Shown here piece after piece: positions 1-64,000 of a DNA stretch of 64,000 bases (positions are counted from its first letter, which is position 1; each line of letters begins with the position of its first letter). The notes under the pieces were generated by a model that was not told the DNA's origin, ran no database searches, and worked only from the letters and a program-made list of their open reading frames with translations. The stretch is from Burkholderiales bacterium (GTDB taxonomy: Bacteria > Pseudomonadota > Gammaproteobacteria > Burkholderiales > JACQAP01): positions 635 to 64,634 of the forward strand of contig JBJXFN010000155.1 of NCBI GenBank assembly GCA_046155535.1, in the 5' to 3' direction. The translations under genes and the position numbers were made by a program.

Positions 1-507
1 CGCCGCCTCGAAAACCTTGTCTGGAGAGACCACCGTCATCAGCGGCACAATGTCCGGGTAGGCCGACTTCTGCTGGGCGGCAACTTCGGGACCATCGTAC
101 GAGACCGGATGATCACCTTCCTTGCGCAGTTTCGCCGCGGCCACGAATTGCGGCGGGTTCGCGGTATCGGTGCTGATATCGTGGATATAGGGCAGCGAAT
201 CGACCGCTCGTTTGTAACTCCAGGGGACATACGCTCCAGCTATGCCAATTACCAATCCGATCGCGGCAACCGCGATCATTCCTGGGGACTGTGCCCGCGC
301 GAGCACCAACGCCAGCATTGACACGATGCCCCCGGCGGCGGCAAACCAGAAGGCCCAGCGCAGCACGCTGATGCCGGTCCGGAAATGCCACCACTGCAGG
401 CGATATCCCACGCCGGCAAGCAGCATGGCGATGACACTTCCGACACTGACCAGAGCACCGATTACCACCAGCCGCACAAACATCGTTTCCCATTGCGATG
501 CACTCAT
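1..507 (-). CDS. DUF1499-like membrane protein; C-terminus runs off the window start
   Basis: Absent from the ORF track because it has no in-window stop. My translation of the minus strand from the ATG at 507-505 reads MSASQWETMFVRLVVIGALVSVGSVIAMLLAGVGYRLQWWHFRTGISVLRWAFWFAAAGGIVSMLALVLARAQSPG...YIHDISTDTANPPQFVAAAKLRKEGDHPVSYDGPEVAAQQKSAYPDIVPL. It has hydrophobic N-terminal helices and then an ISTD..NPPQF stretch that I associate with DUF1499. The frame stays open to position 1. Confidence 0.55.
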   Translation of the reverse strand, partial: MSASQWETMFVRLVVIGALVSVGSVIAMLLAGVGYRLQWWHFRTGISVLRWAFWFAAAGGIVSMLALVLARAQSPGMIAVAAIGLVIGIAGAYVPWSYKRAVDSLPYIHDISTDTANPPQFVAAAKLRKEGDHPVSYDGPEVAAQQKSAYPDIVPLMTVVSPDKVFEAA

Positions 508-577
508 GGCGATTCTTCAATTGTTTTCCAGTCACGACGCATGTGTGAACTGGAATCAGGTTTATACGTCTGGATTC

Positions 578-1246
578 CTAGCGATTCACGTCAGTAAGAT
601 GACTCGATTTAAACCATACCTTGGCACCTTGGCTCCCCGCCTTGCACTGCAGATCCGTGCCGGGAGGCAGTCTCAGCCACGACTGTGGTGAAAATGTTTC
701 GTGGCCCTCCAGGAAGCTGCCTTCCAGGACCAACAATTCAATCCCTCCCGGCGCATGCAATTCAATCGCGCTATCCGGCGCCCAGCGTTCCAGGCGCACC
801 ATTTCCCGCGCGTGTTCAAACAACGGCAAAACTTCCACACCACGGCGGCCTGGCGCGGGCAGGAACGGTTGCGATTTGGTATCGACTTGTACCTGCACGC
901 GATCGGCAAGATCGAATTGCCAGAGTTTGACGAAGATGATGCAACCGGATTCTGATCCCGGCGCATGGCGCGAGGTCGGCGGATTGCGAACGTAGCAGCC
1001 CGCAGGATAATCGCCGCGCTCATCCTGGAACACGCCCTCCAGAACCAGAAACTCCTCACCCCCGCCGTGGGTATGCGGGGAAAATTGACTGTGCGGGGCG
1101 TAACGGACAATTGAGGTGGCGCGCGCCACTTCGTCGCCGATACGGTCCAGCATCCGCCTTTCGACGCCAGCCATGGGCGACGGTGTCCACGCAAGCTGTG
1201 CTGCATGCACGGCGGCGCGACGGGTGAAATCGGCATTCAGTTCCAT
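578..1246 (-). CDS. cupin domain protein (ChrR-like bicupin)
   Basis: 222-aa ORF. The motif HTHGGGEEFLVLEGVF...YVRNPPTSRHAP is a typical cupin metal-site pattern, and a second cupin-like half contains ELLVLEGSF. Confidence 0.75.
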   Translation of the reverse strand: MELNADFTRRAAVHAAQLAWTPSPMAGVERRMLDRIGDEVARATSIVRYAPHSQFSPHTHGGGEEFLVLEGVFQDERGDYPAGCYVRNPPTSRHAPGSESGCIIFVKLWQFDLADRVQVQVDTKSQPFLPAPGRRGVEVLPLFEHAREMVRLERWAPDSAIELHAPGGIELLVLEGSFLEGHETFSPQSWLRLPPGTDLQCKAGSQGAKVWFKSSHLTDVNR

Positions 1247-1325
1247 GATGAGCGCAATTATCGTTCATGGCGGGCGGGCAATCCATCGGCCACTGGATTC
1301 GCAACATCTTCGACATCCGGGCAAA

Positions 1326-2507
1326 ATGCGCGCTCTCACCATGCACCCTGCCCTGTTCGCCCTTGCTCTTGCCGGTCTGGTTTCCGGCGCCAATCTGCGC
1401 ATGTTCGATGCCCTGCTGCCCTCGGTGGCGGAGAATTTCGGCGTGGTGCCCACGATCGCCTCCGTGGTGGTCACGGCGTTCACCCTGGCCTATGGCGCCT
1501 CGCAGCTGGTGCACGGTCCGCTGGCCGACCGGATCGGCAAGTTGCGCGTGGTGTCGATGGCAAGTTTCATCGCAGGACTCGCGTCGCTGGGCAGCATTTT
1601 TGTCGATTCACTGCCGGGCCTGGCGGCCATGCGTTTCGCCACCGGCCTGGGCGCCGGGGGCATGATTCCGCTGGCCCTGGCCTGGATTGGCGACAACACG
1701 CCCTACGAAGGACGCCAGGCAACGCTGGGCCGTTTCATCGGCATCATTCTGCTGGGACACATCCTTGGGCCGGTGCTGGCCGGCGCACTCGCGCATTTTG
1801 TGTCCTGGCGCGCAGTGTTCGGGATTTTCGCAGTGCTGTTCTTCCTTACCGGGGCCATTCTCTGGTTGCAACATCGAAAGTCGCCGGTTCAGGTGAACAC
1901 CGGGAAGTCCCCGGCCGGCATCTGGTCCGTATACGCAACGGTATTACGCGACCGCTGGGTGCGCACCGTGCTCGCCACGGTATTTATCGAAGGCGCGTTG
2001 TTTTATGGCGCGTTTGCCTACACCGGTGCGTACCTCAAGGAAAAATTCGATCTCTCGTACTTCACGGTCGGCGCAATCATCGCGGCCTTTGGATTGGGCG
2101 GATTGCTCTACAGCCTGGCCGTGCGTTGGCTGTTGCGCCGGTTGGGCGAAGGCGGACTGGTGGGTCTGGGCAGCGTCATGCTGTTGCTGGTTTACCTTCT
2201 GTTGCCGTGGCTTCCTGCCTGGCAGTTTTTTGTGCCGGCGTTGATCGTCGCGGGCTTCGGCTTTTACATGTTTCACAATACGCTTCAGACCCGCTCCACC
2301 GAAATGGCGCCCGCGGCGCGCGGCACCGCATTGTCGCTGCATGCCTTTGCCATGTTCATCGGACAGGCCTCAGGTGTCGCAATTTTCGGGGCTGGCATCC
2401 ACGCCACGAGTTATGGTTGGGGCTTTGTTGTTGCCGGTGCCGGACTCTTCGCGCTGGGAAGGTGGTTCTCCGGCCGCGTGCGCCGGCAGGTTTTCCGCAA
2501 TTCCTGA
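1326..2507 (+). CDS. MFS transporter
   Basis: In-frame ATG at 1326 (MRALTMHPALFALALAG...) inside the 1116..2507 track ORF. The protein has about 12 hydrophobic segments and the MFS-type loop motif GPLADRIGKLRV. The upstream extension overlaps the cupin gene in antisense and was dropped. Confidence 0.85.
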   Translation: MRALTMHPALFALALAGLVSGANLRMFDALLPSVAENFGVVPTIASVVVTAFTLAYGASQLVHGPLADRIGKLRVVSMASFIAGLASLGSIFVDSLPGLAAMRFATGLGAGGMIPLALAWIGDNTPYEGRQATLGRFIGIILLGHILGPVLAGALAHFVSWRAVFGIFAVLFFLTGAILWLQHRKSPVQVNTGKSPAGIWSVYATVLRDRWVRTVLATVFIEGALFYGAFAYTGAYLKEKFDLSYFTVGAIIAAFGLGGLLYSLAVRWLLRRLGEGGLVGLGSVMLLLVYLLLPWLPAWQFFVPALIVAGFGFYMFHNTLQTRSTEMAPAARGTALSLHAFAMFIGQASGVAIFGAGIHATSYGWGFVVAGAGLFALGRWFSGRVRRQVFRNS

Positions 2508-2611
2508 CCCACGCATCCGGACGGTTGGCAGTATCATTGCCCGTCCTCGCGACAAAGCCTTCCGCCGGGCAATTACCGACGGGAATCGCCACTCACTACA
2601 GGAGAATTGCG

Positions 2612-2980
2612 ATGAAGAAAGCATGGAAGGTGTTTGCAACACTCGCATTGTGTCTTCCGGCGCTGACATTTGCGGCCGGCCAGATCACAGAGGCCAAACT
2701 CGGAAAAGGTATCGCAGAACGCATGATCACCGAGGAGGCCAGCGGCTTTGCGGCCGGCGAGAAGGCGTATCTGTGGATGCGGGTGATGGACGCAACAGGT
2801 GAAACGCTGGTTGTCACCTGGAAAACAGGCGATCAGTCCTTCCAGTCGTCGGTCAACATTGGCGGCAGTCCCTGGCGCACCTGGGCGAACAAGACGCTGC
2901 ACATTGTTGGCGAGTGGACCGTGACCGTGAACGATACCGCGGGCAACATCCTGCACGAAACCAAATTGAACGTTCAGTAA
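2612..2980 (+). CDS. small secreted protein (signal peptide; tentatively DUF2914-like beta domain)
   Basis: ATG at 2612 follows GGAG (caggagaattgcgATG). The N-terminus MKKAWKVFATLALCLPALTFAAG looks like a signal peptide. Only the last 122 codons of the 591-aa track ORF 1205..2980 are used. Confidence 0.6.
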   Translation: MKKAWKVFATLALCLPALTFAAGQITEAKLGKGIAERMITEEASGFAAGEKAYLWMRVMDATGETLVVTWKTGDQSFQSSVNIGGSPWRTWANKTLHIVGEWTVTVNDTAGNILHETKLNVQ

Positions 2981-2996
2981 GGCAGTCGGTTAATCC

Positions 2997-3033
2997 TGGC
3001 GCGCCGGCGCAAGACGGCGCGCCATTTCTTCGT
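2997..3033 (+). terminator. candidate intrinsic terminator between convergent genes
   Basis: 10-bp GC stem TGGCGCGCCG (2997-3006) pairs with CGGCGCGCCA (3015-3024) across an 8-nt loop and is followed by TTTCTTCGTC. It lies 17 nt after the 2980 stop. Confidence 0.5.
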
Positions 3034-3651
3034 CTATCGTCTCGGCCAGTTGCCCGGCGGACTGCGCCCGAATCGATACATCCACCAGCCGCCGAGCAGT
3101 CCGCCAAGATGAGCGAAGTGGGCCACTCCCTGCTGGGTACCGGTGACGCCCAGATAAAGCTCCAGCCCGGCATACAGGGCCACAAACACCCGAGACGGGA
3201 TCGGAATCGGCGGAATCAGCGGCACGATCTTGCGATGTGGAAACACCAGCGCATAAGCCAGCAGAATGCCGAAGACACCCGCAGAAGCCCCGATCACCGG
3301 ACCTTGCCCGGCGCCAAACGCGCCGCCAATCAGCAGGTGAGCGATGGCACCGCTGGCCACGCTTGCAAAATAGGCCTTGGCAACGCGCCGGGAACCCCAT
3401 ACGCGCTCCAGATCGGAACCGAACATCCACAGCGCAAGCATATTGAAGCCAATATGCAGCAGGCTGCCGTGCAGAAAACTGTACGACAGCAATTGCCAGG
3501 GTTTCAGCAGCGGCAGACTCGCCCAACCTTCTCCCGCACCGGGCCAGAGGGCGAACCAGTAAAACAACAGACCGGCGGCCTGCGATTCCAGCAGATAGAT
3601 CACCACGTTGACGATGATCAGCGCCTGCGTAAAGGGTGGAATCGGGCGCAT
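3034..3651 (-). CDS. rhomboid family intramembrane serine protease
   Basis: Start at ATG 3651 (MRPIPPFTQALIIVNVVIYLL). Rhomboid hallmarks are present: FLHGSLLHIGFNMLALW, GASAGVFG (catalytic Ser) and AHLGG (catalytic His). Confidence 0.85.
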   Translation of the reverse strand: MRPIPPFTQALIIVNVVIYLLESQAAGLLFYWFALWPGAGEGWASLPLLKPWQLLSYSFLHGSLLHIGFNMLALWMFGSDLERVWGSRRVAKAYFASVASGAIAHLLIGGAFGAGQGPVIGASAGVFGILLAYALVFPHRKIVPLIPPIPIPSRVFVALYAGLELYLGVTGTQQGVAHFAHLGGLLGGWWMYRFGRSPPGNWPRR

Positions 3652-3725
3652 TATCGTTCGACTCCTGATCCCGGACACGGAATCCGAATGTTGAACATGC
3701 TGCGCATGACTTCGTTGCCTCCTGA

Positions 3726-4667
3726 TCAGGCAGGGGGGCGCGCCGTGCCGGGCGGGCGCCGGGCGGTCACGCCCAGCGCATCGGCCACGCGCAGGACTTC
3801 GCGTCGTTCTTCCGCATTGAGGCTGACAACCGGCGAGATGGTGCCACCGCATTCAATTCCTAGTCTGGCCGACAACACCACTTTGCACACATGTGCCGGG
3901 GCACGGTACATCCAGACCAGATCCACGAATTTACGCACTTCCTCCTGCAGCGCGCGGGCCCGGGGGAAATCACCTTCCCGCCACGCGGCGTACAGGCTGG
4001 CGTAGTGCCAGGGCGCCACGGACAATGGCGCGTCGATGCTGCCCGCCGCGCCCATGGTCAGCGCCGGCAGGGGAAAGGAGCCGTTTCCGGAAAAACAGAT
4101 CAACCCCATGTCGGCAAACACCTTGATATCGGAAAAATTCGGCGCCGAATGCTTGAGCCCGACGATCGTCGGAATCTCACGCACGAATTTCTCCATCATC
4201 GCGGGAACGGTTTCAACCTGGGTCAACTGGGGCAGGTTGTATACAAAAAACGGCAGATCTCCGGCTGCGTCAGCCACTGCCTTGTAATGATCGATCCGGG
4301 ATCGGTCGGTACTCCAGAAAAAAAACGGCGGCACGCAGCAAACAGCGGCACAGCCCGCAGCACGGGCGGTTTTGGCCGCCTTTACCGCACTGGCTGTGCT
4401 GACCGCCCCGACATGCATGATGACAGGCACGCGGTCCTTGCACGTTTCGGCCGAGATGCGCGCCACCGTATCGCGTTGCTCCTCCGACAGCGCCGGCCCC
4501 TCTCCGGTACTGCCCGCCATCCAGAAGCCGTTCATGCCGTGCGCGATGTTGTCTTCGAGCAACGCGCGCAAGGCCTGTTCGTGTACCCGTCCGTCTTCGG
4601 TCAGCGGCGTCGGCGGCGCCGGAAACATCCCTTTGAATTGCGCGAGCAAGGCTTCCTTTCCCGACAC
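3726..4667 (-). CDS. dihydrodipicolinate synthase / N-acetylneuraminate lyase family protein
   Basis: 313-aa ORF with FPAPPTPLTEDG...GFWMAGSTGEG...FFVYNLP...GLKHS (Schiff-base Lys context), the pattern of class I DapA-family aldolases. Confidence 0.8.
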   Translation of the reverse strand: MSGKEALLAQFKGMFPAPPTPLTEDGRVHEQALRALLEDNIAHGMNGFWMAGSTGEGPALSEEQRDTVARISAETCKDRVPVIMHVGAVSTASAVKAAKTARAAGCAAVCCVPPFFFWSTDRSRIDHYKAVADAAGDLPFFVYNLPQLTQVETVPAMMEKFVREIPTIVGLKHSAPNFSDIKVFADMGLICFSGNGSFPLPALTMGAAGSIDAPLSVAPWHYASLYAAWREGDFPRARALQEEVRKFVDLVWMYRAPAHVCKVVLSARLGIECGGTISPVVSLNAEERREVLRVADALGVTARRPPGTARPPA

Positions 4668-4679
4668 GGATCGAAGCGC

Positions 4680-5342
4680 TTACTTGACGATTTCGAGCAA
4701 CTCGACTTCGAATATCAGGGTCGCACCGGGTTTGATGACCGGCGGCGATCCACGGTCGCCATAGGCGATGTCCGCCGGGCAAATCAGCCGGCTTTTGCCG
4801 CCCACCTTGATTTCCTGCACTCCTTCTGTCCAGCACTTGATGACGCGATTCAAAGGAAAGGTGGCCGGTTCGCCGCGTTTGACCGAGCTGTCGAATTCGG
4901 TGCCATCGACGAGGGTACCGTGGTAGTGCACCTTGACCGTGTCGGTCGCTTTCGGCGACGGGCCCTTGCCTTCGGTGATCACCTTGATCAAGGCACCGGA
5001 AGCGGTTTTCTTGACACCGGATTCCGCGGCAGCCTTGGCGAGGAATGCCGTACTGGATTCTTTTTCCTTCTCGGCCACTTTCGATGCGCGCGCCTGGGCC
5101 ATCTCCTGAATCTTGGGTCCGAAAACCTGCATGTCCACCTTCGGCGTGCGTTTCATCGCGCCATCGGCCAGGCCCGCCTTCACCAGTTCCAGTTCGGCTT
5201 CGCTCAATCCAAAGTCGTTCAGAGACTGGCTGATCGCAATGCCGATCGCGTAGAGGGTTTTCTGGTCGTCGGTTTTCAGGTCGGCGGCACTGGTGCAACC
5301 GATGGAACACAGCAGCACAAGGCCGTAGGCGGATACTTTCAT
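4680..5342 (-). CDS. FKBP-type peptidyl-prolyl cis-trans isomerase, lipoprotein (FkpA/Mip-like)
   Basis: Lipobox LLCSIGC at the N-terminus. The C-terminal FKBP domain reads VKVHYHGTLVDGTEFDSS...FPLNRVIKCWTEG...GGKSRLICPADIAYGDRG...IKPGATLIFEVELL. Confidence 0.9.
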   Translation of the reverse strand: MKVSAYGLVLLCSIGCTSAADLKTDDQKTLYAIGIAISQSLNDFGLSEAELELVKAGLADGAMKRTPKVDMQVFGPKIQEMAQARASKVAEKEKESSTAFLAKAAAESGVKKTASGALIKVITEGKGPSPKATDTVKVHYHGTLVDGTEFDSSVKRGEPATFPLNRVIKCWTEGVQEIKVGGKSRLICPADIAYGDRGSPPVIKPGATLIFEVELLEIVK

Positions 5343-5580
5343 GGGACACCCTTCTGTTGGAAAGGCGCGATCTTACCGCAGAACGTGCAGCCACCCGCCC
5401 TGCCACCAGCCAGGACGCCCGAGGTTTGGAAATCTTGTTGGCCGCAGATAATCCCGCGCAGTGGTCGCGAGTTCCGTAAACTGTGCCCGCGTTCCGCATG
5501 TTGCCGAACGTGGTTTGTGCAATTCATTCACGGCCGCCGCCGGGCACGATCCGAAAGCGCCGCTACCAAGGAGTCCCGCC

Positions 5581-5697
5581 ATGGCCAAAGGCCAGATGCG
5601 AAGCAATCGCGAAGTGAAAAAACCCAAACAGGCGAAAAAGCTGCCTGCCGCCCCCGGCAGCCGCACGCCGATGCCTGCGCCTGCCAAGAAAAAGTAA
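5581..5697 (+). CDS. small lysine-rich hypothetical protein (38 aa)
   Basis: The ATG at 5581 is preceded by AAGGAG with 7-nt spacing. The product is MAKGQMRSNREVKKPKQAKKLPAAPGSRTPMPAPAKKK. It lies in an otherwise gene-free gap, and I recognise no family. Confidence 0.45.
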   Translation: MAKGQMRSNREVKKPKQAKKLPAAPGSRTPMPAPAKKK

Positions 5698-5740
5698 TAC
5701 GCCTGCCGGACTTCCGTGAAACGGGGAACGGCGCGGAAAA

Positions 5741-6769
5741 TCAGCCAAACCGGGTTCGGTACTCACTCGGCAATACCCCAAGGTGTGCCGCAAACGCGCG
5801 TCGGAGGTTGTATTCAGAACCGAACCCCGATTTGCGGGCCACCTGTTTGACCGAATGCGAATCCGCCTCCAGCATCCTGCACGCGGCTTCGACTCTGAGA
5901 CGTGCCAGCAGGGTGGACGGCGAAACATGGATTTCCTGACGCAGGCGACGATGCAATGACCTGTTGGACATGGCCATCGCGGTGGCCATGGCATCCACGT
6001 CGATGCGCCGGTGCAAATGCGGTTTGAGCCAATTCGTCAACCTGTCGGCCACTCCGCCTTCGTTCAATTGCGCCATCAGTGTCGCGCTGAATTGCCGCTG
6101 GCCGCCAGCGCGCTTGTGATAGACAACGAGCCGCTTGGCCGCACTCAGGGCCGCTGCACGCCCGAGATCCTCCTGCACGAGGCTCAGGCATAGGTCGATC
6201 CCGGCAGTGATCCCCGCCGAGGTGTAGATCGTCCCGTCCTTGATAAAAATAGCATCGTCGTGAACCTGCACCGCCGGGTACTGCCGCCGTAGCAAATCCA
6301 CATCCATCCAGTGCGTAACCGCCCGTCTGCCATCCAACAGTCCGGCACGAGCCAGCAAAAACGCACCGCTGCACACCGAGCAGCAGCGACCCAGCGCGGC
6401 TTGTGCGCCGGCTAGCCAGCGCAACAAAGACTTTTCCTCTGCAGCCTGCTCGATTCCCTTCCCCCCGGAGACCACCAACGTGCCCCCGCCCAGCCGGCGC
6501 ACTGCCGGCAGGCGTTCCGTCAGCATCGTCGCGCCGGCCGTGGAAACCACTGGTCCGCCGGTCGGAGAAATCAGCCGAATCCGATAGGGTGCCGAAAGAC
6601 CGGCATCCATCGCATCATCGTTGGCGGTGGAAAACACCTGGGCAGGGCCGGTCGCATCCAATAACTGGAAATTTGGAAAAACCAGAATCCAGACCGTGGC
6701 GGGTTTGTTGTTTCTTGCGGAGGATCCGCGCCCCACGCGGGCCGGAAGAGGAAAGGAAGGCATGGACAT
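5741..6769 (-). CDS. GlxA-family transcriptional regulator (DJ-1/PfpI-like N-domain + AraC HTH)
   Basis: 342 aa. The N-terminal part (VWILVFPNFQLLDATGPAQVF...CSVCSGAFLLARAGLLDGRRAVTHW) looks like a GATase1/DJ-1 fold, and the C-terminus has an AraC-type HTH (SVKQVARKSGFGSEYNLRRAF). Confidence 0.85.
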   Translation of the reverse strand: MSMPSFPLPARVGRGSSARNNKPATVWILVFPNFQLLDATGPAQVFSTANDDAMDAGLSAPYRIRLISPTGGPVVSTAGATMLTERLPAVRRLGGGTLVVSGGKGIEQAAEEKSLLRWLAGAQAALGRCCSVCSGAFLLARAGLLDGRRAVTHWMDVDLLRRQYPAVQVHDDAIFIKDGTIYTSAGITAGIDLCLSLVQEDLGRAAALSAAKRLVVYHKRAGGQRQFSATLMAQLNEGGVADRLTNWLKPHLHRRIDVDAMATAMAMSNRSLHRRLRQEIHVSPSTLLARLRVEAACRMLEADSHSVKQVARKSGFGSEYNLRRAFAAHLGVLPSEYRTRFG

Positions 6770-6889
6770 ACTGGCGGATTATCAACCATCAATGTCATTT
6801 CTGCCACAAGCAAACCCGGCATCCTTCATTCGTCGCATGCGGTCCGTGCGCGTGCGATCTTTCACAGAACCCCATGAGGAGAAACGCCA

Positions 6890-7198
6890 ATGCTGGAACT
6901 CAGACCCACCTGCGAACATTGCAACTGCGCCCTGCCGCCGGCTTCCACTGACGCCATGATCTGTTCTTTCGAATGCACATTCTGCAAAGCTTGCGCAGAA
7001 GCCATTCTGGGCAATGTGTGTCCGAATTGCGGGGGGGGCTTCCAGTCCCGGCCGATCCGACCCGTTGTCGACTGGAAGGGTGAAAATTTTCTCGGCAAAT
7101 ATCCGGCCGGCAGCAAAGTTAAGCACCGGCCCGTCGATTGCAAGGCGCACGAGCGTTTCGCGGCCCCGATTCGCGCGATTGCACCGGAGCGGCGATGA
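6890..7198 (+). CDS. DUF1272 Cys-rich (zinc-ribbon-like) protein
   Basis: 102 aa, MLELRPTCEHCNCALPP...MICSFECTFCKACAE..LGNVCPNCGGGF, which is the Cys pattern I recall for DUF1272. Confidence 0.7.
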   Translation: MLELRPTCEHCNCALPPASTDAMICSFECTFCKACAEAILGNVCPNCGGGFQSRPIRPVVDWKGENFLGKYPAGSKVKHRPVDCKAHERFAAPIRAIAPERR

Positions 7199-7230
7199 GG
7201 AACCGCGCGCTGCGGCAGGCATCCTGCGCA

Positions 7231-8232
7231 TCACGACAGGCGGAATGCCCTTGACAACAACTCGTAGGAGTGATGACGCGGGGCCGGATCGAAAGTCCAG
7301 GTGACGATGACCAGCTCCTCGAGTTCCAGTTTGCGCGCCACCTCCAAGAGGCGCGCGGAGACCTGCTCGCCGGTGCCGACGAATGCCTTGCGGCGCAAGG
7401 CATCGATGATGCCCTGCTCCCAATCTGTGTAGGGATGCGCCGCGGCTTCTTCCGGTGACACCAGAGGCTTGCGCAGGCCCTGCTCGAATCCGACCCGCCA
7501 GTGTTCCCGCGTCTTGAGCAGGTGCCAGGCTTCGGCTTCGGTGTCCGCGGCAAGTGCCCACACGCAGATTGTTGCCTGCGGATGGGGGTAACGCTCGCTG
7601 GGACGGTAGTTGCTCCGGTACAGCTCCAGGGCCTGTTCGCAGCCTCGTCCATCCGTAAAAAAATAAGCAAACGCATAAGGCAGCCCGAAATGCGCGGCCA
7701 ACTGCGCGCCATAATCGGAACTTCCCAGAATCCACAGTTCCGGGCTTGTCGGACCCTGCGGATGCGCCTGGATGGCGCCGAACGGATGCCCTTCCTGCAA
7801 GGGCAGTCCCGACACCCAGGCCTGCAGGTCGAGCACCTGGCGGGGGAATTCCTGTTCGGCATTGGAATGGGGATTCAACGCGTGTGCGGTCAACCGGTCC
7901 GAACCCGGGGCACGCCCCACTCCCAGATCAATCCTGCCCGGCGCGATGCTTTCCAGAATACGGAACTGTTCGGCCACTTTCAGGGCTGAGTAATGCGGCA
8001 GCATCACGCCCGCCGAGCCGACACGGATGCGCGAAGTCGTCGCCGCAATGGCCGCCATCAACACTTCCGGGGCGGTGCCGACGATGCTGTCGCTGTTGTG
8101 ATGCTCGGACACCCAATAGCGGTAATAGCCCAGGGTGTCGCAATGCCTGGCGAGCGCCAGCGTATCGCGGATCGCCTGGCCAGGACTGCTGCCCTTGGCC
8201 GCCGTGGATTGATCGAGTACCGACAGTTTCAT
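7231..8232 (-). CDS. LLM-class flavin-dependent oxidoreductase (luciferase-like, YhbW-type)
   Basis: 333 aa, MKLSVLDQS...GYYRYWVSEHHN...VMLPHYSALKVAEQFRILESIAPGRIDLGVGRAPGSD, a typical luciferase-like monooxygenase group 1 pattern. Confidence 0.85.
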   Translation of the reverse strand: MKLSVLDQSTAAKGSSPGQAIRDTLALARHCDTLGYYRYWVSEHHNSDSIVGTAPEVLMAAIAATTSRIRVGSAGVMLPHYSALKVAEQFRILESIAPGRIDLGVGRAPGSDRLTAHALNPHSNAEQEFPRQVLDLQAWVSGLPLQEGHPFGAIQAHPQGPTSPELWILGSSDYGAQLAAHFGLPYAFAYFFTDGRGCEQALELYRSNYRPSERYPHPQATICVWALAADTEAEAWHLLKTREHWRVGFEQGLRKPLVSPEEAAAHPYTDWEQGIIDALRRKAFVGTGEQVSARLLEVARKLELEELVIVTWTFDPAPRHHSYELLSRAFRLS

Positions 8233-8268
8233 GCGGCGCGCATTCCGCTCCGGAATCCGCGCTGGCGG

Positions 8269-9096
8269 TTACAGTATTGCACCGGGCTTGCCCATCGCGT
8301 GTTCCGCCAGTTGTCTCGTCACGATGTCGAACGCTTCGTCCATGGAGTCGGTGCGATGGAACAGTTGCAGGTCTTCCCGGTTGATGGTGCCGTGCCGCAC
8401 CAGCGCGTCGAAATCGATGACGTCATCCCAGTACCGGGTACCGAACAGCACGATGACCATCGGCTTGCGCATCTTGCCGGTCTGCCGCAGCGTCAGGATT
8501 TCAAACACCTCGTCCAGGGTGCCGAATCCTCCCGGAAAAACCAGCAATGCCTTGGCCAGGTAGGAGAACCAGAACTTTCGCATGAAGAAATAATGGAAAT
8601 GAAACGACAGTTCCCGCGTCACGTAGCGGTTGTCGAATTCCTCGAGCGGAATCGAAATGGTTAGCCCGATATTCAGGCCCTTGGCCTCGGAAGCGCCGCG
8701 ATTGGCCGCCTCCATGATGCCGGGGCCGCCGCCGGTACATACGACAAAACGCTGGCCATCGTCTTCCAGGCCCTTGGACCATTCGGTGAAGCGGCGCGCC
8801 AGCTCACGCGCCTCTTCGTAATAGCGCGACATGGCGAACCGCGATTGCGCGCGCTCCAGGTCTCCGTCGCCGCGTTCTGCTGCCGCCACTTCGGCAGCCG
8901 CCTGCTCGCGGGAAATCACTCTGGCCGACCCCATGAAAACGATGGTGTCCTCGATCTTGAAGTGATCGAAACGGCTGCGGGGTTCCAGATACTCGGAAAG
9001 AATGCGCAGCGGCCTGGCATCGCTGCTGTGCAGAAACGGCTCTTTCAGATAGGCCTTTACCGAGTTGTGGCGCCTTTCCTGGCGTTTTTCTGTCAT
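8269..9096 (-). CDS. LOG/TIGR00730-family nucleotide 5'-monophosphate nucleosidase (PpnN-like)
   Basis: Start chosen at ATG 9096 (MTEKRQERRHNS...). Motifs are VCTGGGPGIMEAANRGA and LLVFPGGFGTLDEVFE (PGGxGTxxE). The 390-aa track ORF carries an implausible R/C/P-rich N-terminal extension. Confidence 0.85.
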   Translation of the reverse strand: MTEKRQERRHNSVKAYLKEPFLHSSDARPLRILSEYLEPRSRFDHFKIEDTIVFMGSARVISREQAAAEVAAAERGDGDLERAQSRFAMSRYYEEARELARRFTEWSKGLEDDGQRFVVCTGGGPGIMEAANRGASEAKGLNIGLTISIPLEEFDNRYVTRELSFHFHYFFMRKFWFSYLAKALLVFPGGFGTLDEVFEILTLRQTGKMRKPMVIVLFGTRYWDDVIDFDALVRHGTINREDLQLFHRTDSMDEAFDIVTRQLAEHAMGKPGAIL

Positions 9097-9133
9097 GAGA
9101 TTGGGACCATGAAGGGAAGTGAAGTTGAAAAAG

Positions 9134-9790
9134 TCAGTTGTTCTGGGGGGCTTGCGTTGCATTCGCTGGCCGGCGCCAGACGCTCGCCAGCCAGGACTGC
9201 TGTGCGAAAGGCAGTCCCGCTGGCCGGTAATAGTGTTCGAGTTCGACAAATTCCGCGGCGCGCAGAAAACCGCGCCAGTTGTCGAGATGGTGGTACACGC
9301 CGTAACGCCCGCGGTGCCAGCCTTCCTGATTCTCACCCCGGGGATTGGAAGCGAACAACACTCCACCCGGTTTGAGCGTAGAGAACAACTGGCGCAGCAC
9401 CTTGGGCAACTGCGCGCTGGGCACGTGGAACAGCGAGGCATTTGCGAAAACGCCGTCGAACCGGGCGACCGGCAGATCTAGCGCCAGAAAATCCTGCTCC
9501 CATACTTCGCACCCGCTGTGGGCGCGCGCCATAGCGGCCAGGCGCGGTGCGCCTTCAATGCCCACGGCTGCATGGCCCAACAGGCAAAAAGTCTTCAGAT
9601 CGCGTCCGGGCCCGCAGCCAAAATCGAGCAACGAGTACGGCGGTTGCCCCTGAATCTGCCGCAACAAGGCGGCAATGTTCTGCGAGACGTCGTGATCACG
9701 CGTGCCCTCCCAGAATGACTCGGCGCTGCGGTTGTAATGTTCCAGCGTCGCGTCGGAAGTGTCGGGCAACGCCTCGGGCATCACCGACAT
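9134..9790 (-). CDS. class I SAM-dependent methyltransferase
   Basis: Motif I LLDFGCGPGRDL plus GGVLFAS. The start is set at ATG 9790 (MSVMPEAL...). The alternative ATG at 9844 would overlap the upstream gene by 8 nt. Confidence 0.75.
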   Translation of the reverse strand: MSVMPEALPDTSDATLEHYNRSAESFWEGTRDHDVSQNIAALLRQIQGQPPYSLLDFGCGPGRDLKTFCLLGHAAVGIEGAPRLAAMARAHSGCEVWEQDFLALDLPVARFDGVFANASLFHVPSAQLPKVLRQLFSTLKPGGVLFASNPRGENQEGWHRGRYGVYHHLDNWRGFLRAAEFVELEHYYRPAGLPFAQQSWLASVWRRPANATQAPQNN

Positions 9791-9836
9791 GCCGGATTCT
9801 CCGGGGAATGCATCTGCGCTGGCGATTCCCCGCATC

Positions 9837-10436
9837 TCACGCAATCACTCCAGCGTCCAGGCCCCGCCACAGGTACATCGCAAGATAAGAGCGATACGGT
9901 GCCGCGAGGGCCGGATCTATGCGCAGTTTCTTCAGGCGCCGCTTGCCTTCCAGGCAGCGCAGCGCCCGTTGAATACTGCCATCGGCATGCGGAAACACGT
10001 CCTCGTGGCCGACATAAAACAAGGCGACAATCGATGCGGTCCAGGCGCCCATGCCCTTGTAAGCGCCAATCTGCGCCGCCAGTTCCGCAGCGGACAACGC
10101 GAACCAGTGATCCAGCGCACCCGGATCGGCTCCCACTTGTTTGCCGAATTCGCAGATCGTGCGCGCCTTCGATCCGCTCAACCCGCAAGACCGCAGACTT
10201 TCGAAATCCAGTTGCCAAGCACCAGGGAGCCCTAGTTCCGCGGTGCGCAGGCGCACCCGTTCGTAAATCGACTGCGCTGCCTTCGAAGACAACATCTGCC
10301 CTGTCACCACACGTACTACCGCCTCGGGCAATGGCATGTCGCGTCGCCGCAGAGTCGGGACCGTGGCGATCCGGCCCAGCACTTGCGCGTGCTGCGGATA
10401 GCGCGACTGCAGGAAACGTTTGATGCGAAGACTCAT
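9837..10436 (-). CDS. HhH-GPD superfamily DNA glycosylase (AlkA / 3-methyladenine glycosylase II-like)
   Basis: 199 aa. It has an HhH element (LSGSKARTICEF, YKGMGAWTASIVALF) followed by the catalytic-Asp region FPHADGSIQRAL. Confidence 0.8.
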   Translation of the reverse strand: MSLRIKRFLQSRYPQHAQVLGRIATVPTLRRRDMPLPEAVVRVVTGQMLSSKAAQSIYERVRLRTAELGLPGAWQLDFESLRSCGLSGSKARTICEFGKQVGADPGALDHWFALSAAELAAQIGAYKGMGAWTASIVALFYVGHEDVFPHADGSIQRALRCLEGKRRLKKLRIDPALAAPYRSYLAMYLWRGLDAGVIA

Positions 10437-10490
10437 GGCGCGCAGTATCCGCGCAATCGACCGACAAATTCAATCGCCTTGCCAATCCGG

Positions 10491-10523
10491 CGCAACAAGA
10501 AAACGGGCACCCGAAGGTGCCCG
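10491..10523 (-). terminator. intrinsic terminator after the wHTH gene
   Basis: On the minus strand CGGGCACC-TTCG-GGTGCCCG (8-bp stem, 10504-10523) is followed by TTTTCTTGTTGCG. It lies 76 nt downstream of the 10599 stop. Confidence 0.55.
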
Positions 10524-10598
10524 CTTGTTTCGATCTGCGCAGATTGGATTGCGAAAACGTCCCGGAGAACCGGCCATCGCACAAGTCACGCTGATGTC

Positions 10599-10886
10599 TT
10601 ACGCAATATTCGTTTCCACATTGTTGTTATTGTTCGCGCCTCGTTTTGCGCCGGGCTTGGGGCCGGTGGCGCGAGGCGGCACATAGGCAGACAGCCTGCA
10701 ACTGACGCCTTCCACCGGCTTGCCGTTGTTAAACCGGGTCACCTGGCAACAAATCACTTCCCCTGCGCTCGAGAGCTGGGCAATGTGGCTCAAAACCTGT
10801 GCCTTGGTCATGTGCAATGCCTTGGCAATATCGGCGTCCATTTGTTCGCCGTTGGTTCTCAAATGCTGAAGAATGGTGGTTCTCAT
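10599..10886 (-). CDS. small winged-helix DNA-binding-like protein
   Basis: 95 aa. MRTTILQHLRTNGEQMDADIAKALHMTKAQVLSHIAQLSSAGEV resembles a wHTH. The basic tail contains an N5 run. Confidence 0.55.
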   Translation of the reverse strand: MRTTILQHLRTNGEQMDADIAKALHMTKAQVLSHIAQLSSAGEVICCQVTRFNNGKPVEGVSCRLSAYVPPRATGPKPGAKRGANNNNNVETNIA

Positions 10887-11068
10887 CTGGATGGTCGCTG
10901 CGAGGCGCTCGATTGGGGGGAGCGAAGTTTAGGCTACCGGGGCATTCCGGGCAAGGACGACACTGCCGGCACGCCGGAAAATAGGGCTATTTTCTTCATA
11001 ATTTTATGTACTTAGGAATTTTCCGCATTTCCTCCCGGCGCGTCCCTGCCGCGGCACCGACCTCTGAA

Positions 11069-12046
11069 ATGGCGAGGTCCTGGCGCGTCACTTTAGCCGT
11101 GCGGGTTCTCAGCGCGGCATCGATACTTGCCATCGCGCCGGCCTCGTCCCAAAACTTGCCGGAAGAAATCCATATTGTCATTGGCGTCACAGCCGGGAGC
11201 AGCTTGGACGCGCGCGGACGGGTGATTGCGGAAGCCTTGGGCCAGAGGATCCAGCGGCGGGTCATTGTCGAGAATCGTCCCGGCGCGGGCGGCACGCTTG
11301 CCGCGCTGGCGGTTGCAAAGTCCAAACCGGACGGCGCCACGCTGCTTTTCACCAACAACAGCCACGTGGTCAGTCCGCATGTTTATCCGGAGACCGGCTA
11401 CGATCCGATCCGGGATTTTGCCGCGGTTGGGCAAGGCTATGCCTCGGGAATGGTCCTGGTAGCCCATCCGGACTTGCAGGTCACTTCCGTCAGGAGTCTG
11501 GTTGCCAGGCTACGCGAAGCGCCGCAGCCAACAAGTTACGCATCGAGCGGCACCGGCGGCCTGCCACATCTGGCGATGGAATTATTCCGGGAACACGCCG
11601 GTCTCGAATTGCTCCATATTCCCTACCGGGGCGACGGACAGGCACTGACCGATGTGCTGGCCGGGCGCGTGCCGCTGATGATGAGCGGTCACGTCGTGGT
11701 CATGCCACATGTGCGGGCAGGCAAACTGCGGGCGCTCGCGGTGACCAGCCGGCAACGCGCGGAAATATTTCCTGATGTGCCGACCCTCCGGGAAGCGGGG
11801 TATCCCGAATATTCACTCGATGTGTGGACCGGTTTTTTCGCACCGGCCGCCACCCCGACAGCGGTGATCGACAAATTGAACTCCGAAATTGCCGCAGCCA
11901 TCGCCACTCCCACAGTGCTGGCCCAATATGCCGCCACCGGCGCACAGGCCGTGGAGATTTCGCCGGCAAAGTTTTCGGCGTTTGTCCGGGAGGAGTGGGA
12001 GCGCTACCGCGGAATGGTCCGCAAGCTGCGGCTGAAAGCCGAATAA
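11069..12046 (+). CDS. Bug-family (TctC-like) tripartite tricarboxylate transporter substrate-binding protein
   Basis: The start at ATG 11069 gives the signal peptide MARSWRVTLAVRVLSAASILAIAPASS. The body (VENRPGAGG...NNSHVVSPHVY...YASSGTGGLPHLAMELF...IPYRGDGQALTDVLAGRV) is typical of Bordetella uptake gene family proteins. Confidence 0.85.
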   Translation: MARSWRVTLAVRVLSAASILAIAPASSQNLPEEIHIVIGVTAGSSLDARGRVIAEALGQRIQRRVIVENRPGAGGTLAALAVAKSKPDGATLLFTNNSHVVSPHVYPETGYDPIRDFAAVGQGYASGMVLVAHPDLQVTSVRSLVARLREAPQPTSYASSGTGGLPHLAMELFREHAGLELLHIPYRGDGQALTDVLAGRVPLMMSGHVVVMPHVRAGKLRALAVTSRQRAEIFPDVPTLREAGYPEYSLDVWTGFFAPAATPTAVIDKLNSEIAAAIATPTVLAQYAATGAQAVEISPAKFSAFVREEWERYRGMVRKLRLKAE

Positions 12047-12195
12047 CAAAGATGGCCGTTCGGCCGGTCTGCACGTCGCAAAGCAACGACAGATTGCATC
12101 GACTTCCCGGCTTGTATGGCGTCTGTCTTGCTTGACGAATGTGCGACCGCGCCGGATCATCATCGACTACAAAACTCTCATGGAGCATCTCCCTC

Positions 12196-12531
12196 ATGCA
12201 GATCAAATCTCTTCTGACCGCAGCAGTGGCCATGGCGTGGATTGTCCCGGGTTGCTTCGCCAATGCGGCGATTGAACACGAGCAAGGCGCAGGCGCGATA
12301 TACACCCTGCAGGCAGCAACCGAGGAATCCCCGGACGCACAACCTGCCGAAATGGGCGCGCCCGAAACAGAGCAAGAGGCCATGACCGGGACCGAGAAAG
12401 AGGCCGCGGTCCAAACCGCGATGCCGGTTCGCAGCACCCGGCCGCGCAACTACTCCCACAAAGACGCCCGGGCCTGTCTGGATGCGGGAGACAACGCGGC
12501 GATCATCCGTTGCGCGGAAAAATACCGCTGA
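12196..12531 (+). CDS. secreted hypothetical protein
   Basis: ATG at 12196 (MQIKSLLTAAVAMAWIVPGCFANA signal peptide), then an acidic low-complexity middle and a C-terminal Cys pair. I recognise no family. Confidence 0.5.
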   Translation: MQIKSLLTAAVAMAWIVPGCFANAAIEHEQGAGAIYTLQAATEESPDAQPAEMGAPETEQEAMTGTEKEAAVQTAMPVRSTRPRNYSHKDARACLDAGDNAAIIRCAEKYR

Positions 12532-13237
12532 TCCACGGGTGCCGGAAGGAAAGAGGGCTGCGGGTCCACCAACAGGGACTTCAAAGTAAAAGCCGCCGCT
12601 GAATTTTCCCCGGCGGCCAGGTTCCCGACCGGGACGTCACGCGGACCCCGCGCATCGCCCGCGCCATTACAACACTCGACATCAGCGGTCAACGACGCGC
12701 CGGCAAACTGAAGCATCCAAGCGGTTTTTGAAGTGGAGGGCTTTCTGCGCAATGCGAAAGTCCACCTCAATCGCCTGCAAGCCGCCCGGGACGCCAGGGA
12801 CCTGGCGGGCATCCGCAAATGCACCACGCTGGAAGAATAAATTGCCAGCGTTCGCTTTACCGGCTCCATCCGGGAAAACAGCGGCAGCTCGGCGCCGTTC
12901 GAGGAAGTCTGGAATCTGGCCAAACCGGTAGTCGGCAAGGGTGGCTGGTTGCTGGCAGGGATCCAACAAACGCATTGATCCCGGGCGAGGTCAGCGCAAC
13001 GCGCTGACCTCGCTGTGCATCTTCTCTTCACGCCGATCCGCTCCGGACCGGCGCTCCAAAAATAGAAATTCGGCCTCGCGGCAGATCGATTGCCATTGGC
13101 CCGACAAATGCTTTGAGAAAACCCGCCACGCTTGAAGAAAAAGCGGATTTGCGCTCCATGCCTGGCGAACAGGGACTTTATTCGGCAGCGCGTCCCCAAC
13201 TGACCACCCGATCATTTGCGATACCCAGACAGGGCTG

Positions 13238-13690
13238 ATGCGCCAGCCCGGTATCCCAATCCACCCGTTCGTCGCGCATGCTGCACAGGGAATATCGGCC
13301 TTGAGACGAATATTGTCGATCTGGTTTCTGGTGTGGCCGTTTCTCGCATGCGGACAGGACATGTCCACGATGGAAGCGGAACGGAAAAAACTTGCTTGGC
13401 AGATTGGCCCCACTGATGCCCGGATCGGGGACAAAACGACGATAAATGTCCCGGCAGGCCATATGTTTCTGGACGAGAAGAATACCCGCCGTTTCCTGGA
13501 ATGGATGGGCAATTCCCCCCAGGAGGGCCTCTACCTTCTGGCCCCCGGCACGCCGGAAGGGTTGTCGGCGTTTTCCTGGAATTCGTCCGGATACGTGAAG
13601 GACGAGGAAGCAATCGAAGAGTCAGGCACCCGGCGCGGCGCGCGGGCAGCGCAATCATGGGCTGCAACGCATGGAATCGTGACGCTATGA
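13238..13690 (+). pseudogene. truncated DUF2167-like membrane-anchored protein (N-terminal ~125 aa only)
   Basis: WQIGPTDARIGDKTTINVPAGHMFLDEKNTRRFLEWMGNSPQEG...GYVKDEE matches the N-terminal half of DUF2167 proteins as I recall them (about 300 aa in full length). The similarity ends after GYVKDEE and the ORF stops at 13690, overlapping the next gene's start. Confidence 0.45.
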
Positions 13691-14043
13691 CGTCCACGGA
13701 ACTTCTGGTCACCCTCGGCGGGCTGTATGTCGGCTACTGGGTCGTGGCGAAGCTGTTTGCCGGCAAGCCGCAGTTGCATACTGCCGCAGGCACACATGCC
13801 AATCGCCCGAACGCAGAGCGGGACACGGAACCGGCATCCCCTGCCTGGTTCACGGTCTTGAATGTACCGCCCTCGGCCACACCGGACGAGATCCGCCAGT
13901 CCTACCGCACACTGGTCAGCCAGTATCACCCGGACAAAGTCGCCACCCTCGGCGCAGAACTCAAGGCCGTTGCGGAACGCAAGTCCAAAGAAATCAACGT
14001 TGCCTACGAAGAAGCCAAACGCGTGCGCGGGGATATTCTCTGA
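13687..14043 (+). CDS. membrane-anchored J-domain protein (DjlA-like C-terminus)
   Basis: ATG at 13687. There is an N-terminal TM segment (LLVTLGGLYVGYWVVAKLF) and a J domain with the HPD motif (WFTVLNVPPSATPDEIRQSYRTLVSQYHPDKV). Confidence 0.75.
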   Translation: MTSTELLVTLGGLYVGYWVVAKLFAGKPQLHTAAGTHANRPNAERDTEPASPAWFTVLNVPPSATPDEIRQSYRTLVSQYHPDKVATLGAELKAVAERKSKEINVAYEEAKRVRGDIL

Positions 14044-14142
14044 AGATTCTGGCCGCGCTGTCTACCGCCGGCTAGCTGGGGCAATTTCTCACCACAGGCA
14101 GATCACCCTGCTGATTTCGGCAGCGTAGTGCGTGGCTGCCAG

Positions 14143-14439
14143 TCAGGCCGGCAGCGCGCCGATCAGCTTGCCGAAATTCAAATTGCAGGAACTGCCGTCG
14201 CGGAACGCCAGTTGCACTCCGGCGGCGAGGAAAAGGTACTTCGTCACGCCGGCTGCGAATTCCTGCGCCATCGAAACAGCGGCGCCATTCACTACCGGTC
14301 TGGGATCACCCGTGATCGCCTGAAACAAAAAATCGCTCGCGTCGGTGAACAGGATTTTGACTTCCGACGTGGCCTCTGACCTCTCGGTTTTCGCGATGGA
14401 GCTTTGAAATCGAGTGGCCATGGAAAGCGGTTTTTTCAT
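14143..14439 (-). CDS. hypothetical protein
   Basis: 98-aa ORF in a gap between convergent and divergent neighbours. The composition looks protein-like, but I recognise no motif. Confidence 0.4.
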   Translation of the reverse strand: MKKPLSMATRFQSSIAKTERSEATSEVKILFTDASDFLFQAITGDPRPVVNGAAVSMAQEFAAGVTKYLFLAAGVQLAFRDGSSCNLNFGKLIGALPA

Positions 14440-14609
14440 GAGGAATCCAGTTCAAGGGCGACCGGTGTATGGGGAAAGGATTATTTGCCGCCGACATCCG
14501 GCGTAAAAAAGTCGGCAGCATCCGGTCCGCTTAACGGATTGTTTCGCCTGGCAGGGTGAAGATGTGTTTCTCGAAAGCCAACGTATGTGACTATTCGTCG
14601 CGTAGCATA

Positions 14610-15410
14610 TCAGCCTATGCGCACCAGCGCCCCGCCGTCCACCGGTAATGCCACACCCGTAATGAAGTTCGCTTCGTCTGAGCTGAGAAACAACGCTGCA
14701 TTGGCCACATCCCATGCGGTCCCCATTTTCCCGCGCAGAGGCACTTTCGCATCGCGCTCGGCGGCAATGGCCTCGCGGCTCTTGCCGCAGGCTTGCGCAC
14801 GTGTATCCACCGCCATGGGCGTATTCATCAATCCCGGCAGGATTACATTTGCGCGAATGCCGTAGGCGGCATTTTGCAGGGCGAGTTGTTGCGTGAACGC
14901 AATCATCGCAGCCTTGGTCGCTTTGTAAACCACCAGCGGGTAATCAATCCACGCAGCAATCGAGGACACGCTGAGGATGACGCCACTTCCCTGCTTGCGC
15001 ATGATCGGAACGACGTGTTTGCAGGCCATGATGGTGCCGCGCAGGTTGATGGCGCTGACACGATCGAAAATTTCCTCCGTCAATTCCAGCAGCGGCGCGT
15101 CGCCCCCTGCAATGCTGACCCCGACGTTGTTGTGCAGGATGTCGATGCGCCCCCATTTTTCCTGTGCAAAACGCACCGCATCTAAGAGGGTGGATTCACG
15201 GGTCACATCAGCTTGAAAGGCGAAGCACTCCGCGCCCTCTTTCCTGGACAGGTCAGCGGTTTGTTCCGCAGAGTCGAGATTCCGGTCCACGGCCAGAATT
15301 TTCGCACCTTCCCGGGCAAAACGAATCGCAGTGGCACGGCCGTTGCCGATACCTTCGCCCGGGCGTTGCCCGGCACCGACGATGATGGCTACTTTCCCTT
15401 CAAGTCGCAT
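14610..15410 (-). CDS. SDR-family oxidoreductase
   Basis: Rossmann motif VAIIVGAGQRPGEGIG, NNVG, and the catalytic YKATKAA (YxxxK). Confidence 0.9.
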   Translation of the reverse strand: MRLEGKVAIIVGAGQRPGEGIGNGRATAIRFAREGAKILAVDRNLDSAEQTADLSRKEGAECFAFQADVTRESTLLDAVRFAQEKWGRIDILHNNVGVSIAGGDAPLLELTEEIFDRVSAINLRGTIMACKHVVPIMRKQGSGVILSVSSIAAWIDYPLVVYKATKAAMIAFTQQLALQNAAYGIRANVILPGLMNTPMAVDTRAQACGKSREAIAAERDAKVPLRGKMGTAWDVANAALFLSSDEANFITGVALPVDGGALVRIG

Positions 15411-15491
15411 GACCTTTCCACGCTTGAATACTGGCGCGAGGCACTGGGCGCCACAGGTTGAATCCCTTCACCCATAACACCGTCTCCGCGA

Positions 15492-16502
15492 TCAGCCCTT
15501 GGCGTTTTTCACCACCGTTTCCACACCCGACTTCGCCCGTTCGAGCACGGTCATCGCACTGGCGATGAAACTCGCGGCGTCGTTCAGGTTCGAGGGGATA
15601 ATCAGGGTATTGCCGGTTTTGGCAAGTTCCTTGAACGCGGCGACGTAGAGTTCCGCAACTTTCAGGTTGGCCGCGCTCAAACCTTCGGCCGTGCCGATAG
15701 CATGGCCCACCACGCGCACCGCTTCGGCCTGCGCTTCCGCGATCATCTTGATGGCGCCGGCCTCGCCTGCCGCCTTGTTGATTTGCGCGGTCTTGTCGCC
15801 TTCGGAAGAGAGGATCTTGGCCTGTTTCTCGCCATCGGCGAGATTGATCTCTTCCTGGCGCTGGCCTTCGGATTTTGCAATCAAAGCGCGTTTTTCACGC
15901 TCCGCCGTGATCTGCGCCTGCATGGATCGCAGGATCGCCTCGGGCGGGGTCAGGTTCTTGATTTCGTAACGCAGCACCTTCACTCCCCAAGTGCGACCGG
16001 CTTCGTCAAGCACGGAGACCACCTGGCGGTTCATTTCATCGCGGCTCTCGAAGGTCTTGTCGAGTTCCATCTTGCCGACCTCGCTACGCAGCGTGGTCTG
16101 GGCAAGCTGGGTGATTGCCAGCACGTAGTCCGAGGTCCCGTAGCTCGCGAGTTTGGGATCGGTGACCTGAAAATAAATGATGCCGTCCACCGAAAGCTGG
16201 GTGTTGTCGCGGGTGATACAGGTCTGTTCTGGCACATCGAGCGGTACCTCCTTCAGGGAATGGCGGTAGGCCACCTGATCAACGAAGGGCACAATGATGT
16301 TCAGACCCGGCTCCAGGGTTGCGTGAAACTTTCCAAGGCGCTCCACCACCCAGGCGTTCTGTTGCGGCACCACGCGAACACCTTCGATGATGAAGACGAC
16401 TGCCAGCGCCAGAATGAAAAATGGCACCGCATAACCCTGGGTCGGCGGGTAGGAGAACATGAAGCCCGAAAGAATGGCTACAACAATGAATTTGACGAAC
16501 AT
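15492..16502 (-). CDS. SPFH/Band-7 (stomatin/paraslipin-like) membrane protein
   Basis: The ATG at 16502 is preceded by AGAGGGGGA. An N-terminal TM segment is followed by an SPFH core (VPQQNAWVVERLGKFH...IIYFQVTDP...LRSEVGKMELDKTF) and a coiled-coil A/E/Q-rich C-terminus. Confidence 0.9.
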   Translation of the reverse strand: MFVKFIVVAILSGFMFSYPPTQGYAVPFFILALAVVFIIEGVRVVPQQNAWVVERLGKFHATLEPGLNIIVPFVDQVAYRHSLKEVPLDVPEQTCITRDNTQLSVDGIIYFQVTDPKLASYGTSDYVLAITQLAQTTLRSEVGKMELDKTFESRDEMNRQVVSVLDEAGRTWGVKVLRYEIKNLTPPEAILRSMQAQITAEREKRALIAKSEGQRQEEINLADGEKQAKILSSEGDKTAQINKAAGEAGAIKMIAEAQAEAVRVVGHAIGTAEGLSAANLKVAELYVAAFKELAKTGNTLIIPSNLNDAASFIASAMTVLERAKSGVETVVKNAKG

Positions 16503-16563
16503 ATTTCCCCCTCTGTTGAGTTTGCGTGCTGGCGAACGGTTTTTCTTTCGTCGGGCCAAAGTT

Positions 16564-16992
16564 TCAACCGTTGCGACTGGACGAGACCTTTAAACGACTA
16601 CCTTCCACTGCATTGACGTAAAGCACAGCGCCCGGCTCCACAGGGTCGGTACCAAGGACCTCCGCATCCCAGTCGGCATCGCGATAGCGCACGCGTGCGA
16701 TCCGTTGTGCCTGGCTGATCCAGGCGGTGTGTACTACGGTCTGTCCTCGATCCATCTGGTTTTCTGGTTCCTGACCGGGCGAAGATTTTTTGCGTTTCAA
16801 GAGCAGGATAGTGCCCGTCACGGCGGCCCCTGACGCCGCCAGGGCCTGGGCCCAGAACTCGCCGCCCTGCCAAGCCACCAGGGAACCGATCCCCGCTGCA
16901 ATACCGAGAATCAGCAGAAAGAAAGTGCCGGTCAGCAATTCGACAATGACCAGCACCAGTGCCGCCAACAACCAACCGAGTTCCATGGACAT
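16564..16992 (-). CDS. NfeD-family membrane protein
   Basis: 142 aa with hydrophobic N-terminal helices plus a C-terminal OB-like soluble domain. It sits immediately upstream of the SPFH gene, which is the canonical NfeD-SPFH pair. Confidence 0.85.
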   Translation of the reverse strand: MSMELGWLLAALVLVIVELLTGTFFLLILGIAAGIGSLVAWQGGEFWAQALAASGAAVTGTILLLKRKKSSPGQEPENQMDRGQTVVHTAWISQAQRIARVRYRDADWDAEVLGTDPVEPGAVLYVNAVEGSRLKVSSSRNG

Positions 16993-17085
16993 CGTAAGGC
17001 CTCCGTGACGGATTAACTGCGCTACTTTTGCGCATCTTCAATTGGGGCAACAAGGCGACCTGACCGCCGCCCCTTTGCGCGCGGA

Positions 17086-19518
17086 TCAGCTTCCGGCCGG
17101 CGGTGCGTTGACCCGCAACATGAGCGGCATTTTCAGCTTCTCCGGCAGCACCCGCCCCATGCGCGCGCGCTTGAGGATATGGTGCGCAAGCTTCGCGCCG
17201 GCCAGGCTGATGACCTTTTCCCGCAGGGTGCGTTGCCCGATGCCAGACACTTCGAGTGTCCGCTGATCGGACACCGCGACCGCCGCCAGTTTTTCGCCAT
17301 CGTCCAGACCCATGACAATCATTCCGCGACCCCTGGCCATCACTTTCAGTTCGTCTATGGCGAACAACAACAATCGGCCATTCTCCGACAGCGCCGCGAC
17401 GTAGTTGCCAACGGCATCTTCATACACAAATGGCGCAATCGGCGTATGCCCTTCGTCCACCGTCATGAACTCGCGGCCGGCCTTGCGGTTCGAGACCATG
17501 TCACCGATGGTGGACAGAAATCCGTACCCCGCGGACGTCGCCACCAGCACCTTGGTGTCTGGTTTGCCACCCAGACAATAAAGGATATGCGCGGCATCCT
17601 GAATTTCCACCAGGGACGAGGCTGGGGCACCATCTCCTCGCGCCGGTGGCAGTTGTCCAGCATCGACACTATAAGCCCTTCCCCTGGAATCGAGAAAAAT
17701 CACCGGATCGACGGTGCGGCACTTGATCAATGCCATCAGCTCATCGCCTTCCTTGAACGAAAGCGTGGCCGCGTCGACTTCCCAACCCTGGCGGGCGCGT
17801 ACCCAGCCCTTCTTCGAAAAAATCACCGACACCGGCTCGTCGATCACCGGGGTCTCGACTTCTGCTTTCTCGGCTTCCTCGATCCGGGTGCGGCGCTTGT
17901 CGCCGAATGTTTTGGCATCCGCCTCGATTTCCGCGATCACCAGATTCTCGAGCGCAGATTTTTCGCCAAGGATCTTGTCGAGCCCCTTTTGCTCCTTTTG
18001 GAGCTCCTTCATTTCCTGTTCGACCTTGATGTGTTCGAGCTTCGCCAGTTGTCGCAGGCGGATTTCGAGAATGTCCTCAGCCTGACGCTCGGAGAGTTTG
18101 AACGCCTTGATCAGATCGACCTTGGGTTCGTCCGCATTGCGGATGATCTTGATGACCTTGTCCACGTTCAGCAAGACCAGCAGACGGCCTTCCAGAACAT
18201 GCAGGCGATCGAGGACCTGTGCGAGGCGGTGCCGGGTGCGGCGGGTGACGGTCTCCAGGCGAAAACGGATCCATTCGGCAACGATATCGCGCAGGTTTTT
18301 CCCTGTTGGCCGGCCGTCCAGCCCCACCATCACCAGATTGACCGGCACATTGCCTTCCAGGCCGGTCTTGGCGAGCAGCAGATTGACGAACTCGGTTTCG
18401 TCCACCTTCGAGGTCCGGGGCTCCAGCACCAAACGCACCGGATGTGTGCGATCGGATTCGTCGCGCGCCTTGTCCAACATCGAGAGCATCAGACTCTTTT
18501 CGCGCGTCTGCTCCGGCGTAAGCGACTTCTTGCCGGGCTTGTTCTGCGGATTTGTGATGCCCTCGATTTCCTCCAGTACCTTGCGCGCGGAAGTGCCGGG
18601 CGGCAATTCGTACACCACCATCTGCCATTGCCCGCGCGACAGCCGTTCGATATTCCAGCGCGCACGCACCCGCACCGAGCCGCGCCCGGATGTGTAGGCT
18701 TCCTTGAGTTCGGCGCGCGGCGTAATAATTTGCGCGCCACCCGGAAAATCCGGTCCCTTGATGTGTTTCATCAATCCGGCAACCGAAAGGTCCGGATCGC
18801 GAATCATTGCGATCGCCGCTGCCGCCACTTCGTTCAGGTTGTGACTGGGAATTTCCGTGGCCATGCCCACCGCAATTCCGGAGGCGCCATTGAGCAGCAC
18901 CACCGGCAGCCGCGCCGGCAATATTGTGGGTTCGATTCGCGTGCCGTCGTAGTTGGGCGCAAAATCAACCGTGCCCATGTCGAGTTCGGCAAGCAGCACT
19001 TCGGCAAAACGGGTGAGCCGCGCTTCGGTGTAACGATAGGCAGCAGCTTCATCTCCATCGCGCGAACCAAAGTTTCCCTCGCCGTCGATCAATGGGTAGC
19101 GCAGCGTGAAGTTCTGCGCAAGGCGCACCAATGCGTCATAGACAGACTGGTCGCCGTGCGGGTGCAATTTGCCCAGCACATCACCCACCACTGCGGCGGA
19201 CTTGGTGCGCTTGGTGCCGGCACGGGTGCCGCTTTCCCACATCGAATAAAGAATCCGCCCCTGCACCGGCTTCTGGCCGTCGCCCACCCGCGGCAACGCG
19301 CGGTCCTTGACCGTCGCAATCGCATACTGGAGGTACTGGGTGGACGCATACTTGCCCAGTGGCAGGTGGCCGCCCAATTCGCCTGACATCGGCGCAAAAT
19401 GCGGCGGCAAGGCACCGCCGCTGCCGCCGTTTCGGGCCGCAGGGACCGCCTCCGGATTTTTCTTCTTTTCGATCACGGCCGTTTCACCGTCACCGAACAA
19501 TTCTTTTTGATCCGCCAT
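17086..19518 (-). CDS. parC: DNA topoisomerase IV subunit A
   Basis: ATG at 19518 (MADQKELF...). It contains the GyrA/ParC signature AAYRYTEARL with the catalytic Tyr context and HPHGDQSVYDALVRLAQ. It lies directly downstream of a ParE-type subunit B. Confidence 0.93.
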   Translation of the reverse strand: MADQKELFGDGETAVIEKKKNPEAVPAARNGGSGGALPPHFAPMSGELGGHLPLGKYASTQYLQYAIATVKDRALPRVGDGQKPVQGRILYSMWESGTRAGTKRTKSAAVVGDVLGKLHPHGDQSVYDALVRLAQNFTLRYPLIDGEGNFGSRDGDEAAAYRYTEARLTRFAEVLLAELDMGTVDFAPNYDGTRIEPTILPARLPVVLLNGASGIAVGMATEIPSHNLNEVAAAAIAMIRDPDLSVAGLMKHIKGPDFPGGAQIITPRAELKEAYTSGRGSVRVRARWNIERLSRGQWQMVVYELPPGTSARKVLEEIEGITNPQNKPGKKSLTPEQTREKSLMLSMLDKARDESDRTHPVRLVLEPRTSKVDETEFVNLLLAKTGLEGNVPVNLVMVGLDGRPTGKNLRDIVAEWIRFRLETVTRRTRHRLAQVLDRLHVLEGRLLVLLNVDKVIKIIRNADEPKVDLIKAFKLSERQAEDILEIRLRQLAKLEHIKVEQEMKELQKEQKGLDKILGEKSALENLVIAEIEADAKTFGDKRRTRIEEAEKAEVETPVIDEPVSVIFSKKGWVRARQGWEVDAATLSFKEGDELMALIKCRTVDPVIFLDSRGRAYSVDAGQLPPARGDGAPASSLVEIQDAAHILYCLGGKPDTKVLVATSAGYGFLSTIGDMVSNRKAGREFMTVDEGHTPIAPFVYEDAVGNYVAALSENGRLLLFAIDELKVMARGRGMIVMGLDDGEKLAAVAVSDQRTLEVSGIGQRTLREKVISLAGAKLAHHILKRARMGRVLPEKLKMPLMLRVNAPPAGS

Positions 19519-19568
19519 CGTCGCTTCTGATTCCTCTGATTCCGAATTGCCTATGCCTTGCCCCTGCC

Positions 19569-21557
19569 TCAGGAAATGTCCGCTTCGACAAGGTTTCCGT
19601 ATGTTTCCATCCACTCGCGCCGCTGGGAGGCGTTTTCGCGTGCCATCATCATGTTGAAAATATCCAGCGACACGTCCAGGCCCTCATCGAGCACCACCGG
19701 CAGCATGCGCCGGGTGTCGGGATTGAGAGTAGTTTCCCAAAGTTGCTCCGGATTCATTTCGCCCAGGCCCTTGAAGCGGCTTACCGTCCAGGAGCCAGGC
19801 TTGACCCCTTCGTCTTCGAGTTTTCCCTCAGTCGCTTCGAGTTCCTGGCGGTCCAGCGCATAGAGTTTGCGCGCCGGCTTGCCTTTGCCTTGTCCCGGCA
19901 CGTCGATGCGAAACAACGGCGGCTGCGCGACAAATACGTTGCCGTTCGCGATCAATTTCGGAAAGTGTTTGAAGAACAAGGTCAGCAGAAGCACCTGGAT
20001 GTGTGCGCCATCGACGTCCGCGTCCGCCAGAATGACGATCTTTCGGTAACGCAATCCGGACAGGTCGGCATTCTCGCCGGGCTTGTGATGATCCACGCCG
20101 ATGGCCAGTGCAATGGCTTCGATTTCCTTGTTCGCATACAGCGTATCGGGACTGTCCTGCCAGGTGTTTTTGGGTTTGCCCTTGAGCGGCAGCACGGCCT
20201 GGAATTCCTTGTCGCGCGCCTGCTTGGCCGAGCCCCCGGCGGAATCTCCCTCCACGATGAACATTTCGTTGCGTTCGGGATCGTCGGAGGCGCAATCAGT
20301 GAGTTTGCCCGGCAGCACCGCGACGCCGGAGGTCTTGCGGCGTTCGACTTTCTGCGCCGCCCGGGTGCGGGCATTGGCCTGGCTGATGACCAGTTCGGCG
20401 ATGCGCTTGCCTTCGTCCACATGCTGGTTGAGCCAGAGCTCGAAGGGATCGCGCACCATCTGCGCGGTGAGCTTTACCGCATCGCGGGAGATGAGTTCGT
20501 TCTTGACTTGACCCTTGAACTGCGGGTCCAGCATTTTCACGCTCAGTACGTAACACACGCGTGACCATACGTCTTCCGGCACGATTTTCAATCCGCGCTG
20601 GCCCATGGCGTGAATGTCGATGAAAGCCTTGATCGCGTGATAAACGCCTTCCCGCAGGCCGGCGACATGGGTGCCACCGACGCGGGTGGGAATCATGTTG
20701 ACGTAGGACTCGGTGACCGTTTCGCCTTCCGCGGTCCAGGCAATCGCCCACATCGCGCCTTCGCCCTCTGCAAAGCTGTCCGATTCGGACTGCGCGGCGA
20801 CATACCGCTCGCCGAGAAAACTGCTGGCGACCGGATCCGCGCGGGCGATGGCGGATTCGAAATAACCCTTGATACCTTCCGGAAAATGCCAAGTCTGGGT
20901 GTCGATCTTGCCGTTCTTTTCAATGCCCAACGTGAACTTCACGCCTGGCAGCAGCATGGCCTTGGCCCGCAGCAGCGCGGCGATGTCGGCCACCAGAATC
21001 TTCGGCGAATCGAAGTAGGCAGGGTCCGGCCAGAAGCGCACCCGCGTTCCGCTTTCTCGCGGACCGATCTGACCCAATTTCTTGAGCGGTTCCCTGACCT
21101 TGCCATTGTCGCCAAAAACGATGCGTGTACGCTCGCCATCGCGCCGCACCTCGACTTCCAGGCGCGTCGACAAGGCATTGGGCACACACACGCCCACACC
21201 ATGCAGCCCGCCGGCGATGCGGTACGCCGCGTCCTTGTCGGTTTTGCGGAATTTCCCGCCAGAATGCAATGTGGTGAAAATCACCTGCACCGCCGGGACT
21301 TTTTTCTTTGGATGTATATCCACCGGAATGCCACGACCATCGTCCGTGACTTCGGCGGAGCCGTCTTCGTACAGTACGACCGAGACATTCTTGGCGAATC
21401 CCGCGAGGCCTTCGTCAGCAGCGTTATCGATGATTTCGACCAGCGCATGGTTGGGATTGGCGGGGTCGGTGTACATGCCCGGCCGATGCAGGATCGGCCA
21501 CAGGTCTTCCAGAATTTCGATGTCTTCGGCGGTGTAAGCGGCGGGTTTCTTGGCCAT
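19569..21557 (-). CDS. parE: DNA topoisomerase IV subunit B
   Basis: ATG at 21557 (MAKKPAAYTAEDIEILEDLWPILHRPGMYT). GHKL ATPase motifs (DNAADE, GGLHGVG) and Toprim motifs (EMFIVEGDSAGGSAKQ, ILADADVDGAHI) are present. About 660 aa without the GyrB insert, and adjacent to parC. Confidence 0.93.
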   Translation of the reverse strand: MAKKPAAYTAEDIEILEDLWPILHRPGMYTDPANPNHALVEIIDNAADEGLAGFAKNVSVVLYEDGSAEVTDDGRGIPVDIHPKKKVPAVQVIFTTLHSGGKFRKTDKDAAYRIAGGLHGVGVCVPNALSTRLEVEVRRDGERTRIVFGDNGKVREPLKKLGQIGPRESGTRVRFWPDPAYFDSPKILVADIAALLRAKAMLLPGVKFTLGIEKNGKIDTQTWHFPEGIKGYFESAIARADPVASSFLGERYVAAQSESDSFAEGEGAMWAIAWTAEGETVTESYVNMIPTRVGGTHVAGLREGVYHAIKAFIDIHAMGQRGLKIVPEDVWSRVCYVLSVKMLDPQFKGQVKNELISRDAVKLTAQMVRDPFELWLNQHVDEGKRIAELVISQANARTRAAQKVERRKTSGVAVLPGKLTDCASDDPERNEMFIVEGDSAGGSAKQARDKEFQAVLPLKGKPKNTWQDSPDTLYANKEIEAIALAIGVDHHKPGENADLSGLRYRKIVILADADVDGAHIQVLLLTLFFKHFPKLIANGNVFVAQPPLFRIDVPGQGKGKPARKLYALDRQELEATEGKLEDEGVKPGSWTVSRFKGLGEMNPEQLWETTLNPDTRRMLPVVLDEGLDVSLDIFNMMMARENASQRREWMETYGNLVEADIS

Positions 21558-21732
21558 TCGGATTATGAAAGTTGCAGGGACAGCGCGTTGGGCGCGCGGC
21601 GATGCCTGGCATGCCGCGAAGGCAGAAAGCAATTTTCCGGGAAATGGGACTTGCCGATGGCAAACATCGACGCGGCCCGCAGGCAATCAGATCGAATCAC
21701 GGCGCGTATTGTAGTGGCTCCTCCTGAATCCA

Positions 21733-22263
21733 TCATGTTCCTTTGTTTCTGCGCATCGCGACCAAGTGATCCAGTGACTTCCCGGTAACCCGGAACGTAG
21801 TCCAGTCGTCGAGCGGCAGTGCACCCAGGGCTCGATAGAACCGGATCGCCGAAACGTTCCAGTCCAGCGCGGCCCACTCGAAGCGGCCGCAGCCTCGATC
21901 GCGGGCCATCGCGGCCACTTCCAGCAGAAGCGCCCGGCCATATCCGCGCCTGCGATGGTGGGGACGCACGTACAAATCTTCCAGCCACAATCCGGGCAGG
22001 CCCAGAAAGGTCGAAAAATTCCAGAAGTAAACGGCGAATCCGGCCGGTTCGTCCTTGGCAAACCCCAGAATCACCTCGGCCGCCGGGCGCGAACCAAACA
22101 ACGCGGCGCGCAGACCCGCTTCGGTCGCCGTGACCATATGAGAAAGATGTTCGTATTCCGCCAGTTCACGGATGAACGACAACACCAGGGGGAGATCGTC
22201 AGGCGTTGCCGAGCGCATGGAAAAACCCACCGGATCCGCCGTCTGCACAGAATCTGTGGTCAT
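21733..22263 (-). CDS. GNAT-family N-acetyltransferase
   Basis: ATG at 22263, 4 nt after the LysR stop. The acetyl-CoA motif is VRPHHRRRGYGRALL. The 204-aa track ORF start at 22347 would overlap the LysR gene. Confidence 0.8.
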   Translation of the reverse strand: MTTDSVQTADPVGFSMRSATPDDLPLVLSFIRELAEYEHLSHMVTATEAGLRAALFGSRPAAEVILGFAKDEPAGFAVYFWNFSTFLGLPGLWLEDLYVRPHHRRRGYGRALLLEVAAMARDRGCGRFEWAALDWNVSAIRFYRALGALPLDDWTTFRVTGKSLDHLVAMRRNKGT

Positions 22264-22267
22264 GATT

Positions 22268-23218
22268 TCACGCCCGAACCTTTGCGCGGATGCGCGGCCC
22301 GCGGCGCGGCGTTGTGGTGGGCACCTGCAGAGCCGGAATACCTTCAAATTCCTGGCGGATGAATTCGAGAAACAGTTTTACCTTCGTCGAGATCAGCCGC
22401 GCGGAGGGGTACACAAGATGAATATCCACGGCAGGCGGACCGTAGTCGGCAAGCACCCTGATGAGGCTGCCACGATCAATGTCCGTTTGCACGAATACCG
22501 CCGGCATGTACGCAATGCCGATGCCTTCCAATGCCGCTGCCCGGATGATTGGCGCACTGTTGGCACGAAAATCACCGTGAACCCGTAGAGATTGCGCGCC
22601 TTGCGGACCTTCAAACTGCCATTCGTTGCTAAACAGGTAGTTGTATGTGATGCAGTTGTGCGAATGCAGATCCGACGGTGAGGTAGGCGTGCCCCGCGCG
22701 CGCAGATAAGCCGGACTGGCTACGCACACCCGCGCCGTCCCGCCGATGCGGCGCGCCACAACCTGGGAATCCGCCAGTTCTCCAAATCGAATGGTCAGGT
22801 CCACGGCCTCCTGAATCAGATCGACATACCGATCGCTCAGCATCAGATCCACGGCCAGGCCGGGATAGAGCCGACGAAAGCGGAACACCAATGGAAGCAT
22901 GTAGAGCTGCCCAAAGGCCGCCGCGGCATGAATCCGGATCAACCCCGTGGGTTGGTTCTGCAGGTCGGAGAGGCTGCCTTCCAGGGTGGTAATTTCCTCC
23001 AGAATCTGGCGGCACCGTTCGTAGTATTTTTTCCCGGCTTCGCTGGTACTCAGTTGCCGGGTGGTGCGATTCAACAGGCGAACGCCCAAATGTTCTTCTA
23101 AAGCAGTCAGTTGTTTGCTGATCGTGGGTTGGATCGTCCCCATTTCGCGGGCCACGGCTGAGAAACTGCCGGTCTCCACGACCCTGGTGAAAACGCGCAT
23201 TTGATACAGTCTGTCCAT
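22268..23218 (-). CDS. LysR-family transcriptional regulator
   Basis: 316 aa. N-terminal HTH MDRLYQMRVFTRVVETGSFSAVAREMGTIQPTISKQLTALEEHLGVRLLNRTTR plus a LysR substrate-binding domain. Confidence 0.9.
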   Translation of the reverse strand: MDRLYQMRVFTRVVETGSFSAVAREMGTIQPTISKQLTALEEHLGVRLLNRTTRQLSTSEAGKKYYERCRQILEEITTLEGSLSDLQNQPTGLIRIHAAAAFGQLYMLPLVFRFRRLYPGLAVDLMLSDRYVDLIQEAVDLTIRFGELADSQVVARRIGGTARVCVASPAYLRARGTPTSPSDLHSHNCITYNYLFSNEWQFEGPQGAQSLRVHGDFRANSAPIIRAAALEGIGIAYMPAVFVQTDIDRGSLIRVLADYGPPAVDIHLVYPSARLISTKVKLFLEFIRQEFEGIPALQVPTTTPRRGPRIRAKVRA

Positions 23219-23299
23219 TCGCGGAGAAATTTAGCACTTTTTTTGCATAAATCATATTCTTTAAATTCGACTACCAACCAAAATTGCATAGGTATAGTG

Positions 23300-23453
23300 T
23301 TGCCGTGTCTTTATTGCGCCTGGTTCCGGCCAGCGAGGTTTCTCGGGGACGAAGCCTACATTGGTTTTGCAATTTCTCCCCCCACGTATCCTTTCCTCCT
23401 CCCTTCGGATATCGTGGCTTTCAGAGGGGCGCTCCGGCGCCCCTCTTTTTTTT
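23300..23453 (+). ncRNA. candidate small RNA with anti-Shine-Dalgarno CCUCCUCCC loop (5' end uncertain)
   Basis: No credible ORF lies in the 260-bp gap divergent from the LysR gene. A plus-strand hairpin CCACGTATCC (23382-23391) / GGATATCGTGG (23407-23417) presents the loop TTTCCTCCTCCCTTC. A second C-rich run, TTCTCCCCCC, is at 23374-23383. The region ends in a canonical plus-strand terminator. A TATAGT -10-like hexamer is at 23293-23298. Confidence 0.35.
23424..23453 (+). terminator. intrinsic terminator (plus strand)
   Basis: GAGGGGCGC (23424-23432), TCCG loop, GCGCCCCTC (23437-23445), then T8 (23446-23453). The T tract is only on the plus strand although both flanking genes are on the minus strand. 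Confidence 0.65.
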
Positions 23454-23479
23454 GGCTCCGCGGCTGAAAATGTTAGCGC

Positions 23480-24325
23480 CTACACACGCCTGTAGGATTG
23501 TCCGCCCTTGATTCCGTAAGGCGCCGCCCAACCCAGGCCGGCCCAAGTATTCTGCTTGGGACGATATTCGCAGCCGACCCACCACGAATAACCCAGCTGA
23601 TCCAACAGATCAAACAAATAGGGATAGTTGATTTCCCCCTCCGTGGGCTCGTGCCGTCCAGGCACGCCCGCGATCTGGAAATGCCTGACCAGTTTGAAGT
23701 TTTCGCGAATCGTCTCCGCCAAATTTCCCTCCAGCATCTGCATGTGATAAAGGTCTAGATGGAAAAACAAGTTCGGGCTGCCGACCGCTTCGAGTATTTG
23801 GCGCGCGTGTTTGGTGTGGTTCAGGAAGTACCCGTGCATGCCCTGAGTCGTATAACTCGGCCCGTTCTGCACGACACCCATCTTCTTGTTGATCGGCTCG
23901 ATGACCGCACCGATCCCGTACGGCGCGAGCAAGTTCGCCGCGTAGGTCAGATTTTCCAGGTAAGTTCGCTCCGCAAGTTGGTAGTCTTCTCCGGGCCCCA
24001 CCACCCCCGCCATCAGGTGAACCGTTTCACACTGCAAAGCCTCGCCGAACTCGATCACTCGATTGAGGCTGTTGCGAAACTCGGCAGCCCGCCCAGGCAC
24101 CGCCGCCAAGCCTCGATCTCCGCGATCCCAGTCGCCCATCGGTGCATCGAATAACACCATCTTGAGTCCGTTGGTTACCAGACGCGCCGCCAGTTCCTTT
24201 TTCGGATAGTCGTACGGAACCTGGAACTCGACCGCCCGAAAACCGGCTACGGCGGCCGCCTCAAATCGCTCAAGAAAAGGCAATTCGCTAAACAGGTAAT
24301 GCAGATTGGCGGCAAATTTTGGCAT
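23480..24325 (-). CDS. hydroxypyruvate isomerase family protein (TIM-barrel, Hyi/OtnI-like)
   Basis: 281 aa. MPKFAANLHYLFSELPFLERFEAAAVAGFRAVEF...VHLMAGV...FHLDLYHMQ...HFQIAG.PGRHEP..GEINY is the pattern I know from Hyi-type isomerases. Confidence 0.85.
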   Translation of the reverse strand: MPKFAANLHYLFSELPFLERFEAAAVAGFRAVEFQVPYDYPKKELAARLVTNGLKMVLFDAPMGDWDRGDRGLAAVPGRAAEFRNSLNRVIEFGEALQCETVHLMAGVVGPGEDYQLAERTYLENLTYAANLLAPYGIGAVIEPINKKMGVVQNGPSYTTQGMHGYFLNHTKHARQILEAVGSPNLFFHLDLYHMQMLEGNLAETIRENFKLVRHFQIAGVPGRHEPTEGEINYPYLFDLLDQLGYSWWVGCEYRPKQNTWAGLGWAAPYGIKGGQSYRRV

Positions 24326-24505
24326 GCGAATCAGTCACTCAAAACTTCTTCATGATCCAGTAAGAGCGCAGACAGGAGAGAGCCGTTGAATTTTCTGGAT
24401 TGTGACAATACTGTCATGAAATCGACGTATACATCGCGCTGGGTCAGTCAAATTTTCCCCACAGGTGGGGCTGTTCCGGTATCACGTGAATGAGGGATAA
24501 CCGCG

Positions 24506-24898
24506 ATGGGCAAGAAAAAGAAGTCAGAGGACAAGGAGCAGATTCGAAAGAAAAAAAACAAACCCAGCCTGCGTCCACCGATTGAGGATGCACTCGCCTA
24601 CCCGCCAGCGTCCCGTTTTTTCTGGGAACTTGTCGTGGGCAACGGGATCGGCGAAACCGCAGTGGAAGATGCGCTGGAAGCCTACCGGCGCGCGCTCGAA
24701 TCGCGGCGAGAAAAAGCACTCCGCGCGGCGCAAACCGACGAAAACGACCATGACGCGCACTGCGCGTCGGACGATCACTTGATTTACGGACCTTTTGTCA
24801 GTCAGCAAATCTGGCGCATATCCCGCGAGGCTCCACTGCGTGCAACATGCTGGAGCTGGGTCGGATATCAATCCTTGCATTTTTTCCGAACACGCTGA
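24506..24898 (+). CDS. hypothetical protein (weak)
   Basis: 130-aa ORF with GAGGGA 8 nt upstream of the ATG, a lysine-rich N-terminus and a helical-looking middle (FFWELVVGNGIGETAVEDALEAYRRALESRREKALRAAQ). It lies in an AT-richer 1-kb gap, and I recognise no family. Confidence 0.3.
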   Translation: MGKKKKSEDKEQIRKKKNKPSLRPPIEDALAYPPASRFFWELVVGNGIGETAVEDALEAYRRALESRREKALRAAQTDENDHDAHCASDDHLIYGPFVSQQIWRISREAPLRATCWSWVGYQSLHFFRTR

Positions 24899-24965
24899 TT
24901 TTTTTTGCGCGCCGGCGCCCACTACACGATCTGATTTGCATGCACAATATTTTCCGTGCGCAATG

Positions 24966-25000
24966 ATATCCACAATTTCTGTGGATAACCTTGTGGATGG
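24966..25000. promoter_or_regulatory. cluster of three DnaA-box-like 9-mers (or a TATCCACA-N5-TGTGGATA operator)
   Basis: ATATCCACA (24966-24974; 8/9 to TTATCCACA), TGTGGATAA (24980-24988; a perfect reverse box) and TGTGGATGG (24992-25000; 7/9). All lie within 35 bp in a roughly 1-kb AT-richer intergenic region. Confidence 0.4.
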
Positions 25001-25362
25001 CGTGTGGCATTCCGCTTAAACCCTTTCCACTGCTTGCCATCTTCTTTGTGCTGCTCAATTTTTCATCAACGTGTCACCAGAAAACGACATGCAAAAAAAT
25101 TTCGGATAATTTTCTATCCTTCGCAAAATAACTGCTGCGTCAACTAAATTCCTGTCCCCCCTAATATTTCTCTTGACGACATTTTTGCTGCGTGACCATG
25201 GCATTTATTTCATCGATGCAATACGAGAAGCCGCAAGCGCCTGCTTGCAAGGGGATTTATGGCGTGACCTGCCCATGCGTTATCGGCAAGAGCAGGGTGC
25301 AATGAGTTCTTCGCTATGATGGCGACAGGTTGTGCCCCATGGCGCAGGAGGGTGAGCGGTTG

Positions 25363-26808
25363 CTAAGGGCGCGGCTTCCAGTTGCGAGCGACCTCCTGCG
25401 CCTTCGCCAGTTGCTCGGCAGACAGTTTAGAACCGATGAAATCGCGCACTTTGCCCACGCGGGCACCTTCGTCTCCGGACAGTTGTGACGCCGCAAGATT
25501 GCTCCAGACATGGGCCATGACCGCATCCTGTTGCACACCCCTGGCTTCCCAGAGCATCCAGCCCAGATGGCTTTGCGCGCGCGCCTCACCTTTTTCGGCG
25601 GCCAGCGAAAACCATTTGACGGCTTGGGCGGCATCCGCCGTCACGCCTTTGCCTTCCTCATACAAAAATCCGAGCAGGTACTGCGCATAGGTGCCGCCCT
25701 TTTCCGCCGGGACCCGATACCATTTGGCCGCCTCACCGTAATCCTGGGCGACACCCTTGCCGAAAAAGTACAAGGCGCCCAGGCTTTCCATGGCCTCTAT
25801 CACGCCCGCCTGTGCGGCCTGTTGGTACCACTTGACCGCCTCGCCGCCATCGGCCGGCACGCCTTTGCCGTCCTCGTAGAGAAAGCCCAGCATGTATTTC
25901 GACTGCGCGTCGCCGTCCTCCGCGGATTTGAGAAACCAGTTCGCGGCCTGCGCGTAGTCCTGCGCCACACCCTTGCCTTGGTAGTAGGCCCAACCAAGAC
26001 TGGCATAGGCCGAGGCCTCCTTCTGCGCAGCCGCCTTCTGAAACCATTTGACGGATTCCGCCGCATCGGCGGCCACACCTTTGCCGGCGGCATACAAGAA
26101 TCCCAGGCTTGCCTGCGCACGCGCGTCATTCTGTTCGGCAGCCATGTGATACCAGCGGGCGGCTTGCACGGGGTCCGGTGCCAGTCCCTGCCCGTGTTCA
26201 GACATCCAGCCCATCAGATACTGCGGATACGCACGCCCCTGCTCCGCGACTTTGGCATACCACTTGGCCGCTTCCGCGTAATCCTGTTTGACGCCGCGAC
26301 CAAAGAAAAGCAACGAAGCCAGGCTTTCCTGCGCGTCCAGATTTCCCTGCTCGGCGGATTTGCGATACCACTCGGCGGCGCGCGCCTGATCTTGCGCGAC
26401 GCCTTTGCCCTGATCATAGAGATACCCCAGCAGATACTGCGGATACGCCTTGCCCTGTTTGGCCGCCATCGTGTACCAGGTTGCCGCTTGCGCGAAATCC
26501 TGTTTCACACCTTTGCCGAAAAAATACATGCCGCCCAAGGTCTCCTGGGATTCCACCTGGCCCTTTTCCGCGGACAGTTTGTACCACTTCACACCTTCCG
26601 CGTAATCCTGCAGCGCGCCACGGCCATTGAAATAACATTCGCCGAGAAAATACATGGCCAGGCCGTCACCCTGCTGCGCAGAGGCGTGAAATTCCGCGAT
26701 CGCGGATTTGTAGTCCCCTTTTTCATAGGCTTCGAAACCTTTCCGCGTGTCGGCCCCCGCGCCAAAGCCAATCGCCCACAACACGACAAAAACCAGAATT
26801 CGAAACAT
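25363..26808 (-). CDS. Sel1-like repeat (SLR/TPR-family) secreted protein
   Basis: The ATG at 26808 is preceded by GGGGAGAG. A signal peptide (MFRILVFVVLWAIGFGAGA) is followed by about 12 tandem ~36-aa repeats of the form A..WY.KAAEQG...AQ..LG.LY..G.GV.QD...A. Confidence 0.85.
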   Translation of the reverse strand: MFRILVFVVLWAIGFGAGADTRKGFEAYEKGDYKSAIAEFHASAQQGDGLAMYFLGECYFNGRGALQDYAEGVKWYKLSAEKGQVESQETLGGMYFFGKGVKQDFAQAATWYTMAAKQGKAYPQYLLGYLYDQGKGVAQDQARAAEWYRKSAEQGNLDAQESLASLLFFGRGVKQDYAEAAKWYAKVAEQGRAYPQYLMGWMSEHGQGLAPDPVQAARWYHMAAEQNDARAQASLGFLYAAGKGVAADAAESVKWFQKAAAQKEASAYASLGWAYYQGKGVAQDYAQAANWFLKSAEDGDAQSKYMLGFLYEDGKGVPADGGEAVKWYQQAAQAGVIEAMESLGALYFFGKGVAQDYGEAAKWYRVPAEKGGTYAQYLLGFLYEEGKGVTADAAQAVKWFSLAAEKGEARAQSHLGWMLWEARGVQQDAVMAHVWSNLAASQLSGDEGARVGKVRDFIGSKLSAEQLAKAQEVARNWKPRP

Positions 26809-27009
26809 GCATCTCTCCCCGTTCATTGGTTCTTGTTGCCGTTCCGGCACCCAAAGCGCTCCCGCCGGTCAGGTCATCTCGGCGCGCAAAGAATTCTAAA
26901 CCGATTCACCGTCGGTGAAGCCAGCTTCACCTTGACACGCTGTCGGGCCGAATCCTATGCTCGGTCTGTCCACCCCTTGCCTCGTGCACGCGGCCTTGCG
27001 CGCCTCCCG

Positions 27010-27870
27010 ATGATCGATGCCCTGATTTATCTTGCGACCAGTTTCTGGATTGGCGCGGTCCACGCCGCCACGCCCGGCCATGGAAAGACTATCGCAGCCG
27101 CCTATATCGTCGGCGCGCGCGGCAAGCCGGTGGATGCATTGATTCTGGGCGTTTTCGTTACGCTTTCCCACACCAGTGGAATTGTACTGGTGGGCATTCT
27201 GGCTTCCATCGGACTACCAGGCATGGTGCCGCAACGCATAGAAGCCTGGATGGCATTGATTACCGGCGCGCTGGTAATCGTCATCGGGCTGTGGACCTTG
27301 TGGACACAGCGCGAGATGATCCTGGCATTGCAAGGCGTCCCTACTCGGAAAATCAAGCCGGCCGTTGAATATCGCCCGGTCGCGGCTATTACCAGTGAAA
27401 ATGCGGCGGTTCTGCATCGCCACATTCATGGCCACAATCATGTGCACGGTGACCAATATGACCACACCCACGATAGCGAGGACGCCGGATATCACAGCCA
27501 TGGCTGGGGAATGAAGCACACCCACGATCTGAAACTCGTCACCAACCAGCGCCCCGGACTTTGGGTGCTCGTCGGACTGGGAATTGCCGGCGGGTTGCTG
27601 CCCGATCCCGCAGCGCTGGCGATCCTGCTCAATGCGCTTGCGCAGGGCAAAGTGATGCTCGGACTTGCAACGGTGGTGGTGTTCAGCGTGGGTTTCGCTG
27701 CCACGCTGGTTGTTGTGGGAGTCGTCGCCGCAAAAGTCGGTCAGAGGATACTGGACTGGTTGGCTGGACCCTGGGCCATGCGCATGCAGGTGGCAACTTC
27801 TCTGCTGATCGTAATGGTCGGCTTGCTGCTCACAATCAAAGCATGGATTACGCTGCATTCCCTGGCCTGA
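27010..27870 (+). CDS. RcnA-type nickel/cobalt efflux-like membrane protein with His-rich loop
   Basis: ATG at 27010 (the last 287 codons of the 786-aa track ORF). It has the HAATPGHGKT motif, six hydrophobic segments and a central loop HRHIHGHNHVHGDQYDHTHDSEDAGYHSHGWGMKHTHD. Confidence 0.8.
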   Translation: MIDALIYLATSFWIGAVHAATPGHGKTIAAAYIVGARGKPVDALILGVFVTLSHTSGIVLVGILASIGLPGMVPQRIEAWMALITGALVIVIGLWTLWTQREMILALQGVPTRKIKPAVEYRPVAAITSENAAVLHRHIHGHNHVHGDQYDHTHDSEDAGYHSHGWGMKHTHDLKLVTNQRPGLWVLVGLGIAGGLLPDPAALAILLNALAQGKVMLGLATVVVFSVGFAATLVVVGVVAAKVGQRILDWLAGPWAMRMQVATSLLIVMVGLLLTIKAWITLHSLA

Positions 27871-27879
27871 AAGTCCGTC

Positions 27880-28881
27880 TTATTGCGCGGCGGCGGCGGC
27901 CTTTAGCATGCCGACATATCCACTGATGTCTGCATACCAGATATTGCCCGCCTGGTCAGCCGCAACGGAATAGGGCCTGGCCTGCGCGCGCGGCAATCTG
28001 AAAATACTGATCTGCTGGTTGCGCAATCGCCCGATCGCATTGTGTCGGAGCAAGCCGAACCAGACAGCTCCATTCGGCGCCACGGTAATGCCCGACAGCC
28101 CCGCCCAGTCTTTTCCCGGCACCGGATACTCTGAGAACTTTCCCTCGGAGAACGCGCCGATCTTGTTGCCTTTGAATTCGGTGAACCAGACTCTGCCGTT
28201 TTCATCGACGATCAAATCGGTGGGCGAACTGGCCCGAGTGGGCACTTCGTGCAGCGTAATCACACCGCCGGGCGCGATGCGCATTAGCTGATTGCCGCTC
28301 TGGAGCGTCGCCCAGGCGTTGCCTTGCGCGTCGGTGGCCACACCATACGGCCCGCCCCGTACGTCCTGAATTTCGTGCCGGGTCAGTTTGCCGTCTTTGA
28401 GGCGGGTGATGCTGTAGGCCGTGCTCTCGGCAAACCAGACCGATGCGTCGCGCGACACGGTCAGCCGCCCGAGACGCGCAATGGGGGTGTCCAATGGGTA
28501 CGCCATTTGTTTTCCATCCGGCGCAAGACTGACAATGGACTGCCCAAGCGGGTCGGTGAACCACACTGTGCCGTTCGCTTCCACCCCGAGCCCTATGGGC
28601 TCCACATAGTTGCGTTTGCTGGTGACAATGCGTTCGAGTTTCCCTTTGCGTATCCGGCCCAGTGCATTGGCGGAATCCATTGTGAACCAGACCGTACCGT
28701 CCGCGGCGATGGCCAGCGCGGTCGGCATGTCGTTTTTCTCCAGCATCACGTACTCGACGAAATCGCCGCCGGGCCGGCCTGTATAGCGCATGCCGGCGTA
28801 TATCCCCGTTAATGCAACAACAACTACAGCCACCAGGATCGTGCGTTTTCGTGTGAGCAATTTCCCCTCTTTTCTGAACAT
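27880..28881 (-). CDS. Vgb-like (virginiamycin B lyase family) beta-propeller protein, membrane-anchored
   Basis: ATG at 28881, then an N-terminal TM segment (ILVAVVVVALTGIYAG) and repeated blades of the type DGTVWFT / NGTVWFTD / ASVWFAE / GNAWAT / GRVWFTE / GAVWFG / GNIWYAD. Confidence 0.75.
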   Translation of the reverse strand: MFRKEGKLLTRKRTILVAVVVVALTGIYAGMRYTGRPGGDFVEYVMLEKNDMPTALAIAADGTVWFTMDSANALGRIRKGKLERIVTSKRNYVEPIGLGVEANGTVWFTDPLGQSIVSLAPDGKQMAYPLDTPIARLGRLTVSRDASVWFAESTAYSITRLKDGKLTRHEIQDVRGGPYGVATDAQGNAWATLQSGNQLMRIAPGGVITLHEVPTRASSPTDLIVDENGRVWFTEFKGNKIGAFSEGKFSEYPVPGKDWAGLSGITVAPNGAVWFGLLRHNAIGRLRNQQISIFRLPRAQARPYSVAADQAGNIWYADISGYVGMLKAAAAAQ

Positions 28882-28894
28882 GTTTCGTTCCGAC

Positions 28895-30031
28895 TCACCG
28901 TCTTGCGCGAAGGTGTGTGAGCCAGCGCACACCGAGCCCGCCGAGCGCGACCACCAGCGCAAGAAAGGCCACACCGCCGGCAAGACTGAGACCGTCGAGG
29001 CTCGCCAGCAAATTCGCGCCACCGCTGACACGCCGGCGCAATTCCGAGTACGGTGTCAGCGAGAACCCCACATACAAAGTGGAAGGATCGGGAGGATCGC
29101 GCAGCAATGGGCCAGATTCCAGATGCACCGGAAGATTGCCCTCCACCTGTGTCCAGTTTTTCCCGGCATCGGCGCTGCGCAACACCCCGCGATGGGTGGA
29201 CAGCACGATGATCCTGCCGTCTTCGCTGACCGCGATCCCGCGTACGGAAGTATCTCGTTGCGGGAGCGGTTCGCCGACCGGTTCCCATTGCGCGCCTTGG
29301 GTGCCGCTCACATACACCTGCCCATCCGCCACCGTCCAGAGCCGGCCGTTTTCGCCCAATGATTCGATACGTGCCGATGGCAATCCAGTACTGCGCAGTT
29401 GCCAGCTTCGTGCGCCGTCATCGCTTGCCCAGACGCGGTCTTGCGCCACCACAAACACGGTCTCGACATCCCGCATTGCCTGCACGGCAATCGCGACCAC
29501 CGGCCCTTCGGGTAATTCCCGGATCGGTGAGCCCCAGGTGCGTCCGCCATCGTCACTGGCAAAAAGGCCGCCCTCAGCTGCCAGGTACAGCCTGGACTTC
29601 GCGTGCGCGATGGCATGGGCCGGCACTGCGCCAGCCGGCGCCAATGCGTTGACCCACTCACTGCCCGCCGCCGAATGAAAAACTCCTCTGGCCGCCGCGG
29701 CCACCGCATTGCTGCCGCCCTTTTGCATGGCAAGCACAAACACCGAGCTGCCGAAGCCTGCCCCGGGTTCCTGCACCCAGTCCCGGCCGCCGTTTCTGGA
29801 ACGCAGCAGCCGGGTGTCCGTCCCGTAGAGAATATGGTTCGAATTCCCTGGATCCACGGCAATCGCCAGCGCGCCGCCCACAAACAATCCGGCGTCCATG
29901 GGAAACCAGGTGGCGCCGTGATCGCGAGAGCGAAAAAGCCCTCCCCATGCGCTGGGGTCGTGGGCGAATGTGGCCGGCGGAATGCCTGCCGCCAGCAAAA
30001 AAACGCAAATGTCTGGAATCAGGTTCCGCAC
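28895..30031 (-). CDS. BNR/Asp-box repeat beta-propeller protein (Ycf48/sialidase-like fold) with C-terminal TM anchor
   Basis: Five Asp-box motifs are present (SRDHGATW, SRNGGRDW, SDDGGRTW, SDDGARSW, SADAGKNW). The start is moved to GTG 30031 (in frame) because an intrinsic terminator lies inside the 5' extension of the track ORF (TTG 30112). Confidence 0.7.
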   Translation of the reverse strand: MRNLIPDICVFLLAAGIPPATFAHDPSAWGGLFRSRDHGATWFPMDAGLFVGGALAIAVDPGNSNHILYGTDTRLLRSRNGGRDWVQEPGAGFGSSVFVLAMQKGGSNAVAAAARGVFHSAAGSEWVNALAPAGAVPAHAIAHAKSRLYLAAEGGLFASDDGGRTWGSPIRELPEGPVVAIAVQAMRDVETVFVVAQDRVWASDDGARSWQLRSTGLPSARIESLGENGRLWTVADGQVYVSGTQGAQWEPVGEPLPQRDTSVRGIAVSEDGRIIVLSTHRGVLRSADAGKNWTQVEGNLPVHLESGPLLRDPPDPSTLYVGFSLTPYSELRRRVSGGANLLASLDGLSLAGGVAFLALVVALGGLGVRWLTHLRARR

Positions 30032-30052
30032 GAATCGGCAAACACTGCGCGC

Positions 30053-30083
30053 AAAAAAAACGAGGAGCCGGATTTCCGGCTCC
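30053..30083 (-). terminator. intrinsic terminator after the lactonase-like gene
   Basis: The minus strand reads GGAGCCGGAAATCCGGCTCC (arms 30064-30072 and 30075-30083) followed by TCGTTTTTTTTGCGC (A8 on the plus strand at 30053-30060). It lies 30 nt downstream of the 30113 stop. Confidence 0.7.
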
Positions 30084-30112
30084 CCGCATCGAAGTAACGT
30101 GCCCGTTGCCAA

Positions 30113-31102
30113 TTATTTCTTGCGCGACTTTTCTCCGGGTGCCAGGGCAATTTCCGCCAGGCGCCCGCCATTCATGCCCACCCAGGCGTTTTTGGTCAGT
30201 GGGTAGCCGTCGGAATAAGACTTTGGCTCATGCGCCGCGACGCAGTTTTGGTATCCGCCGGTGACTTTGTAGCACTTTTCATAGGCGAGAAACTGCTGGA
30301 CCGAGTCGGTCTGCTGGATATTCGCTACTTCCCAATCGCGAATCGCTTCCCATGAGGAGTAGGCATCCGAGCCAAACATCAACTTTCCAACGGAAGTTGG
30401 CACTTCCAGCAACTGCGATCCGGCAGTGTGGGCGCGATGTGCGGCATGGATTTTCACTCCGGGGGCAATTTCCATGTCGCCATCGACAATCACGGCTTTG
30501 CCGCGCAGCACCTTGCCATAGATGGAATCCATGGTTTTCGGCGGATAGCCGCAAGCCGGTGTGCGATTGCACCCGCCCTTGTCCACGTTGGTGGCACGAA
30601 TGCGTTCGTGCCCTGGATAATTCAGGGCCCATTCGATGCCCCGCAATTCTTCCTTCTGCACATACAGCATGGCATTGGGAAACTCGTCCAGCGATCCCGC
30701 ATGATCCCAATGACCGTGGCCGATCACGATTTTTGCCACATCCTTCGCGTCGAAGCCAAGCTGCGCAATCTGCTGCGACAAGGGAGACCAGTGCGCTGTA
30801 CCCGTCATCTTGTGGTAGTCAGTAGCGTTCCAGCCGTTGTCATAGAGAATCAGTTCGTTGCCGCATTTGATAACCCCGACATTGACCGGCAAATCCACCG
30901 TATTCACGTTATTGCGCGAATTGGTGCTGCCCTGCACGAACGAGCGATCCGGATGGAACATGCCGAACGGAACGTTCATGAAACGACTGTTTTCCACCAG
31001 CCAAACCGAACACACGTCGGCTGCCCGCGATACCGGCGCCGCCAGCGACGCCGCGACGGCGATGCCAACTGCGACTATTGCCCGTCCAAGTTTCTTGTTC
31101 AT
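30113..31102 (-). CDS. secreted MBL-fold hydrolase (N-acyl-homoserine-lactonase-like)
   Basis: Signal peptide MNKKLGRAIVAVGIAVAASLAAPVSRA and metallo-beta-lactamase motif VIGHGHWDHAGS (HxHxDH). Confidence 0.8.
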   Translation of the reverse strand: MNKKLGRAIVAVGIAVAASLAAPVSRAADVCSVWLVENSRFMNVPFGMFHPDRSFVQGSTNSRNNVNTVDLPVNVGVIKCGNELILYDNGWNATDYHKMTGTAHWSPLSQQIAQLGFDAKDVAKIVIGHGHWDHAGSLDEFPNAMLYVQKEELRGIEWALNYPGHERIRATNVDKGGCNRTPACGYPPKTMDSIYGKVLRGKAVIVDGDMEIAPGVKIHAAHRAHTAGSQLLEVPTSVGKLMFGSDAYSSWEAIRDWEVANIQQTDSVQQFLAYEKCYKVTGGYQNCVAAHEPKSYSDGYPLTKNAWVGMNGGRLAEIALAPGEKSRKK

Positions 31103-31242
31103 TTCTCGACCCCTCCTCTAGTGGTGTGATGCTGCTCTGCCCGCCTGGACCGAAGCCGTACTGCGCCAGTCCATTCCCCCTTGATTTTCCATTTCGCACT
31201 CTACTCCTTTCGTCGGTCCCGCCGGTACACCGACGCGTTCTT

Positions 31243-31827
31243 TTAATTCGGCTTGTATTCCCCGGGCCACAAGGCCTCGCCGACTTTCAGCATCAGCGAG
31301 GCTGCGGTTGTCGACAATTCGTGCGCCCCGATCATTTCCGACTCCCTGTTCTCCTCGCCGGCATCGAGCATTTTCCGGGCGGCATCCCGATACAGACCCA
31401 CCGCCTGAAGGTATTCGCCGTGCGTCCGCCGCATGCCGGCCGGCACCGGCAGCTTCTCGGCTCGCGCCAGCGAGGTTGCAAACAAGTGTGGCAGGGGACG
31501 GATTCTCTCCCGGAATGCCGCCTGCCGGATGTCGCCCAGTTTGTATGCCATGCCAGCGAAGGTCATTTTGACTGCGTTCTGCTTCACTTCGAGGTGAATC
31601 GGCCAGAGCGATGCCGCATAAGTCTCTTCTGCTGCGGTGAGCGCCGGGCGTTGCAGCCCGTCAGGCCCCGACTTCTGCAGCGAGGCGCCGGATTTCCCCG
31701 GGTGCGTTTCGCGCCAGGCTGCCGCGCCAATCAATCCGATCATCCCCGTCACCAGCAAGCCCGCCGCCGCAACCTTGTACATCGGCCAGCGCTTCGGTTC
31801 CAAAACCTTGCCGGCGTGAGCATTCAT
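31243..31827 (-). CDS. membrane-anchored hypothetical protein
   Basis: 194 aa with a single N-terminal TM segment (MYKVAAAGLLVTGMIGLIGAAAW) and a helical soluble domain. I recognise no family. Confidence 0.55.
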   Translation of the reverse strand: MNAHAGKVLEPKRWPMYKVAAAGLLVTGMIGLIGAAAWRETHPGKSGASLQKSGPDGLQRPALTAAEETYAASLWPIHLEVKQNAVKMTFAGMAYKLGDIRQAAFRERIRPLPHLFATSLARAEKLPVPAGMRRTHGEYLQAVGLYRDAARKMLDAGEENRESEMIGAHELSTTAASLMLKVGEALWPGEYKPN

Positions 31828-31923
31828 GTAAAAAGTCTAGGGTTCGGCATCCCTTTGGTCAATGCTGCGCCGCGACAGAATTAATCTGGAGGAAGGCAGT
31901 GCCTTGGCGGCTTCTGGTGGCGA

Positions 31924-32733
31924 CTACCTGGCATCCTGCAGGAACAGACCATCGACATAACCGACGTAATACATCAAGAAAAGACCGAACCCGAGGGACA
32001 ACAATCCGGAAGCAACTCGCAGATAGGCATTGAAATACGGAAAACGCTGCGCCGAATAGGCAAAAGGCGCGGCAATTGCGACCGTTATCAACATCATACC
32101 CGCAATGGTGCCCAGGCCGAACAAGCCCAGATAGACCATTCCCCACCAGGGATTGTCGATTGCGGTGAGCACCAGCAGCGCCACCGCCGCCGACCCGGCC
32201 AACCCATGCACCACACCCACTATCAGCGGACGCAGCATCTGGTAGAACCCGATGCCGGCAAGCCGGCTGTCCAGCCACGCCTGGGGCGTCGCCTCCTCGG
32301 GGTGACCATGGTCCGCCAAGCCGTGTCCATGGGCATGGCTGTGGGCGAAGTCGCCATGTGCGTGAGTATGCAGATGTCCGTGGGGCAAGACCCCCGGCCG
32401 GATACTGTCGCGAATCCATAGGTTGAGTCCGGTCAAACTGAAAAATCCCAGCAAAACCAGCATCACGCCTACCCCGAACTCCATGGCAAGACCGAGTTTG
32501 GGCGGAATCACCACGGTAAAAACCAGAATCGCTCCGCCGACAACTGCAACGGTCAAGGAATGGCCGAGCCCCCACAATGCCCCGATCACCGCGGCCCCGC
32601 GCATGGACCGTTCCCGGCTGACGATCGTCGAGACGGCAATCACGTGGTCCGCGTCTGTCGCGTGCCGCATGCCAAGGAAAAAACCAACCATCAGAAGAGA
32701 AACAAGCGTGGCCAAGTCCGCAATACCGGTCAT
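31924..32733 (-). CDS. NiCoT/NicO-family nickel/cobalt transporter-like protein with His-rich loop
   Basis: It has the NiCoT-type signature GMRHATDADH, multiple TM segments and a central loop HGHLHTHAHGDFAHSHAHGHGLADHGH. Confidence 0.8.
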   Translation of the reverse strand: MTGIADLATLVSLLMVGFFLGMRHATDADHVIAVSTIVSRERSMRGAAVIGALWGLGHSLTVAVVGGAILVFTVVIPPKLGLAMEFGVGVMLVLLGFFSLTGLNLWIRDSIRPGVLPHGHLHTHAHGDFAHSHAHGHGLADHGHPEEATPQAWLDSRLAGIGFYQMLRPLIVGVVHGLAGSAAVALLVLTAIDNPWWGMVYLGLFGLGTIAGMMLITVAIAAPFAYSAQRFPYFNAYLRVASGLLSLGFGLFLMYYVGYVDGLFLQDAR

Positions 32734-32822
32734 GTCCGGAAAAGCGGGGCGTCCGCCTCCCGCGACGCCACGAACCTACGCTGGGCCCGGGCGCGGCGTC
32801 AAGGCACTTCATTAAAATCATG

Positions 32823-32838
32823 AGTCACAATTGCGACT
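32823..32838. promoter_or_regulatory. near-palindromic candidate operator in a divergent promoter region
   Basis: AGTCACAATTGCGACT is 14/16 self-complementary. It lies between the NiCoT-like gene (start 32733, minus) and the DUF1800 gene (start 32940, plus). Confidence 0.3.
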
Positions 32839-32939
32839 AACTGGCCTTGCCAAATTAGTAAAATACTCGGATGGCCTCGCAATCGGCGGGCTCGTGCCAA
32901 CCTCGCACGCGAGAAGTTCAATTGAAATGGAAAATCACC

Positions 32940-34748
32940 ATGACCAGACCATCCTTGTTTAGTCTCCCCCGATTTCTCGTCCTTCTGTCTCTTTTTGTCG
33001 CCACGCCTGTATTGGCAGCCTCCTGGGAAGGTGATCTCGCCCCCATTTCCGCCAGCGACTGGGATGCCGGGCGGGCGGCGCATCTTCTTGAGCGCGCCGG
33101 CTTCGGCGGTACTCCGGAAGAAATTGCGTTCCTGGCCGGCATGACGCCGCAAAATGCGGTGCGTTATCTGGTCCGTTATCAAAGCATCCCGGACACCTTG
33201 GCACCATTCGACGAATCCGGCGCCCACGATCCCGGCCTCGAGCCTTTCCCCCCGTCCCGGCCGGCCGCCACGGACTTGGCAAAAAAAACTGGTGAAGCGC
33301 TGGGGGTCAAGGTCAAGCCCTCGGGCAACCGGCGACTGCAACCGGTCGCGGATCGATTTTTCTACTGGTTGCGGGCCAGTCGGCTCGAGACCCATCGTCT
33401 GGGATATTGGTGGGCCAACCGCATGCTTGCCACCCGTCGGCCACTGGAAGAAAAAATGGCATTGTTCTGGCACGGCCACTTCGCCACCAGCGAAGAAAAG
33501 GTCCGCGACTACCGCAAGATGTATTTGCAGAATCAGTTGTTCCGGCGTGCCGGGACCGGGAATTTCCGCGATCTGATCATTGCCGTGAGCCAGGATCCGG
33601 CCATGCTGGCCTTTCTGGATGCGGCGGTGAATGTCAAAGGCGCCCCGAACGAAAACTTCGCCCGCGAGATCATGGAGCTGTTCACCATGGGGGTGGGCAA
33701 TTACAGCGAAACTGACATCCGCGAGGCGGCGCGCGCCTTTACCGGGTGGAACTTCGTTGACTTGAAGTTTGTAATCTCTCCTGAAAAGCACGACGCGTCC
33801 ATGAAGACGGTGCTGGGCAGACAAGGCAATTTTGACGGCATCGAGGTCATTGACACCATCCTTGCGCAGCCAGTCACCGCCGACTATGTGGCAGGTAAAA
33901 TTTATCGCTACCTGGTACGCCAGGAATTGTCGGTGGCACTGCGGGCGCAACTGGGTCAACGGCTGCGCGATGGGCGTTACGAAATCGCGCCGTTTCTGGA
34001 AACCGTTTTCCTTTCGCGGGATTTCTACAGCGCCGCGTCGACGGGAACCCGCATCAAACCCCCGGTCGAGCTGGTGGTATCGACTTATCGGAAAATGGGA
34101 TTGAAGGCGATTCCCGGCGTGCCCGATTTCAATGATGTCACGGATTCACTCGGTCAGAAGCTGTTTTATCCCCCCACGGTGGCCGGCTGGGCAAACGGCA
34201 GAAGCTGGATCACTCCCGGCCTGTTACTGGCACGCGGGAATTTCGTTTATGACGCCGTATTTCCAGATATCAATTTCCTTCCTTTGGATCGCTACCCGGG
34301 GACCGATTACCAGATTGCCACGGTCAGCGAAAAGCTGGCCCTGGGCTTCGACGTGACGTCGGCAACCAAGCCGGACGCCAAGGAAATGACCTCCATGTCC
34401 ATGCAAATGGCAGATCGCGACGAGGATTTCAACACCCGCCTGGCAAGTTTCCGCGGCTGGCGACTCGCCCTTCAGAAAGTCAAGCCCATCGACCGCAGCA
34501 CGCCACAGTTGAATCTGACGGCCATTGTTCTGCAAGCCGGCTGCAAGACCACCGGCGACGCGGCAGATCACCTGATTGGCCGTTTCATCTCGGTGCCCGT
34601 GGATGCCGTCACACGCCAGAGGGTCGCCAAATTTCTGGAAGGTGAACTCGGCACGGCGGACATCCAGCAGGCGGCAAGTTTTCTCGAAGAGCCGTTGCGT
34701 AATACGCTGCACCTCATCCTTTCCATGTCCGACTATCAACTGGGCTGA
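32940..34748 (+). CDS. DUF1800 domain protein
   Basis: ATG at 32940 gives a signal peptide (MTRPSLFSLPRFLVLLSLFVATPVLAA). The body (FWHGHFATS...NQLFRR...FRDLI.AVS.DPAML.FLD...N....PNENFAREIMELFTMG) is typical of DUF1800, and it is paired with a DUF1501 gene. Confidence 0.85.
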   Translation: MTRPSLFSLPRFLVLLSLFVATPVLAASWEGDLAPISASDWDAGRAAHLLERAGFGGTPEEIAFLAGMTPQNAVRYLVRYQSIPDTLAPFDESGAHDPGLEPFPPSRPAATDLAKKTGEALGVKVKPSGNRRLQPVADRFFYWLRASRLETHRLGYWWANRMLATRRPLEEKMALFWHGHFATSEEKVRDYRKMYLQNQLFRRAGTGNFRDLIIAVSQDPAMLAFLDAAVNVKGAPNENFAREIMELFTMGVGNYSETDIREAARAFTGWNFVDLKFVISPEKHDASMKTVLGRQGNFDGIEVIDTILAQPVTADYVAGKIYRYLVRQELSVALRAQLGQRLRDGRYEIAPFLETVFLSRDFYSAASTGTRIKPPVELVVSTYRKMGLKAIPGVPDFNDVTDSLGQKLFYPPTVAGWANGRSWITPGLLLARGNFVYDAVFPDINFLPLDRYPGTDYQIATVSEKLALGFDVTSATKPDAKEMTSMSMQMADRDEDFNTRLASFRGWRLALQKVKPIDRSTPQLNLTAIVLQAGCKTTGDAADHLIGRFISVPVDAVTRQRVAKFLEGELGTADIQQAASFLEEPLRNTLHLILSMSDYQLG

Positions 34749-34785
34749 CCACTCGCCAACGAGAAACAACCACGCGGAAAAACAA

Positions 34786-36018
34786 ATGAAATCCAATCAA
34801 CCCCTCATCAAATCCTGGACGCGGCGCGAGATTTTACGGGCCGGTTTCGCTGGTATCGGCGCAGGCAGCTTCGCATCCGTGCCCATGGTGTTTTCCAAGG
34901 CGCTTGCCGCGGAGGCGCCCTCCTCGAATCGCATTCTGGTGGTGCTGGAACTCTCCGGCGGCAACGACGGGCTTAACACGCTGGTGCCGTATACCGACGA
35001 TGCGTACTACCGGCACCGTCCGAACCTCGGCATCCGCGCCGAAAAGCTGCGCCGGATCGACGAGCGATTCGGATTCAATCCCGGCATGGCCGGCTTCGAA
35101 CGCCTGTTCAAAGACGGGCGGATGGCCGTCACTCACGGCTGCGGGTATGCACAGCCCTCATTTTCGCATTTCACTTCGATGGCCTACTGGCATACCGGCG
35201 CACCCAACAGCGGCGAAGAATACGGCTGGGTGGGGCGGGTCGCCGATGCCATCGATCCACAGTTGACGCCGAATTTTGTGATCAATATCGACGAAGCCCA
35301 GTCGCTCGCGGTCAGGGCGAGGGATCACGTGCCTGTGGTCTTTGATGACCCCGAAAAATTCGGCCGCAAGGGACTGCATCAGACACGACCTTTGCTCGAT
35401 GACGTGCCCGCGGCCCAGGATACAGCCAACGCTTCCCGGCAATTCCTCCACGGTGTGGCGCGCAGCGCGCGCGAAGCGTCACAACTGGTGCGTGAAGCCT
35501 GGACACGCTACAAGACTCCGGTGGACTACGGAGTCGTGTCGGTGGATCTGCCGAAAATCGCCTCGTTGATTGCAGCCGACTTCCCGACGCGGCTGTACTA
35601 CACCTCTTATCGCAACAACGCGTTCGATACCCATGTCCAGCAACCTGATCTGCACCAGCGCCTGCTGACCTACGTATCCGACGCGGTGGCGGGATTCATG
35701 AAGGATCTGGAACGCATCGGTCGCGCCGATGACGTGGTGATGCTGGTATTCTCCGAATTCGGACGGCGCGTTCCGGAGAACGCCAACCTGGGCACTGACC
35801 ACGGCACTGCGAACCACATGTACTTGATCGGCAAAAAAGTCCGCGGCGGGCACTACGGAACACCGCCCAGTCTTGTAAATCTGGACGAAGGAGACAATTT
35901 GCTGCATACCACGGATTTCCGCCGCGTCTATGCCAGCCTCATCGAGAACTGGCTGGGCTACCGCGACAGCGGAAAATTGTTTTCCGGGCGATTTGAGACT
36001 TTCCCGTTCTTCGCCTGA
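34786..36018 (+). CDS. DUF1501 domain protein (sulfatase/alkaline-phosphatase-superfamily-like), Tat signal
   Basis: ATG at 34786. It has a twin-arginine N-terminus (SWTRREILRAGFAGIGAGSFA), LELSGGNDGLNTLVP and a C-terminal GTDHGTANHMYLIG. Confidence 0.9.
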   Translation: MKSNQPLIKSWTRREILRAGFAGIGAGSFASVPMVFSKALAAEAPSSNRILVVLELSGGNDGLNTLVPYTDDAYYRHRPNLGIRAEKLRRIDERFGFNPGMAGFERLFKDGRMAVTHGCGYAQPSFSHFTSMAYWHTGAPNSGEEYGWVGRVADAIDPQLTPNFVINIDEAQSLAVRARDHVPVVFDDPEKFGRKGLHQTRPLLDDVPAAQDTANASRQFLHGVARSAREASQLVREAWTRYKTPVDYGVVSVDLPKIASLIAADFPTRLYYTSYRNNAFDTHVQQPDLHQRLLTYVSDAVAGFMKDLERIGRADDVVMLVFSEFGRRVPENANLGTDHGTANHMYLIGKKVRGGHYGTPPSLVNLDEGDNLLHTTDFRRVYASLIENWLGYRDSGKLFSGRFETFPFFA

Positions 36019-36093
36019 ACAGCTTGCGCGAAACACTGTCTGCCGGAGAAAATTTCAGGTTTAATATGCGCGCTGCGATAGACGATTCCCCGG

Positions 36094-36486
36094 GTGCAGA
36101 AATTGGAACTCCGTAACCAGAATTTCGACAAGATACTGGTCCTGTCTCCGGCAGGCAGAATCGATCACGCCAACTGCGATAATTTCCGCAGCCAACTGAG
36201 TCCGTTCATTGCCCGTTGCAAGGGCGACGGGGAACAACTGGTTTTCGATCTGGGCAATGTCGACTACATCAGCAGCGCGGGACTTCGCTGTTTCATGCTC
36301 GCCGAAAAACAGGCCAAGGCCCAGGGTGGCAGCATCGTCGTTGCGGCGATGCAACCGGTGGTGAAAGAGATTTTCGAAATCAGTCGCTTCACACTGGTGT
36401 TCGAAACATTTGACAGCGTCCGTGACGCTGTTGCAAAACTTGCCCCCGCCGCATTGCCCGCCTTTGACGTCAAATCGACGGCATGA
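36094..36486 (+). CDS. STAS-domain anti-sigma-factor antagonist (SpoIIAA/RsbV-like)
   Basis: GTG start at 36094. The pattern LVLSPAGRIDHANCDNF...LVFDLGNVDYISSAGLRCFM carries the conserved phosphorylatable Ser context (DYISSAGL). Confidence 0.85.
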   Translation: MQKLELRNQNFDKILVLSPAGRIDHANCDNFRSQLSPFIARCKGDGEQLVFDLGNVDYISSAGLRCFMLAEKQAKAQGGSIVVAAMQPVVKEIFEISRFTLVFETFDSVRDAVAKLAPAALPAFDVKSTA

Positions 36487-36487
36487 C

Positions 36488-37447
36488 ATGCGGGTACATT
36501 TCTGGGGAACACGCGGTTCGATACCGGTTTCACTGACCACCGCCCAACTGCGCGGCAAGATCGAGAAAGTCCTCCAGCTCGCGATCGAAAAAGGAATCGA
36601 CAGCCCGCACAAAGTGGGCGCCTTTCTCGATAATGACCTTGAATTCTGCCTCGCCAACACTTTCGGCGGTCATTCTCCCTGCGTGGAAATCGAAACCGGT
36701 GGTCCGGAGTTTCTGGTTTGCGACGTAGGCAGCGGCGCACGTGCCTTGGGTACTAGCATCATTTCGCGGCTGGCGGGCCGCACCAGGCCAGTGGTCAACG
36801 TGGTGATGTCCCATGTGCACTGGGACCACATCATGGGATTTCCTTTTTTTGCGCCGGCCTACTTGAAAGACGTGCGCATCCGGATTCACGGATGTCACGA
36901 CACGCTGGAGCAGGCATTTCGTCTGCAACAATCGGCGCCGTGTTTTCCGGTGGAATTTTCCAAGCTCGGCGCGGATATCGAATTCGTTCCCCTGCGGGCC
37001 GGACAGACGACTCAGATTGCAGGTTTCCATGTCACGCCCAAACTGCAACGCCACACGGGCGACTCTTTCGGATATCGGTTCGAACGCGATGGCAAAATTG
37101 TCGTCTATTCGACAGATTCCGAACACAAACTCGAAGTCCCCGCGGAAACCGAGTCCTTTGTCGAGTTTTTCCGGGGCGCGGATCTGATCATCTTCGATGC
37201 CATGTATTCGCTGCTGGATGCGGTCACCATGAAAGAAGACTGGGGACATTCGAGCAACATGGTGGGTGTGGAACTTGCCCAGCTGGCAATGGCTAAACAT
37301 CTGTGCCTGTTCCATCATGAACCCGCGTTCGATGACGAGCGCATTGCCTCCATTCTCAATGAAACCGTTCGCTTCGAACAACTCACTCGAGGGCCCCGGA
37401 AGCTGACCGTGACGGCGGCCTACGATGGATTGGAAATCGAGGTTTGA
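36488..37447 (+). CDS. MBL-fold metallo-hydrolase
   Basis: The ATG at 36488 is 1 nt after the STAS stop. It has the HxHxDH motif (MSHVHWDHIMG) plus a later YSTDSEH and a C-terminal FHHEP. Confidence 0.85.
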   Translation: MRVHFWGTRGSIPVSLTTAQLRGKIEKVLQLAIEKGIDSPHKVGAFLDNDLEFCLANTFGGHSPCVEIETGGPEFLVCDVGSGARALGTSIISRLAGRTRPVVNVVMSHVHWDHIMGFPFFAPAYLKDVRIRIHGCHDTLEQAFRLQQSAPCFPVEFSKLGADIEFVPLRAGQTTQIAGFHVTPKLQRHTGDSFGYRFERDGKIVVYSTDSEHKLEVPAETESFVEFFRGADLIIFDAMYSLLDAVTMKEDWGHSSNMVGVELAQLAMAKHLCLFHHEPAFDDERIASILNETVRFEQLTRGPRKLTVTAAYDGLEIEV

Positions 37448-39606
37448 AGCAACCCAGCGAGCCCGGCGCAACGTTTTTGCACTCCGTGCGCGATGCAGTG
37501 TTGAGCGCACTGGTCAGCGGTCGCGGACGCACGATCGGCACTATCCTCCTTGCCGTATTCCTGCTGGTTTCCTTCCTGCCTACGCAACCGCTGTTCGCCG
37601 GACTTCAATTCGCCTTGTTCGATGGGTATCAGCGCCTGTCGCCGCGGATACCCAGCAGCGCACCAGCCGTAATCATTGCAATTGACCAGAAGAGCCTGGA
37701 TCAACTCGGCCAGTGGCCGTGGCCCCGCACCATCATGGCGAACCTGATCCAGGCTTTGGGGAAAATCGGCCCCGCTGCAATCGGAGTGGACGTTCTGTTC
37801 TCAGAGCCAGACCGCATGTCTGCGGCAAACGTTGCACGCGTGGTCGAACGACTGGACCCCGAGATCGCGCGCCGGTTGAAAAAACTGCCGGACAACGATT
37901 CGATTCTGGCCGCCGCGCTGCGACAGCACCCAGTGGCACTTGGCGTGGCCGGGGCGGAGACCCTCGAACCGGGCATTCGCGCAACAGGACGTGCGGCGCC
38001 ATTCCGTGTGCGCGGCGAGGATCCGTCTGCGTTTCTGCGATCGTTTGCGGGCGCCACCCGGAGCCTTGAAAAGCTCGATGACGCGGCAGCCGGGCACGGA
38101 TTGATCAGCGCGGATCCCGGCGCCGGCGTGATCCGAAGTGCGCCCTTGTATGCGTCGATCGGTGGCATGCTGATGCCGGCGCTATCCGTGGAGTTGCTCC
38201 GACTGGCCGCGGGAGAACAGGGGTTTACCGTTTTGGGAAATGCCTCCGGCTCAAGCGAAATGCAAATCGGCGATGTTGTCCTGCCCACCGATGAAAGCGG
38301 TTCCATCTGGGTGCATTTCAGCCTGCACGACCCCCGGCGTTATGTCTCCGCCATCGATGTGCTGCGCGGGGACGTGGACGTGGAGAAAATCCGAGGAAAG
38401 CTGGCGCTGATCGGGGCAACAGGTATCGGCCTGCTGGACTACAAAACCACGCCGCTTGGCGAACAAATACCCGGCGTCGAGATTCATGCTCAGATCCTGG
38501 AAGGCATTTTCGAAAATTCCCTGCTTCAGCGGCCGGCCATGCTCAGATGGATCGAGAGCGGGTTGGTCGCTTTCTGCGGAGTCATCCTGATCTTTGGCAT
38601 TCCCGCTGTGCGGCCGCGTTATTCCGCCGCAATATACATAGGCATCATGGTCGGGCTCGCTGCCTTGGGCTTCGCGCTTTATTACTGGTTTCATCTGTTG
38701 CTCAGCATTGTCCTGCCGGCGGCAACGGCCAACGTATTGTTCGGCGTCATGCTTAGCGGCACACTCATTGACGAAGACCGCCAGCGCCGGGCATTGCGTC
38801 ACGCACTTGAAATCGAGCGCGAATCTGCCGCCCGTGCGGCCGGCGAACTGGAAGCCGCCAAACGAATACAAATGGGCATGCTGCCGCCGACCTCTGCCGA
38901 CTTCTACCAGGATCGGCGATTCGAACTGGAGGCGACTATCGAGCCCGCCAAGTCCGTTGGCGGCGACTTGTATGACTTTTTCAAATTGGGCGACGACCGA
39001 CTGTTTTTCCTGGTCGGCGACGTCGCCGGCAAAGGACTTCCGGCGAGCATTTTCATGGCGGTGAGCAAGGCGCTTTACAAAAGTGCGGTGTTGCGCAGCC
39101 AAACCAGCGTTTCACCCGGCATCGGAGAAGTCATGCAGGCGGCCAACGAAGAAATCGCCCGGGACAATCCCGAGATGCTTTTTGTGACCGTCATCGCCGG
39201 CATTCTGGACCTGCACACCGGAATTGTGGAACTGTGCAACGCCGGCCACGACGCGCCGCTTTCCTTGCGGCCCGGGGCGTCGGGACCCGTGCGGATCGAC
39301 TTTGACGGCGGCCCGCCGCTGTGTGTGATCGCCGACTTTGTCTATCCGTCACATACCTGCCAGTTGGCGCGGGGAGAAATGTTGTGCCTCTACACCGATG
39401 GCATCACCGAAGCGATGAACGCGCGAGGAGAATTGTTTGGCAAGACTCGATTGCGGGGAGTGCTGGAGCGGTCGATGAAACAGCGTGATGCCACGGTCGC
39501 GCTGATCAGAAATATCCGCCAGGATGTGCAGGATTTTGTCGGGCAGACGGAACGCTCGGACGACCTGACGATCCTGGCCTTGCTCTGGAACGGTCCGGAC
39601 GCATGA
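37444..39606 (+). CDS. CHASE2 sensor domain / PP2C (SpoIIE/RsbU-type) serine phosphatase
   Basis: TTG at 37444 overlaps the upstream stop (the start is uncertain). There is an N-terminal TM segment, a ~300-aa periplasmic CHASE2-like region (IIAIDQKSLDQLGQWPWPR...DVLFSEPD), three TM segments, and a PP2C domain (GGDLYDFF..FFLVGDVAGKGLPASIFMA, LYTDGITEA, SDDLTILAL). Confidence 0.85.
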   Translation: MKQPSEPGATFLHSVRDAVLSALVSGRGRTIGTILLAVFLLVSFLPTQPLFAGLQFALFDGYQRLSPRIPSSAPAVIIAIDQKSLDQLGQWPWPRTIMANLIQALGKIGPAAIGVDVLFSEPDRMSAANVARVVERLDPEIARRLKKLPDNDSILAAALRQHPVALGVAGAETLEPGIRATGRAAPFRVRGEDPSAFLRSFAGATRSLEKLDDAAAGHGLISADPGAGVIRSAPLYASIGGMLMPALSVELLRLAAGEQGFTVLGNASGSSEMQIGDVVLPTDESGSIWVHFSLHDPRRYVSAIDVLRGDVDVEKIRGKLALIGATGIGLLDYKTTPLGEQIPGVEIHAQILEGIFENSLLQRPAMLRWIESGLVAFCGVILIFGIPAVRPRYSAAIYIGIMVGLAALGFALYYWFHLLLSIVLPAATANVLFGVMLSGTLIDEDRQRRALRHALEIERESAARAAGELEAAKRIQMGMLPPTSADFYQDRRFELEATIEPAKSVGGDLYDFFKLGDDRLFFLVGDVAGKGLPASIFMAVSKALYKSAVLRSQTSVSPGIGEVMQAANEEIARDNPEMLFVTVIAGILDLHTGIVELCNAGHDAPLSLRPGASGPVRIDFDGGPPLCVIADFVYPSHTCQLARGEMLCLYTDGITEAMNARGELFGKTRLRGVLERSMKQRDATVALIRNIRQDVQDFVGQTERSDDLTILALLWNGPDA

Positions 39607-39674
39607 ACCGGACATCAAAACAGTCACTACGCACGAAGGCCGTCCGCCAGGCGACGGGGGCCGGGACCAAAGCT

Positions 39675-40328
39675 TCAGCGAACGCTGATTTCGACCCGGC
39701 GGTTCTGCGGTTCCCGGACGTTTTTTGCGGTCACCACCAGTGGCTCGCGATTTCCTCGGCCGGCAACGGCGATCCGATCGGCGGCAATGCCTCTGCGGAC
39801 CAGGTCATCCTTCACCTTTTGTGCGCGTTGACGGGACAACTGGTCGTTGAACGAATCGGTACCGACGGCGTCCGCATGCCCGATTATCAGAATTTCAGGG
39901 TCCGGGCGCTTGTCGATTTCCGTGAAAAAAGCCAGGATTTCCTTTTCAGATTCCGGTATCAGGTCGTCCCGGCCTTCGAGAAAATAAACCAGAAAACTCG
40001 TTGGCCGGCCCGGCAAGGCATCCAATGTGGTACCGAATTCGCGCCGCGTGCGCGAACGGTTGTAGGTCACCGGCGCCAGGTTGCCGGCGTGCGATACTTC
40101 CGCGCCGGCGTAGGCAGTGTCCAGAAGCAGAGACTGCCCCTCACCCGCGCGAACGATTACGCCGCCAATTTTTCCGTTCGGCTTGGGCAGGAGTACGACC
40201 AGGTCATTTCGCCCGTCCGTACCGGACGCCGCCTTGCTGCGCGTTGATGACCCCGTTTGTGCACAGGAGGATAAAAAAAGTACGGCGATGCAGAGCATCG
40301 CCGTACGGCACCCATGCTGCTTTTTCAT
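39675..40328 (-). CDS. OmpA-family lipoprotein
   Basis: The ATG at 40328 overlaps the FecR-like stop (ATGA). It has a lipobox (LFLSSC) and a C-terminal OmpA domain (IIGHADAVGTDSFNDQLSRQRAQKV...NRRVEISV). Confidence 0.85.
   Translation of the reverse strand: MKKQHGCRTAMLCIAVLFLSSCAQTGSSTRSKAASGTDGRNDLVVLLPKPNGKIGGVIVRAGEGQSLLLDTAYAGAEVSHAGNLAPVTYNRSRTRREFGTTLDALPGRPTSFLVYFLEGRDDLIPESEKEILAFFTEIDKRPDPEILIIGHADAVGTDSFNDQLSRQRAQKVKDDLVRRGIAADRIAVAGRGNREPLVVTAKNVREPQNRRVEISVR
40273..40306 (-). terminator. terminator-like hairpin + U7 inside the OmpA-family signal-peptide codons
   Basis: On the minus strand GTACGGCGATGC-TCT-GCATCGCCGTAC (a perfect 12-bp stem, 40280-40306) is followed by T7 (A7 on the plus strand at 40273-40279). 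It covers codons about 8-19 of the OmpA-family ORF. Confidence 0.45.
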
Positions 40329-40804
40329 CAGTTGGTCGCGGGCTCGTCAACTTTGACCACGAATTCCGTGCCTCGCACGCCCATGATGGCGGCGGGTGTC
40401 CGAATGCGCATCGCTTCCGGCGACTGCTTGACAATTTTTCCCGACACCACGGCAAGTGTCCCTTTTTTCAGCTGGGTATCGAATTGGCCGACGTGCGTGG
40501 TGCTGTCGAAGACGAATTTTTCGATGACCAGTTCGCTGTTGGGCCCGGCAGACAGCAAGCTGTTATCGTGAAATGTGATGCCCACCGATCCATCAGCGCC
40601 CGTTTTGACGGTGTCTTTCACCTCGATGGAAAATCCGACTGGTGCAGCCATCCGTTTGCCGTCGCGCATGACGAAAACATCTCCTTTGGCCACTTTCACG
40701 CGACCGGCGTCCGCTGCTATGGCATCCGCCGACACCATCAGGCCGGAAGCGGCAACCATGGCGCCAATCATGACAAACTTGCGTATATTGAAGATTCCGT
40801 TCAT
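40328..40804 (-). CDS. FecR-domain periplasmic protein
   Basis: 158 aa with a signal/TM segment (FVMIGAMVAASGLMVSADA). G.V.V.kGDV.V...G.......G..I...D.V.TG.DGSVGITF.D.S....GPNSELVI is the FecR-like beta-sandwich pattern. Confidence 0.8.
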   Translation of the reverse strand: MNGIFNIRKFVMIGAMVAASGLMVSADAIAADAGRVKVAKGDVFVMRDGKRMAAPVGFSIEVKDTVKTGADGSVGITFHDNSLLSAGPNSELVIEKFVFDSTTHVGQFDTQLKKGTLAVVSGKIVKQSPEAMRIRTPAAIMGVRGTEFVVKVDEPATN

Positions 40805-40923
40805 TTTTGTCTCCTGTTACCCAAAATTCTTTCCGCAGCCTTTGCGGATACGAACCTAATGGCAGCAAAAACCGTGCACAGCCTTTCCCCGCTGCCAGGC
40901 CCATCCCTTGCGTATGGGTCTGA

Positions 40924-41382
40924 ATGGCAGTCTATACCGAGGTTTTTGTGGAGGATATCTTGAATCGCGTCAGCCGGATATTCCCGGCAAGCAGGCCTGC
41001 CTTCGACAGTATCAAGACTTTGATCGAGGAATTCTGCGGCATGGCAAACCTGTCCAGCGAAGATCGCCACAAATTGACGTTAATTGTCGAAGAATTGTTC
41101 GTCAACACCGTGACACACGGACACAAGGGCGATTGTGATGCGCCGGTTTCAATCACCTTCGAGGAAGTCGGCACCCTGGTCACCCTGGTGTACGAGGACA
41201 CGGCCCCCCCTTTCAATCCATTGAGTGGTGGCACGGACACCGATCCGGAAGCGCTCGTCCAGGCCCGCCGGGTGGGCGGACTCGGTGCCTTCTTGACCGT
41301 TCAACTCACCCGCGGTGCCGAATACAGTTTCAACGATGGCCGCAACAGGATTCGCCTGCTCTATTCTCCCGCTCAGGTGTAA
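40924..41382 (+). CDS. anti-sigma regulatory factor, RsbW/SpoIIAB-type serine kinase (HATPase_c)
   Basis: 152 aa. N-box EELFVNTVTHG, acidic DTAPPFNP and G-box GGLGAFL. Confidence 0.8.
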   Translation: MAVYTEVFVEDILNRVSRIFPASRPAFDSIKTLIEEFCGMANLSSEDRHKLTLIVEELFVNTVTHGHKGDCDAPVSITFEEVGTLVTLVYEDTAPPFNPLSGGTDTDPEALVQARRVGGLGAFLTVQLTRGAEYSFNDGRNRIRLLYSPAQV

Positions 41383-41389
41383 GGCGTAG

Positions 41390-43966
41390 TCAGGAACGCA
41401 GCCAACGCCACGCCAACGCAGACCGGCGCGCAGCGATGTCAATAAGAAAATACAATAAAGCCATCAGGGCAAACCCGGGCCACAGCCGGTGCGCAGTGTG
41501 ACTTCGGTCACCCTGCGAAGCGAAAATCTGCGCGGCATCGGCACCGCGCCTACCCCCGGTGTGTTTTGCCAAAGTGTCGAGCAATTCGAGGTCAGGAGGC
41601 CGAAAACGGTACTCATCCGCGTATTGGGCAGACAAATAGCGTGCGCCGGCGCGCGCGATCGAGGACGCACCTATGCCGGCAGAAGGCAACAACTCGAAAC
41701 CGGCCGTCGCCGCCGGACCCAGTGGAATCCTACCCACATAAGTTCCCGGTCCGCTTTGACGCAGCAACACCGTTTCGCGCACGCCATCGGCGCGGCTTAC
41801 CCGAATTCGCGGCGCCAGCGAATCCAGAAACTGTCCCTCCAGCGACAATGCCGAAAGGCTCATCAAAGCCAGGTCCCTTTGCCTCACCACGCGGAAATCC
41901 AGCCGTTCGCCTGAATCACGCCGCAATAATTCGCGAACCGTCTGTCCCCAGAGTTTTCCGAAACCTTTCCACTCCAGCCAGTTCACGGCCCAGCGACTGC
42001 TCGCATCGGAGGCAAACATCGCCACCTTGCCCAAACCGTACTGCCAGCGCGTCAGCACTGGAGAACCGGCGGGCGTCGTGAGCAGCACCTCGGCAGTATC
42101 CCGGGGTTTGGTACTCACGTAACCCTTGAGTTCTGGCAGGGCGTTCATGTCCAGCCCCTGAAAAACCTGGCTCTGGCGTGCCACCACCGGTTTGAAGGAT
42201 TCTTCCTGCAAATTGGAATGCACCGCCCGGCGGGTCTCCTCCACAAAGATCTGCGGAATGGCTTCCGCGCTCAACGTCACATAGGCGCGGCCCTTGCCCC
42301 ATCTGGCGATGTCGCTCATCAATCCCCGGTCTGCTCCTTCCCCGATCGCCACCGTCGAGACCACGATTTTTTCCGCGGTCATGCGTTTGAGCAGAGTCTC
42401 GAAGTCCGCCGGATGGGTATCACCGTCCGAGAGCAAAATGACATGCCGCGCCTTGGCATCGGATTTCTGCAGCAACCGGTACACAATCCCCAGCGCCGGA
42501 TAAATGTTTGTCTGGCCGCTGGCCTGGACGCGGCTGATCTGATCCTCGGCCTTGCGGCGCGAGCGAGCCGTCTGCATGGGTACTGCAATGTAGGGCTGCG
42601 AATCGAATGCCACCACGGCAAATTGGTGCTGCTCTTCCAACAGATCCAGCGCCGCGCGAGTGGCCTCCTTGGCCATTTCCACCTTGCGGCCCTTCATCGA
42701 ATAGGATCGATCCAATGCAATCACCAACGCAAGATCCTGGTGTTTTTCCCGCGCCTTGAACTGCACCGGGAGAATTTTTTCCGCCACAGTGCCGCTATAG
42801 CCCTTCTCGCCGAACACATTCTCGCCGCCGATAAACAACAGTCCGCCGCCATCGTCCCGCACGAATTTTTCGATCCGAATCATTGTCTCGACAGACAACG
42901 CCGCAGCGGGCACATCGCTCAGAATCAGGGCTTCGTATTCCGCGAACGCGTCAACCATGGCTTCCAGTTCCGCCGGCGCCGCCAGGTTCACCTGCATGCC
43001 TTCTGCCGTCAGTGCGTCGCGCAGAGAAACTGCGCGTTCCGGCTGGCTGTCCACCATCAAGACTCTGGCTTTCGCACCGACCCACACCTGCCGTTGCAGC
43101 TGGTTGTTGTCGGGCACTTTGTCCTGCGCAGAAGTCAGTTGCGCGCTGAGCATTGCCGGTCCGGGCTTGGAAATGCGCAGCTCGATTTCCACCGGATTGA
43201 ATCCCGGTTTGAGCGTGACGTTGCGCGCAGCCAGGGGTGTGCTGCTGTTCCGGATCAGGATACGCGCCCGGGTTTCCTGCGGCGCGAATACACGCACCGT
43301 AACGCTCATCGGCTCGCCGGCGCGTGATCCCTCCGGTACTGCGAAACCGTCCAGCCAGACATCGCCCTCGTCACGTACCCGGGCGGCAACCGGGTAGACG
43401 CGCACGCCCGCCTCTTGCAGTCGCGGCAACAATTGCCGGACTTCTCCCTCAGTCTGGTTGCCATCGGTCATCAACACCAGCCGTTTCACCCGTTCGCGGT
43501 CCAGGCCGAGCAAGGCCACCTCCACCGCCTGTTCCAGATTGGTGGCCGCCTGATCGAGCACACCGTCACGCCGCGCGCCTTCCGACACCGACAGCGCACG
43601 GATCGCATCGGGAGAGTCCACCATCACGGCGCGATCCGCAAATGCCAGGTAACGGGCACTGGCCGGTTGGTGCCGGCGATTCGATTCCTCCATCCATGTG
43701 AGTGCGGCGTCGATGAATTCGGAGGAAACGCTCCGCGACACATCCAGCGCATACACCACCGATACGTCGCTGGATTCCGTCAGCCATTGCGGTCGCATCA
43801 GCGCCAATGCCAGACAGGCAATGCCCAGCATGCGCAGTCCGGCCACAGTCTTCAAGTGCCGCGGCGACAGCGTGGTGTGGGTGTGTCGCGCGATCCACCA
43901 GGCAACAGGGATGGCCAGCAGCAACATGGCTGGCCATCCAGACTGAACGCTCAATGGCAGGTTCAT
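41390..43966 (-). CDS. large membrane-anchored VWA-domain protein with GATase1-like module (Bat-operon type)
   Basis: The ATG at 43966 overlaps the upstream stop (ATGA). It has N-terminal TM helices, a first VWA-like region (VVYALDVSRSVS), a GATase1-like segment (EALILSDVPA...GGGLLFIGGEN), a second VWA domain with a MIDAS motif (VIALDRSYSMKG...SGQTNIY...LLSDG) and a C-terminal TM segment. Confidence 0.8.
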   Translation of the reverse strand: MNLPLSVQSGWPAMLLLAIPVAWWIARHTHTTLSPRHLKTVAGLRMLGIACLALALMRPQWLTESSDVSVVYALDVSRSVSSEFIDAALTWMEESNRRHQPASARYLAFADRAVMVDSPDAIRALSVSEGARRDGVLDQAATNLEQAVEVALLGLDRERVKRLVLMTDGNQTEGEVRQLLPRLQEAGVRVYPVAARVRDEGDVWLDGFAVPEGSRAGEPMSVTVRVFAPQETRARILIRNSSTPLAARNVTLKPGFNPVEIELRISKPGPAMLSAQLTSAQDKVPDNNQLQRQVWVGAKARVLMVDSQPERAVSLRDALTAEGMQVNLAAPAELEAMVDAFAEYEALILSDVPAAALSVETMIRIEKFVRDDGGGLLFIGGENVFGEKGYSGTVAEKILPVQFKAREKHQDLALVIALDRSYSMKGRKVEMAKEATRAALDLLEEQHQFAVVAFDSQPYIAVPMQTARSRRKAEDQISRVQASGQTNIYPALGIVYRLLQKSDAKARHVILLSDGDTHPADFETLLKRMTAEKIVVSTVAIGEGADRGLMSDIARWGKGRAYVTLSAEAIPQIFVEETRRAVHSNLQEESFKPVVARQSQVFQGLDMNALPELKGYVSTKPRDTAEVLLTTPAGSPVLTRWQYGLGKVAMFASDASSRWAVNWLEWKGFGKLWGQTVRELLRRDSGERLDFRVVRQRDLALMSLSALSLEGQFLDSLAPRIRVSRADGVRETVLLRQSGPGTYVGRIPLGPAATAGFELLPSAGIGASSIARAGARYLSAQYADEYRFRPPDLELLDTLAKHTGGRRGADAAQIFASQGDRSHTAHRLWPGFALMALLYFLIDIAARRSALAWRWLRS

Positions 43967-45726
43967 ACCGTCAGGCGGCGATTCCAGGACCACCACTCGA
44001 AAATCAAGGCAATGGCAGCCGCCCACAACAGCAAGATCCAGGGATCGGTTTTTTCCCAGGTGCTGAACGGCTTGCCCGACGCCGCTGCCGATTCCGCAGC
44101 CAGCGAAGTTCGATTGACTCCGGTGATATCGCCGTCCAACAGACTCGCGGTGAACAGCGCGCGGCGCTGCCCGCTGACGGCGGAATACAGTCCCGGCGAC
44201 CCAATTTCGAACGCCGTGCCGTCCGGTACTGCCGTTGTCGACAGCATGCTCCCGTCGGCAGCTTGCACCTTGGCGTCAGGAAAAGGCACTTCGGCCCGGC
44301 CCAACCGCGCGGCCAGCGTTTCGTTCTCGCCAGTCAGCCAGGTCAGGGCATTGTCCACAAACACGGGAAAACCTGCGTGTAGCGCGAAGTTCGAGTCTCC
44401 AAGGCCAAAAGCCAACCAGATTTGACGCGGAAAGGAATCCTGCGCGATGACAAGCGGCATGCCGCGCCGGGCGCGAATCAGCGAGAATTCCGTGGGGTTG
44501 CTCACCACAGCGCGATCGATCACCAACTCTCGCAAAACTAAATTCGCCAGCAAAGGATGCGCAGCCTCCCAGGACTCCGGAACAGGTGCCACGATTTCCG
44601 CGCCGGCTGGGGGCAACCACGCGGCGTTACCGGGCCGGAACAGCAAGGCCGGCGCACGTGGCCGTCTCGAAGGCGCAAATCGATCAAATATCCAGACGTC
44701 GATGTCATCGCGATCCGCGTAAGCCTCCAGCGAGAGGACTTGCAGTCGTACCTGGTGCCGGGCGCGCAAGGATTTTTCGAGATACGCGTTGGCTGCTCCC
44801 ACCAGTCCGACGCGCACGACTCTACTCGCCTGCCGCACCGCGTAGGCCACATCATCCACCGACAAGGCATCCCCAGGCATGCGCAGCGACGCCTTTAGCG
44901 GCCCGGCCTCAAAACCCGACACGTCAATCTGGACATGACCGGTTCGTCCGGCAGGAACCTGCAAGGATTTTTCGGACTGCCGACCACCCAACCCAGTCAA
45001 AATCACCTCGATGGTTTTTGCGGTCCCACCGGCATTGGCAATCTCGACGTAAGCGAGTTGGCGGCGCGGATCGCCCGGTACCGCGCGCACCTCGAATGCG
45101 ACGATGCCGCTGTTTTCGACCGCCTCGAACACCGATTCGACTTTCGCCGACTGCGGCACGCCCGTCAGGCGAACCCCGTCGGTGAATACAATGGTTTCAG
45201 TGTCCGCCATCGGGGCCAATTCCGGCACCCGGGGCCGATCACCGAAGGACGTCGTCAGCGACTGCATACGGGCCAGCGCCGCATCCCGCTCCTCGAAGGA
45301 AGGGATCGCAATCCGCCGCATGCTGTCTGCAATCATCACCGCAGTCGCCGCGGGCCGCTCTCGCAGCAACGCATCAGCCCTCGCCAGTGCATGGTCCCAA
45401 CGCGTCACACCATCGGTACGAAGTGTTGCCATGGTCGCGGAATTGTCCAGGATCAGGATCAGGCGCTGCGCACCACCCGCCCCTGGGCGGACAGATGGCC
45501 AATGCGCGAGCGCAGATGCCATGGCGGCGGCAATCAACGCGCTCAGAAGCAGCGAGAGCCACCAGCGCAGGCGGTCTGACCCGGCATGACTTTTCCGCAA
45601 CACCCGATCCCAGATGAGCATCGATGAAACCGCAAGCTGGCGCGGTGGCGGTTTGAGCCAATACAGCAGCAACACCACCATTGCCGCCAGAGCCGACAGC
45701 AACCCCGCCAAAGCTGGCAAGCTCAT
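43963..45726 (-). CDS. BatA-N-terminal-domain / VWA-like membrane protein
   Basis: The ATG at 45726 overlaps the DUF58 stop (ATGA). The N-terminus LLSALAAMVVLLLYWLKPPPRQLAVSSMLIWD is the aerotolerance-regulator N-terminal pattern. It also has ILILDNSATM and a C-terminal TM segment (PWILLLWAAAIALIFEWW). Confidence 0.75.
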   Translation of the reverse strand: MSLPALAGLLSALAAMVVLLLYWLKPPPRQLAVSSMLIWDRVLRKSHAGSDRLRWWLSLLLSALIAAAMASALAHWPSVRPGAGGAQRLILILDNSATMATLRTDGVTRWDHALARADALLRERPAATAVMIADSMRRIAIPSFEERDAALARMQSLTTSFGDRPRVPELAPMADTETIVFTDGVRLTGVPQSAKVESVFEAVENSGIVAFEVRAVPGDPRRQLAYVEIANAGGTAKTIEVILTGLGGRQSEKSLQVPAGRTGHVQIDVSGFEAGPLKASLRMPGDALSVDDVAYAVRQASRVVRVGLVGAANAYLEKSLRARHQVRLQVLSLEAYADRDDIDVWIFDRFAPSRRPRAPALLFRPGNAAWLPPAGAEIVAPVPESWEAAHPLLANLVLRELVIDRAVVSNPTEFSLIRARRGMPLVIAQDSFPRQIWLAFGLGDSNFALHAGFPVFVDNALTWLTGENETLAARLGRAEVPFPDAKVQAADGSMLSTTAVPDGTAFEIGSPGLYSAVSGQRRALFTASLLDGDITGVNRTSLAAESAAASGKPFSTWEKTDPWILLLWAAAIALIFEWWSWNRRLTV

Positions 45727-46700
45727 CGCAACAATCCCTCTTCCCGCAAGGTCTTGAGCAACAGTTCCTCCAGAGGCGAGGTGGTGGACCCGCGCAGGTA
45801 TCCCCAACCGTGGATGCGGCAGAATGCTTCGATTTCGGTGCAGTACTGTTGAAAAGAATCCCGATAGTCCTGAATCAGTCCGGGAGTAACGCGCACGCGC
45901 CGCGCGCCACCGTCCTCGGCATCCACCAACAACACCTCGTCAGCAAGATTCGGAGAAACTTCGTCCGGACTGACCACATGAACGGCAAACACATCGTGAC
46001 GGAATCGCCGGATTTCCTGGAAACTCTGCTCGAATCCTTGGCGATCGAGAAAATCCGAAATCACGATGACCATTCCGCGGGCTCGACGTGCGCCGAAGTA
46101 GCCGCGAAATGCAGTTTGGAGGCTGGTGCCGCCGGCGCAGGCCATGCGCTCCAGAAAACGCAGAATGCGCCAAACCTGATTCTTGCCCCGGGCCGCCGGC
46201 ACTTCGCGCACTGCCCCGTCTGCAAACGCCACCAGACTCACGCGATCATGGTTGATCAGGCTGATATAGGAGAGCGCGGCGGCAAGCCGTCGGGCGAAAT
46301 CAAATTTCGACGGGGAGCCGAATTCCATGGATCGGCTGACATCGAGAAAGACATACATCGGCAGGTCCGCCTCCTCCTCGAAGAGCCGCAGGATCAGTCG
46401 GTCCAGGCGCAGGTAGCTGCCCCAATCCAGATTACGGGTATCGTCGCCGGCGGAATAAGGACGGTAGTCGGTAAAAATCATTCCCGTGCCGGTGCGCCTG
46501 GAGCGGTGATGCCCGCGCAGGTGCCCGGCAACCGGCCGGCGAGTCAACATCGCCAGATGCTCGAGCTGGCGAAGGAAGGCTTCGCTGAAAAGCAGATTCT
46601 CTGGAACCAAAAAGTACCGCCTCAGTGGGACTGCGCTGTCAGCGGACGCGCGGCCGGTTGATTCACGTTGTTGTCGTTGTTCCGCGGCGGCGCCGCGCAA
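45723..46700 (-). CDS. DUF58 domain protein
   Basis: GHHRSRRTGTGMIFTDYRPYSAGDDTRNLDW...VFLDVSRSM is the DUF58 signature. The start is uncertain (TTG at 46700). It lies immediately downstream of the MoxR gene. Confidence 0.85.
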   Translation of the reverse strand: MRGAAAEQRQQRESTGRASADSAVPLRRYFLVPENLLFSEAFLRQLEHLAMLTRRPVAGHLRGHHRSRRTGTGMIFTDYRPYSAGDDTRNLDWGSYLRLDRLILRLFEEEADLPMYVFLDVSRSMEFGSPSKFDFARRLAAALSYISLINHDRVSLVAFADGAVREVPAARGKNQVWRILRFLERMACAGGTSLQTAFRGYFGARRARGMVIVISDFLDRQGFEQSFQEIRRFRHDVFAVHVVSPDEVSPNLADEVLLVDAEDGGARRVRVTPGLIQDYRDSFQQYCTEIEAFCRIHGWGYLRGSTTSPLEELLLKTLREEGLLR

Positions 46701-46721
46701 CCCGTGTCTGCAAAAGCCCCG

Positions 46722-47720
46722 TCAGCCGCCGGACGGCTCGGCCACCGACTCCAACACCTTGCGTACGATGTGATCCGTGTCGATGCGTTCGGCTTCGGCC
46801 TCGAAATTCAGCAAGACCCGATGCCTGAGCGCGGGCAAGGCGACGGCGCGAATGTCCTCGCCGGCAACGTACACGCGGTTATTGATCAGTGCATTGACCT
46901 TGGCACCCAGAATCAACGCCTGCGCACCACGCGGGCTGGGACCGAAACGCACGAATCGTTTTGCCATTTCATGCGCCTCGCCCGTCTCCGGGTGCAGGGC
47001 CAGCGTGATCCGGATTGCGTAATCCTGCACCGGCACCGCAATCGGCACGGCGCGGGCGATTTCGCGCATCTCGAGAATCTGCCCCTGCTCCAGTACCCTC
47101 TTGACCTCGGGTTCCTTGCGTTGCGTGGTGCGTTCCACAATTGAATGCAATTGCTTCTTATCCGGGAAATCGAGTTTGAGCTTGTAGAGAAAACGGTCCA
47201 TTTGCGCTTCAGGAAGAGGATAGGTGCCTTCCATTTCGATCGGGTTCTGGGTAGCGAGGACAAAAAACGGCTGGTCCAGCGTATGGGTCTGCCCGGCTGC
47301 CGTGACGCTGTTTTCCTGCATTGCCTCCAGAAGCGCCGACTGGGTCTTGGGAGTCGCGCGATTGATTTCATCGGCCAGCACCATGTTCGCAAAAATCGGC
47401 CCGCGCTGGAATTCAAAGGCCTTGCGACCGGCCGCGTCTTCCCTGACGATGTTGGTGCCGACGATGTCCCCGGGCATCAGGTCGGGCGTGAACTGGATGC
47501 GCGAGAATTTCAGGTGCAACACATCGGCCATGGTCTGCACGAGTTTGGTTTTTCCCACCCCGGGTATCCCCTCAAGCAGCACATGACCGCGCACCAGCAG
47601 GCAGGCCATGACGCCGGAAACGATGTCCTCGTTGCCGACAATGACACGCCCGATCTCCTCCCTGACACGAAGGAAGCGTTCTCGGAAATCGTGAATCTGG
47701 CGCTCGGCGACGGCATTCAT
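46722..47720 (-). CDS. MoxR-family AAA+ ATPase
   Basis: 332 aa. Walker A GIPGVGKT, Walker B LADEINRA, and the characteristic QNPIEMEGTYPLPEAQMDRF. Confidence 0.95.
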   Translation of the reverse strand: MNAVAERQIHDFRERFLRVREEIGRVIVGNEDIVSGVMACLLVRGHVLLEGIPGVGKTKLVQTMADVLHLKFSRIQFTPDLMPGDIVGTNIVREDAAGRKAFEFQRGPIFANMVLADEINRATPKTQSALLEAMQENSVTAAGQTHTLDQPFFVLATQNPIEMEGTYPLPEAQMDRFLYKLKLDFPDKKQLHSIVERTTQRKEPEVKRVLEQGQILEMREIARAVPIAVPVQDYAIRITLALHPETGEAHEMAKRFVRFGPSPRGAQALILGAKVNALINNRVYVAGEDIRAVALPALRHRVLLNFEAEAERIDTDHIVRKVLESVAEPSGG

Positions 47721-49327
47721 TTGTTTTCACTTTCATGCAGGTTTAAGAAGTATTCCTTGACGGCTGCCCGGTGCCGCATCGGCAGCGGCGCGTGGCGCAC
47801 CACGCCCGCGCGCTCAGCCTCGCCGCGGGCAGCCACGGCCTGGAAAGACAGGTCTGATTTCTGCTCGGCACTGGCGGAAAAAAACCAGCCCTTGTCGCCG
47901 GAAGCGTCTTCGTCGCCGGATTCTTCCTCTCGCCCGGGAATCACTTCGCGCTTTAATTGCGCCTCCAGCCTGGGCGTTGCCGCGCCCTCCAGCGGGAGGG
48001 CTTCAGAATGACCCGATGCACTGCCGGCCCGGGACCCTTCGTGTTGGGCATCGTCCTTTTCCTTCGCCATGGCGGCCTGTCTGAAAAGCGTACCGCCTTG
48101 CAAGTCGGCATTGCCGGTGTCCGGCGACGGGGTCGGATTCGGTGGGTTTGCCCGCATGCCAAATTGATTTGCAGTCAAGGCGCTGCGCTGCGAAGTCGCC
48201 ACCAGATTGTCTTCCAACATCCGCCGGCGAATGCGATTGACCTGTTCCTGGGCATCGAGTTTCTTTGCGGACTCCTCGATCGTATCAAGCAGTTTGGCAA
48301 CCGTGTCCTGGTTCATCTTGACGTCAACGCCTCGCAAATCGTGTCCGACTTTCTCGAATTCCGGATCGCCCTCCGCTGCGCCCTTGTCAGCCGATCGGAA
48401 GTTCTCGTCCCGGGAATCCTGATCGGCATCCGTGCCGATTGACGGTTCGCCTTGCATTTTTTCGATCAATGCCTGTGCCTTGCGGGCATCGCCTTTTTCC
48501 AGCGCGTCCGCCACCTGCGACCAGCGAGCGTCGGATTTCAGCGTCCGGGCAATACGCGCCAGCTCTTCGCGCGCCATCGCGCCTTCCATGCCGGCCTGAT
48601 CCGCGGCTTCCCGTGCCAACGTGGCGGCCTGCCGGGTTTCTTCTGTCGTGGCACCGCGGTCCTGGAGTACCCGCAACGCCTGGTCGAGTTTACGCAATGC
48701 CCCGTCCGCAGGGGCATCGTCCGGAATCTCGCGCAATTCCCGGATGCCAGCCTCGTCTTCGGCCGTCTGCACAGGGGCGCCATCGCGCAATGGCAGCATG
48801 GGCGGCCCGACCCATGCCATCCCCCACAGTAAGGCGCCAAGACCTGCGGCTAGAAATAGCGTGCCGGGAATATGGCCCGGCACCACCAGGCACGGATCGA
48901 GTCTGCGCGCCGCCGATGCGGCCCGCGCCAACTGCAATGCACGCAGTCCGTCGGAGCGTCCCGCGGAAAGAAAATCACACGCCGATTTCAGCTCATCCTT
49001 GAGCCCGGCGCGCGCGTCGGCTTCGTCGGCCGCCTGGACCGCACTCACCGGCCGGGAAACTCTCCAGGCCACACATGCCGTCACGATCGCGCCAGCCAAC
49101 ACGGGCAACCAGACTGCATTCAACCCGGCCGAAGAAAAAGACCCTGCAGGATGCAGGATGTGAGAGGCCAACACCGCCGATAGAACCACACAGACACCGA
49201 AGGAAACCTCTTCGACCGTCCGACGGAGCCACAATCGTCTGGCGATTGTGCGAAGTACGCCATGGATTAGCGCCGTGCCCGCCGACTCGGTACTGCCCTC
49301 CTTCGGGATTGTGTTTTCGCTTCTCAT
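47717..49327 (-). CDS. membrane protein, first gene of the MoxR operon (DUF4175-like, tentative)
   Basis: 536 aa with two or three TM segments near the N-terminus, a long charged coiled/low-complexity region, and a C-terminal PLPMRHRAAVKEYFLNL motif resembling the P.eYr..v..YF ending I recall in Bat-type operon partners. The stop overlaps the MoxR start (ATGA). Confidence 0.6.
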   Translation of the reverse strand: MRSENTIPKEGSTESAGTALIHGVLRTIARRLWLRRTVEEVSFGVCVVLSAVLASHILHPAGSFSSAGLNAVWLPVLAGAIVTACVAWRVSRPVSAVQAADEADARAGLKDELKSACDFLSAGRSDGLRALQLARAASAARRLDPCLVVPGHIPGTLFLAAGLGALLWGMAWVGPPMLPLRDGAPVQTAEDEAGIRELREIPDDAPADGALRKLDQALRVLQDRGATTEETRQAATLAREAADQAGMEGAMAREELARIARTLKSDARWSQVADALEKGDARKAQALIEKMQGEPSIGTDADQDSRDENFRSADKGAAEGDPEFEKVGHDLRGVDVKMNQDTVAKLLDTIEESAKKLDAQEQVNRIRRRMLEDNLVATSQRSALTANQFGMRANPPNPTPSPDTGNADLQGGTLFRQAAMAKEKDDAQHEGSRAGSASGHSEALPLEGAATPRLEAQLKREVIPGREEESGDEDASGDKGWFFSASAEQKSDLSFQAVAARGEAERAGVVRHAPLPMRHRAAVKEYFLNLHESENK

Positions 49328-49447
49328 GACCGGGCGGATTGTAGCGTAACGTGCCGTGGCCTTGCCCTTTGCGCTCGCGGCACCTGCTCCATAATGAGAG
49401 AAATCGGCGATTTCTCAAGTAAGATGCGACCGAAATTGGAGGGTTCG

Positions 49448-50842
49448 ATGAACACGGTGTTGCGCCTTGCGGTGTGGCTGACTTGTCTGTCCTTCTGCCA
49501 CGCTAGTGCGGTCGAGCGACCGCACATTGTCTATGTTGTTGCCGGCGATATGGGATGGAAAGACGTCGGCTATCACGGCGGCTCCATCAAAACGCCCGCA
49601 CTCGACGCACTGGCGGCAAATGGCGTGCGACTCGAGCGGTTTTACGCGCAGACCTACTCCACCCAGACGCGCGCCGCGCTCATGACCGGGCGCTATCCCA
49701 TGCGTTATGGCTTGCAAACGCTGTCCATCTTACCTGCAAACCCGCACGGTCTGCCGACCGAAGAACGCCTGTTGCCCGAAGCGCTCCGGGAAGCCGGTTA
49801 TCGCACTGTGGCGCTGGGCACCTGGCAACTTGGGCATCAACGCAAAGATTTCTGGCCGACGCGACGTGGATTCGATTCTTTTCTTGGCAGTTGGAGTGCA
49901 CCGGCCGATTATTACCGCAAGACCAACAAGCTTGGAGACCCCGACTGGCGGCGCAACGAAAAGGCGACCAAACAGGAGGGACATGTCAATGATCTGCTGG
50001 CGGCCGAGGCAATGGAGGTAATCGGGAAGCATGACGGTGCGAAGCCACTGTTTCTATATCTATCCCTGTCGGCGCCGGAGTTTCCCTGGCAACCACCGAA
50101 GAAATTTTCCAGCGACTGCGAATCCGTCGCCGATGTCGATCGCCGCGGCTACTGCGCCATGGTGTCATCGGTCGATGCCACGGTTGGCGCCGTGGTCGGC
50201 GCTCTGCAAAAATCCGGAATGGGCGCCAACACGCTGCTGATATTCCACAGCGACAATGGCGGTGCCCGGCCCGCCAAATTCCCGACCGGGGACGCGGATG
50301 TGAAAAAAGCCGTGGCCGATAACGGCCCCTACCGGGACGGCAGGGGTTCGTTTTACGAGGGTGCGCTGCGTGTGGTGGCGCTGGCCTCTTGGCCGGGAAA
50401 AATTGCTCCGGGCATCGTGACCGAGTTCATCCATGTCACCGACTGGTATCCGACCTTGCTTGGCATCGCGGGCGCAAAACGGGAACAGAAAAAAATCCTC
50501 GATGGCATCGATCAATGGGAAACCATTGCCGAGGGCAAGCCCGGCCGGCGCAAGGAAATTCTGCTGGGCATGGAAGATTTTCGCGGAGCCTTGCTGCAGG
50601 GCAACTGGAAACTGATCGTGACGTCGCGTTTGCCGGTCCGTCATGAGCTCTACAACGTACAGGACGATCCTTCCGAGGAGGACAATCGCGCCGAGCGCGA
50701 TGCGACCCGCATGCTCGAGATGCTGGGCCGTTTGAACGAATACGCCTGGGAAATGGCGCCTTCGTTGTACCTGCAAGACATGGCGGGGCCGCACAAGCAC
50801 GAATACCCGATATATTGGGGCGACAATCCCAGCCGTCCGTGA
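49448..50842 (+). CDS. sulfatase-family protein (arylsulfatase B-like) with divergent active-site motif
   Basis: ATG at 49448 gives a signal peptide (MNTVLRLAVWLTCLSFCHASA). Overall it resembles arylsulfatases (IVYVVAGDMGWKDVGYHGG..IKTPALDALAANGV...AALMTGRYP, HSDNGG), but the formylglycine motif reads S-T-Q-T-R. Confidence 0.8.
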   Translation: MNTVLRLAVWLTCLSFCHASAVERPHIVYVVAGDMGWKDVGYHGGSIKTPALDALAANGVRLERFYAQTYSTQTRAALMTGRYPMRYGLQTLSILPANPHGLPTEERLLPEALREAGYRTVALGTWQLGHQRKDFWPTRRGFDSFLGSWSAPADYYRKTNKLGDPDWRRNEKATKQEGHVNDLLAAEAMEVIGKHDGAKPLFLYLSLSAPEFPWQPPKKFSSDCESVADVDRRGYCAMVSSVDATVGAVVGALQKSGMGANTLLIFHSDNGGARPAKFPTGDADVKKAVADNGPYRDGRGSFYEGALRVVALASWPGKIAPGIVTEFIHVTDWYPTLLGIAGAKREQKKILDGIDQWETIAEGKPGRRKEILLGMEDFRGALLQGNWKLIVTSRLPVRHELYNVQDDPSEEDNRAERDATRMLEMLGRLNEYAWEMAPSLYLQDMAGPHKHEYPIYWGDNPSRP

Positions 50843-50974
50843 TCGGCGGATAAGGCACGAACAACGCCCCGTCCGGCAGCGCCGTGTGGCGGTGGCGTTG
50901 TCGGTAGCAACGGAAATGGAAACGGAAATAAGACCGATCATCCCGACATCGGAAATTTGCGATCAAGAGAAACC

Positions 50975-52114
50975 ATGCAAACCATCAACATAGACGAATT
51001 GCGCGACCGTGCGCGCCGCCGGCTTCCCCGGGTCATTTTTGAGTTCATCGACGGTGGCTCTCAGGATGAAACGACATTGCGCGCCAACCGCGAAGATTTC
51101 ACTAGGTGGCGATTTGTCACCCGGACACTCACCGACGTGACCCAACGCGATCAGTCGATCAGCCTGTTCGGACAGCGATACGCATCCCCCCTGATCATTG
51201 CGCCCACCGGGTTGACGGGCCTGTCTTCCCGACGTGGGGAACTGGCCGTGGTCCGGGCCGCGGAAAAATTTCAGCTGCCCTACTGCCTGTCTACGATGGC
51301 CACTTGCAGCATCGAGGAAGTGACCCGGGAAACCCCGCAACCGAAGTGGTTCCAGCTGTATGTTCTGCGCGACCGGGGCCTCACCCGGGCATTCATCGAT
51401 CGCGCCAAGGCCTCGCGCTGTTCGGCACTCGTACTGACCGTGGACACCAAGATTCAGGGTCCGCGCGAGCGCGACATGCGCAATGGATTTACCGTTCCGC
51501 CAAGATTTTCGCCTGCCACCATTTTCGATTTCGCGCGCCACATATCCTGGCTTTTGGACGTGGGGCTGGGGCCGCGAATCGCGTTCAAGAATTTTGAAAA
51601 TACCCCCGCCGGCGCCACCGATGCGATGACCATCACTCAGTTCATAGCCGGTCAATACGATTTGAGCGTGAACTGGAAGGATGTCGAGTGGTTCAAGTCG
51701 GTTTGGGGCGGGCCGCTGCTGCTCAAGGGCATCCTCAACCCGGAAGACGCAAAACTTGCCATTGCCCACGGGGCGGACGGCGTGATTGTCTCGAATCATG
51801 GCGGTCGGCAACTCGACGGGGCTGTTTCCGCCATCCAGGCATTGCCGGCCATCGCAGAAGCAGTTGGCGATCAGATCGAAGTGGTTCTCGATGGCGGCAT
51901 CCGGCGTGGCGCCGACGTGGTGCGGGCGCGCGCACTCGGCGCCAAGGCCTGCATGGTGGGACGGGCTTGGTTGTATGGCCTCGCGGCAGAAGGGCAGTCC
52001 GGTGTGGAACGCGCGCTGGAAATACTCCGCAACGAAATCGATGCCACGCTGACATTGCTCGGCCACCCGAATTTTTCGCAAATCGATCGCCGGGTACTGG
52101 TCGAAAGGCTGTAG
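50975..52114 (+). CDS. FMN-dependent alpha-hydroxy-acid dehydrogenase/oxidase (LldD/glycolate-oxidase family)
   Basis: ATG at 50975. Motifs are FEFIDGGSQDE, WFQLYV, LTVDT, KGIL, VSNHGGRQLD and DGGIRRGADV. Confidence 0.9.
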   Translation: MQTINIDELRDRARRRLPRVIFEFIDGGSQDETTLRANREDFTRWRFVTRTLTDVTQRDQSISLFGQRYASPLIIAPTGLTGLSSRRGELAVVRAAEKFQLPYCLSTMATCSIEEVTRETPQPKWFQLYVLRDRGLTRAFIDRAKASRCSALVLTVDTKIQGPRERDMRNGFTVPPRFSPATIFDFARHISWLLDVGLGPRIAFKNFENTPAGATDAMTITQFIAGQYDLSVNWKDVEWFKSVWGGPLLLKGILNPEDAKLAIAHGADGVIVSNHGGRQLDGAVSAIQALPAIAEAVGDQIEVVLDGGIRRGADVVRARALGAKACMVGRAWLYGLAAEGQSGVERALEILRNEIDATLTLLGHPNFSQIDRRVLVERL

Positions 52115-52146
52115 GGTTTGCCTACGCCCGGCACCTGCGGAGTTCT

Positions 52147-52422
52147 TTATTTCACCGTATCGATGATCTCGATTTCCGTGCCACGGGTACCGACGCTGAC
52201 CACCGCGCTGCTGCTGGTCAAGTCGCCCGGCATGAGCGTGGTCTTTCCGTTGCGGGATATGCAGGCAAACACAATCATCCATTTTGCATTATCGCCGGCA
52301 CGATTTCGAAGGCCGACGCGGACTCCACCCGGAATTTCGGTATATTTGCACTTGCGAAACTCATCCGACCTTGGCGGACAAACATGGCATCCCGATTCAG
52401 CATCAAATATTTTGCCTCCCAC
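52147..52422 (-). CDS. hypothetical small protein (weak; start uncertain)
   Basis: 91-aa ORF with a GTG start. Its C-terminal half looks protein-like (MIVFACISRNGKTTLMPGDLTSSSAVVSVGTRGTEIEIIDTVK). Its 5' end overlaps the start of the 52384 gene on the other strand, so the true start, if the gene is real, is probably internal. Confidence 0.25.
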   Translation of the reverse strand: MGGKIFDAESGCHVCPPRSDEFRKCKYTEIPGGVRVGLRNRAGDNAKWMIVFACISRNGKTTLMPGDLTSSSAVVSVGTRGTEIEIIDTVK

Positions 52423-52704
52423 GACGCGCTCGGCATGGTGTCAGAAGAGGAATACCAGCGATTCAAGGAAGAACTGCTCGAAGCCATTCAAGATGAATGG
52501 CCGGATGCGGCGGTTTCCATCGACGACGATGAAGAGGCCTATGCGGATATCAGCGGACTGAGTGGCCAGGCAGAAAAGGACGTGCATGACCGGCTGGAGG
52601 ATATCGTCAGCGAAGTCATCGACTCAGGAAACTGGCAGGAAGAAGAAGAAGAGTTCTACGAAGAGGAAGAAGAGTCCGGAATCGAAGGCGAAGAGGATCG
52701 CTGA
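52384..52704 (+). CDS. highly acidic hypothetical protein
   Basis: 106 aa with consistent coding-like codon usage and a poly-E tail (NWQEEEEEFYEEEEESGIEGEEDR). I recognise no family. Confidence 0.55.
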   Translation: MASRFSIKYFASHDALGMVSEEEYQRFKEELLEAIQDEWPDAAVSIDDDEEAYADISGLSGQAEKDVHDRLEDIVSEVIDSGNWQEEEEEFYEEEEESGIEGEEDR

Positions 52705-52726
52705 TTGCGCGTCTGATTCCTGTAAT

Positions 52727-52790
52727 TGGTAAGCCTGGTTGGAATCTAACCAACGACCGATTGATCGTGAGACCGAAGCTCGGGAAAAAC
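52727..52790 (-). repeat. decayed direct copy of the 3' part of the tRNA-Ile(CAU) gene (att-like island boundary)
   Basis: Hand alignment of 52727 onward (TGGTAAGCCTGGTTGGAATCTAACCAACGACCGATTGATC) against 60363 onward (TGGTGGGCCTGGTTGGGATCGAACCAACGACCAAAGGATT) gives 28/32 identities over the first 32 nt and 32/40 over 40 nt, in the same orientation. Confidence 0.6.
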
Positions 52791-53272
52791 AAGAACTCTG
52801 GGGAATAAACGAGCACACCACTAACTGGTGAAGCGGTGTTCAAGATTCTCAGCGACTCCTACCAGTTCCAGATTTTCCTCGATGAGTGTGATAACAGTGT
52901 GCCGGGGTGCCGGGCCATTTGAGTCTAGGCCATAGCGCGACTCGCGTTGACGCCCAGACTTACTCCTAATTTCCCGCGCGTTGACCAATTTCACAGCGTA
53001 GAAAAAGCGCTCCCGCTTTGCCCTGGGCGCCTCGTCCGCACCCGCCCACCCACTTGTCCTCGCGCCCCGAGCAGCCTTCGCGACTGCTTATCGAGCCCCA
53101 TCCGACCCCCTCCGGCCCTCACTAGAGTCCTCCCGCCGGGCGTGGTACAGATCAATTTCTCTCCTTCCATATTTAGTCCATAAAAACATTAGTCTATTTG
53201 TTATTTTTGAAAACCTTAGAGTAAGTTCACCCGGATATCCATCGACCCCATAACAAATAAGTTGTGTTTCTT

Positions 53273-53324
53273 GTCTCCGTTTGGAGACAATGCTGTTATC
53301 CTACCGTCTCCGTTTGGAGACAAT
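53273..53324. promoter_or_regulatory. two identical 19-nt copies of a palindromic site GTCTCCGTTTGGAGACAAT, 33 bp apart
   Basis: Copy 1 is at 53273-53291 and copy 2 at 53306-53324. Each contains the inverted repeat GTCTCC-GTTT-GGAGAC (extended to TTGTCTCC/GGAGACAA in copy 1). They lie about 205-255 bp upstream of the island operon. Confidence 0.4.
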
Positions 53325-53529
53325 TGGTAAGGGCCAAATAAGAGCCAACAAGCAGTCATAAGCAGTCAAGAAAGCTAAAAAAAGGATTTCGCTGAAGCTC
53401 AGTAATTGTTTGACGACGTGGGGGCATTGCGAGCATCGCTCATAAAGTTGGTGCTGGAACGACAAAAATTCTCGCGGGCACTGCACATGATGCGTGTTTG
53501 GTAGTGGTTTTAGAAATGGGAGGAAGGCG

Positions 53530-53931
53530 ATGAGCGAATCAAGGGCACTCTATCGTGCTTCTCGCAAGGAAGTCGCGAGCAGAAGGTCGGTGAACGCAAC
53601 ATTACTTCGCGCACATTTACCTGATCGTTCGTCTGATGGCACGCACAACGTGCCGTTCCTCACATTCTTCGAAGATGCACGCAGACCTGCAGTTATGCAT
53701 GCAGCCCATGTACCGCGTTTTTCTCTCTCCACGACAACATTGGCCGTGAACGATAACGAGGGGGCATCGCTTGGCCCGATTAGGGTGTTACGGCAGCTCA
53801 ACGGAGAAAAGTCGACATCCTCATTGCAAAGCAACCGCTGGGGCGCGACCAAAAAAGCAGGATTAAAAAAGTTTGGCGGGAAATTTGGACACAAACGTAT
53901 TGAACCAATTTCAGGGGTGCAGCAGCGATGA
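53530..53931 (+). CDS. hypothetical protein, first ORF of the island operon
   Basis: The ATG at 53530 is preceded by GGGAGGAAGG, and the stop overlaps the start of the giant gene (ATGA at 53928-53931). 133 aa, basic, with no motif I recognise. It appears less GC-rich than the downstream genes. Confidence 0.4.
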   Translation: MSESRALYRASRKEVASRRSVNATLLRAHLPDRSSDGTHNVPFLTFFEDARRPAVMHAAHVPRFSLSTTTLAVNDNEGASLGPIRVLRQLNGEKSTSSLQSNRWGATKKAGLKKFGGKFGHKRIEPISGVQQR

Positions 53932-56900
53932 TCGACTCACATGATTTCTATCGTTCTAAACCGGACCATCAGCCGCACCAAATGGCAGACAGGGTTACTG
54001 CAGCGAGCGACTCGGGGTTGAAGGCGCGCAGAAATTTGCCTGTGCTGAACTCGACCACCCGGCTGTTGAGCGTTGTGTTGGCAGGCATCGTTGCCTCCGG
54101 GTGCGGTGGTGGCAACGAGCCTGACCCATCCCAGGCCGCCGATGCGCAGCACGTGGGCGCGATCTCGGCGCTGGCGATCGCCGCGCCGTCGCAATCGGTC
54201 TGGTCGCCGCGCTACACGCTGCCGCTGGTGCCCACCACCGCGGCCAACCTGCCCGACGGCAAAGTGCTGGTCTGGTCGGCGGAGGAGCGCTTTTCCTTCG
54301 GCGCCAATGTCGGCCGCACCTACACCGCCACCTTCGACCCGGCCACCGGCACGAGCACTGAACGCACCGTCACCGAGAGCGGGCACAACATGTTCTGCCC
54401 GGGCACCACCAACCTCGCCGACGGCCGCCTGCTCGTCAACGGCGGCATCAGCAGCGCACGCACCAGTATCTTCGATCCCGCCGCCGGTACCTGGACCAGC
54501 GCGGCCAACATGAACATCGCACGCGGCTACAACGCCAACACAATCCTGGCCGACGGCTCGGTGTTCACGCTCGGCGGCTCATGGAGCGGTGGTGTCGGCA
54601 ACAAGCACGGCGAAATCTGGACCGAAGCCGGTGGCTGGCGCCGCATGAGCGGCATCCCGATCGACTCGATGCTATCCGTGGACACGAGCCGCAATTTCGG
54701 CGGCGACAGCCACTTCTGGTTGATCCCCACCGGCCATGGCCGCGTGCTGCACGCCGGCCCCGGTGTCAAAATGCACCTGATTGACACGCGCGGCAACGGC
54801 GCCGTGCAGCCGATGGGACTGCGCGGCGACGATCAGTTCAGCGTGAGCGGCACCGCAGTGATGTACGACATCGGCAAGGTGCTCAAGATCGGCGGAACGC
54901 CCGGCTACGAGGGATTCGACGCCAACGCCAACGCCTACGTCATCGACATGGGTGCCGGCGGCGTTGCGGTGCGCAAGCTCGCGCCGATGAACTACGCGCG
55001 CGTGTTCCACAACACCGTGGTGCTGCCCAACGGCCAGGTCGTGATCATCGGTGGCCAGACGCGTGCCAACGCCTTCACCGACAACCGCTCGGTGCTGGCC
55101 GCCGAGCTGTTCGATCCGGTCACGGAAACCTTCACCGTGCTGCCGGCGATGACAGTGCCCCGTAACTACCACAGCTCGGCACTGCTGCTGCCCGACGCGC
55201 GTGTGATGTCCACCGGTGGCGGGTTGTGCGGGGCAGGCTGCGCCGCGAACCACCCGGACGTCGAGATTCTGTCGCCGCATTACCTCTTTAACCCCGATGG
55301 CACACCGGCCACGCGCCCGGCACTCACCGCCGCGCCGACGCAGGCTGCGCACGGCACGTCGATGACAGTGGCGACCAATTCGCCGGTCACCGCGTTCTCG
55401 CTCGTGCGCATGAGCTCGACGACGCACACCGTCAACAACGACCAGCGCCGCATTCCGTTGGTGTTCAGCACCACCGGCCCCAATACCTACTCGGTGCAGG
55501 TGCCGAGCAACACCGGCGTTGCCCTGCCCGGCCTGTACATGCTGTTCGCGATGAATGGCGACGGCGTACCCTCGGTCGCGCGCATCGTTCGCATCGGCTC
55601 GACCAACACGCCGAAGCTGGTGTGGCCGGGCGACCAGAACACGACTGTCGGCGGCGCCGTCGCGCTGACGCTGGCCGCACCCGGCGCAGCGAGTTTCAAC
55701 GCCAGCGACCTTCCGCCGGGCTTGAGCTTGAACACCGCCACCGGCGAGATCAGCGGCACGACCACGGGCGAGGGGCTGTACGACGTCACCGTCTCGGCGA
55801 GCAACGCCAGCGGCACCGTCAGCACGCAAATGCTGTGGCGCGTGACACAACCGGGCAACCCGCGCTTCGTACGGCTCGAGTCGCTGTCCGAGGTCAACGG
55901 CCAGCCCTGGGCGTCGATGGCCGAGTTCAACCTGCTCGACGACAACGACAACACGCTACCGCGCACGGGTTGGGTGGCCAGCGCCGACAGTGCCGAGTTG
56001 GTCGGCCAGAACGGCGCCGCGGTCAATGCGCTCGACGGCAACGTCGCGACGATCTGGCACACGCAGTGGCAGGCCGCGAGCCCACCGCATCCGCACTGGT
56101 TCAGCGTCGACATGGGAGGAACCGCGCGCCTGGGCGGCTTCCGCTACACGCCGCGCACCGACTCGCCCAACGGCGCGATCGCGCTGTTCCGTTTCTACGT
56201 CTCTACCGACGGCATCAACTGGGGCTCGCCGGTGGCCACCGGCGACTTCCGCACGATGGGCGCCACCGCCGCCGAGAAAACCGTGCGATTCTCGCTCGCG
56301 CTGCCCAACCGCGCGCCGTCGATCGCCACGCCAGTCGCGCAGTCGAGCACGCAGGGCCAGGCCCTCACCCTTGCGCTGCAGGCCAGCGACCCGGACGGCG
56401 ACGCGCTGAACTGGAGCGCCAACGGCCTTCCGCCGGGCCTTTCGTTGGGCATCGGCAACGGCATGGTCAGCGGCACGCCGACGACCAGCGGTAACTTCAA
56501 CGTCAGCGTCACGGTGCAGGACAGCCGAGGCGCCAGCGCCAGCACGAACTTCGTCTGGACCGTGCTCGCTGCACCGACCGTCATCAACCCGGTACCGGTG
56601 GCACCTGCCACGACCGGCAGCGACGTGACATTTACGGCGAGTGCCACAGGCAGCCTGCTCGAGTACGCTTGGGATTTCGGTGACGGCACGCAGGTCACGC
56701 CGTACTCGTCGTCGCCGACGGCTTCACATCGCTACGTCGACCCGGGCCTGTACAACGTAACGCTGAATGTACGCGCCAGCGACGGCCGCATCACGAGCAT
56801 GGTGTTCGCCCAGGCGATCACCAGCGGGGTGACCGCCATGCAGCCAGTCGCCTCATCCAACATCGTTCTTGAGCCGCGCAGCGGCTCCAACGCGCAGCTG

Positions 56901-59147
56901 TGGGTCGCCAACCCGGACAACGACACGGTCAGCGTCTTCGACGCGGTAACCAACGCCAAGCTGGCGGAGATCGCCGTCGGCGTCGGGCCGCGCACGCTGG
57001 CGGTCGGCGCCGCCAGAGTCTGGGTGGCCAACCGCGACGGTGCGAGCCTGAGCGTCATCGACACAACGTCGCTCGCGGTAACGCAGACGATCGCGCTGCC
57101 CCGTGCATCGATGCCCTACGGCATTGCGTTCTCGCCGGCCGACGGCTCGGCCTGGGTCGCTCTCGAAGCTACCGGCCAACTGCTGCGACTGAGCGCGGCT
57201 GGCGCCGTCACCGGCACGGTTGCAGTCGGCCCGAACCCGCGGCAGGTGTCGATCAGCGGCGACGGCGCGCGCGTGCTTGTCTCGCGCTTTGTCACGCCGC
57301 CGCTGCCGGGTGAAGCCACGGCGGCAGTGCTGACCGCGGGTCGCGGCGGCGAGGTGGTGGTGGTCGACGCGGTCACGCTCGCGCCACTGACCACGACAAT
57401 GCTGGCGCACAGCAACAAGCCCGACAATACGATCCAGGGCCGCGGCGTGCCGAACTACCTCGGCGCGGCGGTGATCTCGCCCGACGGCGCATCGGCCTGG
57501 GTACCGTCGAAACAGGACAACGTGCTGCGCGGCACGCTGCGCGACGGGCAGAACCTCGACTTCCAGAACACGGTGCGCGCGATCAGCTCGCGCATCAACC
57601 TGGCGACGCTGACCGAAGACCAGCCCGCGCGCATCGACCACGACAACGCCAGCGTCGCCAGCGCAGCGGTCTTCCACCCGAGCGGCGCCTACCTGTTCGT
57701 CGCTCTGGAGACGAGCCGCCAGGTGGCGGTGGTCGACGCTTACGGGCGGCGCGAGGTGATGCGCTTCGATGCCGGTCGCGCCCCACAAGGCGTCGCAGTG
57801 TCGGCCGACGGCCTGCGCCTCTACGTCAGCAACTTCATGGACCGCAGTGTCACGGTGCACGACTTGTCTCGCCTGGTGCAGTTCGGTGAGTTCAACGTGC
57901 CGCTTGTGACAACGCTTGGCTCAGTGGCTAACGAGCGTCTCACGGCGCAGGTGCTGTTGGGCAAGCGCCAGTTCTACGACGCACGCGACCCGCGCCTTGC
58001 GCGCGACAGCTACATGAGCTGCGCCTCCTGCCACCGCGACGGCGGCAGTGACGGCCGGGTCTGGGACCTCACCGGCTTGGGCGAAGGCCTGCGCAACACG
58101 ATCGAGTTGCGCGGTCGCGCCGCGATGGGCCACGGCCCCCTGCATTGGAGCGGCAACTTCGACGAGTTGCAGGACTTCGAGGGCCAGATCCGCGCACTGG
58201 CGCAGGGCACCGGCCTGATGACGGATGCGCAATTCAACACCGGCACACGCAATCAGCCGCTCGGCGACCGCAAGGCGGGTGTCAGCGCTGACCTCGACGC
58301 GCTGGCGGCGTATGTGGCATCGCTGTCAAGCTTCGCGCCGAGCCCGTTGCGCAATCCTGACGGCACGCTGACGACCGGCGCGGCGGCAGGCCGAACGGTC
58401 TTCGCTGCGCAATGCGCCTCCTGCCACTCGGGCAGCACGTTCACCAACAGCACGCTCGGCGCGCTACCGAACATCGGTACGCTCAAGGCCTCGTCGGGCA
58501 TGCGCCTGGGTGGCACGCTCGCCGGCATCGACCCGCCGACGCTGCGGGACGCCTGGCAGACCGCGCCCTATCTGCACGATGGCTCGGCCGCAACGATTAG
58601 CGCTGCGATCGCTGCGCACAATAACGTCGCTCTCAGTGCGACGCAGCTGGCGCAGGTTGCGGAGTTTGTCATGCAGATCGGCAGCGAGGAACCTGCGGTG
58701 GCCTCAACAGCCAGCGGCGGGCTGGCCGGCAGCTACTTCAACAACCTCACGCTAGCCGGCACGCCAGCAATGGCTCGCATCGAGGTCGTGGACTTCGGCT
58801 GGGGCTCGGGCTCGCCCGGTATCGGCGTCGGCACCAACAACTTCTCGGCGCGCTGGACCGGCGGCGTGATGGCCACTACCACCGGCGCCTACCGCTTCCG
58901 CACCATCAGCGACGACGGCGTGCGCCTGTGGGTCAACGGCGTGCAGGTCATCAACAACTGGACCGACCACGGGGCCACGACCAACACGTCGGGCACGGTC
59001 AACCTCGTCGCCGGCCAGCGCTACGACATCCGGCTCGAGTACTACGAACGCAGTGGCAAGGCCGTTATGCGGCTGCTCTGGCAAGCGCCGGCCAGCGCCA
59101 CCTATGTCACGATTCCCGGTACCGCTCTGTTCCCGGCGCCACCATGA
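53928..59147 (+). CDS. 1739-aa multidomain lipoprotein: galactose-oxidase-type Cu-radical oxidase + Ig-like/F5-8C/PKD modules + YVTN beta-propeller + di-haem cytochrome c peroxidase domain + PA14
   Basis: Uninterrupted ORF with a lipobox VASGC (Cys59). The alternative start M19 is at 53982. It carries galactose oxidase cofactor and ligand motifs (NMFCPG, ARGY, HFWL, NYHS, STTHTVNNDQRRIPL), two CASCH haem motifs (58020 and about 58413), TAPYLHDGS, and a PA14-like C-terminus (FSARWTG...YRFRT.SDDGVRLWVNG...). Domain map is in the findings. Confidence 0.9.
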   Translation: MIDSHDFYRSKPDHQPHQMADRVTAASDSGLKARRNLPVLNSTTRLLSVVLAGIVASGCGGGNEPDPSQAADAQHVGAISALAIAAPSQSVWSPRYTLPLVPTTAANLPDGKVLVWSAEERFSFGANVGRTYTATFDPATGTSTERTVTESGHNMFCPGTTNLADGRLLVNGGISSARTSIFDPAAGTWTSAANMNIARGYNANTILADGSVFTLGGSWSGGVGNKHGEIWTEAGGWRRMSGIPIDSMLSVDTSRNFGGDSHFWLIPTGHGRVLHAGPGVKMHLIDTRGNGAVQPMGLRGDDQFSVSGTAVMYDIGKVLKIGGTPGYEGFDANANAYVIDMGAGGVAVRKLAPMNYARVFHNTVVLPNGQVVIIGGQTRANAFTDNRSVLAAELFDPVTETFTVLPAMTVPRNYHSSALLLPDARVMSTGGGLCGAGCAANHPDVEILSPHYLFNPDGTPATRPALTAAPTQAAHGTSMTVATNSPVTAFSLVRMSSTTHTVNNDQRRIPLVFSTTGPNTYSVQVPSNTGVALPGLYMLFAMNGDGVPSVARIVRIGSTNTPKLVWPGDQNTTVGGAVALTLAAPGAASFNASDLPPGLSLNTATGEISGTTTGEGLYDVTVSASNASGTVSTQMLWRVTQPGNPRFVRLESLSEVNGQPWASMAEFNLLDDNDNTLPRTGWVASADSAELVGQNGAAVNALDGNVATIWHTQWQAASPPHPHWFSVDMGGTARLGGFRYTPRTDSPNGAIALFRFYVSTDGINWGSPVATGDFRTMGATAAEKTVRFSLALPNRAPSIATPVAQSSTQGQALTLALQASDPDGDALNWSANGLPPGLSLGIGNGMVSGTPTTSGNFNVSVTVQDSRGASASTNFVWTVLAAPTVINPVPVAPATTGSDVTFTASATGSLLEYAWDFGDGTQVTPYSSSPTASHRYVDPGLYNVTLNVRASDGRITSMVFAQAITSGVTAMQPVASSNIVLEPRSGSNAQLWVANPDNDTVSVFDAVTNAKLAEIAVGVGPRTLAVGAARVWVANRDGASLSVIDTTSLAVTQTIALPRASMPYGIAFSPADGSAWVALEATGQLLRLSAAGAVTGTVAVGPNPRQVSISGDGARVLVSRFVTPPLPGEATAAVLTAGRGGEVVVVDAVTLAPLTTTMLAHSNKPDNTIQGRGVPNYLGAAVISPDGASAWVPSKQDNVLRGTLRDGQNLDFQNTVRAISSRINLATLTEDQPARIDHDNASVASAAVFHPSGAYLFVALETSRQVAVVDAYGRREVMRFDAGRAPQGVAVSADGLRLYVSNFMDRSVTVHDLSRLVQFGEFNVPLVTTLGSVANERLTAQVLLGKRQFYDARDPRLARDSYMSCASCHRDGGSDGRVWDLTGLGEGLRNTIELRGRAAMGHGPLHWSGNFDELQDFEGQIRALAQGTGLMTDAQFNTGTRNQPLGDRKAGVSADLDALAAYVASLSSFAPSPLRNPDGTLTTGAAAGRTVFAAQCASCHSGSTFTNSTLGALPNIGTLKASSGMRLGGTLAGIDPPTLRDAWQTAPYLHDGSAATISAAIAAHNNVALSATQLAQVAEFVMQIGSEEPAVASTASGGLAGSYFNNLTLAGTPAMARIEVVDFGWGSGSPGIGVGTNNFSARWTGGVMATTTGAYRFRTISDDGVRLWVNGVQVINNWTDHGATTNTSGTVNLVAGQRYDIRLEYYERSGKAVMRLLWQAPASATYVTIPGTALFPAPP

Positions 59148-59566
59148 GCAGGCGCGGTTGCGTGCTGGCGCTGGTGGCCGTCGCTGCAGGCGCAGCCGAC
59201 GCAGCCAGCCCGCCCAGTGCGGAGCGTGGCCGCCGGCTGTTCGTCGGCGAGGCAACGCTATCCGCGCGCATCGTCGGTCAGGACTTCGTGTTGCCGGCGC
59301 AGGCCAACCGCTGCATCAACTGCCACGGGCCGGCGGCGGCAACGGCCGGCGCATCGGCAACGGCAGCGCCGCCACTTTCGGCAACGACGCTGGCGCAACC
59401 ACGGCGGCGCCGCGGCGGACCGCCGTCGCGTTACGACACGGCCACGCTGTGCACGCTGCTGCGAAGTGGCGTCGATCCGGCCCATGTGATGATCGACCGC
59501 ACCATGCCGCGCTATGAAATCACCGATGATGAGTGCCGTTCGTTGTGGCTGCATCTGAACCGATGA
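59144..59566 (+). CDS. periplasmic monohaem c-type cytochrome-like protein
   Basis: The ATG at 59144 overlaps the giant gene's stop (ATGA). It has a signal peptide (MSRRGCVLALVAVAAGAADA) and a single CxxCH (CINCH). Confidence 0.65.
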   Translation: MSRRGCVLALVAVAAGAADAASPPSAERGRRLFVGEATLSARIVGQDFVLPAQANRCINCHGPAAATAGASATAAPPLSATTLAQPRRRRGGPPSRYDTATLCTLLRSGVDPAHVMIDRTMPRYEITDDECRSLWLHLNR

Positions 59567-60141
59567 ACACACGACGCAGATTGCTCACCCTGCTCGCGTC
59601 CCTATTTACGCCGCACGCAATGGCGCAGACCGCGGCCACGCCATCGCACGAGCCGTTTGGCCCCGTGCGACCGCCGCTGCCCGCGCCGAAGCTGACGCTA
59701 ACCGGCGAGGACGACCGACGCTTCGAACTCGGCGCTCGCCTGCGCGGCCGCATCAGCGCTGTGCAGTTGATGTTCACCGGCTGCAGCGCCACCTGTCCGA
59801 TCCAAGGTGCGCTGTTCGGCGCGCTGGCGCCGTTGGTAGCAGACCATGCAGAGTGGCAGCTGCTCTCGCTGAGCATCGATCCGCTCGGCGACAGCCCGCG
59901 GGCACTGCGTACCTGGCGCGCGCGCTTCGCAACGAATGCCAACTGGCTTGCCGCAGTACCGCGTGTCGAGGAGGTTGATCGGCTGCTCGACTTTCTGCGA
60001 GGCCGCGCCCAGGGCGCGGACCGGCACACCGCGCAGATCTACCTGTTCGACCGTCAGGCACGACTCGCCTACCGCACTGCGGACATGCCGCCGGCGCGTT
60101 TCGTTGCCGATCTGATGAACGAACTTTCGCAGCTGCGCTGA
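59563..60141 (+). CDS. SCO1/SenC-family copper chaperone / thiol-disulfide protein
   Basis: The ATG at 59563 overlaps the upstream stop (ATGA). It has a twin-Arg-containing N-terminus (MNTRRRLLTLLASLF), the thioredoxin-fold motif FTGCSATCP (CxxxC) and a distal His (DRHTAQIYLFD). Confidence 0.85.
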   Translation: MNTRRRLLTLLASLFTPHAMAQTAATPSHEPFGPVRPPLPAPKLTLTGEDDRRFELGARLRGRISAVQLMFTGCSATCPIQGALFGALAPLVADHAEWQLLSLSIDPLGDSPRALRTWRARFATNANWLAAVPRVEEVDRLLDFLRGRAQGADRHTAQIYLFDRQARLAYRTADMPPARFVADLMNELSQLR

Positions 60142-60362
60142 CTCAGGCAGAAGAAGGCACCGCGATAGATGTCGAGCTCGACACCGTCGGCGGCATCCTC
60201 GGGCACTCACAACCCCGCGCACGCAGTGGTACGCCACCTGCACACCGCGACCCTGCAAAAAGCCGTGCGGAAGACCCGGTGACACGAGGCACACGCAAGC
60301 GACTGACTACACGCACATGACACCGGACGTCAGCGCGTCGAAATGATGAGTCATTGATTTAG

Positions 60363-60439
60363 TGGTGGGCCTGGTTGGGATCGAACCAACGACCAAAGGA
60401 TTATGAGTCCTCTGCTCTAACCGGCTGAGCTACAGGCCC
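60363..60439 (-). tRNA. tRNA with CAU anticodon, most likely tRNA-Ile2 (lysidine-modified)
   Basis: The reverse complement GGGCCTGTAGCTCAGCCGGTTAGAGCAGAGGACTCATAATCCTTTGGTCGTTGGTTCGATCCCAACCAGGCCCACCA folds by hand into a cloverleaf: 7-bp acceptor, GCTC/GAGC D stem, GAGGA/TCCTT anticodon stem, CTCATAA loop, GTTGG/CCAAC T stem, encoded CCA. It has C4-G69 and C5-G68, and its variable/T region resembles E. coli ileX more than elongator tRNA-Met. Confidence 0.85.
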
Positions 60440-60460
60440 GTTTCAAAACCGTTGCAGCAC

Positions 60461-60496
60461 AAAAAATGGCCGGGTCTCTACCCGGCCATTTTATTT
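60461..60496 (-). terminator. intrinsic terminator after rpoD (bidirectional-looking)
   Basis: 11-bp stem AATGGCCGGGT (60465-60475) / ACCCGGCCATT (60480-60490) with loop CTCT. It is flanked by an A run (T6 on the minus strand) and TTTATTT on the plus strand, and lies 28 nt downstream of the rpoD stop. Confidence 0.7.
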
Positions 60497-60517
60497 CCTC
60501 TCACTGGCAATTGCCGA

Positions 60518-62422
60518 TCAATTGTTGTCCAGAAAACTGCGCAGCCGCTCGGAACGCGAGGGATGGCGCAACTTGCGCAAGGCCTTGGCTTCGATCTGGC
60601 GGATGCGCTCGCGAGTAACGTCGAACTGCTTGCCGACTTCTTCCAGGGTGTGGTCGGTATTCATTTCGATGCCGAATCGCATGCGCAGCACCTTGGCTTC
60701 GCGCGGCGTCAGCGTATCCAGCACTTCCTTGGTGGCATCGCGCAGGCTCGTGTACACCGCCGCGTCCGAGGGCGCCATGGTGGCCTGATCCTCAATGAAA
60801 TCGCCAAGATGGGAATCGTCGTCGTCGCCGATCGGCGTTTCCATGGAAATCGGTTCCTTGGAGATTTTCAGAATCTTGCGGATTTTTTCTTCCGGCATCT
60901 CCATTTTTTCCGCCAGCGTCGAGGGATCGGGCTCCTGCCCGGTTTCCTGCAGAATCTGGCGCGAGATCCGGTTCATCTTGTTGATGGTTTCGATCATGTG
61001 TACCGGAATGCGAATTGTGCGCGCCTGATCGGCGATGGAACGGGTGATCGCCTGACGGATCCACCACGTCGCATAAGTCGAGAATTTGTAGCCGCGGCGG
61101 TATTCGAATTTGTCCACCGCCTTCATCAGCCCGATGTTGCCTTCCTGAATCAGATCGAGGAACTGCAGGCCGCGGTTGGTGTATTTCTTGGCGATGGAAA
61201 TCACCAGTCGCAAATTGGCTTCGGTCATTTCGCGCTTGGCACGCCGGGCCTTGGCTTCGCCCGTGGACATCTGGCGGTTGATTTCCTTCAGGTCCCGGAC
61301 CGGAATGCCCACGCGTTTCTGCAGATCGATGAGGGATTGCTGCTGTTCCAGAATGGCGGGCGCAAACCGCGTCAACACTTCGCTGTAGGGCTTGCGTGAC
61401 TGCGCTTCGCGGCCGACCCAGTGCAGGTCTTCTTCGTTGCCCGGGAAGGTCTTGATGAAATAGATCCGCGGCATGGCGGCCTTCTCCACGCACAACTCCA
61501 TGATCGCGCGCTCATAGGTGCGCACCTCTTCCACCAGTCCGCGCAGACCATCACACAAGGCCTCAACCTGCTTGGCGGCGAATCGGATCAGCATCAGCTC
61601 CTTAGAAATTTCTTCCTGGGCCTTGAGGTAGGAGCGACTGCGCGAACCATTTTTCGCCAGCGTCTTCATCATTTTGTTGTACAGCACGCGAATGCGGGCA
61701 AAGCGCTCCAGGGCGTCGGCCTTCAACCTGAGCATGTTGGCGTTCTGCACCGCGGCGCCGTCATCATCCTCGCCTTCTTCGGTGTCCAGTTCGCCTTCCA
61801 GCTCTTCTTCCGGAATTTCCTCAGCAATGGCTTCTTCCGGCGCATTGGGGTCGATCACGCCGTCCACCACTTCGTCGATACGCATTTCCTCGCGTTCGAT
61901 TTTCTCCGCGAACTGCAAAATGTCCTGGATCGTGGTCGGGCAGGCGGCAATCGCCATGATCATGTGCTTGAGCCCGTCCTCAATGCGTTTGGCGATTTCG
62001 ATTTCGCCTTCGCGGGTCAGCAATTCCACCGAGCCCATCTCGCGCATGTACATGCGGACCGGATCGGTGGTGCGACCAAATTCGGAATCCACCGTGGACA
62101 AGGCCTGTTCGGCCTCTTCGACCACGTCTTCGTCCGGCGCGACAGCAGGCGTGGCCTCGTTCATCAACAAGGTCTCGGCATCCGGGGCCTCGTCATAGAC
62201 CTGGATGCCCATGTCGTTGATCATGCTGATGATGTTCTCGATCTGCTCGGCATCCAACATGTCGTCGGGCAGATGATCGTTGATCTCGGCGTAGGTCAGA
62301 TAACCGCGTTCCTTGCCGAGCACGATCAGATTCTTCAGCCGCATGCGCCGTGCTTCGGCGTCGATTGGCTGCTGGGCCGCTACCTGCTCCTTGATCTGAT
62401 CCTTGCGCTTTTCCCTTGCCAT
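60518..62422 (-). CDS. rpoD: RNA polymerase primary sigma factor sigma-70
   Basis: ATG at 62422 ([13 protein letters not shown]...). Regions 1.1-4.2 are present, including the acidic spacer, [57 protein letters not shown] (region 2) and [28 protein letters not shown] (region 4.2). Confidence 0.95.
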
Positions 62423-62504
62423 GGGTTTTTTTCCCTTGAAAACAATTACCTGAGGTGCGGCCGCCAAAAAGAACCGCGCATTATACCGGAGTCACTCCCC
62501 ACTT

Positions 62505-64000
62505 TCATTTTGTCGCCGCGCGTTGTTGAAGCCGCAGTATTTCTTCCTTTTCTTCGTTCGACCATTCTTGAAGCTTGCTCTTTTCGAGCAAGGCTTTTAT
62601 CCGCGCGTCGCGAAAACGTTCATTCAACTGCGACCACGCGCCGGAAAAATCGGTATCGAGTTCTTCCGCTTGATGCGATTCGTAAAGCAACGACCCGGTT
62701 TCGATTTCCGCCGCCAGGCTCTCAAAGGGGTCACCGCGAAAATTTTCTGCGATACCCCGCGATTGCGGATTAGCGCGACACAGCTCTACCAGGCGCGCCA
62801 GAAAACTCAGGTCCGAAGCCGGAATATCGCTCACACCGGTTTCCGCATGCTCTCGGAGTCGCCCTGCATCCACATTCATGGCGAGCGAAGGTCGAACCAC
62901 CAGCATTTCGGCGAGTTTCCGGCAGATCGACGGTGTCACCGCGGCCCGGCGCTGGGGCATCTGCCGTGTTGCGATGGATTTGATCTCGAAACTGTGATCG
63001 AGTTCGGACTGCGAAATTTGCGCCAGCTGCGCAATCTGCTTGCGCAGCATGAGCGAAAGCATTGGCGCCTGAATCTGCTTGACCAGCGGTTTGGCCTCCT
63101 GCAGAAACCGGGCCCGTCCTTCGACGGTCCGCAGGTCCACCCGGCCACTCAACTCCTGCACCAGAAAACCAGAAAGCGGTTGCGCCGCTTCCAGTTGCCG
63201 TTCGAAATCTTCTTTCCCCTGTCGCCGCACGTAGCTGTCGGGATCGTCTTCCGCCGGCAGAAAAAGAAATCCGATGCGTTTGCCGTCTTGCAGCGGCGCG
63301 AGGCTGTTTTCCAGCGCGCGCCAGGCAGCGCGGCGCCCGGCGGCATCACCGTCAAAACAATAAATCACGTGATCGGTCTGGCGCAGCAGTTTCTGCACCT
63401 GAATCGGCGTGGTCGCCGTGCCCAGCGTGGCCACCGCATAGCCGATGCCAAACTGCGCCAGCGCCACGACGTCCATGTAACCTTCCACCACGATGACCTT
63501 TGCCGCATCACGAATGGCAGTACGCGCCTGGAACAATCCGTAGAGTTCGCGGCCCTTTTCGAACAGGGGCGTTTCCGGAGAGTTCAGATATTTCGGCTCG
63601 CCGCTGTCGAGCACCCTTCCGCCAAACCCGACGACCAATCCGCGCTGATTGTGGATCGGGAAAATCACCCTGTCCCGGAACCGGTCGTATCGCCGGCCCT
63701 GTTCGTTGGTGATCACCAGGCCGGCATCGCCCAGCGACTTGTCCTGATAATCGGGAAACACCGCCTCCAGGTTTTGCCAACCGTCCGGCGCGTACCCGAG
63801 CATGTATCGCGCAGCGATTTCGCCGCTGACGCCGCGGCCCTTGAGATAACCGACGGCCCGCTCTGAACCCTTGAGTTGGATCTTGAAATACTGCGCAGCC
63901 TTGACCATGACCTCACCCAGATCGACCTCGGCAGCCGCTTTTTCCATCTGTCGCGCATCGGGTGCCTGCTCGGGCACCTTCATGCCGACCCGCCCCGCGA
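62505..64000 (-). CDS. dnaG: DNA primase, N-terminus (zinc-finger region) runs off the window end
   Basis: It has a Toprim/RNA-polymerase core (VIFPIHNQRGLVVGFGGR, VVEGYMDVVAL, YCFDGDAAGRRAA). The frame remains open upstream of the first in-window Met (..AGRVGMKVPE) to position 64000. It lies immediately upstream of rpoD, as in the classical operon. Confidence 0.9.
   Translation of the reverse strand, partial: AGRVGMKVPEQAPDARQMEKAAAEVDLGEVMVKAAQYFKIQLKGSERAVGYLKGRGVSGEIAARYMLGYAPDGWQNLEAVFPDYQDKSLGDAGLVITNEQGRRYDRFRDRVIFPIHNQRGLVVGFGGRVLDSGEPKYLNSPETPLFEKGRELYGLFQARTAIRDAAKVIVVEGYMDVVALAQFGIGYAVATLGTATTPIQVQKLLRQTDHVIYCFDGDAAGRRAAWRALENSLAPLQDGKRIGFLFLPAEDDPDSYVRRQGKEDFERQLEAAQPLSGFLVQELSGRVDLRTVEGRARFLQEAKPLVKQIQAPMLSLMLRKQIAQLAQISQSELDHSFEIKSIATRQMPQRRAAVTPSICRKLAEMLVVRPSLAMNVDAGRLREHAETGVSDIPASDLSFLARLVELCRANPQSRGIAENFRGDPFESLAAEIETGSLLYESHQAEELDTDFSGAWSQLNERFRDARIKALLEKSKLQEWSNEEKEEILRLQQRAATK

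Follow-up and report, generated by a model that had tools for sequence, protein, structure and literature searches.

A foreign oxidase-peroxidase operon at tRNA-Ile(CAU) in an uncultured Burkholderiales bacterium: a probable degraded tRNA-borne genomic island

The 7.6-kb segment that separates a small acidic protein gene from rpoD in the window (the whole 64,000-nucleotide stretch of Burkholderiales DNA that was analysed) is very probably a degraded tRNA-borne genomic island. The segment is an insertion relative to empty sites in related genomes and ends in a duplicated tRNA 3' end; its cargo is of foreign composition, its largest protein nests within a donor lineage, and no mobility genes are detectable in it. 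We infer that it arose by integrase-mediated insertion in a single event with later loss of the mobility genes, and the enzyme would have been a tyrosine integrase. From left to right, the island and its flanks consist of the following features:

52384-52704, plus strand: clade-conserved host gene, encoding an acidic protein of 106 aa; the left anchor (homologues and synteny)
52705-52726, no strand: 22-nt spacer between the acidic protein stop codon and the tRNA-like fragment; in relatives, 20-26 nt precede the intact tRNA
52727-52781, minus strand: degenerate duplicate of the 3'-terminal 55 nt of tRNA-Ile(CAU), from the CCA end into the 3' strand of the D stem, serving as att scar at the island's far end
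52782-54041, no strand: 1.26 kb of island DNA with 51% GC; it has one C-rich part, a trough rich in AT (53151-53529) and an orphan ORF
53273-53324, no strand: two identical 19-mers, GTCTCCGTTTGGAGACAAT, 33 bp apart from start to start, each with a 6-4-6 dyad (repeat search)
54042-59147, plus strand: cargo gene 1, a 1701-aa lipoprotein with a GTG start and a signal peptide ending in ...VASGC (Pfam, PDB match)
59144-59566, plus strand: cargo gene 2, a 140-aa secreted, cytochrome c-like protein with a CxxCH motif (CINCH) (translation)
59563-60141, plus strand: cargo gene 3, a SCO1/SenC copper chaperone (Pfam PF02630)
60142-60362, no strand: 221-bp spacer with 61% GC from the operon to the tRNA 3' end, presumably DNA of the element adjoining the regenerated tRNA
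60363-60439, minus strand: intact, ileX-like tRNA-Ile(CAU), the putatively regenerated target gene, directly downstream of rpoD (ARAGORN and E. coli match)
60456-62467, minus strand: host flank and right anchor, with rpoD (60518-62467) and its terminator hairpin (60456-60499); dnaG comes next (Pfam)

ARAGORN called a single tRNA in the window, the minus-strand gene at 60363-60439 with anticodon CAT, and labelled it Met. The top full-length match of this gene in E. coli (84%) is annotated as tRNA-Ile in RefSeq, so that the tRNA-Ile(CAU) identity proposed in an earlier note on this DNA holds despite the ARAGORN label; judged by this match, the gene appears to combine a CAU anticodon with the body of tRNA-Ile2, and not with that of tRNA-Met. 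Its sequence contains the base pairs C4:G69 and C5:G68, which serve as TilS determinants. The 5' 48 nt are the same as in relatives except for the D loop, with one relative also differing at position 6, and none of the 21 relatives compared has the same T arm.

The fragment at the far end of the island begins exactly at the tRNA 3' end (TGGT, the complement of ACCA) and has the same orientation as the tRNA. Ungapped local alignment of the two gave 42 matches in 55 positions (76% identity), with 28 of the first 32 and 32 of the first 40 nt matching, and thus reproduced the earlier hand counts; the score of 29 compares to a null of 13.8±1.1 with a maximum of 17, obtained as the best scores of 60 dinucleotide-shuffled tRNAs against both strands of the whole window, and bears out the claim of a degenerate tRNA 3' copy in this orientation. 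A separate repeat search of the window recovered the same pair (family D2) at a spacing of 7636. The fragment is intergenic and coincides with no Pfam domain, and neither ARAGORN nor Rfam calls it a tRNA. It has the T stem (GTTGG/CCAAC) and A67 in common with the window tRNA; since the fragment's T arm is closer to the tRNA now present in the window than to the T arm of the nearest relatives, the comparison does not fix the crossover point or which of the two copies is host-derived.

The layout of the insertion site, with genes for a sulfatase, an FMN-dehydrogenase, the acidic protein, the tRNA and RpoD, is common to 32 loci in an uncultured Burkholderiales clade. The acidic protein has 28 matches at E<=0.001, the query's own included; the relative loci were matched in genome contigs by an acidic-protein alignment query, while a single-protein query gave none. 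The window RpoD shares 94.5% amino acid identity with those of L004, L007 and L028. An empty site, which the earlier note had proposed to look for in related genomes, was found: in 11 loci, among them the five closest by acidic-protein identity, the acidic stop codon lies 20-26 nt from an intact tRNA, followed by rpoD. The distance to the tRNA 3' end is 22 nt in L004, L005, L007 and L028, 25 nt in L039, 20 nt in L040, and 25-26 nt in L013, L016, L017, L018 and L020. Positions 52330-52774 of the window are colinear in blastn with L004 positions 9946-10391, from the acidic protein gene through the fragment into the relative's tRNA. Since the fragment lies 22 nt past the acidic stop codon, at the position of the tRNA in relatives, the insertion within the tRNA gene amounts to 7,636 bp and came with a duplication of the gene's 3' part. 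Across the clade, the acidic protein gene and the tRNA are separated by intervals of varying length; the relatives with a longer gap contain no tRNA-fragment repeat (scores of 10 or less) and no anomalous GC content there.

The sharp composition step that had been noticed by hand counting is present in windowed GC content and in codon usage. The three-gene operon (54042-60141) has a GC content of 0.682, compared to 0.597 for the host and 0.58-0.60 in the rest of the window. The GC3 of the giant gene (0.87) stands about five standard deviations (z about 5) above the 31 host ORFs (0.699±0.033, maximum 0.76), and compares to values of 0.88-0.94 in the donor lineage. The segment 52782-54041 has a GC content of 0.513, falling to 0.42 in the trough at 53151-53529, and the island consists of three compositional blocks with 0.51, 0.68 and 0.61 GC.

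The giant lipoprotein of the operon contains, in order, a galactose-oxidase-type copper-radical oxidase, a GO E-set domain, He_PIG, F5/8-C, a further He_PIG, PKD, a YVTN propeller, a di-haem cytochrome c peroxidase, and PA14 (all by Pfam); it matches galactose oxidase in the PDB at E 1e-166 and has 2606 protein matches at E<=0.001. The start of gene 2 overlaps the stop of the giant gene (ATGA), and gene 3 has a probable ATG start at 59563, where it overlaps the gene 2 stop in another ATGA. The gene 2 product has no Pfam or NCBIfam match; a gene of the same length occupies the same position after the giant gene in L001-L003, as does one of 117 aa in L010, and the amino acid identity is 64-67%, with dN/dS at 0.2-0.3. 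For gene 3, dN/dS is about 0.2. All three cargo genes are intact, and the dN/dS values of 0.2-0.3 indicate that the cargo is under purifying selection.

The closest homologs of the giant protein, P0002, P0010 and P0011, share 77-81% amino acid identity with it; together with P0005, in the same identity range, they are all encoded in the context uvrD, operon, patatin, GGDEF-EAL, IMPDH-like and S41. In L001-L003 the gene for ValRS comes next; the L010 contig ends before that point. The genomes with this context have about 69% GC, and L001 has 0.69 throughout. MAGs in which this context occurs include GCA_973469635.1, GCA_053488615.1 and the ERZ25039524 bins. In blastn against L001, the operon shows 81% nucleotide identity in a match that begins at 54046 and ends at 60141, the stop codon of gene 3; the nucleotide homology with the donor lineage thus starts and ends at the gene boundaries of the operon. 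In the phylogenetic tree, the giant protein of the window nests among the proteins of the uvrD/patatin context (SH-aLRT 99), and its sister clade also includes this context; the giant-protein phylogeny that had been recommended as a check therefore places it within the genes of another lineage. The donor flanks uvrD and patatin are absent from the island, and a search for shared housekeeping orthologs between the donor loci and the window found none, the sole match being a MoxR paralog at 42%. The homologs in genomes of about 69% GC, their different and conserved gene context, and the nesting in the tree support horizontal acquisition from a more GC-rich donor, as the earlier note had claimed.

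The remaining island DNA has a different character. Neither the 1.26-kb nor the 221-bp segment had a match in plasmids, in donor loci, in host relatives or in the rest of the window, and neither had an Rfam family; no domain was found in a six-frame Pfam scan of 52782-54041 or in the Pfam frames of 60142-60362. The orphan ORF at 53530-53931 has no homolog apart from itself and no family, and is probably not a gene. The paired 19-mers, which lie upstream of the operon, may be an operator; a promoter and terminator scan of this upstream region found none. The sole other exact match to the 19-mer occurs in metagenome contigs, in an intergenic position. The gene next to that match looks, by eye, like a sigma-54-type activator.

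Mobility functions were searched at permissive thresholds. Pfam, PHROGs and NCBIfam searches at E<=10 found neither genes nor gene remnants for integrase, excisionase, transfer or phage functions in the island; nine stop-masked reading frames scanned with Pfam (six in the left segment, three in the right) gave no match at all, and Phage_integrase matched no island ORF or frame. Phage structural, conjugation and relaxase genes are absent, the gene content being limited to the three cargo genes and one orphan ORF. Two stretches, 52824-53087 on the minus strand and 60132-60317 on the plus strand (with a frameshift), were considered as integrase remnants and rejected, every test being null: they matched nothing in Pfam, PHROGs or NCBIfam at E<=10, nothing in the PDB by phmmer, and nothing among 1.84 billion representative proteins by phmmer, and the sole tblastn hit in phages (E=9) was to a replisome organizer. 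By eye, both stretches resemble box II (RHT...L..V..L.H and LGHS...R.LH). With no mobility gene detectable, the integrase step is read from the scar alone; of the earlier claim of an integrative element that lost its mobility genes, the integration is supported by the tRNA scar and the empty site, whereas an integrase gene or remnant was not demonstrable and the loss is deduced from absence.

Several other histories could produce parts of this picture. The island is a mosaic in which only 54042-60141 matches the donor lineage; since the donor-like part is limited to the 68% GC block, operon and att scar may stem from different events. An older, unrelated element could have made the tRNA duplication and left the scraps of 51% and 61% GC, and the operon could have recombined into this scar later. 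Such a two-step origin would accommodate the three compositional blocks, the donor homology that stops exactly at the operon gene boundaries, a fragment that has diverged by 24% next to a giant gene whose GC3 of 0.87 is still near the donor range of 0.88-0.94, and an interval between acidic protein and tRNA that is variable in the clade even where att scars are lacking; yet there is no second set of repeats or junction signature of a later insertion, mosaic composition is common in single islands, and the segments have no independent dating, which together make this origin unlikely, although it deserves consideration. Insertion without a site-specific integrase, either by illegitimate or homology-assisted recombination of tRNA-Ile-like DNA or by local duplication followed by insertion, would agree with the lack of any detectable integrase or remnant. 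It is nevertheless improbable, as the duplicate is a tDNA end fragment on the correct side and in the correct orientation, extending from the anticodon-arm region to the CCA end; such an end fragment is the specific signature of tDNA-targeting integrases (PMC4383910), and a P2-like prophage is found at the same relative position of the E. coli tRNA-Ile(CAU).

A metagenome assembly chimera, in which the sequence of an organism with 69% GC was misjoined at the conserved tRNA into the contig of an organism with 60% GC, has to be considered for a window that derives from a 65.8-kb MAG contig, the more so as the per-run Logan contigs break inside the 5' half of the tRNA, which is common to co-occurring relatives. 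However, host sequence lies on both sides of the foreign block; the left junction is in unique DNA and is spanned by a single 2.6-kb Logan contig (52000-54318), the right junction (SCO1, spacer and tRNA 3' end) is contiguous in Logan contigs of runs X1 and X2, and the contigs cover 52000-54318 and 59340-60412 at an even depth of about 6-9x. The donor flanks uvrD and patatin are missing, 1.5 kb of the island match neither source, and the degenerate fragment cannot cause a k-mer misjoin, all of which renders a chimera very implausible. Just as implausible is an ancestral segment that was deleted in all sampled relatives: the variable length of the interval between acidic protein and tRNA in the clade could be cited in its favor, but many independent and precise deletions would be required, every one of which would have to leave one tRNA at 20-26 nt from the acidic protein gene. 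Nor would this history explain why the tRNA 3' end is duplicated, why the giant gene is an outlier in GC3 (z about 5), or why its protein nests in the tree among genes from another conserved context.

For the preferred reading of a degraded tRNA-borne island, the following sequence of events is proposed. An integrative element whose attachment site contained a copy of the tRNA-Ile(CAU) 3' part would have undergone site-specific recombination with the presumably single tRNA-Ile(CAU) gene of the host, downstream of rpoD; an intact tRNA would have been regenerated beside rpoD at 60363-60439, and the original tRNA 3' end would have been displaced by 7,636 bp to its place 22 nt past the acidic protein gene, where it may have decayed to 76% identity since. 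The cargo would have been a translationally coupled three-gene operon from a lineage with about 69% GC, in which it occupies a stable chromosomal locus between uvrD and the patatin gene; the integrase and the other functions of the element would have been lost subsequently, and the island would now be fixed. The excision joint (52727 to 60363) is absent from the Logan contigs of four runs, which can miss rare variants. A speculative and improbable extension is that the island is still cis-mobilizable although it lacks an integrase, with an integrase from elsewhere in the genome or from a co-resident element using the decayed repeat as its att site, and the paired 19-bp dyads acting as recombination-directionality or regulatory protein sites; if this were true, tRNA-Ile(CAU) would remain the route by which the self-contained module of oxidase-peroxidase, cytochrome c and SCO1 spreads between Burkholderiales lineages.

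Islands of related type are known in different states of decay. In anchored or degenerate islands, the integrase and the perfect repeats have been lost, and foreign cargo next to a tRNA gene is chromosomally fixed and under selection; unlike these, the window island keeps a recognizable att scar, has its empty site preserved in many relatives, and has two base-exact boundaries. The CIMEs of Streptococcus thermophilus have att-type flanking repeats and no integrase or transfer genes, and their att sites are functional and usable by a related ICE. The window island is likewise flanked by att-type repeats and encodes neither integrase nor transfer genes, but its far repeat has mismatches at 13 of 55 positions, and no partner ICE is known. 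The P2-like prophage next to tRNA-Ile(CAU) in E. coli, beside glaH (NZ_LR025101.1), shares the target tRNA species and lies on the corresponding side, immediately 3' of it; this prophage has tail and late-control genes, whereas the window island is without any. Islander tDNA islands are defined by an intact tRNA or tmRNA gene at one end, a cognate end fragment at the other, a length of 2-200 kb, and a required tyrosine integrase ORF (Hudson, Lau & Williams 2015; PMC4383910). The window island resembles them in its full-length tRNA gene at one end (60363-60439), in the cognate 3' fragment at the other, which lies downstream in the same orientation and outside coding domains, in its length of 7,636 bp, and in its cargo of foreign composition; the 55-nt extent of the fragment fits the 'anticodon-centred' att class. 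In contrast to Islander islands, it contains no integrase ORF, so that the Islander algorithm would reject it; its fragment stands at 76% identity, and mobility genes are absent altogether.

As a case of gene gain by a tRNA-targeted island, this is a clean but ordinary example, and its mechanism is textbook. It indicates that the tRNA-Ile(CAU) gene downstream of rpoD serves this clade as a site of integration, and that the widespread operon of the giant protein can move as a three-gene unit; in genome annotation, the operon should count as accessory and not as host core metabolism. An uncultured biofilter Burkholderiales bacterium appears to have gained, in a base-exact and well-controlled example, an entire redox module of extracellular type, in which a galactose-oxidase-type copper-radical oxidase and a di-haem peroxidase form one fusion protein that comes with a cytochrome c-like partner and a copper chaperone of its own.

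The 7,636-bp segment between the tRNA(CAT) gene and its partial copy is very probably a genomic island that inserted at a tRNA gene and has since degraded; empty sites are documented in the host clade, and a donor-like lineage has been identified for its cargo operon. The relevant features are:

52384-52704, acidic protein gene (106 aa), the left host flank
52727-52781, minus strand, displaced fragment of the tRNA gene
54042-59147, giant lipoprotein, 1701 aa, GTG start, signal peptide ending ...VASGC
59144-59566, cytochrome c-like protein, 140 aa, CxxCH motif
59563-60141, SCO1/SenC
60363-60439, minus strand, intact tRNA, anticodon CAT
60518-62467, minus strand, rpoD

ARAGORN calls this one tRNA only in the window, directly downstream of rpoD and dnaG and separated from rpoD by a terminator hairpin. 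The ARAGORN label "Met" is the default for a CAT anticodon; the earlier identification as tRNA-Ile(CAU) stands, because the best full-length match in E. coli (84%) is annotated as tRNA-Ile and the acceptor stem contains C4:G69 and C5:G68, which are TilS determinants. Local alignment across the whole window yielded a single standout second match to the tRNA: the fragment, which corresponds ungapped and in the same orientation to the 3' 55 nt and begins precisely at the CCA end; an independent repeat search returned the same pair at a spacing of 7,636 bp. Identity is 42/55, and the counts of 28/32 and 32/40 reported for the outer stretches in the earlier note were reproduced; the alignment score of 29 compares with a best-score null of 13.8±1.1 (maximum 17; 60 dinucleotide shuffles). 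The fragment has lost the tRNA fold and is called by neither ARAGORN nor Rfam.

Homologs of the acidic protein number 28 at E<=0.001, including the query's own, and are confined to a narrow clade. Looking up gene contexts and scanning GTDB genomes with an alignment yielded 32 loci from MAGs labelled Burkholderiales or Betaproteobacteria bacterium, with the order sulfatase, FMN-dehydrogenase, acidic protein, tRNA(CAT), rpoD and dnaG wherever contigs were long enough. In the closest relatives, an intact tRNA has its 3' end just downstream of the acidic stop codon, at a distance of 22 nt in L004, L005, L007 and L028 (94.5% amino acid identity to the window in rpoD, 77% in the acidic protein), 25 nt in L039 (acidic protein 79%), 20 nt in L040 (81%), and 25-26 nt in a second subclade (L013, L016, L017, L018, L020). 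The empty site anticipated in the earlier note therefore exists, at 20-26 nt; in the window, it is the fragment that starts 22 nt past the orthologous stop. By blastn, window positions 52330-52774 are colinear with L004 9946-10391, through the acidic gene, the spacer and 48 nt of the relatives' tRNA, and the window's intact tRNA with its upstream terminator aligns to that same tRNA; since both pieces align to the relatives' single gene, one ancestral tRNA corresponds to two window pieces 7,636 bp apart. In other relatives, the acidic gene and the tRNA are 50-5,039 nt apart; those with longer gaps show no tRNA-fragment repeat there (best score <=10) and have host-like GC, and the tRNA scar is specific to the window.

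The acidic-tRNA interval is itself variable in the clade, as in eight loci (L008, L009, L019, L023, L025, L029, L031, L035), in most of which it measures 1.3-5.0 kb and encodes a PhyH-like dioxygenase, a small membrane protein, a HAD hydrolase and sometimes more (names assigned by eye and, for L008/L009, from precomputed Pfam calls); L019 and L031 carry different ORFs, and five further host-clade loci have 50-710 nt without assigned content. L028 (CAMDKM010000026.1), titled a "Bordetella parapertussis" MAG, matches L004 in layout and in its identities to the window, and its taxon label is probably wrong. Left of the acidic gene, two ORFs overlap on opposite strands: 50957-52114 (plus, 385 aa) is a real gene, since it shows 70-82% full-length identity to the gene marked FMN-dependent dehydrogenase by precomputed Pfam in L008/L009; 50963-52282 (minus, 439 aa) matches no family and is probably not a real gene.

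The cargo has a different affiliation. The giant protein has at least 2606 matches at E<=0.001 among 8000 candidates scored, the named ones from Burkholderiales (Methylibium, Rubrivivax, Rivibacter, Variovorax, Rhodoferax and others) and one Polyangiaceae; the closest among the matches listed are 73-81% identical in amino acids and come from MAGs and metagenomes. All four homolog contexts examined (P0002, P0005, P0010, P0011) contain the same three-gene operon, in the order uvrD, operon, patatin, PAS-GGDEF-EAL, IMPDH-like and S41 peptidase, with no tRNA nearby; ValRS follows in the donor-lineage loci L001-L003, and the contig of L010 stops earlier. At L001, GC is 0.69 along the whole locus, which makes the operon native in composition, and the locus aligns to the window at 81% nucleotide identity over 6.1 kb, from 54046 to 60141, the operon gene boundaries. 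In the maximum-likelihood tree, the window protein is nested with P0010, P0002, P0003, P0004 and P0005 (SH-aLRT 99), and the sister subclade includes P0011, also from a uvrD/patatin context; the uvrD/patatin locus is therefore ancestral for the clade, and the window copy displaced.

Composition bears out the sharp change and the GC-richer donor that had been claimed: GC is 0.682 in the operon (54042-60141), 0.58-0.60 outside the segment, 0.513 at 52782-54041 (trough 0.42 at 53151-53529) and 0.611 at 60142-60362. The step is not an amino acid effect, because the giant gene has a GC3 of 0.87, compared with 0.699±0.033 in host ORFs (n=31, maximum 0.76; z ~5); the two small operon genes, at about 0.76, lie at the top of the host range. 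Values for the giant, cytochrome c and SCO1 genes (0.87, 0.77, 0.76) are somewhat lower than in the donors (0.88-0.94, 0.79-0.88, 0.81-0.92), compatible with partial amelioration. The mosaic composition leaves room for a two-step history of the island, which we consider unlikely.

The arrangement is the published signature of tyrosine-integrase insertion into a tDNA, with a regenerated gene, a same-orientation 3' fragment displaced on its 3' side, and the island between them (PMC4383910); at 55 nt, extending from the CCA terminus as far as the anticodon arm, the fragment matches the anticodon-centred att class (PMC4383910). A tyrosine integrase would have recombined the element into the tDNA, regenerating the tRNA and displacing its 3' fragment. 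Compared across the window and 21 relatives, the tRNA is invariant over its 5' 48 nt outside the D loop (L019 also deviates at position 6), and the T stem varies by lineage through compensatory changes (GAAGG, GCTGG, GTCGG, GTGGG, CCTGG, GATGG and others). None of the 21 relatives has the window's T loop, TTCGATC, or the T arm common to tRNA and fragment, GTTGG/CCAAC with GAT in its loop; this arm may be either the lineage's own type or supplied by the element. Fragment identity falls from 28/32 in the outer part to 14/23 in the inner part, a pattern that, with the shared T arm, does not fix the crossover point.

The segment has every feature among the Islander criteria save an integrase ORF. 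No ORF or frame in the 1.34 kb left or 221 bp right of the operon matched Pfam, and comparing the two non-operon segments with the donor loci, the host relatives, plasmids and the remaining window gave no match. Two putative integrase C-terminal remnants, box II-like by eye, had no match in Pfam, PHROGs or NCBIfam at E<=10, nor by PDB phmmer, phage tblastn or exhaustive phmmer against 1.84 billion representatives. The claim that the element lost its mobility genes holds in that none are detectable; since the integrase searches gave nothing, we infer the loss itself from scar plus absence. In E. coli, a P2-like prophage uses this tRNA species too, and on the matching side: in NZ_LR025101.1 (4001-8076), tRNA-Ile(CAU) lies beside glaH, and directly 3' of the tRNA are P2-like genes (ogr-like regulator, late control D, tail, tape measure), so that the tRNA adjoins an integrated element outside the host clade as well.

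The window is essentially one MAG contig of 65.8 kb, and the region is present in four biofilter-metagenome runs. In run X1, one Logan contig spans 52000-54318 (acidic gene, fragment, 51% GC DNA, giant gene start) and another spans 59340-60412 (cytochrome c, SCO1, spacer, part of the tRNA); the right junction is also covered, whole or in part, by contigs of X2 and X3, all at even depth (~6-9x). X1 is possibly the source sample, and its contigs are therefore not independent evidence. The contigs break within the tRNA 5' half, common to co-occurring relatives, so the tRNA-rpoD link rests on the original assembly and universal clade synteny; no contig in the four runs joins 52727 to 60363 as an excised or island-free form would.

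Upstream of the operon, the 19-mer GTCTCCGTTTGGAGACAAT occurs twice (53273-53291 and 53306-53324, 33 bp apart), each copy a 6-4-6 dyad; the pair may be a regulator operator. Across the metagenome collection, the 19-mer has just one further exact match, an intergenic copy on a metagenome contig (L038, 701-719), adjoining the 3' end of a gene resembling, by eye, a sigma-54-type activator. Nothing else in the segment besides the operon genes has a family, and ORF 53530-53931 is an orphan.

All three operon genes are intact, with dN/dS of 0.2-0.3 against four donor-lineage copies and ATGA start/stop overlaps at both junctions (59142-59150 and 59561-59568); the starts GTG 54042 for the giant gene and ATG 59563 for SCO1 are more likely than ATG 53928 and GTG 59533, respectively, and the giant protein's database entry has the same 1701-aa length. 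Its Pfam domains comprise a galactose/glyoxal-oxidase kelch, GO E-set, He_PIG, F5/8-C, PKD, a YVTN-type propeller, a CCP_MauG di-haem peroxidase and PA14, and its N-terminal part resembles solved galactose oxidases (E 1e-166). Genomic islands borne on tRNA genes are a well-known kind; the cargo protein is a more unusual object than the island itself.

Follow-up and report, generated by a model that had tools for sequence, protein, structure and literature searches.

The three-gene locus

The window, a 64,000-nucleotide stretch of the Burkholderiales bacterium contig JBJXFN010000155.1, contains a three-gene operon in which the first gene codes for a lipoprotein that joins a copper-radical oxidase (CRO) and a di-haem module of the CCP/MauG superfamily on one polypeptide (Table 1). 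The genes are translationally coupled through two ATGA overlaps. The second codes for an exported mono-haem cytochrome c with C(I/V)NCH, RRGGPPSRYD, and MPRY motifs and two more Cys residues (Pfam Cytochrom_C, 20 bits, slightly below the 21.3 cut-off), and the third codes for a SCO1/SenC-family copper chaperone with a CSATCP (CxxxC) motif, a conserved His, and an N-terminal TRRRLL signal. The operon occupies an islet with a GC content of 66 to 70%, compared with ∼51 to 63% outside, bounded by a tRNA-Met gene and, at its other end, a degenerate copy of it.

Table 1. Features of the fusion gene and its surroundings (window positions; residues numbered along the maximal ORF)
Feature	Position	Strand	Details
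Degenerate tRNA-Met copy	52727..52781	-	3' half, 76% identity; same orientation as tRNA-Met
Fusion ORF, maximal extent	53928..59147	+	Unbroken; 1739 codons plus stop
Lipoprotein signal peptide	54042..54104	+	(M)LNSTTRLLSVVLAGIVASG directly before the lipobox Cys (residue 59), then GGG
CRO catalytic unit	54180..55598	+	Residues ∼85-557; seven-bladed kelch plus GO-like E-set; Pfam, PDB alignments
First Ig-like module (He_PIG / PPGLSL)	55605..55862	+	Residues ∼560-645; Pfam He_PIG, two stretches
F5/8 type C (CBM32-like) module	55863..56297	+	Residues ∼646-790; Pfam 64.5 bits
Second Ig-like He_PIG module	56307..56567	+	Residues ∼794-880; best Pfam stretch 797-879
PKD domain	56580..56822	+	Residues ∼885-965; Pfam 75.7 bits
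YVTN-type beta-propeller	56823..57902	+	Residues ∼966-1325; NCBIfam TIGR02276 73.5 bits
Di-haem c domain, CCP/MauG superfamily	57903..58703	+	Residues ∼1326-1592; Pfam CCP_MauG
Haem 1 motif	58020..58034	+	CASCH, residues 1365-1369
Haem 2 motif	58413..58427	+	CASCH, residues 1496-1500
Residue in Met-ligand position	58617..58619	+	His1564
PA14 domain, C-terminal	58716..59102	+	Residues ∼1597-1725; Pfam 102.9 bits
Partner gene 1, exported mono-haem cytochrome c	59144..59566	+	140 aa; start overlaps fusion stop (ATGA)
Partner gene 2, SCO1/SenC-family copper chaperone	59563..60141	+	192 aa; start overlaps cytochrome c stop (ATGA); PF02630 34.7 bits, cut-off 22.8
tRNA-Met (CAT)	60363..60439	-	Bounds the high-GC three-gene islet

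The first-pass annotation described the fusion gene as a single uninterrupted ORF, which is borne out, and placed a VASGC lipobox at Cys59, exactly where it is located. The true start is probably the GTG at 54042, giving a product of 1701 aa, as indicated both by homologue N termini and by P0001, the 1701-aa version of the gene caller; counted from this start, the lipobox Cys is precursor residue 21. A lipobox pattern is present in 87 of 120 homologues, with LAAC-GGG at about residues 21 to 23 as the consensus of the closest ones, and this conserved lipobox points to lipid anchoring. The same annotation raised an assembly chimera or a frameshift as a concern. It is hardly credible that the long ORF is chimeric, or results from neighboring genes being merged by sequencing error: more than 100 homologues with the full architecture come from independent assemblies and isolates, including 15 (P0002-P0016) with 73 to 81% identity over 95 to 98% of the query length, domain order is kept in 119 of 120 homologues, and the GC content is even along the ORF (66 to 70%). 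No support for such an artefact was found.

Oxidase and di-haem domains

Profile searches recovered each of the previously proposed domains, with Glyoxal_oxid_N below its own cut-off (25 versus 37.5 bits) and the YVTN propeller through an NCBIfam model. The CRO is matched by Pfam GO-like_E_set (80.9 bits) and Kelch_6 (55.5 bits), and the two Ig-like modules, with PPGLSL motifs at 596 and 835, by two He_PIG matches (80.9 bits). The nearest solved relative of the F5/8 type C module is a Micromonospora-type bacterial sialidase (1w8n/1eut, residues 465-561, E 4e-20), and the PA14 domain matches that of RsgI3 (6qe7, E 5e-51) in a PDB sequence search. The PKD domain (WDFGDG at 915) sits, nearly always in the family, immediately before the propeller.

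Residues ∼85-557 align end to end with Fusarium graminearum galactose oxidase (GalOx, AA5_2; 1gof, E 1.6e-135), and the best PDB sequence matches are the 'galactose oxidase' entries 9g43/9g8h (E 3.5e-166). GalOx Cys228-Tyr272, the cross-linked pair, corresponds by alignment to Cys157 (NMFCPG) and Tyr201 (ARGY), and Tyr495, His496, and His581 correspond to Tyr414 and His415 (NYHS) and His500 (STTHT); all five of these Cu/cofactor residues are invariant in the 119 homologues aligned, and the equivalents of GalOx Phe194, Tyr405, and Phe464 are likewise retained. The earlier mapping of these motifs therefore stands for the five cofactor residues, although not for the stacking Trp: Trp264, which had been equated with GalOx Trp290, aligns with Trp336, and the equivalent of Trp290 is Trp219 (GGSWSGG), a Trp in 117 of 119 homologues. 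By alignment, conservation of the Cu cofactor residues does not extend to the galactose pocket, in which the sugar-binding Arg330 and Gln406 of GalOx are replaced by Gly258 and Glu328; 'galactose' specificity is therefore unproven. The fusion also differs from GalOx in that its CBM32-like module comes after the catalytic domain rather than before it, and in being a bacterial lipoprotein with ∼1150 additional residues that include two c-haems.

The propeller has ∼28 predicted strands, which we read as seven blades, and its AF2 model (pLDDT 86.8, pTM 0.90) is matched in Foldseek by hydrazine synthase beta of Kuenenia stuttgartiensis (5c2v_B; TMt 0.77, rmsd 3.2), which is among its best structural matches. 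The best solved sequence match of the adjoining di-haem domain is the gamma subunit of the same enzyme (5c2v_C, E 2.2e-12). Among solved structures, gamma is thus nearest to the di-haem module by sequence, and beta is nearest to the propeller by both sequence and predicted fold; the propeller-then-di-haem order is that of the NCBIfam hydrazine beta-gamma fusion model. However, the fusion scores far below the cut-off of that model (62 versus 1250 bits), its locus has neither an alpha subunit nor an anammox context, the haem-linking Cys of the haem gamma-I cross-link is unaligned (in an uncertain alignment), and the propeller-di-haem unit is joined here to a copper oxidase.

With the bacterial di-haem peroxidases (3o5c, 1iqc, 1eb7), MauG, MbnH, and BthA, the module shares two CxxCH motifs with like spacing logic, the conserved PxLR...PY(L/F)HDGS motif (TAPYLHDGS at 1545), a Trp between the haems, and, where the Ca site aligns, an Asn. 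All 120 homologues keep both CxxCH motifs, His1564, and the inter-haem Trp1407, which lies within an invariant HW[ST][GA]NFDE motif. The sixth ligand is Met in the bacterial peroxidases and Tyr in MauG, whereas this position is His1564 in the fusion, and the predicted ligation of haem 2 is bis-His (His1500/His1564). The Pfam CCP_MauG match (34.5 bits versus a 25.6 cut-off) spans positions 2-76 of a 149-position profile, no more than its first half, and the NCBIfam peroxidase, MauG, and MbnH equivalogs all fall far under their cut-offs (TIGR03791, 39.5 versus 443.85). Lacking the Met ligand, and with no residue that HMMER aligns to the distal Gln/Glu of the bacterial enzymes, the module is not a canonical peroxidase, and peroxidase chemistry is not established. 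Of the 'di-haem cytochrome c peroxidase' originally proposed, the di-haem CCP/MauG assignment with its two CASCH motifs thus holds, but the peroxidase label is too specific.

Distribution of the architecture

The family is widespread: the architecture is confirmed at no fewer than 572 loci in species-representative genomes, with hosts among the Burkholderiales, Steroidobacteraceae, Polyangiales, Acidobacteriota, and Verrucomicrobiota, and is common rather than peculiar to the window. Full-text searching found no publication describing it, in keeping with the novelty first claimed for it, although it is not rare. Eighty-four loci were mapped (L001-L084; 80 kept from a genome scan and 4 others, two sharing one contig), and nearly all of their untruncated PKD-propeller-di-haem ORFs also contain a CRO domain, as do 113 of the 150 best representatives of 50%-identity clusters, a linkage that strongly suggests functional coupling. 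The mapped loci have two divergent CRO types, with 55 to 86% and 29 to 40% identity to that of the window. A few relatives have the propeller-di-haem unit without a CRO, either with Laminin_G_3 (L076) or stand-alone (L065), so that it is able to function in other settings too.

The trio of fusion, cytochrome c, and Sco is kept in 22 of the 26 close-type loci with enough flank and is retained in Burkholderiales, Variovorax, and Polyangiaceae; in Rhodoferax koreense, the fusion is present but both partner genes are missing. The cytochrome c partner is family-specific. Among the more numerous divergent-type fusions, none of 35 has an adjacent small CxxCH gene and 13 of 35 have a Sco-like gene, so a cytochrome c donor is not universal.

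Proposed activity and alternatives

We give about an even chance to a scheme in which this exported, lipid-anchored, multi-domain oxidoreductase would act with the cytochrome c and Sco as a self-contained oxidase and peroxide-handling unit. The scheme builds on observations: the domains, the invariant cofactor residues, the conserved operon, and a CRO that is linked to the propeller-di-haem unit throughout the family. From these we infer every catalytic step, along with the substrate, direction of electron flow, and compartment. After Sec export and lipidation, Sco would load copper into the N-terminal CRO and the Cys157-Tyr201 cross-link would form. The CBM32-like and PA14 modules may keep the enzyme on a glycan, where the CRO would oxidize a primary alcohol or related group and convert O2 to H2O2. 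The PKD-propeller-di-haem unit would take this H2O2 at haem 1 (Cys1365/Cys1368/His1369), and electrons from the co-encoded cytochrome c, delivered to bis-His haem 2 (Cys1496/Cys1499/His1500/His1564), would reduce it to water in place; an oxidizing haem intermediate may also hold the CRO in its active Cu(II)-tyrosyl-radical state. The two nearest di-haem relatives, hydrazine synthase gamma and the bacterial peroxidases, are understood to work in the reductive direction on electrons from outside, in line with a cytochrome c donor. Because the partners are a signal-peptide cytochrome c and Sco, the periplasm is the suggested compartment, with surface exposure possible too. Counting against the scheme are the ∼800 residues between the CRO and the haems, the noncanonical ligands and low NCBIfam scores of the di-haem module, the divergent-type fusions with no small CxxCH gene beside them, the relatives whose propeller-di-haem unit has no CRO, and the Rhodoferax koreense fusion that lacks both partners.

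The haems and cytochrome c could instead pass electrons from the reduced Cu site on to the respiratory chain, which would take the place of O2 as acceptor, so that little or no H2O2 would be made, in the manner of quinohaemoprotein alcohol dehydrogenases or cellobiose dehydrogenase. We consider this quite unlikely: the translational coupling of the cytochrome c gene, the predicted bis-His ligation typical of an electron-transfer haem, and the conserved linkage of CRO and haem module are consistent with it, but the module belongs to a catalytic superfamily rather than being a simple cytochrome domain, and the large conserved propeller would be left without a role. Electrons would moreover have to run uphill, from the high-potential Cu(II)-Tyr radical/Cu(I) couple to bis-His haems, whose potentials are usually low, and, to our knowledge, characterized CROs all use O2. 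Very unlikely is the first-pass annotation's alternative of a MauG-like maturase, in which the di-haem module, consuming H2O2, would build or restore a protein-derived cofactor in the CRO or a partner protein, be it the Cys-Tyr cross-link or some other modification. Membership in the CCP_MauG superfamily, weak matches to the MauG and MbnH models, and the tie between MauG-like MbnH and copper homeostasis in the description of 6e1c argue for it, whereas the position of MauG Tyr294, which is required for the bis-Fe(IV) state, is an invariant His, TIGR03791 falls short as noted above, and the GalOx cross-link self-forms with Cu and O2.

There is a small but real chance that the propeller-di-haem unit works as a separate enzyme, resembling hydrazine synthase beta-gamma and acting on another substrate or on the CRO product. 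It might, for example, take H2O2 from the CRO as a co-substrate for further oxidation of the C6-aldehyde or for attack on a different polymer, or it might reduce a small N- or O-oxide. Its nearest solved relatives (5c2v_C and 5c2v_B), the weak match to the beta-gamma fusion model, its occurrence without a CRO, dense invariant patches on the propeller (many residues, e.g., R1172-L1178 and K1195-N1198), and its better conservation across phyla (52 to 83% identity, versus 29 to 86% for the CRO) are all consistent with this. Against it stand the lack of both the alpha subunit and the anammox context, the unaligned cross-linking Cys (with the uncertainty of that alignment), and a sequence that names no candidate second substrate.

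The preferred oxidase and peroxide-handling scheme has parallels in two known systems. Streptomyces lividans GlxA is a membrane-associated, Sco-dependent CRO functionally paired with the H2O2-consuming DyP peroxidase DtpA (PMC4736821), similar to the single operon of CRO, Sco, and haem module in the window. In the fusion, however, a joined c-type di-haem/propeller unit takes the place of the separate DyP as haem partner, the protein has a lipobox and comes from a Gram-negative host, the GlxA model reaches only 149.9 bits (cut-off 800), and there is no adjoining cslA-like glycan synthase. CROs require HRP in vitro, and in the fungi Colletotrichum/Magnaporthe a tandem-encoded peroxidase, which needs close contact with the CRO, converts it to the active Cu(II)-radical form through one-electron oxidation (PMC9770985). 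There too the CRO is genetically tied to a haem partner, but the pair consists of two separate secreted proteins, the peroxidase is a class II b-haem enzyme, and the substrates are long-chain cuticular alcohols, so that the likeness is one of shared logic and not of haem-partner homology. With these differences, the three-gene unit is most likely a joined counterpart of the GlxA-Sco-DtpA system and the fungal alcohol oxidase-peroxidase pair.

Domain organization of the fusion protein

The fusion gene is a single uninterrupted open reading frame (ORF) of 1739 codons, as the first-pass annotation had proposed, and every motif position quoted there is correct. An assembly chimera was rejected, as 15 independent homologues align at 73 to 81% identity over 95 to 98% of the length; GC content is uniform along the gene, Pfam domains of both the copper-radical oxidase (CRO) and CCP_MauG are present in all of the 120 best matches, and the chance of an artefact is negligible. 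Pfam and NCBIfam searches of the translation recover the domains that had been expected. The Pfam matches are GO-like_E_set, Kelch, a sub-threshold Glyoxal_oxid_N, two He_PIG, F5_F8_type_C, PKD, CCP_MauG, Cytochrom_C/RoxA-like, and PA14, and NCBIfam contributes YVTN repeats together with weak matches to GlxA, hydrazine synthase beta/gamma, MbnH, and MauG, all far under their cut-offs. Features of the gene and its surroundings are listed in the table.

Features of the fusion gene and its surroundings (window coordinates)
Feature	Position	Strand	Remarks
Upstream gene cluster	41390-49327	-	MoxR-type AAA ATPase, DUF58 protein, several large ORFs
ORF with acidic tail	52352-52704		Just outside the islet; small, extremely acidic C-terminal tail EEEEEFYEEEEESGIEGEEDR
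Degenerate direct copy of tRNA-Met 3' half	52727-52781		55 nt, 76% identical; islet boundary
AT-rich stretch	~52780-53500		Apparently non-coding
Palindrome GTCTCCGTTTGGAGAC, two perfect copies	53273-53288 and 53306-53321		33 bp apart
145-aa ORF	53494-53931		Stop overlaps ATG at 53928; probably spurious
Fusion gene	53928-59147	+	ORF from ATG 53928
Cytochrome c gene	59144-59566	+	140 aa; ATGA overlap with fusion stop; signal peptide, CINCH, MPRY
SCO1/SenC gene	59563-60141	+	192 aa; ATGA overlap with cytochrome c stop; CSATCP
Sco N-terminus	59563-59650	+	MNTRRRLLTLL, twin-arginine-like
tRNA-Met	60363-60439	-	Islet boundary

GTG 54042, and not ATG 53928, is the most likely start of the fusion gene, because homologues start ~21 to 23 residues ahead of the lipobox Cys (consensus M..TRLL...LAAC/GGG) and the gene caller's product for the window is 1701 aa; residue numbers used here count from the ATG. 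With this start, the 145-aa ORF that overlaps the ATG, which has no family match in Pfam or NCBIfam, is probably not a gene. The protein had been described as a lipoprotein, and lipidation is indeed predicted, with VASG/C in the window, the family consensus LAAC/GGG, and a lipobox pattern in 87 of 120 homologues. The conserved lipobox, with Gly at +2 in the window protein, points to a lipid anchor. Attachment of c-type haem needs passage through the periplasm, and we favour a periplasm-facing enzyme, given its partnership with a signal peptide-bearing cytochrome c and a Sco protein. Surface display once the haem is attached is conceivable, with multihaem lipoprotein cytochromes such as MtrC/OmcA as known examples; either location would suit the glycan-binding modules.

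The CRO domain (residues ~80 to 557) aligns end to end with solved structures, including those deposited as 'galactose oxidase' (9g43/9g8h; E = 3.5e-166) and Fusarium galactose oxidase (GalOx; E = 1.6e-135), which compensates for a PF07250 score of 25 bits against a cut-off of 37.5. It has the features of an AA5 copper-radical oxidase, with a kelch propeller followed by a GO-like E-set (DUF1929; Kelch_6, 55.5 bits; PF09118, 80.9 bits), the residues of the cross-link, and the copper ligands. The GalOx pair Cys228/Tyr272 aligns with Cys157/Tyr201, for which the cross-link itself is predicted, and the axial Tyr495, His496, and His581 align with Tyr414, His415, and His500; all five are invariant in 119 of 119 homologues. 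The stacking Trp290 had been assigned to Trp264, but counting along the HMMER alignment with 1t2x in mature GalOx numbering places Trp264 at GalOx Trp336, and Trp290 corresponds instead to Trp219 (the W of GGSWSGG), a Trp in 117 of 119 homologues. The first reading of the domain as a galactose oxidase holds for the copper-radical residues, all of which are kept, but not for the galactose-binding residues. GalOx Arg330 is replaced by Gly258 (G in 84 and R in 27 of 119 homologues) and Gln406 by Glu328 (D or E in 89 of 119), and galactose specificity is therefore not to be assumed. The copper-radical machinery is complete, but in terms of specificity the protein should not be classed as a galactose oxidase. 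It also differs from the bacterial radical copper oxidase GlxA, scoring 149.9 bits against a cut-off of 800 with model NF052501.

The 'di-haem cytochrome c peroxidase' of the first reading is sustained as to its two CxxCH motifs, CCP_MauG fold, and inter-haem Trp, but not as to its haem ligands. Both CASCH motifs (at 1365 and 1496) and PYLHDGS are invariant as motifs in 120 homologues, and PF03150 (CCP_MauG) matches with 34.5 bits against a cut-off of 25.6, covering only positions 2 to 76 of the 149 in the profile. Trp1407, invariant in 120 homologues within a strongly conserved HW[ST][GA]NFDE motif, aligns with the W of FWDGR in 3o5c and so matches the inter-haem Trp of bacterial cytochrome c peroxidases (bCCPs). 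The distal catalytic Gln/Glu of the peroxidatic haem in bCCPs is unmatched in the HMMER pairwise alignment with 3o5c, in a loop that aligns poorly and is of low confidence in AlphaFold2 models. The Nitrosomonas, Shewanella, and Rhodobacter peroxidases have a Met as the sixth ligand of the electron-transfer haem, whereas the fusion family has His1564, invariant in 120 of 120 homologues, which aligns gap-free from the PY(F/L)HDG motif to the Met of 1iqc, 3o5c, and 1zzh. Identity as a canonical bCCP was rejected on this replacement and on NCBIfam scores under the cut-offs. Identity as MauG was rejected too, as His1564 falls by match coordinates at position 294 (3orv; query 7-39 against chain 266-298), where MauG has its Tyr294 ligand, and the di-haem module scores 39.5 against the cut-off of 443.85 of the MauG equivalog TIGR03791.

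Among solved structures, the one closest in sequence to the di-haem domain is hydrazine synthase gamma (5c2v_C; E = 2.2e-12). AlphaFold2 models residues 966 to 1592 with confidence (pLDDT 86.8, pTM 0.90), and the propeller of this model is most similar to an archaeal YVTN propeller and to hydrazine synthase beta (5c2v_B; TMt 0.77, rmsd 3.2). The di-haem domain modelled alone is poor (pLDDT 60.4) and its Foldseek matches, with hydrazine synthase gamma first (5c2v_C; E = 6.8e-3) and bCCPs next, are all weak, so that they are consistent with the sequence result and add nothing independent. The order of propeller and di-haem domain is that of fused hydrazine synthase beta-gamma, and the likeness is limited to fold and module order; the fusion protein scores 62.1 against a cut-off of 1250 with the beta-gamma model NF052342 and 48 against 625 with the hydrazine synthase model NF052341, and the window neighbourhood contains no gene related to the alpha subunit. 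The haem module is best described as a di-haem member of the CCP/MauG superfamily whose second haem is probably bis-His, and it lies outside all characterised families. The superfamily network in the BthA paper does not mention propeller or oxidase fusions.

Family, partner genes, and genomic context

The first-pass annotation knew of no characterised protein with this architecture. The protein is no singular case but a typical member of a large family, with at least 572 confirmed loci in a genome scan that took one genome per species. Segment-wise BLAST of the 120 best matches gives the same core order in 119, namely CRO, a variable number of Ig-CBM pairs, PKD, propeller, di-haem domain, and a variable number of PA14/CBM32 domains. 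The closest homologues of the window protein are from uncultured Burkholderiales and betaproteobacterial metagenome-assembled genomes (MAGs). Among the 80 best loci, Burkholderiales are represented by Rhizobacter, Methylibium, Variovorax, Rhodoferax, Ideonella, Rubrivivax, Aquabacterium, Sphaerotilus, Burkholderia, Undibacterium, and Janthinobacterium, and further loci are in Methylophilaceae, Steroidobacteraceae, Methylococcaceae, Pseudomonadales, Polyangiales, Acidobacteriota, and Verrucomicrobiota. Hundreds of homologues in public genomes carry generic names, 'discoidin/PA14 domain-containing protein' and 'YVTN family beta-propeller protein' among them, and full-text literature searches found no description of a CRO-cytochrome fusion.

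Domains were mapped in 84 loci, comprising the 80 best of the scan and four fetched before, two of which are one contig. The unit of PKD, propeller, and di-haem domain (propeller-di-haem unit) shares an ORF with a CRO in nearly every untruncated case and is 52 to 83% identical to that of the window. The CROs are of two types, type A with 55 to 86% identity to the window CRO and with CBM32/PA14 inserts, and type B with 29 to 40% identity and confirmed by Pfam Glyoxal_oxid_N, Kelch, and GO-like_E_set. A search with the propeller-di-haem unit among 1.84 billion cluster representatives returned 1410 clusters at E ≤ 1e-30; a CRO lies upstream in 113 of the best 150, and many of the other 37 resemble fragments. 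Variants lacking a CRO are rare, and include a unit fused to Laminin_G_3/ConA-like and Ig domains (locus L076, 6060-10685) and a stand-alone 856-aa unit beside a Sco-like gene and a type B fusion (L065, 1439-4009). The haem unit is the most conserved part and stays attached to divergent CROs, and this is the strongest evidence for a joint role of the two.

Some loci are organized differently. Variovorax rhizosphaerae (L003, JBBKZT010000014.1, 2218-21835) has three tandem full-length paralogues of 1871, 2048, and 2027 aa, with a cytochrome c and Sco pair after the second and a 149-aa ORF beginning after the third. Three Verrucomicrobiota loci (L073, L075, and L081, at about 4000-5000) code for much longer fusions (2200 to 3300 aa), and an extra, distantly related (25 to 28%) di-haem gene directly upstream stands in place of the cytochrome c/Sco pair.

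In the window, the fusion gene forms a trio with the cytochrome c and Sco genes. The Sco protein matches PF02630 (34.7 bits; cut-off 22.8) and has the thioredoxin-like CxxxC and distal His, and both the CSATCP motif and this His are kept in 27 orthologues. The cytochrome c orthologues keep the haem and MPRY motifs, as well as RRGGPPSRYD and two further Cys. The trio is also present in the closest relatives (homologues P0002 and P0010), in V. rhizosphaerae, and in a Polyangiaceae MAG, and in 22 of the 26 type A loci with enough flanking sequence. Among 35 type B loci, 13 have a Sco-like gene and none an adjacent small CxxCH gene; the cytochrome c is confined to the close type A branch and was rejected as a feature of the whole family. 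Its adjacency hints that it may be the electron donor for H2O2 reduction by the di-haem module. Most of the 27 orthologues keep the first two Arg of RRR at the Sco N-terminus, which points to possible export via Tat.

The flanking genes vary. Rhodoferax koreense has a fusion gene with neither cytochrome c nor Sco, flanked by HbpS-like, hemP, exbBD, and TonB-dependent receptor genes related to haem and iron (L002, CP019236.1, 7285-21358). In the Polyangiaceae MAG (L004, 1-7209) exopolysaccharide genes (Wzy_C, a GNVR/tyrosine-kinase-type co-polymerase, and a glycosyltransferase) stand immediately upstream of the trio, a hint that in some lineages it may have a role on the cell's own polysaccharide.

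The trio forms a small islet of about 7.6 kb that has likely moved horizontally. This is suggested by its GC content (66 to 70%, against about 51 to 63% in the flanks), by the tRNA-Met and its partial copy at the boundaries, and by the different neighbours in the closest relatives, in which the trio sits between uvrD-like and patatin genes; mobility is no more than likely because the islet has no integrase and the repeat is degenerate. An Rfam search of the window found the tRNA alone, and scans for promoters and terminators were uninformative. In the AT-rich stretch that precedes the fusion gene, the pair of GTCTCCGTTTGGAGAC palindromes could be an operator pair or a mobile-element remnant. 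MoxR and DUF58 genes, present upstream in the window, also occur at the closest relatives' loci, arranged differently.

Proposed mechanism and alternatives

We give an even chance to the reading that the trio is a self-contained unit in which a Sco-metallated, glycan-tethered CRO makes H2O2 that the di-haem module consumes, with every catalytic step inferred. Sco would metallate the CRO, and the CBM32-like and PA14 modules would tether the enzyme to a glycan. Oxidation of an alcohol group by the CRO would then produce H2O2, to be consumed by the propeller-di-haem unit with electrons from the partner cytochrome c via the bis-His haem, and this consumption may also keep the tyrosyl radical charged. 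There are precedents for such partnerships. Maturation of Streptomyces lividans GlxA requires a Sco chaperone and the haem peroxidase DtpA (PMC4736821), and in Colletotrichum/Magnaporthe a peroxidase encoded beside the CRO brings it into the active Cu(II)-radical form through a one-electron oxidation, with CROs in vitro generally requiring horseradish peroxidase (HRP) (PMC9770985). The same three functions come together in the window operon, which has a CRO, a Sco, and a haem protein that is supplied with an electron donor. The haem protein differs in fold and is fused to the oxidase. The interpretation first put forward is partly supported.

The alternatives differ in the role they give to the haem module. 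The likeness to hydrazine synthase raises the idea that this unit performs a second catalytic step, which is fairly unlikely, with no alpha-subunit partner nearby. A fuller version, itself unlikely, holds that the propeller-di-haem unit is a free-living relative of hydrazine synthase beta-gamma repeatedly welded to CROs, and that CRO-made H2O2 is the co-substrate of a second oxidation. The CRO would make an aldehyde and H2O2 at a bound glycan outside the cytoplasm, and the second step would turn the aldehyde into a uronate, or cleave or cross-link the polymer, rather than merely detoxify. If true, this would define a new class of bacterial 'auxiliary activity' enzyme and open a view into the ancestry of the anammox hydrazine synthase module. 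Wiring of the oxidase as a dehydrogenase to the respiratory chain is quite unlikely; in its favour, the trio includes a cytochrome c. A MauG-like maturase, compatible with the CCP_MauG fold, is very improbable, with His in place of the Tyr294 ligand. A small share of the probability goes to none of these readings.

Significance of the fusion family

CROs are valued biocatalysts, and it has long been noted that they stay active only with a peroxidase and are inactivated by their own H2O2. Almost all characterised CROs are fungal, and GlxA is the only bacterial one that we met in the literature checked. The same need is met in fungi by a co-regulated peroxidase gene and in Streptomyces by DtpA and Sco, and many Gram-negative soil and freshwater bacteria have the CRO-haem partnership hard-wired in one polypeptide with a quite different haem module. 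The window protein is best seen as a fused c-haem variant of this known CRO-peroxidase-Sco partnership, and the novelty lies in the family, which is large, phylogenetically wide, and without a description found in the literature, rather than in the window. The family merits experimental follow-up. It provides a natural, self-contained system in which the control of a CRO by a haem partner can be tested, may yield oxidases for biocatalysis that are independent of HRP and catalase, and gives a handle on the roles of non-anammox relatives of hydrazine synthase beta-gamma.
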